Shown: in pieces, positions 1 through 64,000 of the stretch
How the letters are laid out: the number at the start of each line of letters is the position of its first letter
How positions within the stretch are numbered: the first letter of the stretch is position 1
Assembly (NCBI RefSeq): GCF_963921235.1
Contig: NW_026948140.1
Span: forward strand, 620,001 to 684,000
DNA: 64,000 nucleotides
Source: Mobula hypostoma
Taxonomy: Eukaryota
Direction of reading: 5' to 3'
Made by a program: the position numbers and the translations under genes
Notes under the pieces: model-generated
The model's database searches: none
What the model was told of the DNA's origin: nothing
What the model saw: the letters and a program-made list of their open reading frames with translations, nothing else

Positions 1-263
1 TCCCACTGCGGGAACTCCCTCTCGTGGACGGTGGCGGAACTCCCACTGCGCGTGTCTGCGCTGGGAGGACTAACTAGCTCCAGCGCCCTCTCGTGGACGG
101 TGCCGGAACTCCCACTGCGGGAACTCCCTCTCGTGGACGGTGCCGGAACTCCCACTGCACGTGCTGTTCTCAGGACCTGTTGGTCTGAGACAGTCCCGCA
201 GCACAATTACCGGACTCAAGTTCGTTTTACTCGTCGCCGATGGACGGGGTGCAGCCTGAGCGG
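1..263 (-). mobile_element. PLE copy 0, 5' (ORF1-repeat) end only; continues beyond the window edge
   Basis: Matches the ORF1 repeat region of the other copies (gtggacggtgccggaactcccact; ggtctgagacagtcccgcagcaca). It stops about 135 bp short of where the other copies end and abuts ttaggggttagg at 264. Confidence 0.85.
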
Positions 264-1456
264 TTAGGGGTTAGGATGCGAGTATGCGGGCAGTAGGCAA
301 AATATCCCTCTAGTGTTTGTGGATCTCGTACTGGAGATGCAGTATCACTTTACCCTGCCACTTTGTTTTTTGCCCACGTCATTATCATCTCGGTCCCCAA
401 CTTTCCTTTACTGGGATCTTCCTCCTCTTCAACCTCCATTCTGGAATTTAAGTTACAATAGTGGAGTTATTGTCTATGGATAGTGTTTTGTATTTTGGGT
501 CTCCTTTATAGGGACTGTGTGCTGTGATCTGGGGGTTGTGCGGTAGCTAATTGAGGGGTGTTGTGGGGAGGGACATGCCCGGGGGTAGAGTTAGGTAATG
601 GGGGTTGAGGATTCACGGCGAAGGGAGGTGGGGTGGGGTGGCAATTGGCATTGCGGGGATGGGTGTGTCCCCTGCAGTAGCCGGGAGGGCTGAAATGGGA
701 GCCTAGCTACTGTTGATATTGGGCGAGTTTGGCCCCTTGATGGGGTAAGGGCTTGGGTTTATGGGGGTGTGTAGCAGGGTTGGAGATATTAGGTTTAGGG
801 GTAGGGTAATGCACTGTTATATAAGCCCTTTAGTGTGGTGTGGTTTGGGTTCTTTGGGGTGCTGTCCGGTTTAGTTGGGTTGCGCGATCCCTTGGAAATT
901 AGGGTTATGGTTTAGTTGGGGTGTGTGGTCCTCCGGATGTTAGGATTAGGTTGAGGGGGTTAGGGTTGAGGGGGGCCCGCTGGGCGGCGGGAGGTATAAC
1001 TGGTGATGTGGGGTGAGTTTGCCCCTCTGGCGAGAAGAGGTTTTGTGTTTATGGGGTGTGAAGATGTTAGGTTTCAGGGCAGGGTCATGTGCTGGGGATG
1101 TATTCTTCCACATAGGGGAAGCTGGGAAGTTGGGGCAAGTGCTGTGTCTGGATTAAACCGGTCGTTACGCGTCTGTTCTTCCTAGTGGTTAACTCCTGTA
1201 GCGTTCTAATTTCTAGTTTTACTCCTCTCTACTTGGGGAATTAGGTTCCGTTCTGGGGCCCAGTTGTTAGGCTCTATTTCCAAAGTAAGACGAACCTTTC
1301 CTATTTAATGGTCCCCTGTCTTAATTTGTTTCAGGGTGGGTGACTGAAGGGGATCTTCCCCTTGTTCCCTACTCTAATTTTCTCAATTTTTAAAAAAATT
1401 ACGGGGTGTAGTGTTGGCCCTTCGGTGAGTACATTTTATGTTGCTGGCCTGGTTTT

Positions 1457-3650
1457 TTAGGCCTCGTTTAGGCCGTTTGGGGAATGCGTCTGTCGTCTTT
1501 CAATCCATCTCCTCTCTGCTCTTTTTCTTTGGAGGTTTGACCAGTTTATGTTGGTTTCCAGGCCCAGGATTGCTAAGGAGTACATTCCATGCTCCAGGAA
1601 GTGCCTACTAACTGGTTTGTTTTGGTTTCCTCCTGTGATATTACTGAGGTGTCCTGTGAGTCTTGTTCTCAGGCTGTTGCCTGTCTCCCCTATGTATATG
1701 ATATGGCATTGTTTACACTGGATTGCATATACTACATTCTTTTGTTCGCAAGTTATCCTCTGCTCTATCTCAGCCCACTTCCCTGTAGCTCTGTTGCGTA
1801 TGCTTTTTGAAATTCTGATGTATATGCACGCCCTGCAGTTTCCCACCTCGCAGTTTGGCACTGTTCGTACTTTGGTACTGCTTGGTATGCCTTTTAAGTA
1901 TCTACGCCTTTTGAAGGCTGAAACTATGGTGTATTGTCCCAGTGTCCCCCCCCTTCCTCCTTTAGATTTTCAAAGTGTGTTTTGACTGTCTTGTGGATAT
2001 TCACTGCCATCCCACTGTCTCCTGTTATCAAGGGTAGTTTCTGTGTTGTGTTGTCCCGTGGTCGGGGATTTGTGATACTTTTTAAAAAGTCAGATTTGAT
2101 GTGTCTAAGTCTCCGTCTGCTGTAGCCCCTGTTTCTAAGTGCAGAGAAGAGGATAAGAGTGGCTTGGTGGAAGTCCTCTGCCCTGGTGCAAATGCGGTGA
2201 AACCGGGTCAGCTGTTCTTTGACAATGCCTCTAAAGGTGCGTTTAGGATAGTGGCTCCCTGTGTGTAGGAGGGTGTGCCTGTCTGTGGTTTTAAAGAATA
2301 CTTTGGTGGCTAGTTTCTGGCTGCCATTCTGGTGCTTGTTTAAATACCGTAGTGTCCAGGAATCAATTTTCTCCCTATCTGTTGCTGCCTTAACCTTGAT
2401 GGATGGATGGTGAGTGTTTAGGATTTGAATAAATTCCTCTAATTCTACCTCCGAGTGTGTCCACACTCCCCAGATATCATCCAGCTATCTATAGAGACAC
2501 ATGGGTTTCTTGGGGCACTTTGGATAAATAGTTTCCTCCCATTTTGCCATGTATATATTGGCAGAGGCTGGAGCAAGCTTCTTTCCCATCGCTGTGCCCT
2601 TGACTTGTAAGTAGAATTCATTATTGAATTCAAAGTCATTTTTAGTTAGACTGAGGTGAAGGAGTTCTATCAAGGCCTCTTCTGGTCTCTCTAGCTGAGG
2701 GTTCTCCCGAAGGATATCCCTCACTGCCTCTATACCCCTGTCCGTTTCTATATTGGTGTACAGGCTTTCAATGTCCATGGTGAAGAGTATGGCCTCAGGG
2801 GGCACTGACATGGAATTGACTATCCCGACAAAGTGGTACGTATCCTTGATGTAGCTGGAGTGTTTCTGCGATAGTGGGTTAAGGAAGGCATGAATGTATT
2901 CTGCTATCCTGTATGACTCACTGCCGCAGTCCGACACGATGGGCCTGCCGGGTGGTATTTCTCCCGGAACAGTCCATGAGTCTGGGTTCTTGTGTATTTT
3001 GGGGAGGATATAGAACTTGCTTGCTCGTGCCTGTATCCCTGTCAGGTACTCCACCTGCTTCTTCCCGAGGTATCTAGTCCTTTCTAGTTCTTGCAGAATG
3101 TTCCTGATTTCTGTGTGTGTTTCCCAGTATATGGGTTCCTTTAGTTTAGTGTAGTGCTCCGTGTTGTTTAATTGCCTGTGTGCCTCAAATAGATATTGCT
3201 ATTTGTCCATGATCACTATGCTGCTGGTTTGATAACAATGTCCATATTTTCCCTCAACTCCTTCAGGGTTGCTCTCTCCTTCCTAGTTAGATTGGGTTTA
3301 TCCTGTACCTCTCTCTCCCTCTCCATTATCTCATCCAGTGTGCTCTCAAATTGTAGGACTGCTTCTGACCTGTACCTCCTCTTGGGCATCCAGTCTGAGG
3401 GTGGGGTGAAAGGGGTCTTTCTACGTTCTGTCTCCCCAAAAAAGTCAACCAGTACCACTCTCCTGTAGAACTTATCCATGTCCCCCTCAATCTGCTCCTT
3501 ATGCAGCTTTGCAGTCGGTACAAAAGTGAGGCCCCTGTTCAGAACCTTGTGCTGGGTTTCTGTAGGGATGAATGTATGGGAGAGGTTCACGACGGTCTCT
3601 CCCAGTCGTGGACCCTGCCTCTCTCGGCTTTGTCTCCACTCTAGTTTAAA
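1457..3650 (-). pseudogene. PLE ORF2: reverse transcriptase + GIY-YIG endonuclease (disrupted)
   Basis: PLE RT motifs VVNLS..GLTFVPT, FYILPKIHK, PGRPIVS, FTMDIESLYTNI, QVKGTAMG, R*LDDIWG. Linker CEVGNCRAC. GIY-YIG motifs NVVYAIQCKQC-YIGET-RLTGH and GLNE. In-frame TAG at 2485-2487 plus several frameshifts. Confidence 0.93.
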
Positions 3651-4805
3651 GACTGCATCCACCTCTTGACTATGGTCAGGGCTGTGTTCTCTGTCCAATT
3701 GATGTGGTCTGTGTCTGCCTTAAACTGCCTCGCCGGGATTGCAGGAATATAATTCTTAGTTTTAATAACCTTGTCTAGTTGGCCCAGGGTTGCTTGTTCT
3801 GCCTCTGTCAAACAGTGGCTAAAGTTCAGCTCTGGGAAATTTTATATGGGCCATTCTTAATAGTCGCTGAAGCTGTTTAGTCGCTGTTGCTGGTTGATGT
3901 GACCTATTGTTTATTCCAAAGGAAAGGATAGCCTTCTTAGTTTCCAGTTGTGGTTCTAGCTTTGTCAGGATAGCAGTGGCATGGGTGAATTTGGCTCACG
4001 GAAAGCTGTCCAATTGAACATCCTTATTAGGGAATCTTTTGATCCTGGAAATGTTAGAGTCCCCTATAATTAGTATAGGTTTAAGGGGCCTTAGTTCCCA
4101 AGTTACATTTTTCTGTTTAGAGTGAGGATGCCTGGTTATTTGACCCTCCTGGTTGCTGCAAATAGGGGTTACCTGTCATCTTGTTTGTCCCATGCCCTCC
4201 GAATCTTGGGCTGTGTGGTTCCCTGGAGTGGAAGACTTGCTCGGTCCTCGTGTACTGGCTCCCCTTGTGTGTGTGCCCATCTGCACTGGTGTGGGGTGGG
4301 GTGCTGATTCCTCAGAGTCTTGGGTCGGGGAGGCCATGGGAGCAGCGGGCTGGGGCTCCCCTGCTCCTAGGTTGGATTGCGGCTTCTCCGAGGGGCTCAC
4401 CTGGCGTCTTCTCTGTTCCTGTGGCTGGGGCACTGGGGCCATATCGGCGTCGAGTGGGTTAACTAGTTCCAGCGCCCTCCCGTGGACAGTGCCGGAACTC
4501 CCACTGTAAGTGTCGGCGCCGGGAGGACTAACTACCTCCACCGCCCTCCTGTGGACGGTGCCCGAACTCCCACTGCACGTATTGTTCTCGGGACCCGTTG
4601 GTCTGAGACAGTCCCGCAGCACAAATATCGGACTCAAGTTCGTTTTACTCGTCGCCGACGGACGGGGTGCAGCCTGAGCCGTCTTTTTCCGGGGCTCGGG
4701 TGTGATACGGGTCCGGTCACGGCTGACACATAAGCCGTCTCTGGAGGTGGAGTGTCTGTTCCCCTCTCCCCCTTGGGATGCGGTTTCCATTGTCCGTGGG
4801 GTCAT
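3641..4805 (-). pseudogene. PLE ORF1 copy 1: low-complexity N-terminus + SGNH/GDSL esterase-like domain (disrupted)
   Basis: Colinear with the better-preserved ORF1 at 14294-15542. ATG at 4805, premature stop at 4176, terminal TAG at 3641-3643. Confidence 0.8.
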
Positions 4806-5573
4806 TGTGACCGCATTAGGGTTAGGGTTGGGATGCGAGTATGCGGGTAGTGGGCAAAATATCCCTCTAGTGTTTTGTGGAGCTCGTACTGGATATGCAG
4901 TATCACTTTACCCTGCCACTTTGTGTTTGGCCCACGTCATCATCATCTGGGTCCCCAACTTTCCTTTACTGGGATCTTCCTCCTTTTCAACCTCCATTCT
5001 GTTACAATAGTGGAGTTATTGCCTATGGATAGTGTTTTGGATTTGTGGTCTTTTTTATAGGGACTGTGTGCTGTGAACTGGGGGTTGTGCGGTAGCTAAT
5101 TGAGGGGTGTTGTGGGGAGGAACATGCCCGGGGGTAGAGTTAGGTAATGGGGGTTGAGGATTCACGGCGAAGGGAGGTGGGGTGGGGTGGCAATTGGCAT
5201 TGCTGGGGTGGGGGTGTCCCCTGCAGTAGGGGGGAGGGCTGAAATAGGAGCCCAGCTGAGCTGGAGAGTTTCTGCGATAGTGGGTTAAGGATGGCATCCA
5301 TGTACTCTGCTATCCTGTATGACTCACTGCTGCAGTCCGACACGATGGGCCAGCCGGGTGGTATTTCTCCCGGAACGGTCCGTGAGTCTGGGCTCTTGTG
5401 TAGTTTGGGGAGGGTATAGAACTTTCTTACTCGTGGCCGTATCCTTGTCAGGTACTCCACTTGCTTCTTCCCGAGGTATCTAGTCCTCTCTAGTTCTCGC
5501 AAAATTTCCTAATCTGTGTGTGTGTTTCCCAGTATATAGGTTCCCTTAGTTTAATGTAGTGTTACGTGTTGTT

Positions 5574-5591
5574 TAATTGTCTGTGTGCCTC
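5574..5591 (+). repeat. L1 target-site duplication, left copy (right copy 9066-9083)
   Basis: taattgtctgtgtgcctc vs taattgtctgcgtgcctc, 17/18 identical. The sequence is single-copy in the uninterrupted paralogue at ~16325-16342. Confidence 0.9.
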
Positions 5592-8500
5592 TCCTATTCA
5601 AGAATTGATCATTTCTTTATTGATTCTCGTCTTATTTCTTCAGTGATTAAATGTGATTATGACTCTATAACCATTTCGGATCATGCTCCACTTAAGCTTT
5701 CTATTAAAATTCTGGTCAATATACAAAATAATAGACAATGGCATTTTAAATTAACTTTATGAATGAACAGATTGATTTTTTTTTACAATTAATTATACGG
5801 AGGATATTTCTGTGAACATTCTTTGAGATACTTATAGTGGCTTATATAGTGGCTTAAAAAGCTTATATTCGTGGTCAGATTATCTCGTATTCTGCTGCTT
5901 TGAGGAAGAAGTTGAAGCAGGAGGAGTTGGTAATTGTGGACAAGATTAAGGAAATTGATAAGAAATATGTTATAGCTCCTTCTGAGGGGTTATATAAACA
6001 AAGAACTGAACTTCAAATGGAACACAGTTTATTACTTTCGTCCTCGATCGTCCAATTAAAGAAAACAAGAAGTGAATTTTATGTACACAGTGACGAAATT
6101 GGTAAACTGTTGGCTAATCAACTGAAGTCTAATTATGCTAAATCTCAAATTAATCAGATTTATAATCAAAATGACCGACTGATACTTGATCATGTGGGGA
6201 TTAATCAAACCTTCTGTGATTTTTATTCTTCTTTATATCAATCAGAGTCTCCTCAAGATTCTAAATATATGAATGATTTTTTAGATAATCTAGATTTCCC
6301 TGAGATTTCGCAGGATATGTCTTCTATGTTAGATACTCCCATTACCACGGATGAGATTAAGAATGTTATTTTCTCTATGAATTTGGGGAAAGCTCCTGGC
6401 CCTGATGGGTTTACCGTAGAATTTTATAAATGTTTCGCTCCTTCATTAATCCCTTGGTTCTGTAGGGTTTTTGAGGCTTCATTAAAACTTGGTAAACTTC
6501 CTGAATATTTCAATAGAGCGTCAATTTCTTTAATAGTAAAGAAGGATAAAGATCCTGCTCAATGTGCATCTTATAGACCAATATCTTTATTAAATGTTGA
6601 TTCTACAGTTTTTTCTAAGTTATTAGCAAATAGGTTAGAAAAAGTACTTCCTTCTATTATTTCGGAAGACCAAACGGGTTTTATTAAAGGTCGTTACTCT
6701 TTTTATAATATTCGCACACTGTTAAATATTGTTTATACTCCCTCACAAAATGTTTCTGAGTGTGTTATCTCTTTAGATGCTGAGAAAGCTTTCGATAGAG
6801 TAGAATGGCCTTATTTATTAAGGTGCTTGAAATGTTTAATTTTAGTTCGAAATTTATATCCTGGATTAAACTGTTATATCATTCTCCTGTGGCCTCGGTC
6901 CGTACTAACTCTTTAAGTTCACCTTTTTTCCCTCTTTTTCGAGGTACTCGACAAGGTTGTCTTCTTAGTCCTCTATTATTTGATATTGCATTAGAACCTC
7001 TTGCAATTGCCATTCGAGAATCTCCAAATATTACTGGGATAACTCGGGGCTTAAAGTCCCATAAAATATCACTCTATGCTGATGACTTACTTCTATATAT
7101 TTCTAACCCCCAAAAATCCATCCCGGCTGTTTTAGAGTTATTAGCACAATTTAGTTTCTTTTCTGGTTATAAATTAAATCTTAGTAAGAGTGAACTTTTC
7201 CCGATTAATAAACAACTTCCCTTATATAATAACTTTCCATTTAAATTGACTAATAATTATTTTTCATATCTTGGGATTAAAATTACTTGTAAATACAAAG
7301 ATTTATTTAAGATTAACTGTTTACCATTAATAGACCATATTATTCAACTTTCATCTAAATGGTTTCCTTTATATTTAACTTTGATTGGTCGTATTAATGC
7401 AGTTAAGATGTTTTTTTTGCCAAAATTTTTATATATATTTCAAGCATTACCAATCTTTGTTCCAAAATCTTTTTTTGACAAAGTTGACTCTAAAATTTCT
7501 TCATTTATTTGGCAAAATAAAAACCCGAGACTGGGTAAAATACATTTACAGAAAGCTAAGAGAGATGGAGGCTTAGCATTACCTAATTTTAGATTTTATT
7601 ATTGGGCAATTAATATTCGACATATGAAATTCTGGTTACTTGACCAGGATGTTCAGGGTTATACACTTGGCTCTATTTTAGGTTCCTCTCTTCCTTTTGA
7701 TTTGAAACGCCTTAAACAGGTGTCTAACCCGATAGTTAAATATACCTTACGTATTTGGTTTCAATTCAGAAAGTTTTTTGATCTTAATCAATTTGGGTTA
7801 GCGATTCCTATTTTAGGTAACATTTTTTCCTCCCTCTTTTACGGATCGTGCTTTTCAAATTTGGAAGACTAAGGGTATTTCACGGTTTTTGGATTTATTT
7901 TTAGATGGTTCCCTTATGTCTTTTGAACAATTATCTAATAAATATAACTTATCAAGAATACATTTTTTTAGATATCTACAAGTTAGAAATTTCCTAAGTA
8001 CTATACTTTCTTCCTTTCCAATGCTTCCTCCTACATACATTTTAGATACTATAATTAACCTTAATCCATGTCAGAAAGGTGCATCGGCTATGATTTATAG
8101 TATTATTATGAAATTTAGGAAAGCTCCATTTGATAAGATTAGGGTAGATTGGGAACAGGAATTGGGGTTTATCATTTCTGTGGATGACTGGGGGCAGATT
8201 TTACAATTAGTCAATACTTCCTCTATCTGTGCTAAACATTCCCTAATTCAGTTTAAAGTTGTTCATAGAGCACATATGTCCAAAGATAAATTAGCGCGCT
8301 TTTATTCTCATATTAATCCTTTTTGTGATAGATGTCCGGGCCAGATAGCCTCTTTAACTCATGTGTTTTGGTCTTGCCCTACTCTGGAAACTTTTTGGAG
8401 AGACATTTTTAATATTATCTCCAAGGTATTGAATATAGATATCTCTCCTCACCCTATTACTGTTATCTTTGGACTACCTAAAATTTCCAGTAATCTTTCC

Positions 8501-8716
8501 CCTTCAGCCCATAGAATGATTGCATTTCTTACTTTAATGGCGAAAAGATGTATCTTACAACATTGGAAAGAGCTTAATGCTCCATCTACCTTTTTTTGGT
8601 TTTCTCAGACGATATTATGCTTGAATTTGGAGAAAATTAGAAGCAATCTTTATGACTCCTCATTTAAATTTGAACAGACCTGGAGATCTTTTATTCAATA
8701 TTTTCATTTAATGTAA
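5592..8716 (+). pseudogene. L1 ORF2 (APE endonuclease C-terminus, RT, C-terminal Cys/His motif), frameshifted
   Basis: SRIDHFF..SDHAPL (APE); KAPGPDGF, YRPISLLN, DQTGFIKGR, SLDAEKAFDRV, GTRQGCLLSP, LYADD (RT); CDRC..THVFWSC. Split over at least four frames. Confidence 0.93.
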
Positions 8717-9065
8717 TATATACCCTTCTTGTTTTTTTTACTGTTTTTTATGGAGGTCGGGATTGAGGACGTGATTTTAAGTTTTTTAACTCTGTTTGGT
8801 TTCAAGTTAGCCCATTGCTTTGCTTTGCTTTTAGTTAGTTGCACGGTGGGTTTTTTTTGGGGTTTTTGTTTTCCTTTTCTCTATTGATATATATATAAAA
8901 ATTCGTATACTATTATGTTACCTTGGTATGTTATGTTTAAATTACATTGTAGTATTTTTTTTGTATTAATATCTTCTGTAATTTTATTATATTCTAACAG
9001 TGTATTAGTGCCTATATGGCTTACCTTTTTGTATACTTATTCAATAAAAAGATTTAAAAAGAAAG
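5592..9065 (+). mobile_element. 5'-truncated L1-clade LINE
   Basis: AT-rich block with ORF2 motifs, a T-rich 3' UTR, AATAAA at 9043-9048, a short A-rich tail and flanking target-site duplication. Confidence 0.93.
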
Positions 9066-10669
9066 TAATTGTCTGCGTGCCTCAAATAGGTATTGCTGTT
9101 TGTCCATGATAACTATGCTGCTCCCGTTATCTGCTAGTTTGATAACAATATCCATATTTTCTCTCAGTTCTTTCAGGGCTGCTCTCTCCTTCCTGGTTAG
9201 ATTGGGTTTATCCTGTGCTTCTCTGTCCCTCTCTATTATCTCATCCATTGTGTTCTCAAATTGCAAGACCGCTTCTGACCTGTACCTCCTCTTGGGCATC
9301 CAGTCTGAGGGAGGGGTGAAAGAAGTCTTCCTACATTCTGACTCCCCCAAAAAGTCGACCAGTACCAATCTCCTATAGAACTTATCCATGTCCCCCTCCA
9401 TCTGCTCCTTATGGAGCTTTGCAGTCGGTACAAAAGTGAGGCCCCTGTTCGGAACATTGTGCTGGGTTTCTGTAGGGATGAATGTACGAGAGAGGTTCAC
9501 GATGGTCTCTCCCAGTCGTGGACCCTGCCTCTCTCGGCTTTGTCTCCACTCTAGTTTAAAGACTGCATCCACCTCTTTACTATGGTCAGGGCTGTGTTCT
9601 CTGTCCAATGGATGTGGTCTGTGTCTACCTTAAACTGCCTCGCCGGGAATGCAGGGATATAATTCTTAGTTCTAATAACCTCGTTCAGTTGGCCCAGGGT
9701 TGCTTGTTCTGCCTCTGTCAAACAGTGGCTAAAGTTCAGCTCTGGGAAATTTTATATGGGCCATTCTTAATAATTGCTGAAGCTGTTTATTCGCTATTGC
9801 TAGTTGATGTGACCTATTGTTTATTCCAAAGGAAAGGATAAACTTCTTAGTTTCCAGTTGTGGTTCTAACTTTGTCAGGATAGCAGGGGCATGGGTGAAT
9901 TTGGCTCACTGAAAGCTGTCCAATTGAACATCCTCATTAGGGCATCTTTTGATCCTGGAAATGTTAGAGTCACCTATAATTAGTATGGGTTTAAGGGTCC
10001 TTAGTTTCCAAGTTACATTTTTCTGTTTAGAGTGAGGATGCCTGGTTATTTGATCCTCCTGGTTGCTGCAAATAGGGGTTACCTGTCGTTTGTCCCATGT
10101 CCTCCGACTCTCGGGCTGTGTGGTTCCCTGGGGTGGAAGACTTGCTCGGTCCTCGTGTACTGGCTGCCCTTGTCTGTGTGCCCATCCGCATTGGTGTGGG
10201 TTGGGGTGCTGATTCCTCGGAGTCTTGGGTCGGGGAGGCCATGGGGGCGGCGGGCTGAGGCTCCCCTGCTCCTAGGTTGGACTGTGTCTTCTCCGAGGGG
10301 CTCATGGGTGGGGAGGGGCTCACCTGGCGCCTTCTCTGTTCCTCTGCCTGGGGCAGTGGGGCCACATCGGCGTTGAGTGGGGTAACTACTTCCAGCGCCC
10401 TCTCGTTGACGGTGCCGGAACTCCCACTACACGTGTTGTTCTCAGGACCTGTTGGTCTGAGACAGTCCCGCAGCACAATTACCGGACTCAAGTTCGCTTT
10501 ACTCGTCGCCGACGGACGGGGTGCAGCCTAAGCGGTCTTTTTCCGGGGCTCGGGTGTGATACGGGTCCGGTCACGGCTGACACAGAAGCCGTCTCTGGAG
10601 GTGGAGTGTCTGTTCCCCTCTCCCCCTTGGGATGCGGTTTCCATTGTCCGTGGGGTCATTGTGACCGCA

Positions 10670-11307
10670 TTAGGGTTAGGGTTAGGATGCGAGTATGCGG
10701 GTAGTGGGCAAAATATCCCTCTGGTGTTTGTGGATCTCGTACTGGAGATGCAGTATCACTCTACCCTGCCACTTTGTGTTTGGCCCACGTCATCATCATC
10801 TCGGTCCCCAACTTTCCTTTACTGGCATCTTCCTCCCCTTCAAACTCCATTCTGGAGTTTAAGTTACAATAGTGGAGATATTGGCTATGGATAGTGTTTT
10901 GGATTTGGGGGCTTTTTAATAGGGACTGTGTGCTGTGATCTGCGGGTTGTGCGGTAGCTAATTGAGGGGTGTTGTGGGGAGGGACATGCCCTGGAGTAGA
11001 GTTAGGTAATGGGGGTTGAGGATTCACGGCGAAGGGAGGTGGGGTGGGGTGGCAATTGGCATTGCAGGGGTGGGGGTGTGCCTTGCAGTAGTGGGGAGGG
11101 CTAAAATAGGAGCCTAGTTGCTGGTGATATTGGGCAAATTTGGCCCCTTGATGGGGTAATGGTTTGGGTTTTGGGGTGTGTAGCAGGGTTGGAGATGTTA
11201 GGTTTAGGGGTAGGGTAAAGGACTGTTATATAAGCCCTTTAGTGTGGTGTGGTTTGGGTTATTTGGGGTGCTGTCCAGTTTAGTTGGGGTGCGCGGTCCA
11301 TTGGAAA
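10670..11307 (-). mobile_element. PLE 3'-terminal fragment (pseudo-LTR-like), ~640 bp
   Basis: Colinear with 264-898 and ends at the UTR-internal ggaaa|ttaggg site. Confidence 0.8.
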
Positions 11308-11341
11308 TTAGGGTTAGGGTTAGGGTCGGGCTGGGGTTAGG
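11308..11341 (+). repeat. Telomere-like tract (TTAGGG)3 plus variants at a unit boundary (others at 264, 4816, 10670, 15553, 18061, 18688, 19551)
   Basis: ttagggttagggttagggtcgggctggggttagg read directly. Confidence 0.85.
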
Positions 11342-12092
11342 ATGCGAGTATGCGGGCAGTGGGAATTTGGCCCCTTACTGGGGTAAAGGTTTGGGTTTAT
11401 GGGGGTGTGTAGCAGGGTTGGAGGTGTTAGGTTTAGTGGTAGGGCAAAGGATTATTATATAAGCCCTTTAGTGTGGTGTGGTTTAGGTTATTTGGGATGC
11501 TGTCCAGTTCAGTTGGGGTGCGCGGTCCCTTGGAAATTAGGGTGAGGGTTTAGTTGGGGTGTGTGGTCCTCCGGATGTTAGGATTAGGTTGTGGGCATAG
11601 GGTTGAGGGGGGCCCGCCGGGCGGCGGGAGGTATAACTGGTGATGTGGGGTGAGTTTGCCCCTCTGGTGAGAAGAGGATCTGTGTTTATGGGGTGTGAAG
11701 ATGTTACATTTCAGGGCATGGTCATGTGCTGGGGATGTATTCTTCCCCATGGGGGAAGCTGGGAAGTTGGGGCAAGTGCTGTGTCTGGATTAAACTGGTC
11801 GTTACGTGTCTGTTCTTCCTAGTGGTTATCTCCTGTAGTGTTATAATTTCTAGTTTTACTCCTCTCTACTTGGGGAATTATGTTCTGTTATGGGGCCTAG
11901 TTGTTAGGCTCTATTTCCAAAGTAAGACGAACCTTTCCTATTTAATGGTCCCCTGTCTTAATTTGTTTCAGGGTGGGTGACTGAAGGGGATCTTCCCCTT
12001 CTTCCCTACTCTAATTTTCTCAATTTTTTTAACATTACGGTTTGCAGGGTTGGTCCTTCGGTGAGTACATTTTATGTTGCTGGCCTGGTTTT

Positions 12093-14303
12093 TTAGGCCT
12101 CGTTTAGGCCGTTAGGGGAATGCCTCTGCAGTCTTTCAATCCATCTCCTCTCTGCTCTTTTTCTTTGGATGTTTGACCAGTTTATGTTGGTTTCCAGGCC
12201 CAGGATTGCTTAGGAGTACATTCCATGCTCCAGGAAGTGCCTACTAACTGGTCTGTTTTGGTTTCTTTTTGTGATATTACTGAGGTGTCCTGTGAGTCTG
12301 GTTCTCAGGCTGTTGCCTGTCTCCCCTATGTATATGATATGGCATTGTTTACACTGGATTGCATATATTACATTCTTTTGTTCGCAAGTTATCCTCTGCT
12401 CTATCTCAGCCCACTTCCCTGTAGCTCTGTTGCGTATGCTTTTTGAAATTCTGATGTATATGCACGCCCTGCAATTTCCCACCTCGCAGTTTGGCGCTGT
12501 TCGTACTTTGGTACTGACTAGTATGTCTTTTATGTTTCTACCCCTTTTGAAGGCTGAAACTATGGTGTATTGTCCCAGTGTCCCCCCCTTCCTCCTTTAG
12601 ATTTTCAAAGTGTGTTTTGACTGTCTTGTGGATATTCACTGCCATCCCACTGTATCCTGTTATCAAGGGTAGTTTCTGTGTTGTGTTGTCCCGTGGTCGG
12701 GGATTTGTGATACTTTTTAAAAAGTCAGATTTGATGTGTCTGAGTCTCCATCTGCTGTAGCCCCTGTGTCTAAGTGCAGAGAAGAGGATAGTAGTGGCTT
12801 GGTGGAAGTCCTCTGCCCTGGTGCAAATGTGATGAAACCGGATCAGCTGTCCTTTGACAATGCCTCCGAAGGTGTGTTTGGGATGGTGGCTCCCGGTGTG
12901 TAGGAGGGTGTGTGTGTGTCTGTGGTTTTAAAGAATCGTTTGGTGGCTAGTTTCTGGCTTCCATTTTCTGGTGCTTGTTTAAATACCGTAGTGTCCAGGA
13001 AGTCAATTTTCTCCCTATTTGTTGTGGCCTTAACCTTAATGGATGGATGATGAGTGTTTAGGATTTGAATAAATTCCTCTAATTCTACCTCTGAGTGTGT
13101 CCACACTCCCCAAATGTCATCCAGCTATCTATAGAGACACATGGGTTTCTTGGGGCACTTTGGATAAACAGTTTCCTCCCATTTTGCCATGTATATATTG
13201 GCAGAGGCTGGAGCAAGCTTCTTTCCCATCGCTGTGCTCTTGACTTGTAAGTAGAATTCATTATTGAATTCAAAGTCATTTTTAGTTAGGCTGAGGTGAA
13301 GGAGTTCTATCAAGGCCTCGTCTGGTCTCTCTAGCTGAGGGTTCTCCCGAAGGATATCCCTCGCTGCCTCTATACCCCTGTCCGTTTCTATATTGGTGTA
13401 CAGGCTTTCAATGCCCATGGTGAAGAGTATGGCCTCAGGGGGCACTGACATGGAATTGACTATCCGGACAAAGTGGTACGTGTCCTTGACATAACTGGAG
13501 TGTTTCTGCGATAGTGGGTTAAGGAAGGCATGAATGTATTCTGCTATCCTGTATGACTCACTGCCGCAGTCTGACACGATGGGCCTGCCGGGTGGTATTT
13601 CTCCTGGAACAGTCCATGAGTCTGGGTTCTTGTGTATTTTGGGGAAAATATAGAACTTTCTTGCTCGTGGCTGTATCTCTGTCAGGTACTCCACCTGCTT
13701 CTTCCCGAGGTATCTAGTCCTTTCTAGTTCTCGCAGAATGTTCCTGATTTCTGTGTGTGTTTCCCAGTATATGGGTTCCTTTAGTTTAGTGTAGTGCTCC
13801 GCATTGTTTAATTGCCTGTGTGCCTCAAATAGATATTGCTGTTTGTCCATGATCACTATGCTGCTCCCTTTATCTGCTGGTTTGATAACAATATCCATAT
13901 TTTCCCTCAACTTCTTCAGGGCTGCTCTGTCCTTCCTAGTTAGATTGGGTTTATCCTGTACCTGTCTCTCCCTCTCCATTATCTCATCCAGTGTGCTCTC
14001 AAATGGCAGGACCGCTTCTGACCTGTACCTCCTCTTGAGCATCCAGTCTGAGGCTGGGGTGAAAGGGGTCTTTCTACGTACTGTCTCCCCAAAAAAGTCA
14101 ACGAGTACCACTCTCCTGTAGAACTTATCCATGTCCCCCTCAATCTGCTCCTTCTGGAGTTTTGCAGTCGGTACAAAAGTGAGGCCCCTGTTCGGAACCT
14201 TGTGCCGGGTTTCTGTGGGGATGAATGTACGAGAGAGGTTCACGACGGTCTCTCCCAGTCGTGGACCCTGCCTCTCTCGGCTTTGTCTCCACTCTAGTTT
14301 AAA
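12093..14303 (-). pseudogene. PLE ORF2 copy 3: RT + GIY-YIG (disrupted)
   Basis: Open from the ORF1 junction to a TAG in the catalytic motif (13125-13127). Further frameshifts follow and there is a stop at 12210. Same motifs as copy 1. Confidence 0.93.
14297..14303 (-). promoter_or_regulatory. Candidate -1 ribosomal frameshift heptamer U_UUA_AAC (also 3644-3650, 9554-9560, 16809-16815)
   Basis: ORF1 frame reads TCT TTA AAC TAG; the -1 frame TTT AAA CTA GAG is the RT frame. Identical in four copies. Confidence 0.75.
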
Positions 14304-15114
14304 GACTGCATCCACCTCTTGACTATGGTCAAGGCTGTATTTTCTCTCCAATGGATGTGGTCTGTGTCTACCTTAAACTGCCTCGCCGGGATTGCAGGGA
14401 TATAATTCTTAGTTTTAATAACCTCATTTAGTTGGCCCAGGGTTGCTTGTTCTGCCTCTGTCAAACAGTGGCTAAAGTTCAGCTCTGGGAAATTTTATAT
14501 GGGTCATTCTTAATAGTTGCTGAAGCTGTTTAGTCGCTGTTGCTGGTTGATGTGACCTATTGTTTATTCCAAAGGAAAGGATAACCTTCTTAGTTTCCAG
14601 TTGTGGTTCTAACTTTGTCAGGATAGCAGTGGGATGGGTGAATTTGGCTCGCGGAAAGCTGTCCAATTGAACATCCTTATTAGGGAATCTTTTGATCCTG
14701 GAAATGTTAGAGTCCCCTATAATTAGTATAGGTTTAAGGGGCCTTAGTTCCCAAGTTACATTTTTCTGTTTAGAGTGAGGATGCCTGGTTATTTGACCCT
14801 CCCGGTTGCTGCAAATAGGGGTTACCTGTCGTCTTGTTTGTCCCATGTCCTCCGACTCTCGGGCTGCGTGGTTCCCTAGGGTGGAAGACTTGCTCGGTCC
14901 ACGTGTACTGGCATCCCTAGTGTGTGTGCCCATCCGCACTGGCGTGGGGTGGGGTGCTGATTCCTCGGAGTCTTGGGTCGGGGAGGCCATGGGAACGGCG
15001 GGCTGGGGCTCCCCTACTCCCAGGTTGGATTGCGTCTTCTCCAAGAGGCTCATGGGTGGGGAGGGGCTCGCCTGGCGTCTTCTCTGTTCCTGTGGCTGGG
15101 GCACTGGGGCTACA

Positions 15115-15322
15115 TCGGCGTCGAGTGGGTTAACTAGTTCCAGCGCCCTCCCGTGGACGGTGCCGGAACTCCCACTGTAAGTGTCGGTGCTGGGAAGACT
15201 AATTAGCTGCTTCGCCCTCTCGTGGACGGTTGCTGAACTCCCACTGCAGGTGTGGGCGCTGGGAGGACTACCTACCTCCAGCGCCCTCCCGTGGACGGTG
15301 CCAGAACTCCCACTACACGTGT
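15115..15322 (-). repeat. 69-bp (23-aa) coding tandem repeat in ORF1, 3 units
   Basis: TCSGSSGTVHGRALEVGSPPSAH / TCSGSSATVHERAKQLISLPSTD / TYSGSSGTVHGRALELVNPLDAD. Boundaries approximate. Confidence 0.85.
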
Positions 15323-15552
15323 TCTCAGGACCTTTTGGTCTGAGACAGTCCCGCAGCACAATTACCGGACTCAAGTTCGTTTTACTCGTCGCCGACGGAC
15401 GGGGTGCAGCTTGAGCGGTCTTTTTCCGGGGCTCGGGTGTGATACGGGTCCGATCACGGTTGACCCAGAAGCCTTCCCTGGAGGTGGAGGGTCTGTTCCC
15501 CTCTCCCCCTTGGGATGCGGTTTCCATTGTCCGTGCGGTCATTGTGGCCGCA

Positions 15553-18060
15553 TTAGGGTGAGGGTTAGCGTTAGGATGCGAGTATGCGGGCAGTGGGCAA
15601 AATATCCCTCCAGTGTTTGTGGATCTCGTACTGGAGATGCAGTATCACTTTACCCTGCCACTCTGTGTTTGGCCCACGTCATCATCATCTCGGTCCCCAA
15701 CTTTCCTTTACTGGGATCTTTCTCCTCTTCAACCTCCAGTCTGGAGTTTAAGATACAATTGTGGAATTATTGCCTATGGTTAATGTTTTGGATTTGGGGC
15801 CTTTTTAATAGGGACTGGGTGCTGTGATCTGGGGTTTGTGCGGTAGCTAATTGAGGGGTGTTGTGGGGAGGGGCATGCCCGGGGGTATAGTTAGGTAATG
15901 GAGGTTGAGGATTCACGGCGAAGGGAGGTGGGGTCGGGTGGCAATTGGCATTTCGGGGGTGGGGGTGTCCCCTGCAGTAGGGGGAGGGCTGAAATAGGAG
16001 CCTAGCTGAGCTGGAGTGTTTCTGCAATAGTGGGTTAAGGATGGCATCCATGTACTCTGCTATCCTGTATGACTCACTGCTGCAGTACGACACGATGGGC
16101 CAGCCGGGTGGTATTTCTCAAGGAACGGTCCGTGAGTCTGGGCTCTTGTGTATTTTGGGGAGGGTATAGAACTTTCTTACTCGTGGCTGTATCCCTGTCA
16201 GGTACTCCACTTGCTTCTTCCCGAGGTATCTAGTCCTCTCTAGTTCTCGCAAAATGTTCCTAATCTGTGTGTGTGTTTCCCAGTATATGGGTTCCCTTCG
16301 TTTAATGTAGTGTTCCGTGTTGTTTAATTGTCTGTGTGCCTCAAATAGGTATTGCTGTTTGTCCATGATAACTATGCTGCTCCGGTTATCTGCTGGTTTG
16401 ATAACAACATCCATATTTTCCCTCAGTTCTTTCAGGGCTGCTCTCTCCTTCCTGGTTAGATTGGGTTTATCCTGTATTTTTCTCTCCTTCTCTATTATCT
16501 CATCCAGTGTGCTCTCAAATTGTAAGACCGCTTCTGACCTGTACCTTCTCTTGGGCATCCAGTCTGAGGGAGGGGTGAAAGGGGTCTTGCTAAATTCTGA
16601 CTCCCCAAAAAAGTCGACCAGTACCAATCTCCAAGAGAATTTATGTCCCCCTCCGTCTGCTCCTTCTGGAGCTTTGCAGTTGGTACAAAAGTGAGGCCCC
16701 TGTTCGGAACCTTGTGCCGGGTTTATGTGGGGATGAATGTACGAGAGAGGTTCACGACGGTCTCTCCCAGTCGTGGACCCTGCCTCTCTCGGCTTTGTCT
16801 CCACTCTAGTTTAAAGACTGCATCCACCTCTTGACTATGGTCAAGGCTGTATTTTCTCTCCAATGGATGTGGTCTGTGTCTGCCTTAAACTGCCTCGCCG
16901 GAATTGCGGGGATATAATTCTTAGTTCTAATAACCTCGTTTAGTTGGCCCAGGGTTGCTTGTTCTGCCTCTGTCAAACAGTGGCTAAAGTTCAGCTCTGG
17001 GAAATTTTATATGGGCCATTCTTAATAGTTGCTGAAGCTGTTTAGTCGCTGTTGCTGGTTGATGTGACCTATTGTTTATTCCAAAGGAAAGGATAACCTT
17101 CTTAGTTTCCAGTTGTGGTTCTAACTTTGTCAGGATAGCAGTAGCATGGGTGAATTTGGCTCCCGGAAAGCTGTCCAATTGAACATCCTTATTAGGGCAT
17201 CTTTTGATCCTGGAAATGTTAGAGTCCCCTATAATTAGTATAGGTTTAAGGGGCCTTAGTTCCCAAGTTACATTTTTCTGTTTTGAGTGAGGATACCTGG
17301 TTATTTGACCCTCCCGGTTGCTGCAAATAGGGGTTACCTGTCGTCTTGTTTGTCCCATGTCCTCCGACTCTCGGGCTGTGTGGTTCCCTGGGGTGGAAGA
17401 CTTGCTCGGTCCTCGTGTACTGGCTCCCCTTGTCTGTGTGCCCATCCGCACTGGTATGGGGTCGGGTGCTGATTCCTCGGAGTCTTGGGTCGGGGAAGCC
17501 ATGGGGGCGGCGGGCGAGGGCTCCCCTGCTCCTAAGTTGTATTGCAGCTTCTCCGAGGGGCTCATGGGTGCGGAGGGGCTCACCTGGCGTCTTCTCTGAT
17601 CCTGTGCCTGGGGCAGTGGGGCCACATCGGCGTCGAGTGGGGTAACTAGCTCCAGCGCCCTCCCGTGGACGGTGCCGGAACTCCCACTGTAAGTGTCGGC
17701 GCTGTGAGGACTAACTAGCTCCCTCGCCCTCTCGTGGACGGTTGCGGAACTCCCACTGCAGCTGTAGCCGCTGGGAGGACTCCAGCGCCCTCCCGTGGAC
17801 GGTGCCTGAACTCCCACTACACGTGTTGTTCTCAGGACCTGTTGGTCTGAGACAGTCCCGCAGCACAATTACCGGACGCAAGTTCGTTTTACTCGTCGCC
17901 GACGGACGGGGTGCAGCTTGAGCGGTCTTTTTCCCTGGGCTTGGGTGTGATACGGGTACCGTCACGTTTGACTCAGAAGCTGTCCCTGGAGGTGGAGGGT
18001 CTGTTCCCCTCTCCCCCTTGGGATGCGGTTTCCATTGTCCGTGGGGTCATTGTGGCCGCA
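15553..18060 (-). mobile_element. PLE copy 4, internally deleted derivative without L1
   Basis: Same deletion junction as copy 2 (cctagctgagctggagtg, ~16001-16018). Esterase-like motifs IGDSN, DSFPGA and FGINN lie in 16984-17868. Confidence 0.88.
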
Positions 18061-18687
18061 TTAGGGTTCGGGTTAGGATGCGAGTATGCGGGCAGTGGGC
18101 AAAATATCCCTCTAGTGTTTGTGGATCTCGTACTGGGGATGCACTGCCACTTTGTTTTTGGCCCACGTCATCATCATCTCGGACCCCAACTTTCCTTTAC
18201 TGGGATCTTCCTCCTCTTCAACCTCCAGTCTGGAGTTTAAATTACAATAGTGGAGTGATTGCCGATGGAGAGTGTTTTGTATTTGGGGCCTTTTTAATAG
18301 GGACTGTATGCTGTGATCTGGGGGTTGTGCGGTAGCTAATTGAGGGGTGTTGTGGGGAGGGACATGCCCGAGGGTATAGTTAGGTAATGGGGGTTGAGGA
18401 TTCACGGCGAAGGGAGGTGGGGTGGGGTGGAAATTGGCATAGCGGGGGTGGGGGTGTGCCCTGCAGTAGGGGGGCAGGCTGAAATAGGAGCCTAGTTGCT
18501 GGTGATATTGGGCGAATTTGGCCCCTTGATGGGGTAAGGGCTTGGGTTTATGGGGGTGTGTAGCAGGGTTGGAAATGTTAGGTTTAGGGGTAGGGTAAAG
18601 GCCTGTTATTTAAGCCCTTTAGTGTGGTGTGGTTTGGGTTATTTGGGGTGCTGTCCGGTTTAGTTGGGGTGCGCGGTCCATTGGAAA
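18061..18687 (-). mobile_element. PLE 3'-terminal fragment (pseudo-LTR-like), ~630 bp
   Basis: Colinear with 10670-11307 and ends at the same ggaaa|tta site. Confidence 0.8.
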
Positions 18688-19550
18688 TTAAGGTTAGGTT
18701 GAGAGTATGCGGGCAGTGAGCAAATCAGCCCTCTTGTGCTATTTGATCTCCTCACTTGAGATTCAATTTCACGCGACCCTGCCACTTTGACCTCGCCCAC
18801 GCCTTCATTAACCAGGTCCAACAATTGCCTTTCTCGGATCTTGCCCCTCCTGGCAAAGGTAATCGGGTTTGTGGGGGTGTGGCTAGGGTTAGTCGGGGTG
18901 TGCCTAGGGATTGTGGGGGTGTGGCATGATCATCGGGATGTACCTAGGGTTTGTGGGGGTGTGTGCCCCCTTGGACTTTAGGATTAGGTTTGAGTGTTGG
19001 GCTGGTGGATGTATATGTGTGACTGGGAGAGATAAGGCTGCAGAGTTTGGAGTGGTGAGGTATGAGGTGCTATGGCGCGTAGGCTTGTGTGGTGAAGCCA
19101 GGTGAATCTGGCCCATGCCTTTCGTTATCGTGGTCTGACACCACTTGGTTCAATGAACCGGGTGTGCACTGGGACACATCATCAGTAATGCATCCTCGGA
19201 TCATGGGGTGTTTCGGGTCTTTAATCATTAGACACCCTCCCCGAGGCGACCCAGCTGGAGTTGATCAAGCTCGGCTTGTGATTTCCCATGTACCAGGATA
19301 ATGAGAGGCATGTAACTATGAGGGTAATGATGTTTTTAAACATCATTACCTGGCATCTGTCTGCCTGGGATTGCATGGGTTAAATTGACAGTGTTTAATG
19401 GGCATTCGGTGTCTCTCCATCTGCGTTTAGTGGTGATTTGCTTCTGTGGACCCAGCTTGTGTTTAACTTTCTGGTTCTCTCTCGCCGTTTGGGCATCTGG
19501 GCATTTTTCTTGGCATTTTGTCTACCGGGAGAATGAAGAGCGTGTCACTG
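18688..19550 (-). mobile_element. 3'-terminal fragment of a second, diverged PLE subfamily (V1)
   Basis: Starts ttaaggttaggttgagagtatgcgggcagt. The first ~130 bp are homologous to the terminal module of the main family (gatctc..gagat, accctgccactttg), then it diverges. Confidence 0.65.
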
Positions 19551-19875
19551 TTAGGTTAGGTTGAGAGTATGCGGGCAGTGGGCAAATCAGCCCTCTTGTG
19601 CTTTTTGATCTCCTCACTTGAGATTCAATTTCACGCAACCCTGCCACTTTGATCTGGCCTACACCTTCATTAACCAGGTCCAACACTTGCCTTTCTTGGA
19701 TCTTGCCCCTCCTGACAAAGGTAATCGGGTTTGTGGGGGTGTGGCCAGGGTTTGTCCGGGTGTGCCTAATGTTTGTGGGGGTATGGCATGATAATCGGGA
19801 TGTCCCGAGGGTTTGTGGGGGTGTGTGCCCCCTTGGACTTTAGGATTAGGTTTGAGTGTTGGGCTGGTGGATGTG
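19551..19875 (-). mobile_element. Shorter second-subfamily fragment (V2), direct repeat of 18688-~19020
   Basis: Colinear with V1 and cut off at atgtgtga|aactcc by the satellite. Confidence 0.7.
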
Positions 19876-22800
19876 TGAAACTCCACCAAACTCCACTGAA
19901 ACTCCTACCCTGAAATTCATGCCCTGGATCTCATGTCCTAAATATAATGCCCTAAAAAACTCCTGCCCTGAATCTCCTGCCCTGAAAGTCATGCCCTGAA
20001 TCTCATGCCCTGAAACTCCTGCCCTGAAACTCCTGCCCTGAAACTCCTGCCCTGAATCTCCTGCCCTGAATCTCATGCCCTAAAACTCATGCCCTGAAAC
20101 TTCTGCCCTTAAACTCCAGCCCTGAATATCAAGCCCTGAATCTCATGCCCTAAAACTCCTGCCCTGAAACATTTGCACATACACTCCTGCCCTGAATCTC
20201 ATGCCCTGAAACTCCGGCCCTGAAACTTCTACCCTGAAACTGCTGCCCTGAATCTCAAACCAGGAAACCACAGCCCTGAATCTCATGCCCTGAAACTCCT
20301 GCCCTGAAACTCCTGCCCTGACACTCCTGCCCTGAATCTCATGCCCTGAAACTCCGGCCCTGAAACTTCTACCCTGAAACTGCTGCCCTGAATCTCAAAC
20401 CAGGAAACCACAGCCCTGAATCTCAAGCCCTGAAACTGAAGCCCTGAATCTCCTGCCCTGAAACTCATTCCATTAATCTCATGCGCTAAAACTCCTGCTC
20501 TGAAACTCCTGCCCTGAAACTCATGCCCTGAATCTCATTCCCTGAAACTCCTGCCCTGAAACACCTGCTCTGAAACTGCTGCCCTGAAGCTCAAGCCCTG
20601 AATCTCATGCCCTGAATCTCCTGCCCTGAAACTCATGCCCTGAATCTCATGCCCTGAAACTCCTGCCCTGAAACTGCTGCCCTGAATCTCAAGCCCCGAA
20701 ACCACAGCCCTGAATCTCATGCCCTGAAACTGCTGCCCTGAATCTCCTGCCCTGAAACTCATGCCCTGAATCTCATGCCCTAAAAAACTCCTGCCCTGAA
20801 TCTCATGCCCTGAAACTCCTGCCCTGAAACATCTGCACTTAAACTCTGCCCTGAATCTCAAGCCCTGAAACTACTGCCCTGAATCTCATACCCTGAAACT
20901 CCTGCCCTGAATCTCATGCCCTGAAACTCATGCCCTGAATCTCATGCCCTGAAACTCCTGCCCTGAAACTCCTGCCCTGAAACTCCTGCCCTGAATCTCC
21001 TGCCCTGAATCTCATGCCCTGAATATCAAACCCTGAAACTACTGCCCTGAATCTCATGCCCTGAAACTAATGCCCTGAATCTCTTGCCCTGAATCTCAAG
21101 CCCTGAAATTGCAGCCGTGAAACTCATGCCCTGAAACTAAAGCCCTGAATCTCCTGCCCTGAAACTGATGGCCTGAATCTCATGCCCTGAAACACATGCC
21201 CTGAAATTCCTGCCCTGAAACTGCTGCCCTGAATCTCAAGGCCGGAAACCACGGCCCTGAATCTCATGCCCTGAAACTCATGCCCTGAAACTCCTCCTCT
21301 GAAACTCCTGCCCTGAATCTCAAGCCCTGAATCTCATGCCCTGAAACTCCTCTCCTGAATCTCCTTCCCTGAAACTCATGCCCTGAATCACATGCCCTGA
21401 GACTCCTGCCCTGAAACTCCTGCCCTGAATCTCTTGAGCAGAAACTCCTGCACTGAAACTCCTGCCCTGAAACTCCTGCCCTGAATCTCATGCCCTGAAA
21501 CTCATGCCCTGAATCTCCTGCCCTGAAACTCATGCCCTGAATCTCATACCCTGAAACTTCTGCCCTGAAATTCCAGCCCTGAAACTGCTGCCCTGAATCT
21601 CAAGCCCTGAAACTACAGCCCTGAATCTCATGCCCTGAAACTAAAGCCCTGAATCTCCTTCCCTGAAACTCATGCCCTGAATCAGATGCCCTGAGACTCC
21701 TGCCCTGAATCTCCTGTGCACAAAGTTCTGCACTGAAACTCCTGCCCTGAATCTCCTGCCCTGAAACTCCTGCCCTGAATCTCCTGCCCTGAAAGTCATG
21801 CCCTGAATCTCATGCCCTGAAACTCCTGCCATGAAACTCATGCCCTGAATCTCATGCCCTGAAACTTTTGCCCTGAAATTCCTGCCCTGAAATTGCTGCC
21901 CTGAATCTCAAGCCCTGAAACTACAGCGCTGAATCACATGCCCTGAAACTAAAGCCCTGAATCTCCCGCCCTGAAACTCATGCCCTGAATCACATGCCCT
22001 GAAACTCCTACCCTGAAACTGCTGCCCTGAATCTCAAACCAGGAAACCACAGCCCTGAATCTCATGCCCTGAAACTACAGCCCTGAATCTCCTGCCATGA
22101 AACTCATGCCCTGAATCTCATGCCCTGAAAATCCTGCTCTGAAACTCCTGCCCTGAAACTCATGCCCTGAATCTCATGCTCTGAAATTCCTGCCCTGAAA
22201 CTGCTGCCCTGAATCTCAAGCCCTGAATCTCCTGCCCTGAAACTCATGCTCTGAATCTCTTCGCTGAAACTCATGCCCTGAATCTCATGCCCTGAAACTC
22301 CTGCCCTGAAACTCATGCCCTGATTCACATGCCCTGAATCTCCTGCCCTGAATCTCCTGCCCTGAAACTCATGCCCTGAATCTCATGCCCTAAAACTCCT
22401 GCCCTGAAACATTTGCACTTACTCTCTTGCCCTGAATCTCATGCCCTGAAACTCCTGCCCTGAATCTCCTTCCCTGAAACTCATGCCCTGAATCTCATGC
22501 ACTGAAACTACAGCCCTGAATCTCATGCCCCGAAACTCCTGCCCCGAAACTCCTGCCCTGAAACTCCTGCCCTGAATCACATGCCCTGAATCACATGCCC
22601 TGAAACTCCGGCCCTGAAACTTCTACCCTGAAACTGCTGCCCTGAATCTCAAACCAGGAAACCACAGCCCTGAATCTCAAGCCCTGAAACTGAAGCCCTG
22701 AATCTCCTGTCCTGAAACTCATGCCCTGAATCTCATACCCTGAAACTTCTGCCCTGAAACTCCTACCCTGAAACTGCTGCCCTGAATCTCAAACCAGGAA

Positions 22801-25800
22801 AACACAGCCCTGAATCTCATGCCCTGAAACTTTTGCCCTGAAATTCCAGCCCTGAAACTGCTGCCCTGAATCTCAAGCCCTGAAACTACAGCCCTGAATC
22901 TCATGCCCTGAAACTAAAGCCCTGAATCTCCTGCCCTGAAACTCATGCCCTGAATCAGATGCCCTGAAACTCCTGCCCTGAATCTCCTGCCCTGAAACTC
23001 CTGCCCTGAATCTCCTGCCCTGAAAGTCATGCCCTGAATCTCATGCCCTGAAACTCCTGCCATGAAACTCATGCCCTGAATCTCATGCCCTGAAACTTTT
23101 GCCCTGAAATTCCTGCCCTGAAATTGCTGCCCTGAATCTCAAGCCCTGAAACTACAGCGCTGAATCACATGCCCTGAAACTAAAGCCCTGAATCTCCCGC
23201 CCTGAAACTCATGCCCTGAAACTCCGGCCCTGAAACTCCTACCCTGAAACTGCTGCCCTGAATCTCAAACCAGGAAACCACAGCCCTGAATCTCATGCCC
23301 TGAAACTACAGCCCTGAATCTCCTGCCATGAAACTCATGCCCTGAATCTCATGCCCTGAAAATCCTGCTCTGAAACTCCTGCCCTGAAACTCATGCCCTG
23401 AATCTCATGCCCTGAAACTCCTGCCCTGAAACTCATGCCCTGATTCACATGCCCTGAATCTCCTGCCCTGAATCTCCTGCCCTGAAACTCATGCCCTGAA
23501 TCTCATGCCCTAAAACTCCTGCCCTGAAACATTTGCACTTACTCTCTTGCCCTGAATCTCATGCCCTGAAACTCCTGCCCTGAATCTCCTTCCCTGAAAC
23601 TCATGCCCTGAATCTCATGCACTGAAACTACAGCCCTGAATCTCATGCCCCGAAACTCCTGCCCCGAAACTCCTGCCCTGAAACTCCTGCCCTGAATCAC
23701 ATGCCCTGAATCACATGCCCTGAAACTCCGGCCCTGAAACTTCTACCCTGAAACTGCTGCCCTGAATCTCAAACCAGGAAACCACAGCCCTGAAACAAAT
23801 GCCCTGAAACTCCTGCCCTGAATCTCCTGCCCTGAAACTCATTCCATTAATCTCATGCGCTGAAACTCCTGCTCTGAAACTCCTGCCCTGAAACTCATGC
23901 CCTGAATCTCATTCCCTGAAACTCCTGTCCTGAAACACCTGCTCTGAAACTGCTGCCCTGAAGCTCAAGCCCTGAATCTCATGCCCTGAATCTCATGACC
24001 TGAAACTAAGGCCATGAATCTCATGCCCTGAAACTCCTGCCCTGAATCTCCTGCCCTGAAAGTCATGCCCTGAATCTCATGCCCTGAAACTCATGCGCTG
24101 AATCTGATGCCCTGAAACTCCTGCCCTGAAACTGCTGCCCTGAATCTCAAGCCCCGAAACCACGTCCTGAATCTCATGCCCTGAAACTGCTGCCCTGAAT
24201 CTCCTGCCCTGAAACTCATGCCCTGAATCTCCTTCCCTGAAACTCATGCCCTGAATCTGATGCCCTGAAACTCCTGCCCTGAAACTGCTGCCCTGAATCT
24301 CAAGCCCCGAAACCACAGCCCTGAATCTCACGCCCTGTAACTGCTGCCCTGAAACACCAGCCCTGAAACTCCTGCCCTAAAACGCCTGCCCTGAATCTCC
24401 TGCCCTGAATCTCATGCCCTGAATCTCAAGCCCTGAAACTACTGCCCTGAATTTCATGCCCTGAAACTAATGCCGTGAGTCTCTTGCCCTGAATCTCAAG
24501 CCCTGAAATTGCAGCGGTGAAACTCATTCCCTGAAACTAAAGCCCTGAATCTCTTGTGCAGAAACTCCTGCACTGAAACTCCTGCCCTGAATCTCCTGCC
24601 CTCAAACTTCTGCCCTGAATCTCCTGCCCTGAAAGTCATGCCCTGAGTCTCATGCCCTGAAACTCCTGCTCTGAAACTGCAGCCCTGAATCTCAAGGCCG
24701 GAAACCACGGCCCTGAATCTCATGCCCTGAAACTCATGCCCTGAAACTCCTCCTCTGAAACTGCTGCCCTGAATGCCCTGAATCTCAAGCCCTGAATTTC
24801 ATGCCCTGAAACTCCTCTCCTGAATCTCCTTCCCTGAAACTCATGCCCTGAATCACATGCCCTGAGACCCCTGCCCTGAAACTCCTGCCCTGAATCTCTT
24901 GTGCAGAAACTCCTGCACTGAAACTCCTGCCCTGAATCTCCTGCCCTGAAGCTTCTGCCCTGAATCTCCTGCCCTGAAAGTCATGCCCTGAGTCTCATGC
25001 CCTGAAACTCCTGCACTAAAACTACTGCCCTGAAAGTCATGCCCTGAATCTCATACCCTGAAACTTTTGCCCTGAAATTCCTGCCCTAAAATTGCTGCCC
25101 TGAATCCCAAGCCCTGAAACTACAGCGCTGAATCTCATGCCCTGAAACTAAAGCCCTGAATCTCCCGCCCTGAAACTCATGCCCTGAATTACATGCCCTG
25201 AAACTCCGGCCCTGAAACTCCTACCCTGAAACTGCTGCCCTGAATCTCAAACCAGGAAACCACAGCCCTGAATCTCATGCCCTGAAACTACAGCCCTGAA
25301 TCTCCTGCCATGAAACTCATGCCCTGAATCTCATGCCCTGAAACTCCTGCCCTGAAACTCCTGCCCTGAAACTCATGCCCTGAATCTCATGCCCTGAAAC
25401 TCCTGCCCTGAAACTCCTGCCCTGAAACTCATGCCCTGAATCTCATGCTCTGAAACTCCTGCCCTGAAACTCCTGCTCTGAAACTGCTGCCCTGAAGCTC
25501 AAGCCCTGAATCTCATGCCCTGAATCTCATGACTTGAAACTAAAGCCCTGAATATCATGCCCTGAAACACCAGCCCTGAAACTGCTGCCCTGAATCACAT
25601 GCCCTGAAAATCCTGCCCTGATTCTCATGCCCTGAAATTCCTGCCCTGAAACTCATGCCCTGAATCACATGCCCTGAAACTCCTGCCCTGAATCTCCTGC
25701 CCTGAAACTCATGCCCTGAATCTCATGCCCTGAAATTCCTGCACTGAAATTCCTGCCCTGAAATTGCTGCGCTGAATCTCAAGCCCTGATACTACAGCCC

Positions 25801-28800
25801 TGAATCTAATGCTTGAAACTAAAGCTCTGAATCTCCTGCTCTGAAACTCGTGCCCTGAATCACATGCCCTTAAACTTCTGCCCTGAAACTCCTGCCCTGA
25901 ATCTCCTGCCCTGAAACTCATGCCCTGAATCTCATGCACTGAAATGTCTGCCCTGAAATTCCTGCCCTGAAACTGCTGCCCTGAATCTCAAGCCCTGAAT
26001 CTCCTGCACTGAATCTCCTGCCCTGAATCTCATTCTCTGTATCTGATGCCCCAGAACTACTGCCCTGAAACATTTGCACTTACACTCCTGCCCTGAATCT
26101 CAAGGCCTGAAACTACTGCCCTGAATCTCATGCCCTGAAACTCCTGCCCGGAATCTCCTGCCCTGAAACTCATGCCCTGAATCACATGCCCTGAAACTCC
26201 TGCCTGAAACTCCTACCCTGAAACTGCTGCCCTGAATCTCAATCCAGGAAACCACAGCCCTGAATCTCATGCCCTGAAACTAAAGCCCTGAATCTCCTGT
26301 CCTGAAACTCATGCCCTGAATCACATGCCCTGAAACTCCTGTCCTGAAACTCCTACCCTGAAACTGCTGCCCTGAATCTCAAACCAGGAAAACACAGCAC
26401 TGAATCTCATGCCCTGAAACTTTTGCCCTGAAATTCCTGCCCTGAAATTGCTGCCCTGAATCTCAAGCCCTGAAACTACAGCGCTGAATCTCATGCCCTG
26501 AATCTCATGACCTGAAACTAAATCACTGAATATCATGCCCTGAATCTCCTGCCCTGAAACTCATGCCCTGAATCTCATGCCCTGAAACTCCTGCACTGAA
26601 ACTCCTGCCCTGAAACTCATGCCCTGAATCTCAAGCCCTGAAACTACAGCCCTGAATCTCATGCCTTGAAACTACTGCCCTGAATCTCCTGCCCCGAAAC
26701 TCATGCCCTGAATCACATGCCCTGAAACTCCTGCCCTGAAACTCCTGCACTGAATCTCCTGCCCTGAAACTCATGCCCTGAATCTCATGCCCTGAAACAC
26801 CTGCCCTGAAATTCCTGCCCTGAAACTGCTGCCCTGAATCTCAAGCCCGGAAACCACAGCCCTGAATCTCATGCCCAGAAACTAAAGCACAGAATCTCCT
26901 GCCCTGAAACTCATGCTCTGAATCTCTTCGCTGAAACTGATGCCCTGAATCTCATGCCCTGAAACTCCTGCCCTGAATCTCCTTCCCTGAAACTCATGCC
27001 CTGAATCTCATGCACTGAAACTACAGCCCTGAATCTCATGCCCCGAAACTCCTGCCCCGAAACTCCTGCCCTGAAACTCCTGCCCTGAATCACATGCCCT
27101 GAATCACATGCCCTGAAACTCCGGCCCTGAAACTTCTACCCTGAAACTGCTGCCCTGAATCTCAAACCAGGAAACCACAGCCCTGAAACTCATGCCCTGA
27201 AACTCCTGCCCTGAATCTCCTGCCCTGAAACTCATTCCATTAATCTCATGCGCTGAAACTCCTGCTCTGAAACTCCTGCCCTGAAACTCATGCCCTGAAT
27301 CTCATTCCCTGAAACTCCTGCCCTGAAACACCTGCTCTGAAACTGCTGCCCTGAAGCTCAAGCCCTGAATCTCATGCCCTGAATCTCATGACCTGAAACT
27401 AAGGCCATGAATATCATGCCCTGAAACTCCTGCCCTGAATCTCCTGCCCTGAAAGTCATGCCCTGAATCTCATGCCCTGAAACTCATGCGCTGAATCTGA
27501 TGCCCTGAAACTCCTGCCCTGAAACTGCTGCCCTGAATCTCAAGCCCCGAAACCACAGCCCTGAATCTCATGCCCTGAAACTGCTGCCCTGAATCTCCTG
27601 CCCTGAAACTCATGCCCTGAATCTCATGCCCTTAAACTCATGCTCTGAATCTGATGCCCTGAAACTCCTGCCCTGAAACTGCTGCCCTGAATCTCAAGCC
27701 CCGAAACCACAGCCCTGAATCTCACGCCCTGTAACTGCTGCCCTAAAACGCCTGCCCTGAATCTCCTGCCCTGAATCTCATGCCCTGAATCTCAAGCCCT
27801 GAAACTACTGCCCTGAATTTCATGCCCTGAAACTAATGCCGTGAGTCTCTTGCCCTGAATCTCAAGCCCTGAAATTGCAGCAGTGAAACTCATTCCCTGA
27901 AACTAAAGCCCTGAATCTCTTGTGCAGAAACTCCTGCACTGAAACTCCTGCCCTGAATCTCCTGCCCTCAAACTTCTGCCCTGAATCTCCTGCCCTGAAA
28001 GTCATTCATGCCCTGAAACTCCTGCTCTGAAACTGCAGCCCTGAATCTCAAGGCCGGAAACCACGGCCCTGAATCTCATGCCCTGAAACTCATGCCCTGA
28101 AACTCCTCCTCTGAAACTGCTGCCCTGAATCTCAAGCCCTGAATCTCAAGCCCTGAATTTCATGCCCTGAAACTCCTCTCCTGAATCTCTTTCCCTGAAA
28201 CTCATGCCCTGAATCACATGTCCTGAGACTCCTGCCCTGAAACTCCTGCCCTGAATCTCTTGTGCAGAAACTCCTGCACTGAAACTCCTGCCCTGAATCT
28301 CCTGCCCTGAAGCTTCTGCCCTGAATCTCCTGCCCTGAAAGTCATGCCCTGAGTCTCATGCCCTGAAACTCCTGCACTAAAACTACTGCCCTGAAAGTCA
28401 TGCCCTGAATCTCATACCCTGAAACTTTTGCCCTGAAATTCCTGCCCTAAAATTGCTGCCCTGAATCCCAAGCCCTGAAACTACAGCGCTGAATCTCATG
28501 CCCTGAAACTAAAGCCCTGAATCTCCCGCCCTGAAACTCATGCCCTGAATTACATGACCTGAAACTCTGGCCCTGAAACTCCTACCCTGAAACTGCTGCC
28601 CTGAATCTCAAACCAGGAAACCACAGCCCTGAATCTCATGCCCTGAAACTACAGCCCTGAATCTCCTGCCATGAAACTCATGCCCTGAATCTCATGCCCT
28701 GAAACTCCTGCCCTGAAACTCCTGCCCTGAAACTCATGCCCTGAATCTCATGCTCTGAAACTCCTGCCCTGAAACTCCTGCTCTGAAACTCATGCCCTGA

Positions 28801-31800
28801 ATCTCATGCTCTGAAACTCCTGATCTGAAACTCCTGCTCTGAAACTGCTGCCCTGAAGCTCAAGCCCTGAATCTCATGCCCTGAATCTCATGACTTGAAA
28901 CTAAAGCCCTGAATATCATGCCCTGAAACACCAGCCCTGAAACTGCTGCCCTGAATCACATGCCCTGAAAATCCTGCCCTGATTCTCATGCCCTGAAATT
29001 CCTGCCCTGAAACTCATGCCCTGAATCACATGCCCTGAAACTCCTGCCCTGAATCTCCTGCCCTGAAACTCATGCCCTGAATCTCATGCCCTGAAATTCC
29101 TGCACTGAAATTCCTGCCCTGAAATTGCTGCCCTGAATCTCAAGCCCTGATACTACAGCCCTGAATCTAATGCTTGAAACTAAAGCTCTGAATCTCCTGC
29201 TCTGAAACTCGTGCCCTGAATCACATGCCCTTAAACTTCTGCCCTGAAACTCCTGCACTGAATCTCCTGCCCCGAAACTCATGCCCTGAATCTCATGCAC
29301 TGAAACGTCTGCCCTGAAATTCCTGCCCTGAAACTCCTGCACTGAACCTCATGCCCTGAAACTCCTGCCCTGAATCTCCTGCCCTGAATCTCATTCTCTG
29401 TATCTGATGCCCTAAAACTCCTGCCCTGAAACATTTGCACTTACACTCCTGCCCTGAATCTCAAGGCCTGAAACTACTGCCCTGAATCTCATGCCCTGAA
29501 ACTACTGCCCTGAATCTCCTGCCCTGAAACTCATGCCCTGAATCTCATGCCCTGAAACTCCTGCCTGAAACTCCTACCCTGAAACTGCTGCCCTGAATCT
29601 CAATCCAGGAAACCACAGCCCTGAATCTCATGCCCTGAAACTAAGCCCTGAATCTCCTGTCCTGAAACTCATGCCCTGAATCACATGCCCTGAAACTCCT
29701 GTCCTGAAACTCCTACCCTGAAACTGCTGCCCTGAATCTCAAACCAGGAAAACACAGCCCTGAATCTCATGCCCTGAAACTTTTGCCCTGAAATTCCTGC
29801 CCTGAAATTGCTGCCCTGAATCTCAAGCCCTGAAACTACAGCGCTGAATCTCATGCCCTGAATCTCATGCCCTGAAACTAAAGCCCTGAAACTCATGCCC
29901 TGAATCTCCTGCCCTGAAACTCATGCCCTGAATCTCATGCCCTGAAACTCCGGCCCTGAAACTCCTACCCTGAAACTGCTGCCCTGAATCTCAAACCAGG
30001 AAACCACAGCCCTGAATCTCATGCCCTGAAACTACAGCCCTGAATCTCCTGCCCTGAAACTCATGCCCTGAATCTCATGCCCTGAAACTCCTGCCCTGAA
30101 ACTCCTGCCCTGAAACTCATGCCCTGAATCTCATGCCCTGAAACTCCTGCACTGAAACTCCTGCCCTGAAACTCATGCCCTGAATCTCATGCCCTGAAAC
30201 TCCTGCCCTGAAACTCCTGCTCTGAAACTGCTGCCCTGAAGCTCAAGCCCTGAATCTCATGCCCTGAATCTCATGACCTGAAACTAAAGCCCTGAATATC
30301 ATGCCCTGAATCTCCTGCCCTGAAACTGCTGCCCTGAATCACATGCCCTGAAAATCCTGCCCTGATTCTCATGCCCTGAAATTCCTGCCCTGAAACTCAT
30401 GCCCTGAATCACATGCCCTGAAACTCCTGCCCTGAATCTCCTGCCCTGAAACTCATGCCCTGAATCTCATGCCCTGAAATTCCTGCACTGAAATTCCTGC
30501 CCTGAAATTGCTGCCCTGAATCTCAAGCCCTGATACTACAGCCCTGAATCTAATGCTTGAAACTAAAGCTCTGAATCTCCTGCTCTGAAACTCGTGCCCT
30601 GAATCACATGCCCTTAAACTTCTGCCCTGAAACTCCTGCCCTGAATCTCCTGCCCCGAAACTCATGCCCTGAATCTCATGCACTGAAACGTCTGCCCTGA
30701 AATTCCTGCCCTGAAACTGCTGCCCTGAATCTCAAGCCCTGAATCTCCTGCACTGAATCTCCTGCCCTGAATCTCATTCTCTGTATCTGATGCCCTAAAA
30801 CTCCTGCCCTGAAACATTTGCACTTACACTCCTGCCCTGAATCTCAAGGCCTGAAACTACTGCCCTGAATCTCATGCCCTGAAACTCCTGCCCGGAATCT
30901 CCTGCCCTGAAACTCATGCCCTGAATCACATGCCCTGAAACTCCTGCCCTGAAACTCCTACCCTGAAACTGCTGCCCTGAATCTCAATCCAGGAAACCAC
31001 AGCCCTGAATCTCAAGCCCTGAAACTAAAGCCCTGAATCTCCTTCCCTGAAACTCATGCCCTGAATCACATGCCCTGGAACTCCTGTCCTGAAACTCCTA
31101 CCCTGAAACTGCTGCCCTGAATCTCAAACCAGGAAAACACAGCCCTGAATCTCATGCCCTGAAACTTTTGCCCTGAAATTCCTGCCCTGAAATTGCTGCC
31201 CTGAATCTCAAGCCCTGAAACTACAGCGCTGAATCTCATGCCCTGAATCTCATGACCTGAAACTAATGCCCTGAATATCATGCCCTGAATCTCCTGCCCT
31301 GAAACTCATGCCCTGAATCTCATGCCCTGAAACTCCTGCACTGAAACTCCTGCCCTGAAACTCATGCCCTGAATCTCAAGCCCTGATACTACAGCCCTGA
31401 ATCTAATGCTTGAAACTACTGCCCTGAATCTCCTGCTCTGAAACTCATGCCCTGAATCACATGCCCTGAAACTCCTGCCCTGAAACTCCTGCACTGAATC
31501 TCCTGCCCTGAAACTCATGCCCTGAATCTCATGCCCTGAAAGTTCTGCCCTGAAATTCCTGCCCTGAAACTGCTGCCCTGAATCTCAAGCCCTGAAACTA
31601 CAGCCCTGAATCTCATGCCCAGAAACTAAAGCACAGAATCTCCTGCCCTGAAACTCATGCTCTGAATCTCTTCGCTGAAACTGATGCCCTGAAACTCCTG
31701 CCCTGAAACTCATGCCCTGATTCACATGCCCTGAATCTCCTGCCCTGAATCTCCTGCCCTGAAACTCATGCCCTGAATCTCATGCCCTAAAACTCCTGCC

Positions 31801-34800
31801 CTGAAACATTTGCACTTACTCTCTTGCCCTGAATCTCATGCCCTGAAACTCCTGCCCTGAATCTCCTTCCCTGAAACTCATGCCCTGAATCTCATGCACT
31901 GAAACTACAGCCCTGAATCTCATGCCCCGAAACTCCTGCCCCGAAACTCCTGCCCTGAAACTCCTGCCCTGAATCACATGCCCTGAATCACATGCCCTGA
32001 AACTCCGGCCCTGAAACACCTGCTCTGAAACTGCTGCCCTGAATCTCAAGCCCTGAATCTCATGCCCTGAATCTCATGACCTGAAACTAAGGCCATGAAT
32101 CTCATGCCCTGAAACTCCTGCCCTGAATCTCATGCCCTGAAACTGTTGCCCTGAATCTCCTGCCCTGAAACTCATGCCCTGAATCAGATGCCCTGAGACT
32201 CCTGCCCTGAATCTCCTGCCCTGAAACTCATGCCCTGAATCTCATGCCCTGAAACTCCTGCCCTGAAACTCATGCCCTGAATCTCATGCCCTGAAACACC
32301 TGCCCTGAAATTCCTGCCCTGAAACTGCTGCCCTGAATCTCAAGCCCTGAAACTACAGCCCTGAATCTCATGCCCTGAAACTAAAGCCCTGAATCTCCCG
32401 CCCTGAAACTCATGCCCTGAATCTCCTGCCCTGAAACTCATGCCCTGAATCTCATGCCCTAAAACTCCTGCCCTGAAACATTTGCACTTACTCTCTTGCC
32501 CTGAATCTCATGCCCTGAAACTCCTGCCCTGAATCTCCTTCCCTGAAACTCATGCCCTGAATCTCATGCACTGAAACTACAGCCCTGAATCTCATGCCCC
32601 GAAACTCCTGCCCCGAAACTCCTGCCCTGAAACTCCTGCCCTGAATCACATGCCCTGAATCACATGCCCTGAAACTCCGGCCCTGAAACTTCTACCCTGA
32701 AACTGCTGCCCTGAATCTCAAACCAGGAAACCACAGCCCTGAAACTAATGCCCTGAAACTCCTGCCCTGAATCTCCTGCCCTGAAACTCATTCCATTAAT
32801 CTCATGCGCTGAAACTCCTGCTCTGAAACTCCTGCCCTGAAACTCATGCCCTGAATCTCATTCCCTGAAACTCCTGCCCTGAAACACCTGCTCTGAAACT
32901 GCTGCCCTGAAGCTCAAGCCCTGAATCTCATGCCCTGAAACTCCTGCCCTGAAACTCCTGCCCTGAAAGTCATGCCCTGAATCTCATGCCCTGAAACTCA
33001 TGCGCTGAATCTGATGCCCTGAAACTCCTGCCCTGAAACTGCTGCCCTGAATCTCAAGCCCCGAAACCACGTCCTGAATCTCATGCCCTGAAACTGCTGC
33101 CCTGAATCTCCTGCCCTGAAACTCATGCCCTGAATCTCCTTCCCTGAAACTCATGCCCTGAATCTGATGCCCTGAAACTCCTGCCCTGAAACTGCTGCCC
33201 TGAATCTCAAGCCCCGAAACCACAGCCCTGAATCTCACGCCCTGTAACTGCTGCCCTGAAACACCAGCCCTGAAACTCCTGCCCTAAAACGCCTGCCCTG
33301 AATCTCCTGCCCTGAATCTCATGCCCTGAATCTCAAGCCCTGAAACTACTGCCCTGAATTTCATGCCCTGAAACTAATGCCGTGAGTCTCTTGCCCTGAA
33401 TCTCAAGCCCTGAAATTGCAGCGGTGAAACTCATTCCCTGAAACTAAAGCCCTGAATCTCTTGTGCAGAAACTCCTGCACTGAAACTCCTGCCCTGAATC
33501 TCCTGCCCTCAAACTTCTGCCCTGAATCTCCTGCCCTGAAAGTCATGCCCTGAGTCTCATGCCCTGAAACTCCTGCTCTGAAACTGCAGCCCTGAATCTC
33601 AAGGCCGGAAACCACGGCCCTGAATCTCATGCCCTGAAACTCCTCCTCTGAAACTGCTGCCCTGAATCTCAAGCCCTGAATCTCAAGCCCTGAATTTCAT
33701 GCCCTGAAACTCCTCTCCTGAATCTCCTTCCCTGAAACTCATGCCCTGAATCACATGCCCTGAGACCCCTGCCCTGAAACTCCTGCCCTGAATCTCTTGT
33801 GCAGAAACTCCTGCACTGAAACTCCTGCCCTGAATCTCCTGCCCTGAAGCTTCTGCCCTGAATCTCCTGCCCTGAAAGTCATGCCCTGAGTCTCATGCCC
33901 TGAAACTCCTGCACTAAAACTACTGCCCTGAAAGTCATGCCCTGAATCTCATACCCTGAAACTTTTGCCCTGAAATTCCTGCCCTAAAATTGCTGCCCTG
34001 AATCCCAAGCCCTGAAACTACAGCGCTGAATCTCATGCCCTGAAACTAAAGCCCTGAATCTCCCGCCCTGAAACTCATGCCCTGAATTACATGCCCTGAA
34101 ACTCCGGCCCTGAAACTCCTACCCTGAAACTGCTGCCCTGAATCTCAAACCAGGAAACCACAGCCCTGAATCACATGCCCTGAAACTCATGCCCTGAATC
34201 TCCTGCCCTGAATCTCATGCCCTGAATCTCATGCCCTGAAACTCCTGCCCTGAAACTCCTGCCCTGAAACTCATGCCCTGAATCTCATGCTCTGAAACTC
34301 CTGCCCTGAATCTAATGCTTGAAACTAAAGCTCTGAATCTCCTGCTCTGAAACTCGTGCCCTGAATCACATGCCCTTAAACTTCTGCCCTGAAACTCCTG
34401 CCCTGAATCTCCTGCCCTGAAACTCATGCCCTGAATCTCATGCACTGAAATGTCTGCCCTGAAATTCCTGCCCTGAAACTGCTGCCCTGAATCTCAAGCC
34501 CTGAATCTCCTGCACTGAACCTCATGCCCTGAAACTCCTGCCCTGAATCTCCTGCCCTGAATCTCATTCTCTGTATCTGATGCCCTAAAACTCCTGCCCT
34601 GAAACATTTGCACTTACACTCCTGCCCTGAATCTCAAGGCCTGAAACTACTGCCCTGAATCTCATGCCCTGAAACTCCTGCCCGGAATCTCCTGCCCTGA
34701 AACTCATGCCCTGAATCACATGCCCTGAAACTCCTGCCTGAAAATCCTACCCTGAAACTGCTGCCCTGAATCTCAATCCAGGAAACCACAGCCCTGAATC

Positions 34801-37800
34801 TCAAGCCCTGAAACTGAAGCCCTGAATCTCCTGTCCTGAAACTCATGCCCTGAATCACATGCCCTGGAACTCCTGTCCTGAAACTCCTACCCTGAAACTG
34901 CTGCCCTGAATCTCAAACCAGGAAAACACAGCCCTGAATCTCATGCCCTGAAACTTTTGCCCTGAAATTCCTGCCCTGAAATTGCTGCCCTGAATCTCAA
35001 GCCCTGAAACTACAGCGCTGAATCTCATGCCCTGAAACTAAAGCCCTGAATCTCCCGCCCTGAAACTCATGCCCTGAATTACATGCCCTGAAACTCTGGC
35101 CCTGAAACTCCTACCCTGAAACTGCTGCCCTGAATCTCAAACCAGGAAACCACAGCCCTGAATCTCATGCCCTGAAACTACAGCCCTGAATCTCCTGCCA
35201 TGAAACTCATGCCCTGAATCTCATGCCCTGAAACTCCTGCCCTGAAACTCCTGCCCTGAAACTCATGCCCTGAATCTCATGCCCTGAAACTCCTGCCCTG
35301 AAACTCCTGCCCTGAAACTCATGCCCTGAATCTCATGCTCTGAAACTCCTGCCCTGAAACTCCTGCTCTGAAACTGCTGCCCTGAAGCTCAAGCCCTGAA
35401 TCTCATGCCCTGAATCTCATGACTTGAAACTAAAGCCCTGAATATCATGCCCTGAAACACCAGCCCAGCCCTGAAACTGCTGCCCTGAATCACATGCCCT
35501 GAAAATCCTGCCCTGATTCTCATGCCCTGAAATTCCTGCCCTGAAACTCATGCCCTGAATCACATGCCCTGAAACTCCTGCCCTGAATCTCCTGCCCTGA
35601 AACTCATGCCCTGAATCTCATGCCCTGAAATTCCTGCACTGAAATTCCTGCCCTGAAATTGCTGCGCTGAATCTCAAGCCCTGATACTACAGCCCTGAAT
35701 CTAATGCTTGAAACTAAAGCTCTGAATCTCCTGCTCTGAAACTCGTGCCCTGAATCACATGCCCTTAAACTTCTGCCCTGAAACTCCTGCCCTGAATCTC
35801 CTGCCCTGAAACTCATGCCCTGAATCTCATGCACTGAAATGTCTGCCCTGAAATTCCTGCCCTGAAACTGCTGCCCTGAATCTCAAGCCCTGAATCTCCT
35901 GCACTGAATCTCCTGCCCTGAATCTCATTCTCTGTATCTGATGCCCTAGAACTCCTGCCCTGAAACATTTGCACTTACACTCCTGCCCTGAATCTCAAGG
36001 CCTGAAACTACTGCCCTGAATCTCATGCCCTGAAACTCCTGCCCGGAATCTCCTGCCCTGAAACTCATGCCCTGAATCTCATGCCCTGAAACTCCTGCCT
36101 GAAACTCCTACCCTGAAACTGCTGCCCTGAATCTCAATCCAGGAAACCACTGCCCTGAATCTCATGCCCTGAAACTAAAGCCCTGAATCTCCTGTCCTGA
36201 AACTCATGCCCTGAATCACATGCCCTGGAACTCCTGTCCTGAAACTCCTACCCTGAAACTGCTGCCCTGAATCTCAAACCAGGAAAACACAGCCCTGAAT
36301 CTCATGCCCTGAAACTTTTGCCCTGAAATTCCTGCCCTGAAATTGCTGCCCTGAATCTCAAACCCTGAAACCACAGCGCTGAATCTCATGCCCTGAATCT
36401 CATGACCTGAAACTCATGCCCTGAATCTCATGCCCTGAATCTCCTGCCCTGAAACTCATGCCCTGAATCTCATGCCCTGAAACTCCTGCACTGAAACTCC
36501 TGCCCTGAAACTCATGCCCTGAATCTCAAGCCCTGATACTACAGCCCTGAATCTAATGCTTGAAACTACTGCCCTGAATCTCCTGCTCTGAAACTCATGC
36601 CCTGAATCACATGCCCTGAAACTCCTGCCATGAAACTCCTGCACTGAATCTCCTGCCCTGAAACTCATGCCCTGAATCTCATGCCCTGAAAGTTCTGCCC
36701 TGAAATTCCTGCCCTGAAACTGCTGCCCTGAATCTCAAGCCCTGAAACTAAAGCCCTAATCTCATGCCCAGAAACTAAAGCACAGAATCTCCTGCCCTGA
36801 AACTCATGCTCTGAATCTCTTCGCTGAAACTGATGCCCTGAATCTCATGCCCTGAAACTCCTGCCCTGAAACTCATGCCCTGATTCACATGCCCTGAATC
36901 TCCTGCCCTGAATCTCCTGCCCTGAAACTCATGCCCTGAATCTCATGCCCTAAAACTCCTGCCCTGAAACATTTGCACTTACACTCTTGCCCTGAATCTC
37001 ATGCCCTGAAACTCCTGCCCTGAATCTCCTTCCCTGAAACTCATGCCCTGAATCTCATGCACTGAAACTACAGCCCTGAATCTCATGCCCCGAAACTCCT
37101 GCCCCGAAACTCCTGCCCTGAAACTCCTGCCCTGAATCACATGCCCTGAATCACATGCCCTGAAACTCCGGCCCTGAAACACCTGCTCTGAAACTGCTGC
37201 CCTGAAGCTCAAGCCCTGAATCTCATGCCCTGAATCTCATGACCTGAAACTAAGGCCATGAATCTCATGCCCTGAAACTCCTGCCCTGAATCTCATGCCC
37301 TGAAACTGTTGCCCTGAATCTCCTGCCCTGAAACTCATGCCCTGAATCAGATGCCCTGAGACTCCTGCCCTGAATCTCCTGCCCTGAAAGTCATGCCCTG
37401 AATCTCATGCCCGGAAACTCCTGCCATGAAACTCATGCCCTGAATCTCATGCCCTGAAACTTTTGCCCTGAAATTCCTGCCCTGAAATTGCTGCCCTGAA
37501 TCTCAAGCCCTGAAACTACAGCGCTGAATCACATGCCCTGAAACTAAAGCCCTGAATCTCCCGCCCTGAAACTCATGCCCTGAATCTCCTGCCCTGAAAC
37601 TCATGCCCTGAATCTCATGCCCTAAAACTCCTGCCCTGAAACATTTGCACTTACTCTCTTGCCCTGAATCTCATGCCCTGAAACCCCTGCCCTGAATCTC
37701 CTTCCCTGAAACTCATGCCCTGAATCTCATGCACTGAAACTACAGCCCTGAATCTCATGCCCCGAAACTCCTGCCCCGAAACTCCTGCCCTGAAACTCCT

Positions 37801-40800
37801 GCCCTGAATCACATGCCCTGAATCACATGCCCTGAAACTCCGGCCCTGAAACTTCTACCCTGAAACTGCTGCCCTGAATCTCAAACCAGGAAACCACAGC
37901 CCTGAAACTAATGCCCTGAAACTCCTGCCCTGAATCTCCTGCCCTGAAACTCATTCCATTAATCTCATGCGCTGAAACTCCTGCTCTGAAACTCCTGCCC
38001 TGAAACTCATGCCCTGAATCTCATTCCCTGAAACTCCTGCCCTGAAACACCTGCTCTGAAACTGCTGCCCTGAAGCTCAAGCCCTGAATCTCATGCCCTG
38101 AATCTCATGACCTGAAACTAAGGCCATGAATATCATGCCCTGAAACTCCTGCCCTGAATCTCCTGCCCTGAAAGTCATGCCCTGAATCTCATGCCCTGAA
38201 ACTCATGCGCTGAATCTGATGCCCTGAAACTCCTGCCCTGAAACTGCTGCCCTGAATCTCAAGCCCCGAAACCACGTCCTGAATCTCATGCCCTGAAACT
38301 GCTGCCCTGAATCTCCTGCCCTGAAACTCATGCCCTGAATCTCCTTCCCTGAAACTCATGCCCTGAATCTGATGCCCTGAAACTCCTGCCCTGAAACTGC
38401 TGCCCTGAATCTCAAGCCCCGAAACCACAGCCCTGAATCTCACGCCCTGTAACTGCTGCCCTGAAACACCAGCCCTGAAACTCCTGCCCTAAAACGCCTG
38501 CCCTGAATCTCCTGCCCTGAATCTCATGCCCTGAATCTCAAGCCCTGAAACTACTGCCCTGAATTTCATGCCCTGAAACTAATGCCGTGAGTCTCTTGCC
38601 CTGAATCTCAAGCCCTGAAATTGCAGCGGTGAAACTCATTCCCTGAAACTAAAGCCCTGAATCTCTTGTGCAAAACTCCTGCACTGAAACTCCTGCCCTG
38701 AATCTCCTGCCCTCAAACTTCTGCCCTGAATCTCCTGCCCTGAAAGTCATGCCCTGAATCTCATGCCCTGAAACTCCTGCCCTGAAACTGCAGCCCTGAA
38801 TCTCAAGGCCGGAAACCACGGCCCTGAATCTCATGCCCTGAAACTCATGCCCTGAAACTCCTCCTCTGAAACTGCAGCCCTGAATCTCAAGCCCTGAATC
38901 TCAAGCCCTGAATTTCATGCCCTGAAACTCCTCTCCTGAATCTCCTTCCCTGAAACTCATGCCCTGAATCACATGCCCTGAGACTCCTGCCCTGAAACTC
39001 CTGCCCTGAATCTCTTGTGCAGAAACTCCTGCACTGAAACTCCTGCCCTGAATCTCCTGCCCTGAAGCTTCTGCCCTGAATCTCCTGCCCTGAAAGTCAT
39101 GCCCTGAGTCTCATGCCCTGAAACTCCTGCACTAAAACTACTGCCCTGAAAGTCATGCCCTGAATCTCATACCCTGAAACTTTTGCCCTGAAATTCCTGC
39201 CCTAAAATTGCTGCCCTGAATCCCAAGCCCTGAAACTACAGCGCTGAATCTCATGCCCTGAAACTAAAGCCCTGAATCTCCCGCCCTGAAACTCATGCCC
39301 TGAATTACATGCCCTGAAACTCCGGCCCTGAAACTCCTACCCTGAAACTGCTGCCCTGAATCTCAAACCAGGAAACCACAGCCCTGAATCTCATGCCCTG
39401 AAACTCATGCCCTGAATCTCATGCCCTGAAACTCCTGCCCTGAAACTCCTGCCCTGAAACTCATGCCCTGAATCTCATGCCCTGAAACTCCTGCCCTGAA
39501 ACTCCTGCCCTGAAACTCATGCCCTGAATCTCATGCTCTGAAACTCCTGCCCTGAAACTCCTGCTCTGAAACTGCTGCCCTGAAGCTCAAGCCCTGAATC
39601 TCATGCCCTGAATCTCATGACTTGAAACTAAAGCCCTGAATATCATGCCCTGAAACACCAGCCCTGAAACTGCTGCCCTGAATCACATGCCCTGAAAATC
39701 CTGCCCTGATTCTCATGCCCTGAAATTCCTGCCCTGAAACTCATGCCCTGAATCACATGCCCTGAAACTCCTGCCCTGAAACTCCTGCCCTGAATCTCTG
39801 TGAAAACTCCTGCACTGAAACTCCTGCCCTGAATCTCCTGCCCTGAACTGCCCTGAACTCCTGCCCTGAATTGCCCTGAAGCTCATGCCTGAAACTCTGC
39901 CCTGAACTCCTGCCTGAACTCCTAACTGCTGCCCTGAAGCTCAAGCCCTGAATCTCATGCCCTGAATCTCATGACTTGAAACTAAAGCCCTGAATATCAT
40001 GCCCTGAAACACCAGCCCTGAAACTGCTGCCCTGAATCACATGCCCTGAAAATCCTGCCCTGATTCTCATGCCCTGAAATTCCTGCCCTGAAACTCATGC
40101 CCTGAATCACATGCCCTGAAACTCCTGCCCTGAATCTCCTGCCCTGAATCTCCTGCCCTGAAACTCATGCCCTGAATCTCATGCCCTGAAATTCCTGCAC
40201 TGAAATTCCTGCCCTGAAATTGCTGCCCTGAATCTCAAGCCCTGATACTACAGCCCTGAATCTAATGCTTGAAACTAAAGCTCTGAATCTCCTGCTCTGA
40301 AACTCGTGCCCTGAATCACATGCCCTTAAACTTCTGCCCTGAAACTCCTGCCCTGAATCTCCTGCCCTGAAACTCATGCCCTGAATCTCATGCACTGAAA
40401 TGTCTGCCCTGAAATTCCTGCCCTGAAACTGCTGCCCTGAATCTCAAGCCCTGAATCTCCTGCACTGAATCTCCTGCCCTGAATCTCATTCTCTGTATCT
40501 GATGCCCTAGAACTACTGCCCTGAAACATTTGCACTTACACTCCTGCCCTGAATCTCAAGGCCTGAAACTACTGCCCTGAATCTCATGCCCTGAAACTCC
40601 TGCCCGGAATCTCCTGCCCTGAAACTCATGCCCTGAATCACATGCCCTGAAACTCCTGCCTGAAAATCCTACCCTGAAACTGCTGCCCTGAATCTCAATC
40701 CAGGAAACCACAGCCCTGAATCTCAAGCCCTGAAACTAAAGCCCTGAATCTCCCGTCCTGAAACTCATGCCCTGAATCACATGCCCTGGAACTCCTGTCC

Positions 40801-43800
40801 TGAAACTCCTACCCTGAAACTGCTGCCCTGAATCTCAAACCAGGAAAACACAGCCCTGAATCTCATGCCCTGAAACTTTTGCCCTGAAATTCCTGCCCTG
40901 AAATTGCTGCCCTGAATCTCAAACCCTGAAACCACAGCGCTGAATCTCATGCCCTGAATCTCATGACCTGAAACTCATGCCCTGAATCTCATGCCCTGAA
41001 TCTCCTGCCCTGAAACTCATGCCCTGAATCTCATGCCCTGAAACTCCTGCACTGAAACTCCTGCCCAGAAACTCATGCCCTGAATCTCAAGCCCTGATAC
41101 TACAGCCCTGAATCTAATGCTTGAAACTACTGCCCTGAATCTCCTGCTCTGAAACTCATGCCCTGAATCACATGCCCTGAAACTCCTGCCCTGAAACTCC
41201 TGCACTGAATCTCCTGCCCTGAAACTCATGCCCTGAATCTCATGCCCTGAAACACCAGCCCTGAAATTCCTGCCCTGAAACTGCTGCCCTGAATCTCCTG
41301 CCCTGAAACTCATGCCCTGAATCTCATGCCCTAAAACTCCTGCCCTGAAACATTTGCACTTACACTCTTGCCCTGAATCTCATGCCCTGAAACTCCTGCC
41401 CTGAATCTCCTTCCCTGAAACTCATGCCCTGAATCTCATGCACTGAAACTACAGCCCTGAATCTCATGCCCTGAAACTCCTGCCCTGAAACTCCTGCCCT
41501 GAAACTCCTGCCCTGAATCACATGCCCTGAATCACATGCCCTGAAACTCCGGCCCTGAAACACCTGCTCTGAAACTGCTGCCCTGAAGCTCAAGCCCTGA
41601 ATCTCATGCCCTGAATCTCATGACCTGAAACTAAGGCCATGAATCTCATGCCCTGAAACTCATGCCCTGAATCTCATGCCCTGAAACTCCTGCCCTGAAT
41701 CTCCTGCCCTGAAAGTCATGCCCTGAATCTCATGCCCTGAAACTCCTGCCATGAAACTCATGCCCTGAATCTCATGCCCTGAAACTTTTGCCCTGAAATT
41801 CCTGCCCTGAAATTGCTGCCCTGAATCTCAAGCCCTGAAACTACAGCGCTGAATCACATGCCCTGAAACTAAAGCCCTGAATCTCCCGCCCTGAAACTCA
41901 TGCCCTGAATCACATGCCCTGAAACTCCTACCCTGAAACTGCTGCCCTGAATCTCAAACCAGGAAACCACAGCCCTGAATCTCATGCCCTGAAACTACAG
42001 CCCTGAATCTCCTGCCCTGAAACTCATGCCCTGAATCTCATGCCCTGAAACTCCTGCTCTGAAACTCCTGCCCTGAAACTCATGCCCTGAATCTCATGCT
42101 CTGAAATTCCTGCCCTGAAACTGCTGCCCTGAATCTCAAGCCCTGAATCTCCTGCCCTGAAACTCATGCCCTGAATCTCATGCCCTAAAACTCCTGCCCT
42201 GAAACATTTGCACTTACTCTCTTGCCCTGAATCTCATGCCCTGAAACTCCTGCCCTGAATCTCCTTCCCTGAAACTCATGCCCTGAATCTCATGCACTGA
42301 AACTACAGCCCTGAATCTCATGCCCCGAAACTCCTGCCCCGAAACTCCTGCCCTGAAACTCCTGCCCTGAATCACATGCCCTGAATCACATGCCCTGAAA
42401 CTCCGGCCCTGAAACTTCTACCCTGAAACTGCTGCCCTGAATCTCAAACCAGGAAACCACAGCCCTGAAACTAATGCCCTGAAACTCCTGCCCTGAATCT
42501 CCTGCCCTGAAACTCATTCCATTAATCTCATGCGCTGAAACTCCTGCTCTGAAACTCCTGCCCTGAAACTCATGCCCTGAATCTCATTCCCTGAAACTCC
42601 TGCCCTGAAACACCTGCTCTGAAACTGCTGCCCTGAAGCTCAAGCCCTGAATCTCATGCCCTGAATCTCATGACCTGAAACTAAGGCCATGAATATCATG
42701 CCCTGAAACTCCTGCCCTGAATCTCCTGCCCTGAAAGTCATGCCCTGAATCTCATGCCCTGAAACTCATGCGCTGAATCTGATGCCCTGAAACTCCTGCC
42801 CTGAAACTGCTGCCCTGAATCTCAAGCCCCGAAACCACGTCCTGAATCTCATGCCCTGAAACTGCTGCCCTGAATCTCCTGCCCTGAAACTCATGCCCTG
42901 AATCTCCTTCCCTGAAACTCATGCCCTGAATCTGATGCCCTGAAACTCCTGCCCTGAAACTGCTGCCCTGAATCTCAAGCCCCGAAACCACAGCCCTGAA
43001 TCTCACGCCCTGTAACTGCTGCCCTGAAACACCAGCCCTGAAACTCCTGCCCTAAAACGCCTGCCCTGAATCTCCTGCCCTGAATCTCATGCCCTGAATC
43101 TCAAGCCCTGAAACTACTGCCCTGAATTTCATGCCCTGAAACTAATGCCGTGAGTCTCTTGCCCTGAATCTCAAGCCCTGAAATTGCAGCGGTGAAACTC
43201 ATTCCCTGAAACTAAAGCCCTGAATCTCTTGTGCAGAAACTCCTGCACTGAAACTCCTGCCCTGAATCTCCTGCCCTCAAACTTCTGCCCTGAATCTCCT
43301 GCCCTGAAAGTCATGCCCTGAGTCTCATGCCCTGAAACTCCTGCTCTGAAACTGCAGCCCTGAATCTCAAGGCCGGAAACCACGGCCCTGAATCTCATGC
43401 CCTGAAACTCATGCCCTGAAACTCCTCCTCTGAAACTGCTGCCCTGAATCTCAAGCCCTGAATTTCATGCCCTGAAACTCCTCTCCTGAATCTCCTTCCC
43501 TGAAACTCATGCCCTGAATCACATGCCCTGAGACCCCTGCCCTGAAACTCCTGCCCTGAATCTCTTGTGCAGAAACTCCTGCACTGAAACTCCTGCCCTG
43601 AATCTCCTGCCCTGAAGCTTCTGCCCTGAATCTCCTACCCTGAAAGTCATGCCCTGAGTCTCATGCCCTGAAACTCCTGCACTAAAACTACTGCCCTGAA
43701 AGTCATGCCCTGAATCTCATACCCTGAAACTTTTGCCCTGAAATTCCTGCCCTAAAATTGCTGCCCTGAATCCCAAGCCCTGAAACTACAGCGCTGAATC

Positions 43801-46800
43801 TCATGCCCTGAAACTAAAGCCCTGAATCTCCCGCCCTGAAACTCATGCCCTGAATTACATGCCCTGAAACTCCGGCCCTGAAACTCCTACCCTGAAACTG
43901 CTGCCCTGAATCTCAAACCAGGAAACCACAGCCCTGAATCTCATGCCCTGAAACTACAGCCCTGAATCTCCTGCCATGAAACTCATGCCCTGAATCTCAT
44001 GCCCTGAAACTCCTGCCCTGAATCTCCTGCCCTGAAACTCATGCCCTGAATCTCATGCCCTGAAACTCCTGCCCTGAAACTCCTGCCCTGAAACTCATGC
44101 CCTGAATCTCATGCTCTGAAACTCCTGCCCTGAAACTCCTGCTCTGAAACTGCTGCCCTGAAGCTCAAGCCCTGAATCTCATGCCCTGAATCTCATGACT
44201 TGAAACTAAAGCCCTGAATATCATGCCCTGAAACACCAGCCCTGAAACTGCTGCCCTGAATCACATGCCCTGAAAATCCTGCCCTGATTCTCATGCCCTG
44301 AAATTCCTGCCCTGAAACTCATGCCCTGAATCACATGCCCTGAAACTCCTGCCCTGAATCTCCTGCCCTGAAACTCATGCCCTGAATCTCATGCCCTGAA
44401 ATTCCTGCACTGAAATTCCTGCCCTGAAATTGCTGCCCTGAATCTCAAGCCCTGATACTACAGCCCTGAATCTAATGCTTGAAACTAAAGCTCTGAATCT
44501 CCTGCTCTGAAACTCATGCCCTGAATCACATGCCCTGAAACTTCTGCCCTGAAACTCCTGCCCTGAACCTCCTGCCCTGAAACTCATGCCCTGAATCTCA
44601 TGCCCTGAAATGTCTGCCCTGAAATTCCTGCCCTGAAACTGCTGCCCTGAATCTCAAGCCCTGAATCTCCTGCACTGAATCTCATGCCCTGAAACTCATG
44701 CCCTGAATCTCATGCCCTGAAACTCCTGCCCTGAAACTCCTGCCCTGAAACTCCTGCCCTGAATCTCAAGGCCTGAAACTACTGCCCTGAATCTCATGCC
44801 CTGAAACTCCTGCCCTGAATCTCCTGCCCTGAAACTCATGCCCTGAATCACATGCCCTGAAACTCCTGCCCTGAAACTCCTGCCCTGAAACTGCTGCCCT
44901 GAATCTCAATCCCTGAAACCACAGCCCTGAATCTCATGCCCTGAAACTAAAGCCCTGAATCTCCTGCCCTGAAACTCATGCCCTGAATCACATGCCCTGA
45001 AACTCCTGCCCTGAAACTCCTACCCTGAAACTGCTGCCCTGAATCTCAAACCAGGAAAACACAGCCCTGAATCTCATGCCCTGAAACTCCTGCCCTGAAA
45101 CTCCTGCCCTGAAACTGCTGCCCTGAATCTCAAGCCCTGAAACTACAGCCCTGAATCTCATGCCCTGAAACTAAAGCCCTGAATCTCCTGCCCTGAAACT
45201 CATGCCCTGAATCTCATGCCCTGAAACTCCTGCCCTGAAACTCCTGCCCTGAAACTGCTGCCCTGAATCTCAAACCTGAAACCACAGCCCTGAATCTCAT
45301 GCCCTGAAACTCCTGCCCTGAATCTCCTGCCCTGAAACTCATGCCCTGAATCTCATGCCCTGAAACTCCTGCCCTGAAACTCCTGCCCTGAAACTCATGC
45401 CCTGAATCTCATGCCCTGAAACTCCTGCCCTGAAACTCCTGCCCTGAAACTCATGCCCTGAATCTCATGCCCTGAAACTCCTGCCCTGAAACTCCTGCCC
45501 TGAAACTGCTGCCCTGAATCTCAAGCCCTGAATCTCATGCCCTGAATCTCATGACCTGAAACTAAAGCCCTGAATATCATGCCCTGAAACGATATTCCTG
45601 CCCTGAAACTGCTGCCCTGAATCACATGCCCTGAAACTTCTGCCCTGAAACTCATGCCCTGAAACTCCTGCCCTGAAACTCATGCCCTGAATCACATGCC
45701 CTGAAACTCCTGCCCTGAATCTCCTGCCCTGAAACTCATGCCCTGAATCTCATGCCCTGAAACTCCTGCCCTGAAACTCCTGCCCTGAAACTATCATGCC
45801 CTGAATCTCATGCCCTGAAACTACAGCCCTGAATCTCATGCCCTGAAACTAAAGCCCTGAATCTCCTGCCCTGAATCTCATGCCCTGAATCACATGCCCT
45901 GAAACTCCTGCCCTGAAACTCCTGCCCTGAATCTCCTGCCCTGAAGCTCATGCCCTGATTCTCATGCCCTGAAACTCATGCCCTGAAACTCCTGCCCTGA
46001 AACTGCTGCCCTGAATCTCAAGCCCTGAATCTCCTGCCCTGAATCTCCTGCCCTGAATCTCATGCCCTGAATCTGATGCCCTGAAACTCCTGCCCTGAAA
46101 CATTTGCACTGAAACTCCTGCCCTGAATCTCAAGGCCTGAAACTACTGCCCTGAATCTCATGCCCTGAAACTCCTGCCCTGAATCTCCTGCCCTGAAACT
46201 CATGCCCTGAATCTCATGCCCTGAAACTCCTGCCTGAAACTCCTACCCTGAAACTGCTGCCCTGAATCTCAATCCAGGAAACCACAGCCCTGAATCTCAT
46301 GCCCTGAAACTAAAGCCCTGAATCTCCTGCCCTGAAACTCATGCCCTGAATCACATGCCCTGGAACTCCTGCCCTGAAACTCCTGCCCTGAAACTGCTGC
46401 CCTGAATCTCAAACCAGGAAAACACAGCCCTGAATCTCATGCCCTGAAACTTTTGCCCTGAAATTCCTGCCCTGAAATTGCTGCCCTGAATCTCAAGCCC
46501 TGAAACTCCAGCCCTGAATCTCATGCCCTGAATCTCATGCCCTGAAACTCATGCCCTGAATCTCATGCCCTGAATCTCCTGCCCTGAAACTCATGCCCTG
46601 AATCTCATGCCCTGAAACTCCTGCACTGAAACTCCTGCCCTGAAACTCATGCCCTGAATCTCAAGCCCTGATACTACAGCCCTGAATCTAATGCCCTGAA
46701 ACTCCTGCCCTGAATCTCCTGCCCTGAAACTCATGCCCTGAATCTCATGCCCTGAAACTCCTGCCCTGAAACTCCTGCCCTGAATCTCCTGCCCTGAAAC

Positions 46801-49800
46801 TCATGCCCTGAATCTCATGCCCTGAAACTCCTGCCCTGAAACTCCTGCCCTGAAACTGCTGCCCTGAATCTCATGCCCTGAAACTAATGCCCAGAATCTC
46901 CTGCCCTGAAACTCATGCCCTGAATCTCATGCCCTGAAACTCCTGCCCTGAAACATCTGCCCTGAAACTCCTGCCCTGAATCTCAAGCCCTGAAACTACT
47001 GCCCTGAATCTCATGCCCTGAAACTCCTGCCCTGAATCTCCTGCCCTGAAACTCATGCCCTGAATCTCATGCCCTGAAACTCCTGCCCTGAAACTCCTGC
47101 CCTGAAACTGCTGCCCTGAATCTCAAGCCCTGAAACTCCTGCCCTGAATCTCATGCCCTGAAACTCCTGCCCTGAATCTCCTGCCCTGAAACTCATGCCC
47201 TGAATCACATGCCCTGAAACTCCTGCCCTGAAACTCCTGCCCTGAAACTGCTGCCCTGAATCTCAAACCAGGAAAACACAGCCCTGAATCTCATGCCCTG
47301 AAACTTTTGCCCTGAAATCTCCTGCCCTGAAACTGCTGCCCTGAATCTCAAGCCCTGAAACTCCTGCCCTGAATCTCATGCCCTGAATCTCATGCCCTGA
47401 AACTCATGCCCTGAATCTCATGCCCTGAATCTCCTGCCCTGAAACTCATGCCCTGAATCTCATGCCCTGAAACTCCTGCCCTGAAACTCCTGCCCTGAAA
47501 CTCATGCCCTGAATCTCCTGCCCTGAAACTACAGCCCTGAATCTCATGCCCTGAAACTACTGCCCTGAATCTCCTGCCCTGAAACTCATGCCCTGAATCT
47601 CATGCCCTGAAACTCCTGCCCTGAAACTCCTGCCCTGAATCTCCTGCCCTGAAACTCATGCCCTGAATCTCATGCCCTGAAACTCCTGCCCTGAAATTCC
47701 TGCCCTGAAACTGCTGCCCTGAATCTCAAGCCCTGAAACTCCAGCCCTGAATCTCATGCCCTGAAACTAAAGCCCTGAATCTCCTGCCCTGAAACTCATG
47801 CCCTGAATCTCATGCCCTGAAACTCATGCCCTGAAACTCCTGCCCTGAAACTCATGCCCTGAATCACATGCCCTGAAACTCCTGCCCTGAATCTCCTGCC
47901 CTGAAACTCATGCCCTGAATCTCATGCCCTGAAACTCCTGCCCTGAAACATTTGCACTTACTCTCTTGCCCTGAATCTCATGCCCTGAAACTCCTGCCCT
48001 GAATCTCCTTCCCTGAAACTCATGCCCTGAATCTCATGCCCTGAAACTACAGCCCTGAATCTCATGCCCTGAAACTCCTGCCCTGAAACTCCTGCCCTGA
48101 AACTCCTGCCCTGAATCACATGCCCTGAATCACATGCCCTGAAACTCCGGCCCTGAAACTCCTGCCCTGAAACTGCTGCCCTGAATCTCAAGCCCTGAAA
48201 CTCATGCCCTGAATCTCATGCCCTGAAACTAAGCCCCTGAATCTCATGCCCTGAAACTCCTGCCCTGAATCTCATGCCCTGAAACTCCTGCCCTGAATCT
48301 CCTGCCCTGAAACTCATGCCCTGAATCTCATGCCCTGAAACTCCTGCCCTGAATCTCCTGCCCTGAAACTCATGCCCTGAATCTCATGCCCTGAAACTCC
48401 TGCCCTGAAACTCATGCCCTGAATCTCATGCCCTGAAACTCATGCCCTGAAATTCCTGCCCTGAAACTGCTGCCCTGAATCTCAAGCCCTGAAACTACTG
48501 CCCTGAATCTCATGCCCTGAAACTCATGCCCTGAATCTCATGCCCTGAAACTCCTGCCCTGAATCTCCTGCCCTGAAACTCATGCCCTGAATCTCATGCC
48601 CTAAAACTCCTGCCCTGAAACATTTGCACTTACTCTCTTGCCCTGAATCTCATGCCCTGAAACTCCTGCCCTGAATCTCCTTCCCTGAAACTCATGCCCT
48701 GAATCTCATGCCCTGAAACTACAGCCCTGAATCTCATGCCCCGAAACTCCTGCCCCGAAACTCCTGCCCTGAAACTCCTGCCCTGAATCTCATGCCCTGA
48801 ATCACATGCCCTGAAACTCCTGCCCTGAAACTCCTACCCTGAAACTGCTGCCCTGAATCTCAAACCAGGAAACCACAGCCCTGAATCTCATGCCCTGAAA
48901 CTACAGCCCTGAATCTCCTGCCCTGAAACTCATGCCCTGAATCTCATGCCCTGAAACTCCTGCCCTGAAACTCCTGCCCTGAAACTCATGCCCTGAATCT
49001 CATGCCCTGAAACTCCTGCCCTGAAACACCTGCTCTGAAACTGCTGCCCTGAAGCTCAAGCCCTGAATCTCATGCCCTGAAACTCCTGCCCTGAAACTCC
49101 TGCCCTGAAACTCATGCCCTGAATCTCATGCCCTGAAACTCATGCCCTGAATCTCATGCCCTGAAACTCATGCCCTGAAACTCCTGCCCTGAATCTCCTG
49201 CCTTGAAAGTCATGCCCTGAATCTCATGCCCTGAAACTGCTGCCCTGAATCTCCTGCCCTGAAACTCATGCCCTGAATCTCCTTCCCTGAAACTCATGCC
49301 CTGAATCTGATGCCCTGAAACTCCTGCCCTGAAACTGCTGCCCTGAATCTCAAGCCCCGAAACCACAGCCCTGAATCTCACGCCCTGTAACTGCTGCCCT
49401 GAAACACCAGCCCTGAAACTCCTGCCCTGAAACTCCTGCCCTGAATCTCCTGCCCTGAATCTCATGCCCTGAATCTCAAGCCCTGAAACTACTGCCCTGA
49501 ATTTCATGCCCTGAAACTAATGCCCTGAATCTCTTGCCCTGAATCTCAAGCCCTGAAATTGCAGCCCTGAATCTCATGCCCTGAAACTCATGCCCTGAAA
49601 CTCCTCCTCTGAAACTCCTGCACTGAAACACCTGCCCTGAATCTCCTGCCCTGAAACTTCTGCCCTGAATCTCCTGCCCTGAAAGTCATGCCCTGAAACT
49701 CCTGCTCTGAAACTGCAGCCCTGAATCTCAAGGCCGGAAACCACGGCCCTGAATCTCATGCCCTGAAACTCCTCCTCTGAAACTCCTGCACTGAAACACC

Positions 49801-52800
49801 TGCCCTGAATCTCCTGCCCTGAAACTTCTGCCCTGAATCTCCTTCCCTGAAACTCATGCCCTGAATCACATGCCCTGAGACCCCTGCCCTGAAACTCCTG
49901 CCCTGAATCTCTTGTGCAGAAACTCCTGCACTGAAACTCCTGCCCTGAATCTCCTGCCCTGAAGCTTCTGCCCTGAATCTCCTGCCCTGAAAGTCATGCC
50001 CTGAGTCTCATGCCCTGAAACTCCTGCACTAAAACTACTGCCCTGAAAGTCATGCCCTGAATCTCATACCCTGAAACTTTTGCCCTGAAATTCCTGCCCT
50101 AAAATTGCTGCCCTGAATCCCAAGCCCTGAAACTACAGCGCTGAATCTCATGCCCTGAAACTAAAGCCCTGAATCTCCCGCCCTGAAACTCATGCCCTGA
50201 ATTACATGCCCTGAAACTCCGGCCCTGAAACTCCTACCCTGAAACTGCTGCCCTGAATCTCAAACCAGGAAACCACAGCCCTGAATCACATGCCCTGAAA
50301 CTCATGCCCTGAATCTCCTGCCCTGAATCTCATGCCCTGAATCTCATGCCCTGAAACTCCTGCCCTGAAACTCCTGCCCTGAAACTCATGCCCTGAATCT
50401 CATGCCCTGAAACTCCTGCCCTGAAACTCCTGCCCTGAAACTCATGCCCTGAATCTCATTCCCTGAAACTCCTGCCCTGAAACACCTGCTCTGAAACTGC
50501 TGCCCTGAAGCTCAAGCCCTGAATCTCATGCCCTGAATCTCATGACTTGAAACTAAAGCCCTGAATATCATGCCCTGAAACACCAGCCCTGAAACTGCTG
50601 CCCTGAATCACATGCCCTGAAAATCCTGCCCTGATTCTCATGCCCTGAAATTCCTGCCCTGAAACTCATGCCCTGAATCACATGCCCTGAAACTCCTGCC
50701 CTGAATCTCCTGCCCTGAAACTCATGCCCTGAATCTCATGCCCTGAAATTCCTGCACTGAAATTCCTGCCCTGAAATTGCTGCCCTGAATCTCAAGCCCT
50801 GATACTACAGCCCTGAATCTAATGCTTGAAACTAAAGCTCTGAATCTCCTGCTCTGAAACTCGTGCCCTGAATCACATGCCCTTAAACTTCTGCCCTGAA
50901 ACTCCTGCCCTGAATCTCCTGCCCTGAAACTCATGCCCTGAATCTCATGCACTGAAACGTCTGCCCTGAAATTCCTGCCCTGAAACTGCTGCCCTGAATC
51001 TCAAGCCCTGAATCTCCTGCACTGAATCTCCTGCCCTGAATCTCAACTGATGCCCTGAACTACTGCCCTGAAACATTTGCACTTACACTCCTGCCCTGAA
51101 TCTCAAGGCCTGAAACTACTGCCCTGAATCTCATGCCCTGAAACTCCTGCCCTGAATCTCCTGCCCTGAAACTCATGCCCTGAATCACATGCCCTGAAAC
51201 TCCTGCCTGAAACTCCTACCCTGAAACTGCTGCCCTGAATCTCAATCCAGGAAACCACAGCCCTGAATCTCATGCCCTGAAACTAAAGCCCTGAATCTCC
51301 TGTCCTGAAACTCATGCCCTGAATCACATGCCCTGAAACTCCTGTCCTGAAACTCCTACCCTGAAACTGCTGCCCTGAATCTCAAACCAGGAAAACACAG
51401 CACTGAATCTCATGCCCTGAAACTTTTGCCCTGAAATTCCTGCCCTGAAATTGCTGCCCTGAATCTCAAGCCCTGAAACTACAGCGCTGAATCTCATGCC
51501 CTGAATCTCATGACCTGAAACTAAATCACTGAATATCATACCCTGAATCTCCTGCCCTGATACTCATGCCCTGAATCTCATGCCCTGAAAGTTCTGCCCT
51601 GAAACTCCTGCCCTGAAACTCATGCCCTGAATCTCAAGCCCTGAAACTACAGCCCTGAATCTAATGCCCTGAAACTACTGCCCTGAATCTCCTGCCCTGA
51701 AACTCATGCCCTGAATCACATGCCCTGAAACTCCTGCCCTGAAACTCCTGCCCTGAATCTCCTGCCCTGATACTCATGCCCTGAATCTCATGCCCTGAAA
51801 GTTCTGCCCTGAAATTCCTGCCCTGAAACTGCTGCCCTGAATCTCAAGCCCTGAAACTAAAGCCCTGAATCTCATGCCCTGAAACTAAAGCCCTGAATCT
51901 CCTGCCCTGAAACTCATGCCCTGAATCTCTTGCCCTGAAACTGATGCCCTGAATCTCATGTCCAGACACTCCTGCCCTGAAACTAAAGCCCTGAATCTCA
52001 AGCCCGGAAACTCCTGCCCTGATTCTTCTGCCCTGAAACTCATGCCCTGAATATCATGCCCTGAAACTCCTGCCCTGAAACTCCTGCCCTGAAACTCCTG
52101 CCCTGAATCTCATGCCCAGAAACTCCTGCCCTGAATCTCCTTCCCTGAAACTCATGCCCTGAATCTCATGCACTGAAACTACAGCCCTGAATCTCATGCC
52201 ATGAAACTCCTGCCCTGAAACTCCTGCCCTAAATCTCATGCCCTGAATCTCATGCCCTGAAACTCCTGCCCTGAAACTCCTGCCCTGAAACTCCTGCCCT
52301 GAATCTCAAGCCCTGAAACTCATGCCCTGAATCTCATGCCCTGAAACTCTGCCCTGAATCTCATGCCCTGAAACTCCTGCCCTGAATCTCATGCCCTGAA
52401 ACTCCTGCCCTGAATCTCCTGCCCTGAAACTCATGCCCTGAATCTCATGCCCTGAAACTCCTGCCCTGAATCTCCTGCCCTGAAAGTCATGCCCTGAATC
52501 TCATGCCCTGAAACTCCTGCCATGAAACTCATGCCCTGAATCTCATGCCCTGAAACTTTTGCCCTGAAATTCCTGCCCTGAAATTGCTGCCCTGAATCTC
52601 AAGCCCTGAAACTACAGCCCTGAATCACATGCCCTGAAACTAAAGCCCTGAATCTCCCGCCCTGAAACTCATGCCCTGAATCACATGCCCTGAAACTCCT
52701 ACCCTGAAACTGCTGCCCTGAATCTCAAACCAGGAAACCACAGCCCTGAATCTCATGCCCTGAAACTCCTGCCCTGAATCTCCTGCCCTGAAACTCATGC

Positions 52801-55800
52801 CCTGAATCTCATGCCCTGAAACTCCTGCTCTGAAACTCCTGCCCTGAAACTCATGCCCTGAATCTCATGCCCTGAAATTCCTGCCCTGAAACTGCTGCCC
52901 TGAATCTCAAGCCCTGAATCTCCTGCCCTGAAACTCATGCTCTGAATCTCTTCGCTGAAACTCATGCCCTGAATCTCATGCCCTGAAACTCCTGCCCTGA
53001 AACTCATGCCCTGAATCTCATGCCCTGAATCTCCTGCCCTGAATCTCCTGCCCTGAAACTCATGCCCTGAATCTCATGCCCTAAAACTCCTGCCCTGAAA
53101 CATTTGCACTTACTCTCTTGCCCTGAATCTCATGCCCTGAAACTCCTGCCCTGAATCTCCTTCCCTGAAACTCATGCCCTGAATCTCATGCACTGAAACT
53201 ACAGCCCTGAATCTCATGCCCTGAAACTCATGCCCTGAAACTCCTGCCCTGAAACTCCTGCCCTGAATCACATGCCCTGAATCACATGCCCTGAAACTCC
53301 GGCCCTGAAACTTCTACCCTGAAACTGCTGCCCTGAATCTCAAACCAGGAAACCACAGCCCTGAAACTAATGCCCTGAAACTCCTGCCCTGAATCTCCTG
53401 CCCTGAAACTCATGCCCTGAATCTCATGCCCTGAAACTCCTGCCCTGAAACTCCTGCCCTGAAACTCATGCCCTGAATCTCATTCCCTGAAACTCCTGCC
53501 CTGAAACACCTGCTCTGAAACTGCTGCCCTGAAGCTCAAGCCCTGAATCTCATGCCCTGAAACTCCTGCCCTGAAACTCATGCCCTGATTCACATGCCCT
53601 GAATCTCCTGCCCTGAATCTCCTGCCCTGAAACTCATGCCCTGAATCTCATGCCCTGAAACTCATGCCCTGAATCTGATGCCCTGAAACTCCTGCCCTGA
53701 AACTGCTGCCCTGAATCTCAAGCCCTGAAACTCATGCCCTGAATCTCATGCCCTGAAACTGCTGCCCTGAATCTCCTGCCCTGAAACTCATGCCCTGAAT
53801 CTCCTTCCCTGAAACTCATGCCCTGAATCTGATGCCCTGAAACTCCTGCCCTGAAACTGCTGCCCTGAATCTCAAGCCCTGAAACTCAAGCCCTGAATCT
53901 CATGCCCTGAAACTGCTGCCCTGAAACACCAGCCCTGAAACTCCTGCCCTAAAACGCCTGCCCTGAATCTCCTGCCCTGAATCTCATGCCCTGAATCTCA
54001 AGCCCTGAAACTACTGCCCTGAATCTCATGCCCTGAAACTCATGCCCTGAATCTCATGCCCTGAAACTCCTGCCCTGAAATCACAGCCCTGAAACTCATG
54101 CCCTGAAACTCAAGCCCTGAATCTCATGCCCTGAAACTCCTGCCCTGAAACTCCTGCCCTGAATCTCCTGCCCTGAAACTTCTGCCCTGAATCTCCTGCC
54201 CTGAAAATCTCATGCCCTGAAACTCCTGCCCTGAAACTGCAGCCCTGAATCTCAAGGCCGGAAACCACGGCCCTGAATCTCATGCCCTGAAACTCATGCC
54301 CTGAAACTGCTGCCCTGAATCTCAAGCCCTGAATTTCATGCCCTGAAACTCCTGCCCTGAATCTCCTGCCCTGAAACTCATGCCCTGAATCACATGCCCT
54401 GAAACTCCTGCCCTGAAACTCCTGCCCTGAATCTCTTGTGCAGAAACTCCTGCACTGAAACTCCTGCCCTGAATCTCCTGCCCTGAAACTCCTGCCCTGA
54501 ATCTCCTGCCCTGAAAGTCATGCCCTGAGTCTCATGCCCTGAAACTCCTGCACTAAAACTCCTGCCCTGAAAGTCATGCCCTGAATCTCATGCCCTGAAA
54601 CTCCTGCCCTGAAATTCCTGCCCTGAAATTGCTGCCCTGAATCTCAAGCCCTGAAACTACAGCGCTGAATCTCATGCCCTGAAACTAAAGCCCTGAATCT
54701 CCCGCCCTGAAACTCATGCCCTGAATTACATGCCCTGAAACTCCGGCCCTGAAACTCCTACCCTGAAACCACAGCCCTGAATCTCATGCCCTGAAACTCC
54801 TGCCCTGAATCTCCTGCCCTGAAACTCATGCCCTGAATCTCATGCCCTGAAACTCCTGCCCTGAAACTCCTGCCCTGAAACTCATGCCCTGAATCTCATG
54901 CCCTGAAACTCCTGCCCTGAAACTCCTGCCCTGAAACTCATGCCCTGAATCTCATGCTCTGAAACTCCTGCCCTGAAACTCCTGCTCTGAAACTGCTGCC
55001 CTGAAGCTCAAGCCCTGAATCTCATGCCCTGAATCTCATGACTTGAAACTAAAGCCCTGAATATCATGCCCTGAAACACCAGCCCTGAAACTGCTGCCCT
55101 GAATCACATGCCCTGAAAATCCTGCCCTGATTCTCATGCCCTGAAATTCCTGCCCTGAAACTCATGCCCTGAATCACATGCCCTGAAACTCCTGCCCTGA
55201 AACTCCTGCCCTGAAACTCATGCCCTGAATCTCATGCCCTGAAACACCAGCCCTGAAATTCCTGCCCTGAAATTGCTGCCCTGAATCCCAAGCCCTGAAA
55301 CTACAGCGCTGAATCTCATGCTTGAAACTAAAGCTCTGAATCTCCTGCTCTGAAACTCGTGCCCTGAATCACATGCCCTTAAACTTCTGCCCTGAAACTC
55401 CTGCCCTGAACCTCCTGCCCTGAAACTCATGCCCTGAATCTCATGCCCTGAAACTCCTGCCCTGAAACTCCTGCCCTGAAACTGCTGCCCTGAATCTCAA
55501 GCCCTGAATCTCCTGCACTGAATCTCCTGCCCTGAATCTCATTCTCTGTATCTGATGCCCTAAAACTCCTGCCCTGAAACATTTGCACTTACACTCCTGC
55601 CCTGAATCTCAAGGCCTGAAACTACTGCCCTGAATCTCATGCCCTGAAACTCCTGCCCTGAATCTCCTGCCCTGAAACTCATGCCCTGAATCTCATGCCC
55701 TGAAACTCCTGCCTGAAACTCCTACCCTGAAACTGCTGCCCTGAATCTCAATCCAGGAAACCACAGCCCTGAATCTCATGCCCTGAAACTAAAGCCCTGA

Positions 55801-58800
55801 ATCTCCCGTCCTGAAACTCATGCCCTGAATCACATGCCCTGGAACTCCTGTCCTGAAACTCCTACCCTGAAACTGCTGCCCTGAATCTCAAACCAGGAAA
55901 ACACAGCCCTGAATCTCATGCCCTGAAACTAAAGCCCTGAATCTCCTTCCCTGAAACCACAGCCCTGAATCTCATGCCCTGAAACTCCAGCCCTGAATCT
56001 CATGCCCTGAATCTCATGCCCTGAAACTCATGCCCTGAATCTCATGCCCTGAATCTCCTGCCCTGAATCTCATGCCCTGAATCTCATGCCCTGAAACTCC
56101 TGCCCTGAATCTCATGCCCTGAAACTCATGCCCTGAATCTCATGCCCTGAAACTAATGCCCTGAATCTCCTGCCCTGAAACTCATGCCCTGAATCACATG
56201 CCCTGAAACTCCTGCCCTGAAACTCCTGCCCTGAATCTCCTGCCCTGAAACTCATGCCCTGAATCTCATGCCCTGAAACTCCTGCCCTGAAACTCCTGCC
56301 CTGAAACTGCTGCCCTGAATCTCCTGCCCTGAAACTCATGCCCTGAATCTCATGCCCTGAAACTCCTGCCCTGAAACACTTGCCCTGAAACTCATGCCCT
56401 GAATCTCATGCCCTGAAACTCCTGCCCTGAATCTCCTGCCCTGAAACTCATGCCCTGAATCTCATGCCCTGAAACTCCTGCCCTGAATCTCATGCCCTGA
56501 AACTCCTGCCCTGAATCTCATGCCCTGAAACTCCTGCCCTGAATCTCATGCCCTGAATCTCATGCCCTGAAACTCCTGCCCTGAAACTCCTGTCCTGAAT
56601 CTCCAGCCCTGAATCTCATGCCCTGAAACTCATGCCCTGAATCTCATGCCCTGAAACTCATGCCCTGAATCTCATGCCCTGAAACTCATGCCCTGAATCT
56701 CCTGCCCTGAAACTCCTGCCCTGAATCTCCTGCCCTGAAACTCATGCCCTGAATCTCATGCCCTGAAACTCCTGCCCTGAAACTCATGCCCTGAATCTCA
56801 TGCCCTGAAACTTTTGCCCTGAAATTCCTGCCCTGAAACTGCTGCCCTGAATCTCAAGCCCTGAAACTACAGCCCTGAATCTCATGCCCTGAAACTAAAG
56901 CCCTGAATCTCCTGCCCTGAAACTCATGCCCTGAATCACATGCCCTGAAACTCCTGCCCTGAAACTGCTGCCCTGAATCTCAAACCAGGAAACCACAGCC
57001 CTGAATCTCATGCCCTGAAACTCCAGCCCTGAATCTCCTGCCCTGAAACTCATGCCCTGAATCTCATGCCCTGAAACTCCTGCCCTGAAACTCCTGCCCT
57101 GAAACTCATGCCCTGAATCTCATGCCCTGAAACTCCTGCCCTGAAACTCATGCCCTGAATCTCATGCCCTGAATCTCCTGCCCTGAAACTCATGCCCTGA
57201 ATCTCATTCCCTGAAACTCATGCCCTGAATCTCATGCCCTGAAACTCCTGCCCTGAATCTCCTGCCCTGAAACTCATGCCCTGAATCTCATGCCCTAAAA
57301 CTCCTGCCCTGAAACATTTGCACTTACTCTCTTGCCCTGAATCTCATGCCCTGAAACTCCTGCCCTGAATCTCCTTCCCTGAAACTCATGCCCTGAATCT
57401 CATGCACTGAAACTACAGCCCTGAATCTCATGCCCCGAAACTCCTGCCCCGAAACTCCTGCCCTGAAACTCCTGCCCTGAATCACATGCCCTGAATCACA
57501 TGCCCTGAAACTCCGGCCCTGAAACTTCTACCCTGAAACTGCTGCCCTGAATCTCAAACCAGGAAACCACAGCCCTGAATCTCATGCCCTGAAACTCATG
57601 CCCTGAATCTCCTGCCCTGAAACTCATTCCCTGAATCTCATGCCCTGAAACTCCTGCCCTGAAACTCCTGCCCTGAAACTCATGCCCTGAATCTCATGCC
57701 CTGAAACTCCTGCCCTGAAACACCTGCTCTGAAACTGCTGCCCTGAAGCTCAAGCCCTGAATCTCATGCCCTGAAACTCCTGCCCTGAAACTCATGCCCT
57801 GAATCTCATGCCCTGAAACTCCTGCCCTGAATCTCCTGCCCTGAAACTCATGCCCTGAATCTCATGCCCTGAAACTCATGCCCTGAATCTCATGCCCTGA
57901 AACTCCTGCCCTGAAACTCATGCCCTGAATCTCAAGCCCTGAAACTCCTGCCCTGAATCTCATGCCCTGAAACTCCTGCCCTGAATCTCCTGCCCTGAAA
58001 CTCATGCCCTGAATCTCCTTCCCTGAAACTCATGCCCTGAATCTCATGCCCTGAAACTCCTGCCCTGAAACTGCTGCTCTGAATCTCCAGCCCTGAAACT
58101 CATGCCCTGAATCTCCTGCCCTGAAACTCCTGCCCTGAAACACATGCCCTGAAACTCCTGCCCTGAAACTCCTGCCCTGAATCTCCTGCCCTGAATCTCA
58201 TGCCCTGAATCTCAAGCCCTGAAACTCCTGCCCTGAATCTCATGCCCTGAAACTACTGCCCTGAATCTCAAGCCCTGAAATTCCAGCCCTGAAACTCATT
58301 CCCTGAAACTAAAGCCCTGAATCTCTTGTGCAGAAACTCCTGCACTGAAACTCCTGCCCTGAATCTCCTGCCCTGAAACTTCTGCCCTGAATCTCCTGCC
58401 CTGAAACTCATGCCCTGAATCTCATGCCCTGAAACTCCTGCCCTGAAACTCAGCCCTGAATCTCAGGCCCTGAAACTCCTGCCCTGAATCTCATGCCCTG
58501 AAACTCCTGTCCTGAAACTGCTGCCCTGAATCTCAAGCCCTGAATCTCATGCCCTGAATCTCATGCCCTGAAACTCCTGCCCTGAATCTCCTTCCCTGAA
58601 ACTCATGCCCTGAATCTCATGCCCTGAAACTCCTGCCCTGAAACTCCTGCCCTGAATCTCATGCCCTGAAACTCCTGCACTGAAACTCCTGCCCTGAATC
58701 TCCTGCCCTGAAACTCCTGCCCTGAATCTCATGCCCTGAAACTCCTGCACTGAAACTCCTGCCCTGAATCTCCTGCCCTGAAACTCATGCCCTGAATCTC

Positions 58801-61800
58801 CTGCCCTGAAACTCATGCCCTGAATCTCATGCCCTGAAACTCCTGCACTGAAACTCCTGCCCTGAAGCTCATGCCCTGAATCTCATGCCCTGAAACACCA
58901 GCCCTGAAATTCCTGCCCTGAAACTGCTGCCCTGAATCTCAAGGCCTGAAACCACGGCCCTGAATCTCATGCCCTGAAACTAAAGCCCTGAATCTCCCGC
59001 CCTGAAACTCATGCCCTGAATCTCATGCCCTGAAACTCCTGCCCTGAAACTCCTGCCCTGAAACTCATGCCCTGAATCTCATGCCCTGAAACTCCTGCCC
59101 TGAAACTCATGCCCTGAATCTCATGCCCTGAAACTCATGCCCTGAATCTCATGCCCTGAAACTCCTGCCCTGAATCTCCTGCCCTGAAACTCATGCCCTG
59201 AATCTCCTGCCCTGAAACTCATGCCCTGAATCTCATGCCCTGAAACTCCTGCCCTGAAACTGCTGCTCTGAATTTCCAGCCCTGAAACTCATGCCCTGAA
59301 TCTCCTGCCCTGAAACTCCTGCCCTGAAACACCAGCCCTGAAACTCCTGCCCTGAAACTCCTGCCCTGAATCTCCTGCCCTGAAACTCATGCCCTGAATC
59401 TCATGCCCTGAAACTCCTGCCCTGAATCTCATGCCCTGAAACTAATGCCCTGAATCTCATGCCCTGAATCTCAAGCCCTGAAAATGCAGCCTGAAACTCA
59501 TGCCCTGAAACTAAAGCCCTGAATCTCTTGCCCTGAAACTCCTGCCCTGAAACTCCTGCCCTGAATCTCCTGCCCTGAAACTCCTGCCCTGAATCTCCTG
59601 CCCTGAAACTCATGCCCTGAATCTCATGCCCTGAAACTCCTGCCCTGAAACTCCTGCCCTGAATCTCAAGGCCTGAAACCACGGCCCTGAATCTCATGCC
59701 CTGAAACTCCTGTCCTGAAACTGCTGCCCTGAATCTCAAGCCCTGAATCTCAAGCCCTGAATCTCATGCCCTGAATCTCATGCCCTGAAACTCCTGCCCT
59801 GAAACTCAAGCCCTGAATCTCCTTCCATGAAACTCCTGCCCTGAAACTCCTTTCCTGAATCTCAGGGCCTGATACACCTGCACTGAAACTCCTGCCCTGA
59901 ATCTCCTGCCCTGAAACTCCTGCCCTGAATCTCATGCCCTGAAACTCCTGCCCTGAAACTCCTGCCCTGAATCTCCTGCCCTGAAACTCCTGCCCTGAAT
60001 CTCCTGCCCTGAAACTCATGCCCTGAATCTCATGCCCTGAAACTCCTGCCCTGAAACTCCTGCCCTGAAACTCATGCCCTGAATCTCATGCCCTGAAACT
60101 CCTTCCCTGAAACTCCTGCCCTGAAACTGCTGCCCTGAATCACAAGCCCTGAAACTCCAGCCCTGAATCTCATGCCCTGAAACTCATGCCCTGAATCTCC
60201 TGCCCTGAAACTCATGCCCTGAATCTCATGCCCTGAAACGCCAGCGCTGAAACTCCTGCCCTGAAACTCATGCCCTGAATCTCATGCTCTGAACCTCGTA
60301 CCCTGAAACTCCTGCCCTGAATCTCAAGCCCTGAAACTCATGCCCTGAATCTCATGCCCTGAAACTCCTGCCCTGAATCTCCTGCCCTGAAACTCATGCC
60401 CTGAATCTCATGCCCTGAAACTCCTGCCCTGAAACTCCTGCCCTGAATCTCATGCCCTGAAACTCCTGCCCTGAAACTCCTGCCCTGAATCTCCTGCCCT
60501 GAAACTCATGCCCTGAATCTCATGCCCTGAAACTCCTGCCCTGAAACTCCTGCCCTGAATCTCATGCCCTGAAACTCCTGCCCTGAATCTCCTGCCCTGA
60601 AACTCATGCCCTGAATCTCATGCCCTGAAACTCCTGCACTGAAACTCCTGCCCTGAAACTCATGCCCTGAATCTCATGCCCTGAAACACCAGCCCTGAAA
60701 TTCCTGCCCTGAAACTGCTGCCCTGAATCTCAAGCCCTGAAACTACAGCCCTGAATCTAATGCTCTGAAACTACAGCCCTGAATCTCCTGCCCTGAAACT
60801 CATGCCCTGAATCTCATGCCCTGAAACTCCTGCCCTGAAACTCCTGCCCTGAAACTCATGCCCTGAATCTCATGCCCTGAAACTCCTGCCCTGAATCTCA
60901 TGCCCTGAAACTCCTGCCCTGAATCTCCTGCCCTGAAACTCATGCCCTGAATCTCATGCCCTGAAACTCCTGCCCTGAAACTCCTGCCCTGAAACTCATG
61001 CCCTGAATCTCATGCCCTGAAACTCCTGCCCTGAAACTCCTGCCCTGAAACTGCTGCCCTGAATCTCCAAGCCCTGAATCTCATGCCCTGAATCTCATGC
61101 CCTGAAACTCATGCCCTGAATCTCATGCCCTGAAACTCCTGCCCTGAAACTGCTGCCCTGAATCTCAAGCCCTGAAACCACAGCCCTGAATCTCATGCCC
61201 TGAAACTCCTGCCCTGAAACACCTGCCCTGAAACTCCTGCCCTGAAACTCCTGCCCTGAATCTCCTGCCCTGAAACTCATGCCCTGAATCTCATGCCCTG
61301 AAACTCCTGCCCTGAATCTCATGCCCTGAAACTAATGCCCTGAATCTCATGCCCTGAATCTCCTGCCCTGAAACTCCTGCCCTGAAACTCATGCCCTGAA
61401 ACTCAAGCCCTGAATCTCCTGCCCTGAAACTCCTGCCCTGAAACTCCTGCCCTGAATCTCCTGCCCTGAAACTCCTGCCCTGAATCTCCTGCCCTGAAAC
61501 TCATGCCCTGAATCTCATGCCCTGAAACTCCTGCCCTGAAACTGCTGCCCTGAATCTCAAGGCCGGAAACCACGGCCCTGAATCTCATGCCCTGAAACTC
61601 ATGCCCTGAAACTCCTGCCCTGAAACTGCTGCCCTGAATCTCAAGCCCTGAATCTCATGCCCTGAAACTCCTGCCCTGAAACTCCTGCCCTGAATCTCCT
61701 GCCCTGAAACTCATGCCCTGAATCTCATGCCCTGAAACTCCTGCCCTGAAACTCCTGCCCTGAATCTCATGCCCTGAAACTCCTGCCCTGAATCTCCTGC

Positions 61801-64000
61801 CCTGAAACTCATGCCCTGAATCTCATGCCCTGAAACTCCTGCCCTGAAACTCCTGCCCTGAAACTACTGCCCTGAATCTCATGCCCTGAAACTCATGCCC
61901 TGAATCTCCTGCCCTGAAACTCCTGCCCTGAATCTCAAGCCCTGAAACTCCTGCCCTGAATCTCATGCCCTGAAACTAATGCCCTGAATCTCCTGCCCTG
62001 AAAGTCATGCTCTGAATCTCATGCCCTGAAACTCCTGCCCTGAAACGCCTGCCCTGAAACTGCTGCCCTGAATCTCATGCCCTGAAACTCCTGCCCTGAA
62101 ACTCCTGCCCTGAAACTCATGCCCTGAATCTCCTGCCCTGAATCTCATGCCCTGAAACTCCTGCCCTGAATCTCATGCCCTGAAACTCATGCCCTGAATC
62201 TCCTGCCCTGAAACTCATGCCCTGAATCTCATGCCCTGAAACTCCTGCCCTGAAACTGCTGCCCTGAATCTCATGCCCTGAAACCACAGCCCTGAATCTC
62301 ATGCCCTGAATCTCCTGCCCTGAAACTCATGCCCTGAATCTCATGCCCTGAAACTCCTGCCCTGAATCTCCTGCCCTGAAACTCATGCCCTGAATCTCAT
62401 GCCCTGAAACTCCTGCACTGAATCTCATGCCCTGAAACTAATGCCCTGAATCTCCTGCCCTGAATCTCAAGCCCTGAATCTCATGCCCTGAAACTCATGC
62501 CCTGAAACTAAAGCCCTGAATCTCTTGCCCTGAAACTCCTGCCCTGAAACTCCTGCCCTGAATCTCCTGCCCTGAAACTCCTGCCCTGAATCTCCTGCCC
62601 TGAAACTCATGCCCTGAATCTCATGCCCTGAAACTCCTGCCCTGAAACTCATGCCCTGAATCTCATGCCCTGAAACTCATGCCCTGAATCTCATGCCCTG
62701 AAACTCATGCCCTGAAACTCCTGCCCTGAAACTGCTGCCCTGAATCTCAAGCCCTGAATCTAATGCTTGAAACTACTGCCCTGAATCTCCTGCTCTGAAA
62801 CTCATGCCCTGAATCACATGCCCTGAAACTCCTGCCCTGAAACTCCTGCCCTGAATCTCATGCCTGAAACTCATGCCCTGAATCTCCTGCCCTGAATCTC
62901 CTGCCCTGAAACTCCTGCCCTGAAACTCATGCTGAAACTCCTGCCCTGAAACTCCTGCCCTGAATCTCCTGCCCTGAAACTCCTGCCCTGAATCTCCTGC
63001 CCTGAAACTCATGCCCTGAATCTCATGCCCTGAAACTCCTGCCCTGAAACTCCTGCCCTGAAACTCATGCCCTGAATCTCATGCCCTGAAACTCCTGCCC
63101 TGAATCTCCTGCCCTGAAACTCATGCCCTGAATCTCATGCCCTGAAACTCATGCCCTGAATCTCATGCCCTGAAACTCCTGCCCTGAATCTCCTGCCCTG
63201 AAACTCATGCCCTGAATCTCATGCCCTGAAACTCCTGCCCTGAAACTCCTGCCCTGAAACTCATGCCCTGAATCTCATGCCCTGAAACTCCTGCCCTGAA
63301 ACTCCTGCCCTGAATCTCAAGCCCTGAAACTCATGCCCTGAATCTCATGCCCTGAAACTCCTGCCCTGAATCTCCTGCCCTGAAACTCATGCCCTGAATC
63401 TCATGCCCTGAAACTCCTGCCCTGAAACTCCTGCCCTGAATCTCATGCCCTGAAACTCCTGCCCTGAATCTCCTGCCCTGAATCTCCTGCCCTGAAACTC
63501 ATGCCCTGAATCTCTGCCCTGAAACTCCTGCCCTGAAACTCCTGCCCTGAATCTCATGCCCTGAAACTCCTGCCCTGAATCTCCTGCCCTGAAACTCATG
63601 CCCTGAATCTCATGCCCTGAAACTCCTGCCCTGAAACTCCTGCCCTGAAACTCATGCCCTGAATCTCATGCCCTGAAACTCATGCCCTGAAACTCCTGCC
63701 CTGAAACTCCTGCCCTGAATCTCAAGCCCTGAAACTCATGCCCTGAATCTCATGCCCTGAAACTAAAGCCCTGAATCTCCTGCCCTGAAACTCATGCCCT
63801 GAATCTCATGCCCTGAAACTCCTGCCCTGAAACTCCTGCCCTGAAACTCATGCCCTGAATCTCATGCCCTGAAACTCCTGCCCTGAATCTCATGCCCTGA
63901 AACTCCTGCCCTGAATCTCCTGCCCTGAAACTCATGCCCTGAATCTCATGCCCTGAAACTCCTGCCCTGAAACTCCTGCCCTGAAACTCATGCCCTGAAT
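19876..64000. repeat. 14-bp tandem satellite, >44 kb, running off the window
   Basis: Monomer CCCTGAA(A/T)CTC(C/A)TG with recurrent variants (ACTGCTG, TCTCAAG, ACTAAAG, ACTACAG, TCACATG); uniform orientation. Confidence 0.98.

Follow-up and report, generated by a model that had tools for sequence, protein, structure and literature searches.

Telomere-repeat tracts at the unit boundaries of a decayed, endonuclease-bearing Penelope-like element array, and in its relatives, suggest repeat-guided priming

The window, i.e. the whole 64-kb stretch of DNA analysed, contains a Neptune-type Penelope-like element (PLE) in a decayed head-to-tail array on the minus strand, with a TTAGGG-like tract at every unit boundary. 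This element (family A) comprises a reverse transcriptase (RT), a CX4CX2C linker, and a GIY-YIG endonuclease (EN); family B is an 862-bp non-coding derivative. The tract probably served as an internal start site: a CCCUAA stretch in the A RNA would pair with a DNA 3' end terminating in TTAGG(G) and prime reverse transcription. The evidence falls short of a telomere-elongating system. Telomerase and the RTs of PLEs are sister groups. The PLEs reported to pair with telomeric repeats lack an endonuclease and occur in rotifers, fungi, plants, and protists, whereas EN+ PLEs have been described as inserting genome-wide. To our knowledge, a start by telomere-repeat pairing has been described only for Penelope elements without an endonuclease. 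The features of the array are listed in Table 1.

Table 1. Features of the PLE array and its surroundings (positions within the window).
Feature	Position	Strand	Remark
U1, full-length family A, 4.55 kb	264-4815	-	5' ORF1 region, ORF2, 1.2-kb 3' UTR
U1 tract and motif	264-289	-	GGT joint to the previous A unit, ~140 nt in from its 5' end; primed insertion or deletion
Internal GGAAA/TTAGGGT site in intact 3' UTR	894-907	+	9-nt telomere-repeat match; the other best match is 11 nt at 957
U1 ORF2 (RT-linker-GIY-YIG)	about 3545 to 1457	-	interrupted by stop codons and frameshifts
GIY-YIG region of U1	1457-1969	-	PF01541, E 1.1e-7
U2, A unit with internal deletion, split by LINE	4816-10669	-	equivalent of about 709-2852 missing
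Tract and motif	4816-4846	-	head-to-tail junction (ccgca)
L1-like LINE (RT, zf-RVT)	5592-9054	+	later insertion; ~18-nt target duplication on both sides
U3+U4, A unit of subfamily with internal second terminus	10670-15552	-	
Tract and motif	10670-10700	-	head-to-tail junction (ccgca)
Six-unit tract and 55-nt terminus	11308-11362	-	at internal ggaaa/TTAGGG site; inherited subfamily structure
U3+U4 ORF2	about 14189-12099	-	broken
Esterase-like C-terminal part of ORF1 in U3+U4	14472-14810	-	
U5, A unit	15553-18060	-	internal deletion as in U2
Tract and motif	15553-15589	-	head-to-tail junction (ccgca)
U6, 3'-terminal 627 bp of A	18061-18687	-	ended at internal ggaaa site
U6 tract and motif	18061-18091	-	ccgca
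B1, 862-bp non-autonomous unit	18688-19550	-	terminal ~160 nt common with A (76-80%)
B1 TTAGG-type tract and motif	18688-18712	-	junction at the internal TTAGGG of A
B2, partial tandem copy of B	19551-19874	-	pLTR-like
B2 tract and motif	19551-19574	-	B's own head-to-tail junction (cactg)
14-bp satellite (CCCTGAA and 7 variable nt)	19896-64000		C-rich on +; adjoins the array, separate from it

Matches to RVT_1 (E = 1.8e-4, weaker than the cut-off of Pfam) and GIY-YIG (E = 1.1e-7) lie in collinear broken frames, and tblastn with the intact relative P0019 covered residues 2-703 in the window. A CX2-5CxxC linker between RT and EN reads CEVGNCRAC in U1 and U4. Two Cys residues are located between GIY and YIG (YAIQCKQCHIIYIG) and His residues follow downstream, forming a CCHH motif. 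The A units are arranged head to tail and B1 is joined to B2, which corresponds to a tandem/partial-tandem pLTR layout; the B joint (19550->18689) was found in three of four sequencing runs, including X11, which is an RNA run by guess only and whose contigs do not reveal RNA ends. The RT tree comprised homologs and related loci only. The nearest protein is 80% identical and stems from the stingray Hypanus sabinus. Many further protein relatives are 43-54% identical, and all named ones are from bony fish; viral contigs contributed 0 loci. Both ORF2-bearing copies have a stop at the YLDD position. No hammerhead was among the nine Rfam rows at E<=5 for positions 1-20000, and core-motif scans of the termini, which a divergent variant could escape, found nothing with a plausible stem II.

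An earlier note on this DNA had described eight modules of one polarity, each with two to four TTAGGG-like units, a right side constant apart from a deletion after ~11362, and one of four left flanks, and had taken the tract to mark a terminus. All eight modules were recovered, with each tract beginning where it had been placed. GAGTATGCGG occurs in eight exact copies on the plus strand (280, 4837, 10691, 11346, 15580, 18082, 18703, 19565) and in none on the minus strand, in agreement with the uniform polarity, and each copy follows a TTAGG(G)-like tract. All eight 3' termini thus carry a reverse-complement telomeric tract, several of them degenerate. The unit counts held less well: perfect TTAGGG units number 0-3 per tract, those at 18688 and 19551 have TTAGG pentamers instead, and the one at 11308 consists of six hexamer-like units. 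The right sides are not constant and form two families, A and B. The five A termini are 94-96% alike across 150 nt, whereas the two B termini are just 76-80% like A. All four flanks are present as named, but they are element sequence and not separate genomic sites. The ccgca flank (four cases) is the 5' end of the adjoining A unit and the cactg flank is the end of B itself. The ggaaa flank (two cases) is a site within the 3' UTR of A, where intact copies (899, 11537) already carry GGAAATTAGGGT, and the gagcgg flank lies inward from A's 5' end. Five of the eight modules are ordinary head-to-tail junctions, two occupy a TTAGGG that already existed in the 3' UTR of A, and the one at 264 shows a 3-nt GGT microhomology. 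The view of the tract as a unit terminus is borne out at every boundary.

The window contains at most three non-tandem junction events. Two of the three, one A-type and one B-type, share the same internal ggaaa/TTAGGG site, which ranks among the two best matches to the telomere repeat across the 4526 nt of the A unit. The structure at 11308 lies within a 185-bp duplication (11137-11321 / 11364-11550) and is also present in sequencing runs X5 and X11; it is therefore an inherited subfamily feature. U6 is 96% identical to U3 in the duplicated part and apparently belongs to the same subfamily, so that B may have joined an already lengthened tract. Because of this kinship, the three non-tandem junctions are not independent. 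The junction at 264 is compatible with a microhomology deletion, and the array has other deletions.

The support for repeat-guided priming comes mainly from relatives. Sense CTAACCCTAA was found in 21 of 57 locus clusters and the antisense sequence in none; shuffles gave a mean of 0.72 and a maximum of 3 in 50. The telomeric hexamer occurred in 24 clusters versus at most seven for each of nine other hexamers of equal composition. In some loci (L007, L050, L060, L063), the tracts in the whole-locus count precede the ORF or lie within it, and a 3'-only count was therefore used. In the 1.4 kb that follow the ORF, sense CTAACCCTAA is present in 14 of 47 families and the antisense sequence in none (shuffles: mean 0.14, maximum 2 in 200), which leaves 33 relatives lacking the 10-mer there; this count omitted 10 clusters with less than 200 nt after the ORF and scored as negative L031 and L033, for which another ORF or member had been picked. 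The 10-mer follows the ORF in 9 of 24 families with a detected EN and in 5 of 23 without. Families with no detected EN thus have the tract as well; several of them (L037, L043, L047) are circular and therefore probably whole units. The tract is scattered over the RT tree with at least 14 changes, a count taken with no shuffled control. At two loci, L031 and L053, one element breaks off at a point where it resembles CCCTA(A) itself; next come about ten units of CCCTAA and, in the same polarity, a 5'-truncated element of a different family.

The earlier note had further proposed that a G-strand 3' end pairs with an RNA ending in CCUAACCCUAA, regarded as the telomerase-template sequence, and primes cDNA synthesis. 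Priming by such pairing is still the best explanation of the strand-specific tract and of the Athena-like chains in relatives, but the start is likely internal. Since the tract is internal to tandem head-to-tail units, an RNA ending in CCUAACCCUAA is unsupported. The same applies to the telomerase-template reading, because any complement of TTAGGG reads so; the nine Rfam rows at E<=5 (1-20000) contained no telomerase RNA match. An origin of the tract in telomerase RNA was rejected.

We infer that transcripts cross tandem units, which would place the tract inside the RNA. GIY-YIG would then nick DNA of the TTAGGG type, be it a telomeric repeat, an interstitial one, or the TTAGGG of a sister copy; alternatively, a free G-rich end would be used. 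In either case, the 3'-OH would pair with CCCUAA and be extended. A cDNA ending in TTAGG would re-prime on another RNA, so that units would pile up head to tail in one polarity and each seam would contain the tract. Both B and a high-depth short family, in which the tract and the terminal ~140-160 nt are kept, would be copied in trans; the non-coding B retains terminus and tract.

One alternative, which we consider unlikely although it deserves weight, is that an ancestor entered a TTAGGG repeat by a microsatellite preference of its endonuclease without RNA-DNA pairing. Repeats captured at the pLTR/body junction would have been copied since, and the other junctions would be deletions or crossovers at short G-rich homologies. 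The plain tandem junctions, the inherited structure, the degenerate tracts, and the other microhomology-type deletions in the array all agree with such a relic, and the stop shared by both ORF2-bearing copies fits DNA-level duplication. Moreover, the microsatellite bias of Neptune elements is ascribed to the CX2-5CxxC linker in PMC8557442. However, a relic of this kind sits poorly with the tract in families that have no detected EN, with its strict sense orientation, with its retention in non-coding derivatives, and with the breaks of L031 and L053 at repeat-like sequence.

Clearly less probable still is an Athena- or HeT-A-like scenario in which RNAs ending in CCUAACCCUAA were added to true chromosome ends, the window being a present or former subtelomeric array. 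It would account for the single polarity of the modules and for the absence of the far-side part of the target unit beside the array at 11308 and 18688; L031 and L053 also match what PMC6431247 describes for Terminons, where telomeric repeats cap 5'-truncated copies. Yet no long TTAGGG array exists in the 64-kb window or among the 18 of 733 loose ends that were listed, and the place where the chromosome end would be expected is taken by the 44-kb satellite, whose strand bias (2542 CCCTGAA copies and no TTCAGGG on the plus strand) is opposite to that of the array tracts. An element encoding an endonuclease has no need of a free DNA end. In tandem units the tract lies in the interior, the putative RNA run X11 contains the B joint, and, unlike in Terminons, no hammerhead was detected beside the tract.

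Internal priming at the tract can be compared with known systems. As characterized in PMC8557442, the Neptune clade of EN+ PLEs (Arkhipova 2006, per Craig et al. 2021) shares with family A the order of RT and C-terminal GIY-YIG, the CX2-5CxxC linker, two Cys inside GIY-YIG, the tandem/partial-tandem pLTR layout, and a simple-repeat bias. In contrast, the simple repeat is here the host telomere repeat and lies inside the element at each seam, no minimal hammerhead was found, and an upstream ORF has an esterase-like domain. The EN-deficient Athena, Coprina, and Terminon elements, as presented in PMC8557442 and PMC6431247, likewise terminate 3' in a short reverse-complement telomeric tract, form polar head-to-tail chains, and carry a GDSL-type esterase as accessory ORF; the array differs in its fused GIY-YIG, its vertebrate host, and the lack of a hammerhead next to the tract. 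A terminus combining ribozyme and telomeric tract is described in PMC6431247 as restricted to telomere-associated PLEs. According to Frangieh et al. 2024 (PMC11167929), the Poseidon element PAc of the green anole begins reverse transcription within a multi-unit RNA; the AC-rich start site lies 111-118 nt past the beginning of the next ORF and is not homologous to the AT-rich cut DNA. PAc is also able to cut its own pLTR and insert there. Its start without homology to the cut DNA counts against tract pairing. PAc differs from the array, in which the breakpoints coincide with the tract, immediately ahead of the next ORF, and the tract is matched by two non-tandem targets. SART1/TRAS and Tx1-1_ACar (PMC7265360, PMC10088271), the latter the sole vertebrate example listed, are also endonuclease-bearing retroelements inserting in telomeric repeats, but they are LINEs and SART1 relies on its poly(A) tail. 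Animal non-LTR retrozymes, as outlined in bioRxiv 10.64898/2026.07.22.740005, resemble B and the high-depth short family in being non-autonomous tandem PLE-terminus units; no hammerhead was detected in the A or B termini.

If repeat-guided priming is correct, an EN+ vertebrate family whose many relatives bear the same strand-specific tract, EN+ or not, would show that such priming can coexist with endonuclease use, and the endonuclease may thereby become dispensable in Neptune lineages. The finding that sturgeon PLEs are bounded by TTAGGG arrays speaks for this priming and would be accounted for by it; section 3.4 of PMC12031113 identifies them as GIY-YIG PLEs, not by clade. The published anole in vitro system opens this priming to a direct test.

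The termini of L008, L009, L018, and L066 consist of (GT)n, (TGTA)n, or (TC)n, and repeat-ended termini are therefore a group trait. In three of these four, the repeat comes just after a common GCC(C/A)GTGC-type motif, which is present in 26 of 47 relatives (shuffles: mean 6, maximum 12 in 100). The 3' UTR of the window has no strict match to it; by eye only, TGCCCACTGC/TGCCCGCAT resemble the motif. More tentatively, Neptune-type PLEs might pick their target by base pairing in general, a repeat tract past the conserved 3' motif setting the primer repeat in the manner of a telomerase template (CCCTAA in the array and many relatives; GT, TGTA, or TC elsewhere). The window would then represent a vertebrate EN+ telomere-repeat-primed PLE linking Athena-like to dispersed Penelope elements, with an RT that could be retargeted by a few RNA letters.

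Some results count against priming at the tract. A structure exposing the tract was not significant in any of 10 folds (z -1.17 to +1.24), and a double change was seen in 2 of 33 pairs. A hairpin presenting the tract, with CGCAU/AUGCG arms on either side of it at ccgca junctions, was rejected as unsupported; the minimum-energy folds paired otherwise, with z near zero. Among the 18 of 733 loose ends listed, the one with the most support at the terminus of A is a run of TTCGAY-like hexamers and not of TTAGGG. This end was found in 24 contigs in X1 and in seven in X5, the two DNA runs with coverage.

The eight modules counted in the earlier note, each a tract followed by a constant motif, were borne out: a motif search of the window yielded GAGTATGCGG eight times on the plus strand and never on the minus strand, and a TTAGG(G)-like tract directly precedes every copy (starting at 264, 4816, 10670, 11308, 15553, 18061, 18688 and 19551). 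Calling these tracts TTAGGG-like is correct in a loose sense, but the number of perfect TTAGGG units is 0 to 3 per tract, and those at 18688 and 19551 consist of TTAGG pentamers. Likewise, the claimed constancy of the right side holds within family A (94-96% mutual identity of five termini over 150 nt), but not for the two termini of the non-coding family B, which are 76-80% alike to A; the terminus at 11308 is a short case apart from these seven. A self-comparison of the window gave the following unit map.

Units of the array and the adjoining satellite
Feature	Position	Assignment	Remarks
U1	264-4815	family A	
U2	4816-10669	family A	2.1-kb deletion and L1-like insertion
U3+U4	10670-15552	family A	
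U5	15553-18060	family A	deletion identical to that of U2
U6	18061-18687	family A	
B1	18688-19550	family B	
B2	19551-19874	family B	
14-bp satellite	19896-64000 (window end)		adjoins array

Copies of family A share 92-95% identity. The insertion in U2 (5592-9054) is an AT-rich, L1-like, 5'-truncated LINE in opposite orientation to U2, with a target duplication of about 18 nt. The satellite (44 kb) has a 14-bp period based on CCCTGAA, a sequence that differs by one letter from the plant-type telomere repeat; it contains one interruption of more than 45 nt (near 36740) and runs on beyond the window end. It is C-rich on the plus strand (2542 CCCTGAA versus 0 TTCAGGG), a strand bias opposite to that of the array.

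A broken minus-strand reading frame matched the domains RVT_1 (E 1.8e-4) and GIY-YIG (E 1.1e-7); it contains a CEVGNCRAC linker and two Cys within the GIY-YIG core, which passages of PMC8557442 and PMC3846280 describe as marks of Neptune-type Penelope-like elements (PLEs). Judged by these four sequence features, the element is of this type. Among the matches listed, the closest protein belongs to the stingray Hypanus sabinus (80% identity over 53% of the query); the remaining listed relatives show 43-54% identity, the named ones being from bony fish. In both copies bearing ORF2, the RT and GIY-YIG frame, which are about 94% alike, the Tyr position of YLDD is a stop codon (2485-2487 and 13122-13124, minus strand). 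The window copies are therefore inactive, and the shared stop implies that an already inactive template spread in trans or by DNA duplication. The upstream ORF1 ends C-terminally in an esterase-like domain with a weak Pfam match (Lipase_GDSL_2, E 0.06-0.12), but tblastn matched this domain in 23 of the 78 related loci. ORF1 also contains two to three copies of a 69-bp repeat; the tract at ccgca junctions continues its frame and would encode Pro-Asn repeats before the first ATG (region 14472-15644, minus strand).

The four left flanks reported earlier are present at the modules, but all of them are element sequence. The ccgca flank (four cases) belongs to the neighbouring A unit, whose 5' end it forms. 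The cactg flank is B's own end, and the joint of 19550 to 18689 was present in the DNA sequencing runs X1 and X5 and in X11, a run guessed to be RNA. The ggaaa flank is a site within the 3' UTR of A, where uninterrupted copies read GGAAATTAGGGT; its 9-nt telomere-repeat match is among the two best over 4526 nt. A six-unit tract plus 55 nt of terminus occupies this site at 11308, inside a 185-bp duplication. The structure recurs in X11 and in X5, where its depth is 361.8 (A's 5' region: 179-598), and is therefore old and inherited. Family B is attached to the identical site at 18688. The gagcgg flank, some 140 nt inward from the 5' end of A, has GGT in common with the tract; the junction at 264 fits a primed insertion or a deletion. 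The window thus holds at most three non-tandem events, two of them at pre-existing TTAGGG. U6 and U3 are 96% identical in the duplicated part, and U6 seems to belong to a subfamily already carrying the longer tract.

Related loci were sought in metagenome contigs, of which 39 of 64 parts were scanned; the best 80 of 124 relatives gave 78 loci in 57 clusters, many being circular contigs, as tandem arrays assemble. CTAACCCTAA occurred on the sense strand in 21 of the 57 clusters and on the antisense strand in none (50 dinucleotide shuffles: mean 0.72, maximum 3). The telomeric hexamer was found in 24 clusters, versus at most 7 for the others among ten hexamers of equal composition. Because some tracts lie upstream of or inside ORFs, the count was repeated for the 1.4 kb after the ORF in 47 clusters, leaving out 10 without 200 nt there: 14 contained CTAACCCTAA, none in antisense (200 shuffles: mean 0.14, maximum 2), namely 9 of the 24 clusters in which an endonuclease was detected and 5 of the other 23. 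A quick-search RT tree of 68 rows places the window beside the stingray protein in a 22-row clade (support 98) with four tract-positive among seven loci; the tract also occurs on distant branches, corresponding to at least 14 changes. Some relatives instead have (GT)n, (TGTA)n or (TC)n at their ends. In two loci (L031, L053) the element stops where its own sequence, as read from uninterrupted copies, is CCCTAA or TCCTA; about ten CCCTAA units follow, and after them, in the same polarity, a different family continues with a 5'-truncated element. These joins could be assembly errors through this 60-nt repeat. A GCC(C/A)GTGC-type motif follows the ORF in 26 of 47 clusters (shuffle mean 6). In the 3' regions of L007, L010, L014, L031, L032, L034 and L052, GCC(C/A)G(T/C)GC is often present in two copies separated by about 30-50 nt, and an AC-rich or CCCTAA tract lies between them; the spacing is reminiscent of the PLE 'tail', the 30-40 nt that separate two RT start sites. 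Eight circular Neptune-like loci (L028, L029, L033, L034, L037, L043, L047, L049) had no detected GIY-YIG domain; they are probably whole units and may form a group of Neptune derivatives without an endonuclease.

The human telomerase template reads CUAACCCUAAC. The likeness to it pointed out in the earlier note exists, but follows from complementarity to TTAGGG alone; no telomerase RNA match was found in the array region. Folding around the tract gave no significant structure, and the element termini of the window yielded no hammerhead match. A canonical-looking hammerhead core (CTGAAGA...GAAA) lies near a unit junction of the related locus L001 (about 5020-5070); the window's families differ.

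We consider it somewhat probable that a 3'-OH ending in TTAGG(G), whether generated by the endonuclease or left free at a break or end, would pair with CCCUAA in the element RNA and be extended, and that TTAGG-ended cDNAs would re-prime on further RNAs, building polar stacks. According to passages of PMC11167929, reverse transcription of the anole Poseidon element starts inside multi-unit RNA at an AC-rich site, and the element can cut its own partial-tandem repeat (pLTR), target homology not being required. An internal start site would be common to both, that of the window element being complementary to TTAGGG. In endonuclease-deficient Athena/Terminon elements, a reverse-complement telomeric tract beside a hammerhead attaches to G-rich overhangs, and polar chains with telomeric-repeat caps are formed (parts of PMC8557442 and PMC6431247). 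The tract complementary to TTAGGG is shared with these, whereas the window element encodes an endonuclease and no hammerhead was found. It looks like a combination of both types, its start site lying inside the RNA and being complementary to TTAGGG as well. Less probable, though possible, is that a single microsatellite-type insertion left the tract behind as a frozen relic and that deletions came later. True chromosome-end addition from RNAs ending in the tract is the least supported reading and quite improbable: the 64-kb window contains no telomere array, and the satellite to the right has the opposite strand bias.

Our literature searches turned up no endonuclease-bearing PLE described as ending in a telomeric tract; passages of PMC4209133, PMC12602865, PMC2678813, PMC3124438 and bioRxiv 10.64898/2026.07.22.740005 do not mention one. 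In passages of PMC10088271 the LINE Tx1-1_ACar is the sole vertebrate entry, and PMC7265360 deals with SART1. For lake sturgeon, sections of PMC12031113 report that GIY-YIG PLEs lie between arrays of TTAGGG where herpesviruses have integrated, at several such sites, although PLE insertion is termed random by the authors.

Among 18 of 733 loose ends listed for the sequencing runs, none had a long TTAGGG flank. On the left of the A motif, the best-supported of these ends consists of consecutive TTCGAY-like hexamers (24 contigs in X1 and 7 in X5); in another, CGCA and two TTAGGG units meet the terminus at a point about 120 nt into it. The TTCGAY-like ends, the missing telomere array and the opposite satellite bias count against a simple telomere-repeat reading. 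Summed depth in X1, which is no copy number, was 76,690-102,464 over the terminal 115 nt versus 239-707 upstream. We infer that the A terminus gave rise to a short tandem family of high depth, in which the tract has grown and diverged. It comprises A's terminal 120-140 nt or so (18062-18182; X1, X5), two TTAGGG units and TTCGAY-like hexamers, and is probably a satellite or a retrozyme-like unit without hammerhead. The depth of B is about 10-fold greater in X5 than in X1; for the short family, the reverse was observed.

Follow-up and report, generated by a model that had tools for sequence, protein, structure and literature searches.

The 64,000-nt stretch of Mobula hypostoma DNA analysed here (the window) had been singled out in an earlier note for a complete set of SGNH/GDSL hydrolase motifs in ORF1 of a Penelope-like element (PLE). 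The locus raises the question of whether an intact esterase is encoded there, how long such a domain has accompanied the reverse transcriptase (RT) downstream of it, and how the two would be expressed.

Esterase motifs in the window copies

The PLE array occupies the first 19.9 kb of the window and is interrupted by an L1-like element. The remainder, beyond 19.9 kb, is a 14-bp satellite. The array is decayed, partly tandem and made of one element type on the minus strand, and its four copies are 2–5% apart from one another over the esterase stretch. The following parts were recognized:

3641–4907, minus strand: ORF1 remnant of copy 1, with a stop in block II, block V His changed to Asn, the common frame break, and the heptamer at 3650–3644
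9551–10527, minus strand: ORF1 remnant of copy 2, with a stop in block II, the common frame break, and the heptamer at 9560–9554
14472–15644, minus strand: ORF1 remnant of copy 3 in frame A, a low-complexity linker and the N-terminal half of the esterase (blocks I–III), first ATG at 15542, premature stop at the end
16806–17868, minus strand: ORF1 remnant of copy 4, with block II intact, the common frame break, and the heptamer at 16815–16809
1457–3719, minus strand: ORF2 of copy 1 (RT, linker, GIY-YIG), motif C stop at 2496–2473 as in copy 3
13113–14372, minus strand: RT part of ORF2 of copy 3, in the −1 frame relative to the ORF1 end, stop codon in motif C at 13136–13113
12210–12596, minus strand: CX4CxxC linker (12488–12462) and GIY-YIG endonuclease (12353–12315) of copy 3, frameshifted

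RT motifs, a CX4CxxC linker and a GIY-YIG domain therefore follow the window esterase. The GIY-YIG domain of copy 1 scores above the Pfam cut-off, and Pfam RVT_1 gave no match on the window RT fragment. We take the window RT to be of PLE type from its motifs and layout. The linker is found in copies 1 and 3 of the window and is absent from 7 of the 10 related loci listed. A CX2-5CxxC linker between RT and endonuclease is described for Neptune and Nematis (excerpt of PMC8557442). Judged by these features, the window element is probably a Neptune-like Penelope-like retroelement, the clade sign being the linker, which is common to Neptune and Nematis.

The esterase of copy 3 is laid out as follows:

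14729–14706, minus strand: SGNH block I, ILIIGDSN, with the catalytic Ser (Ser in 118/118 aligned relatives)
14663–14646, minus strand: block II, DSFPRA in copy 3, the oxyanion Gly being replaced by Arg (Gly in 118/118 aligned relatives)
14582–14559, minus strand: block III, ILSFGINN, with the oxyanion Asn (motif match)
14362–14348, minus strand: block V, DHIHW in copy 3, inside the C-terminal half of the esterase, frame B
14294–14491, minus strand: C-terminal half of the esterase, frame B, with the ORF1 stop at 14296–14294
14472–14495, minus strand: frame break common to all four copies, which lack 20 bases found in the contig of a related organism

The four motifs do lie where they had been reported, on the minus strand and in the reported order, but they do not form one reading frame in any window copy (0/4). 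In copy 3 the frame of blocks I–III stops at 14474–14472 and block V is in a different frame. The spacing, described as correct, also departs from that of the family: 211 nt (70 codons + 1) separate the block III Asn from the block V His, whereas in the family this gap has a median of 79 codons and a range of 74–84. When aligned to an intact relative, the two halves of the window esterase overlap at the break, where intact homologues possess residues that the window lacks. In addition, the contig from one of the four public runs mapped to the stretch (X1) has 20 bases more behind 14485, and the same letters recur in loose ends of runs X5 and X14. Because the halves overlap and the relative's contig holds these 20 bases, the frame break is a common 20-base deletion.

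Block II is DSFPRA in copy 3, is interrupted by a stop in both copy 1 and copy 2, and has the form DSFPGA in copy 4 alone (17175–17158), as the earlier note had it; the base of the Gly codon at place 14651 is present in the relatives' contigs. Block V of copy 1 is DHINW. Since the frame is broken in 4/4 copies, the block II Gly is lost in three of four and the block V His is changed in copy 1, no window copy encodes an intact SGNH domain. The window copies cannot make ORF1p or a fusion protein intact.

The intact esterase family

The N-terminal half of the esterase matches 920 protein clusters at E ≤ 0.001, which places the motifs above chance. Conservation was read from the best 150 of the 920 clusters. 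In these 150, unselected, G.SN occurs in 147 and DxxHW in 123. From them 118 relatives were picked for looking complete and aligned; in this selected set the catalytic Ser, Gly and His are present in 118/118, the Asp in 117/118 and the Asn in 112/118. By this sequence measure the esterase family seems far larger than the few published cases. The named esterase relatives are from bony fish. The viral contigs searched contained no relative.

A structure model was made from P0001, a natural intact relative 64% identical to the window N-terminal half, so that the fold described is the relative's and not that of the window sequence (pLDDT 87.7). Its top structure matches are all SGNH hydrolases (Foldseek E 7e-8; best match Z 17.0, rmsd 2.9, 166 aligned). 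The earlier note had named the lack of an SGNH-fold match as fatal to its reading, and the model of the intact relative provides such a match. Moreover, the best match of the family profile among PDB sequences is the ZfL2-1 ORF1 esterase (4C1B, E 4e-4), the sole SGNH structure found in this way, and the ESM Atlas look-alikes of the family are GDSL/SGNH clusters. Pfam Lipase_GDSL_2 scores reach 14–25 bits against a curated cut-off of 32.9. Intact family members are predicted to have the SGNH α/β fold. A single-sequence PDB search with P0001 gave weak capsid matches (E of at least 0.055), rejected as chance, and no SGNH structure.

The assignment of the domain as an SGNH hydrolase at the ORF1 end of a PLE is upheld by the relative's fold, the 4C1B profile match and the RT, linker and GIY-YIG motifs downstream. 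It is not the surprise it had been taken for. Schneider et al. found the esterase even in Penelope-like elements in 2013 and listed Neptune1_Ren (PMC3905857), and Rodriguez et al. reported esterases in Neptune-like PLEs of fish and molluscs in 2017 (excerpt of PMC5408684). An esterase in a PLE was already known, and the window copies are dead.

The ORF1 proteins of the relatives are 500–900 aa long. They begin with a basic segment, followed by a five-helix domain that is conserved and by a low-complexity linker, and the esterase comes last. The motif of the helical domain is found in 72 of the 86 ORF1 proteins of at least 450 aa. The N-terminal helical domain was modelled with a pLDDT of 95.2 and shows five helices. 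The best hit of its fold search has a Z of 8.2; there was no Foldseek match at E ≤ 0.001 in the PDB or among viral models, and no match in the Atlas. The lack of a clear match does not show a new fold. An in-frame RT motif is found in 0 of the 150 family proteins.

Neptune1_Ren and the Neptune-like PLEs of fish and molluscs share with this family an SGNH esterase that lies upstream of a PLE RT, plus a GIY-YIG domain at the C-terminus. The Neptune1_Ren esterase spans residues 383–538 (excerpt of PMC3905857) and so resembles the C-terminal esterase of the 500–900 aa ORF1 proteins. The window copies, by comparison with published descriptions rather than sequences, differ from these elements in being pseudogenes with a common 20-base deletion and without the N-terminal helical domain of the family.

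The ORF1/ORF2 junction

The esterase domain ends at a conserved, predicted ribosome-slip signal, and the ORF1/ORF2 junction is a better lead than the motif set originally flagged. Two features are seen there in copy 3:

14297–14303, minus strand: slippery heptamer U_UUA_AAC in the ORF1 phase, directly before the ORF1 stop, in 4/4 window copies
14255–14296, minus strand: predicted stem-loop 3′ of the heptamer (−13.8 kcal/mol, z −4.0), with a longer alternative fold to about 14215

ORF1 ends in U_UUA_AAC followed by UAG in 4/4 window copies. The window RT is in the −1 frame relative to the ORF1 end, with no ATG before the conserved VVNLS motif (14246–14232). The junction was compared across 45 metagenome loci; 11 gave no anchor at the esterase end and were dropped, which left 34. 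Together with the window, the anchored loci form 20 families at 70% identity, 17 of them with a PLE RT downstream. The families are related, so the junction counts given below are not independent of one another.

The first RT match lies in the −1 frame in 15/17 families, and the RT start motif of L039 was placed in the −1 frame by eye. In the L024/L034 family (2/2 members) the RT start is in frame 0 behind a UAA stop. No AUG precedes the conserved RT start in 16/17 families. The −1 frame of L003, L004 and L019 opens as late as 10 nt ahead of the ORF1 stop, and a shift would therefore be confined to the heptamer.

Heptamers were counted in 18 families, leaving out L012 and L018, which have no RT in the contig and no heptamer. 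The canonical form is found in 8/18, the window's family included, and G_UUA_AAY in four; in 6/18 the forms seen (A_UUA, C_UUA, G_GUA, U_CUA) would re-pair poorly in the P site. U_UUA_AAC ranks with the heptamers most prone to shifting on mammalian ribosomes, and equine arteritis virus uses G_UU(A) (excerpt of PMC5009743). A TAAA core is present in 18/20 families; TAAA, and not the P-site triplet, is the invariant part. Codon choice at the junction is biased: TTA accounts for 14/16 Leu codons (background 16%) and AAC for 15/17 Asn codons (background 52%), the background being taken from the same domains. At an internal Leu-Asn site used as a control, TTA and AAC each occur in 2/9 cases, but TAAA in 5/9. 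At the protein level, Leu-Asn is found at the site in 101 of the 125 scorable relatives, and the protein ends within one residue in 72/125. A stop stands directly 3′ of the heptamer in 10/18 families and a U comes next in 16/18.

The 45 nt 3′ of the heptamer have a mean folding energy of −10.0 kcal/mol, compared with −3.0 to −6.6 at 32 other offsets, and are the most stable of the 33 positions. The post-heptamer hairpin ranks in the top tenth of its own locus in 12/18 families and is nothing unusual in 6/18. Its dinucleotide z is only −1.1 on average (8/17 below −1.5), and the hairpin signal is partly due to composition. Which arm of the basal stem is C-rich and which is G-rich differs between families, both orders being seen, and RNAalifold on 21 junctions returned no consensus structure. 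A simple pseudoknot is lacking in 12/18 families, and in the pseudoknot scan only L001, L022 and L035 exceed nearly all controls.

Taken together, these features make programmed −1 frameshifting, yielding an esterase-RT-endonuclease fusion, the likely mechanism at the junction. Most ribosomes would stop after the esterase, and ORF1p would be the main product. A minority would slip back one base at U_UUA_AAC, aided by the stem-loop, and make a minor ORF1-esterase-RT-GIY-YIG fusion, which would be the only evident route to the RT. Such frameshifting would set a Gag/Gag-Pol-like ratio. The fusion would tether the RT to the ORF1p assembly, and the esterase, which is probably catalytically active in intact family members, may bring the assembly to membranes by analogy with ZfL2-1 (PMC3905857). 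The element showed no protease domain, and the fusion may therefore stay uncut.

The arrangement resembles retroviral gag-pol and nidovirus 1a/1b in having an in-phase X_XXY_YYZ, a nearby stop, predicted downstream structure and a polymerase in the −1 frame. It differs from these, and from the PLE frameshift with a pseudoknot by which ORF1 can be separated according to the Fig. 1 legend of Craig et al. (excerpt of PMC8557442), in that the stimulator here looks like a simple stem-loop. The excerpted descriptions of esterase PLEs (PMC3905857, PMC5408684) mention neither a slippery site nor a stem-loop. A literature search, with Repbase and subscription papers outside its scope, found no description of a Neptune slippery site or frameshift; the nearest was the legend just cited, and the excerpts of PMC6431247, PMC5718144, PMC3846280, PMC12602865, PMC6515669 and PMC4700185 contained nothing on the subject.

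Alternatively, the RT could be made independently of ORF1, whether by splicing to an acceptor close to the junction or by initiation at a non-AUG codon or further downstream, with the Leu-Asn end conserved as protein. Introns are known in PLEs (excerpts of the PMC8557442 Fig. 1 legend and of PMC3846280), and in one published case the cloned Neptune ORF2 began at an ATG (excerpt of PMC12602865). A UUG, CUG, GUG or AUG codon is present at −19 in the −1 frame in 14/18 families; it overlaps an invariant Trp codon, and in L003, L004 and L019 it falls where the −1 frame is not yet open. Only 4/17 families have, close to the junction, a YAG that resembles an acceptor and comes with a pyrimidine tract; its place varies and the window has none, which speaks against splicing. 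A run guessed to be RNA (X17), covering the stretch partially, showed no joint and counts neither for nor against splicing. Finally, neither the synonymous codon bias nor the fixed −1 frame would be expected if the RT were expressed in this way, and we regard it as unlikely.

It is also conceivable that recoding at the junction is real but is not classical tandem −1 slippage, or varies with the family, through slow termination after AAC or, in some families, read-through of the stop. The stop directly after the heptamer in 10/18 families, the U following it in 16/18 and the invariance of TAAA rather than of the P-site triplet would fit such a process, as would the frame-0 RT of L024/L034 behind UAA. 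However, a textbook heptamer is present in 8/18 families including that of the window, and L024 and L034 may share a one-base indel in the A run, L034 being otherwise decayed. This reading seems improbable to us.

If −1 frameshifting does operate, Neptune-like elements would be two-ORF elements with Gag/Gag-Pol-like output, and the way in which a Neptune-like RT should be expressed and annotated would change. The family would also become a second system, besides CR1/L2, in which the reason for lipid esterases in retroelements could be studied. A wider proposal, towards which we lean only slightly, is that a large and old Neptune-like branch (hundreds of ORF1 clusters) expresses its telomerase-related RT in no other form than joined by −1 frameshifting to a Gag-like ORF1, which would consist of the five-helix domain and an active esterase, plus a NADAR domain in one sub-branch. 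An annotated 'single ORF' would in that case be a mistaken protein, and RT and endonuclease would move together with the esterase. The junction is a short, directly testable frameshift cassette.

Age of the esterase and origin of the window array

The layout of an esterase followed by a PLE RT is present in 17 families. Across 14 elements with a median RT identity of 43%, esterase divergence computed here is correlated with RT divergence (Mantel rho 0.56, p 1e-4), and the esterase and RT trees recover matching groups. Because the divergences track each other and the trees agree, the esterase appears to have long been inherited with the RT. The domain capture suggested in the earlier note would, if it occurred, be ancient and not fresh; by this comparison the esterase is an old, inherited domain. 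The esterase segment of L035 has an internal stop and forms a very long branch in the tree.

ZfL2-1 of the CR1/L2 class (4C1B) likewise has a C-terminal SGNH domain in a retroelement ORF1, and blocks I–III align. The S-G, G-N and N-H spacings are 22/30/87 in ZfL2-1 and 20/29/79 in the PLE family (ZfL2-1 values by the residue numbering in PMC3905857). The retroelement class differs, the family having a PLE RT and GIY-YIG, and the N-terminal part of its ORF1 is a five-helix domain rather than a simple coiled coil. Function is shown for ZfL2-1 only: its esterase is active and binds liposomes, and its ORF1p enhances, but is not essential for, ZfL2-1 retrotransposition (excerpt of PMC3905857). Residues H191 and S228 of ZfL2-1 have been called transposon-specific esterase residues (PMC3905857). 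As read off the 4C1B alignment, with S228 one column beyond its end, the H191 equivalent is Ser or Ala in 118/118 relatives and the S228 equivalent is Pro in 110/118. This loss fits a separate origin from CR1/L2 but is no proof of it. Bdelloid Athena/Terminon PLEs and Vesta LTR elements also bear an SGNH/GDSL domain; there GDSL forms separate accessory ORFs in endonuclease-less or LTR elements (excerpt of PMC5408684), whereas the element studied here has an endonuclease, and its esterase closes ORF1 right at the junction with the RT.

A recent or local capture of the esterase, or a junction arising as a chance chimera of a CR1/L2 ORF1 and a PLE RT, could be argued from the ZfL2-1 ORF1 esterase being the only SGNH structure matched by the family profile and from the movement of domains between retroelement classes (excerpt of PMC5408684). 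The sharing of one layout by 17 families so divergent in RT, the matching groups of the two trees and the replacement of H191 and S228 render it very unlikely.

The stop in RT motif C is identical in 2/2 window copies that reach this motif (copies 1 and 3). Because the frame break is common to 4/4 copies and the RT stop to 2/2, the four copies would all be dead descendants of one already broken ancestor. We infer that this dead copy gave rise to the array, either through duplication of DNA or through mobilisation in trans. The notion that the esterase frame break is a programmed one, with the window copies making a full esterase by recoding, draws on its identity in 4/4 copies and on a rough tally of small counts (9 synonymous against 7 replacement differences in the C-terminal half, 5 against 16 in the N-terminal half), but is hardly tenable given the 20 more bases at exactly that place in the relative's contig, the corresponding residues of intact homologues, the loss of the block II Gly in three of four copies and the same stop in both full-length RTs.

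Rfam gave nine weak matches in window positions 1–20500, all below the gathering score, and no match on 11 related loci. A hammerhead ribozyme, sought as a mark of the Neptune clade in its terminal repeat, was not found in the window copies, and hammerhead-like cores with stem II were observed in at least 10 related loci.

Junction between ORF1 and ORF2

In two metagenome loci carrying a related esterase, L024 (1408-1470) and L034 (408-470), the RT begins in frame 0, past the UAA that follows the heptamer U_UUA_AAC at the end of ORF1. This arrangement, found in both members (2/2), represents either a read-through variant or an indel common to the two loci. When contigs from the public sequencing runs were compared with the window, those of more divergent families stopped at about position 14312 in all four runs (window coordinates). 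Around the heptamer, no difference from these contigs was found over some 30 bases (window 14282-14312), among the differences listed. The comparison hints that the junction (14282-14312) may be unusually conserved at the DNA level.

Domain layout of the related elements

A Pfam scan placed a NADAR domain, scoring over the Pfam cut-off, inside ORF1 in 3 of the 12 ORF1 proteins scanned, where it follows the helical domain and precedes the esterase:

L019, 571-3246: ORF1 with NADAR
L027, 1879-4203: ORF1 with NADAR
P0082: related ORF1 protein with NADAR

The conserved five-helix N-terminal domain of ORF1 (L001:1027-1446) gave a confident structure model, with which structure searches returned no clear match; the domain is missing in the PLE copies of the window.

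In ORF2 of L014, L019 and L026, reading by eye, GIY-YIG appears N-terminal to a 'PF..AYxRxKNL'-like segment; in the other group, as in the window element, this segment separates the RT from the endonuclease. Judged from sequence, the GIY-YIG of these three loci appears to be inserted within the RT C-terminal extension. The CX2-5CxxC linker, a defining feature of Neptune and Nematis (PMC8557442), is missing from the esterase-bearing elements L002, L003, L004, L007, L008, L011 and L016.

Insertion and tandem repeats in the window

5592-9066, plus strand: L1-like element, 5'-truncated and frameshifted, with RVT_1 and zf-RVT matches
15131-15322 and 17643-17818: 69-bp tandem repeats within the ORF1 linker
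19896-64000: satellite with a 14-bp unit repeated about 3150 times, at 79% matches

The L1-like element is inserted in PLE copy 2, and an 18-bp duplication borders it on both sides, at 5574-5591 and at 9066-9083, the two stretches differing at one position. The satellite shows a strong strand skew and begins exactly where the PLE array has its 5' end. The number of 69-bp repeats differs from one PLE copy to another.
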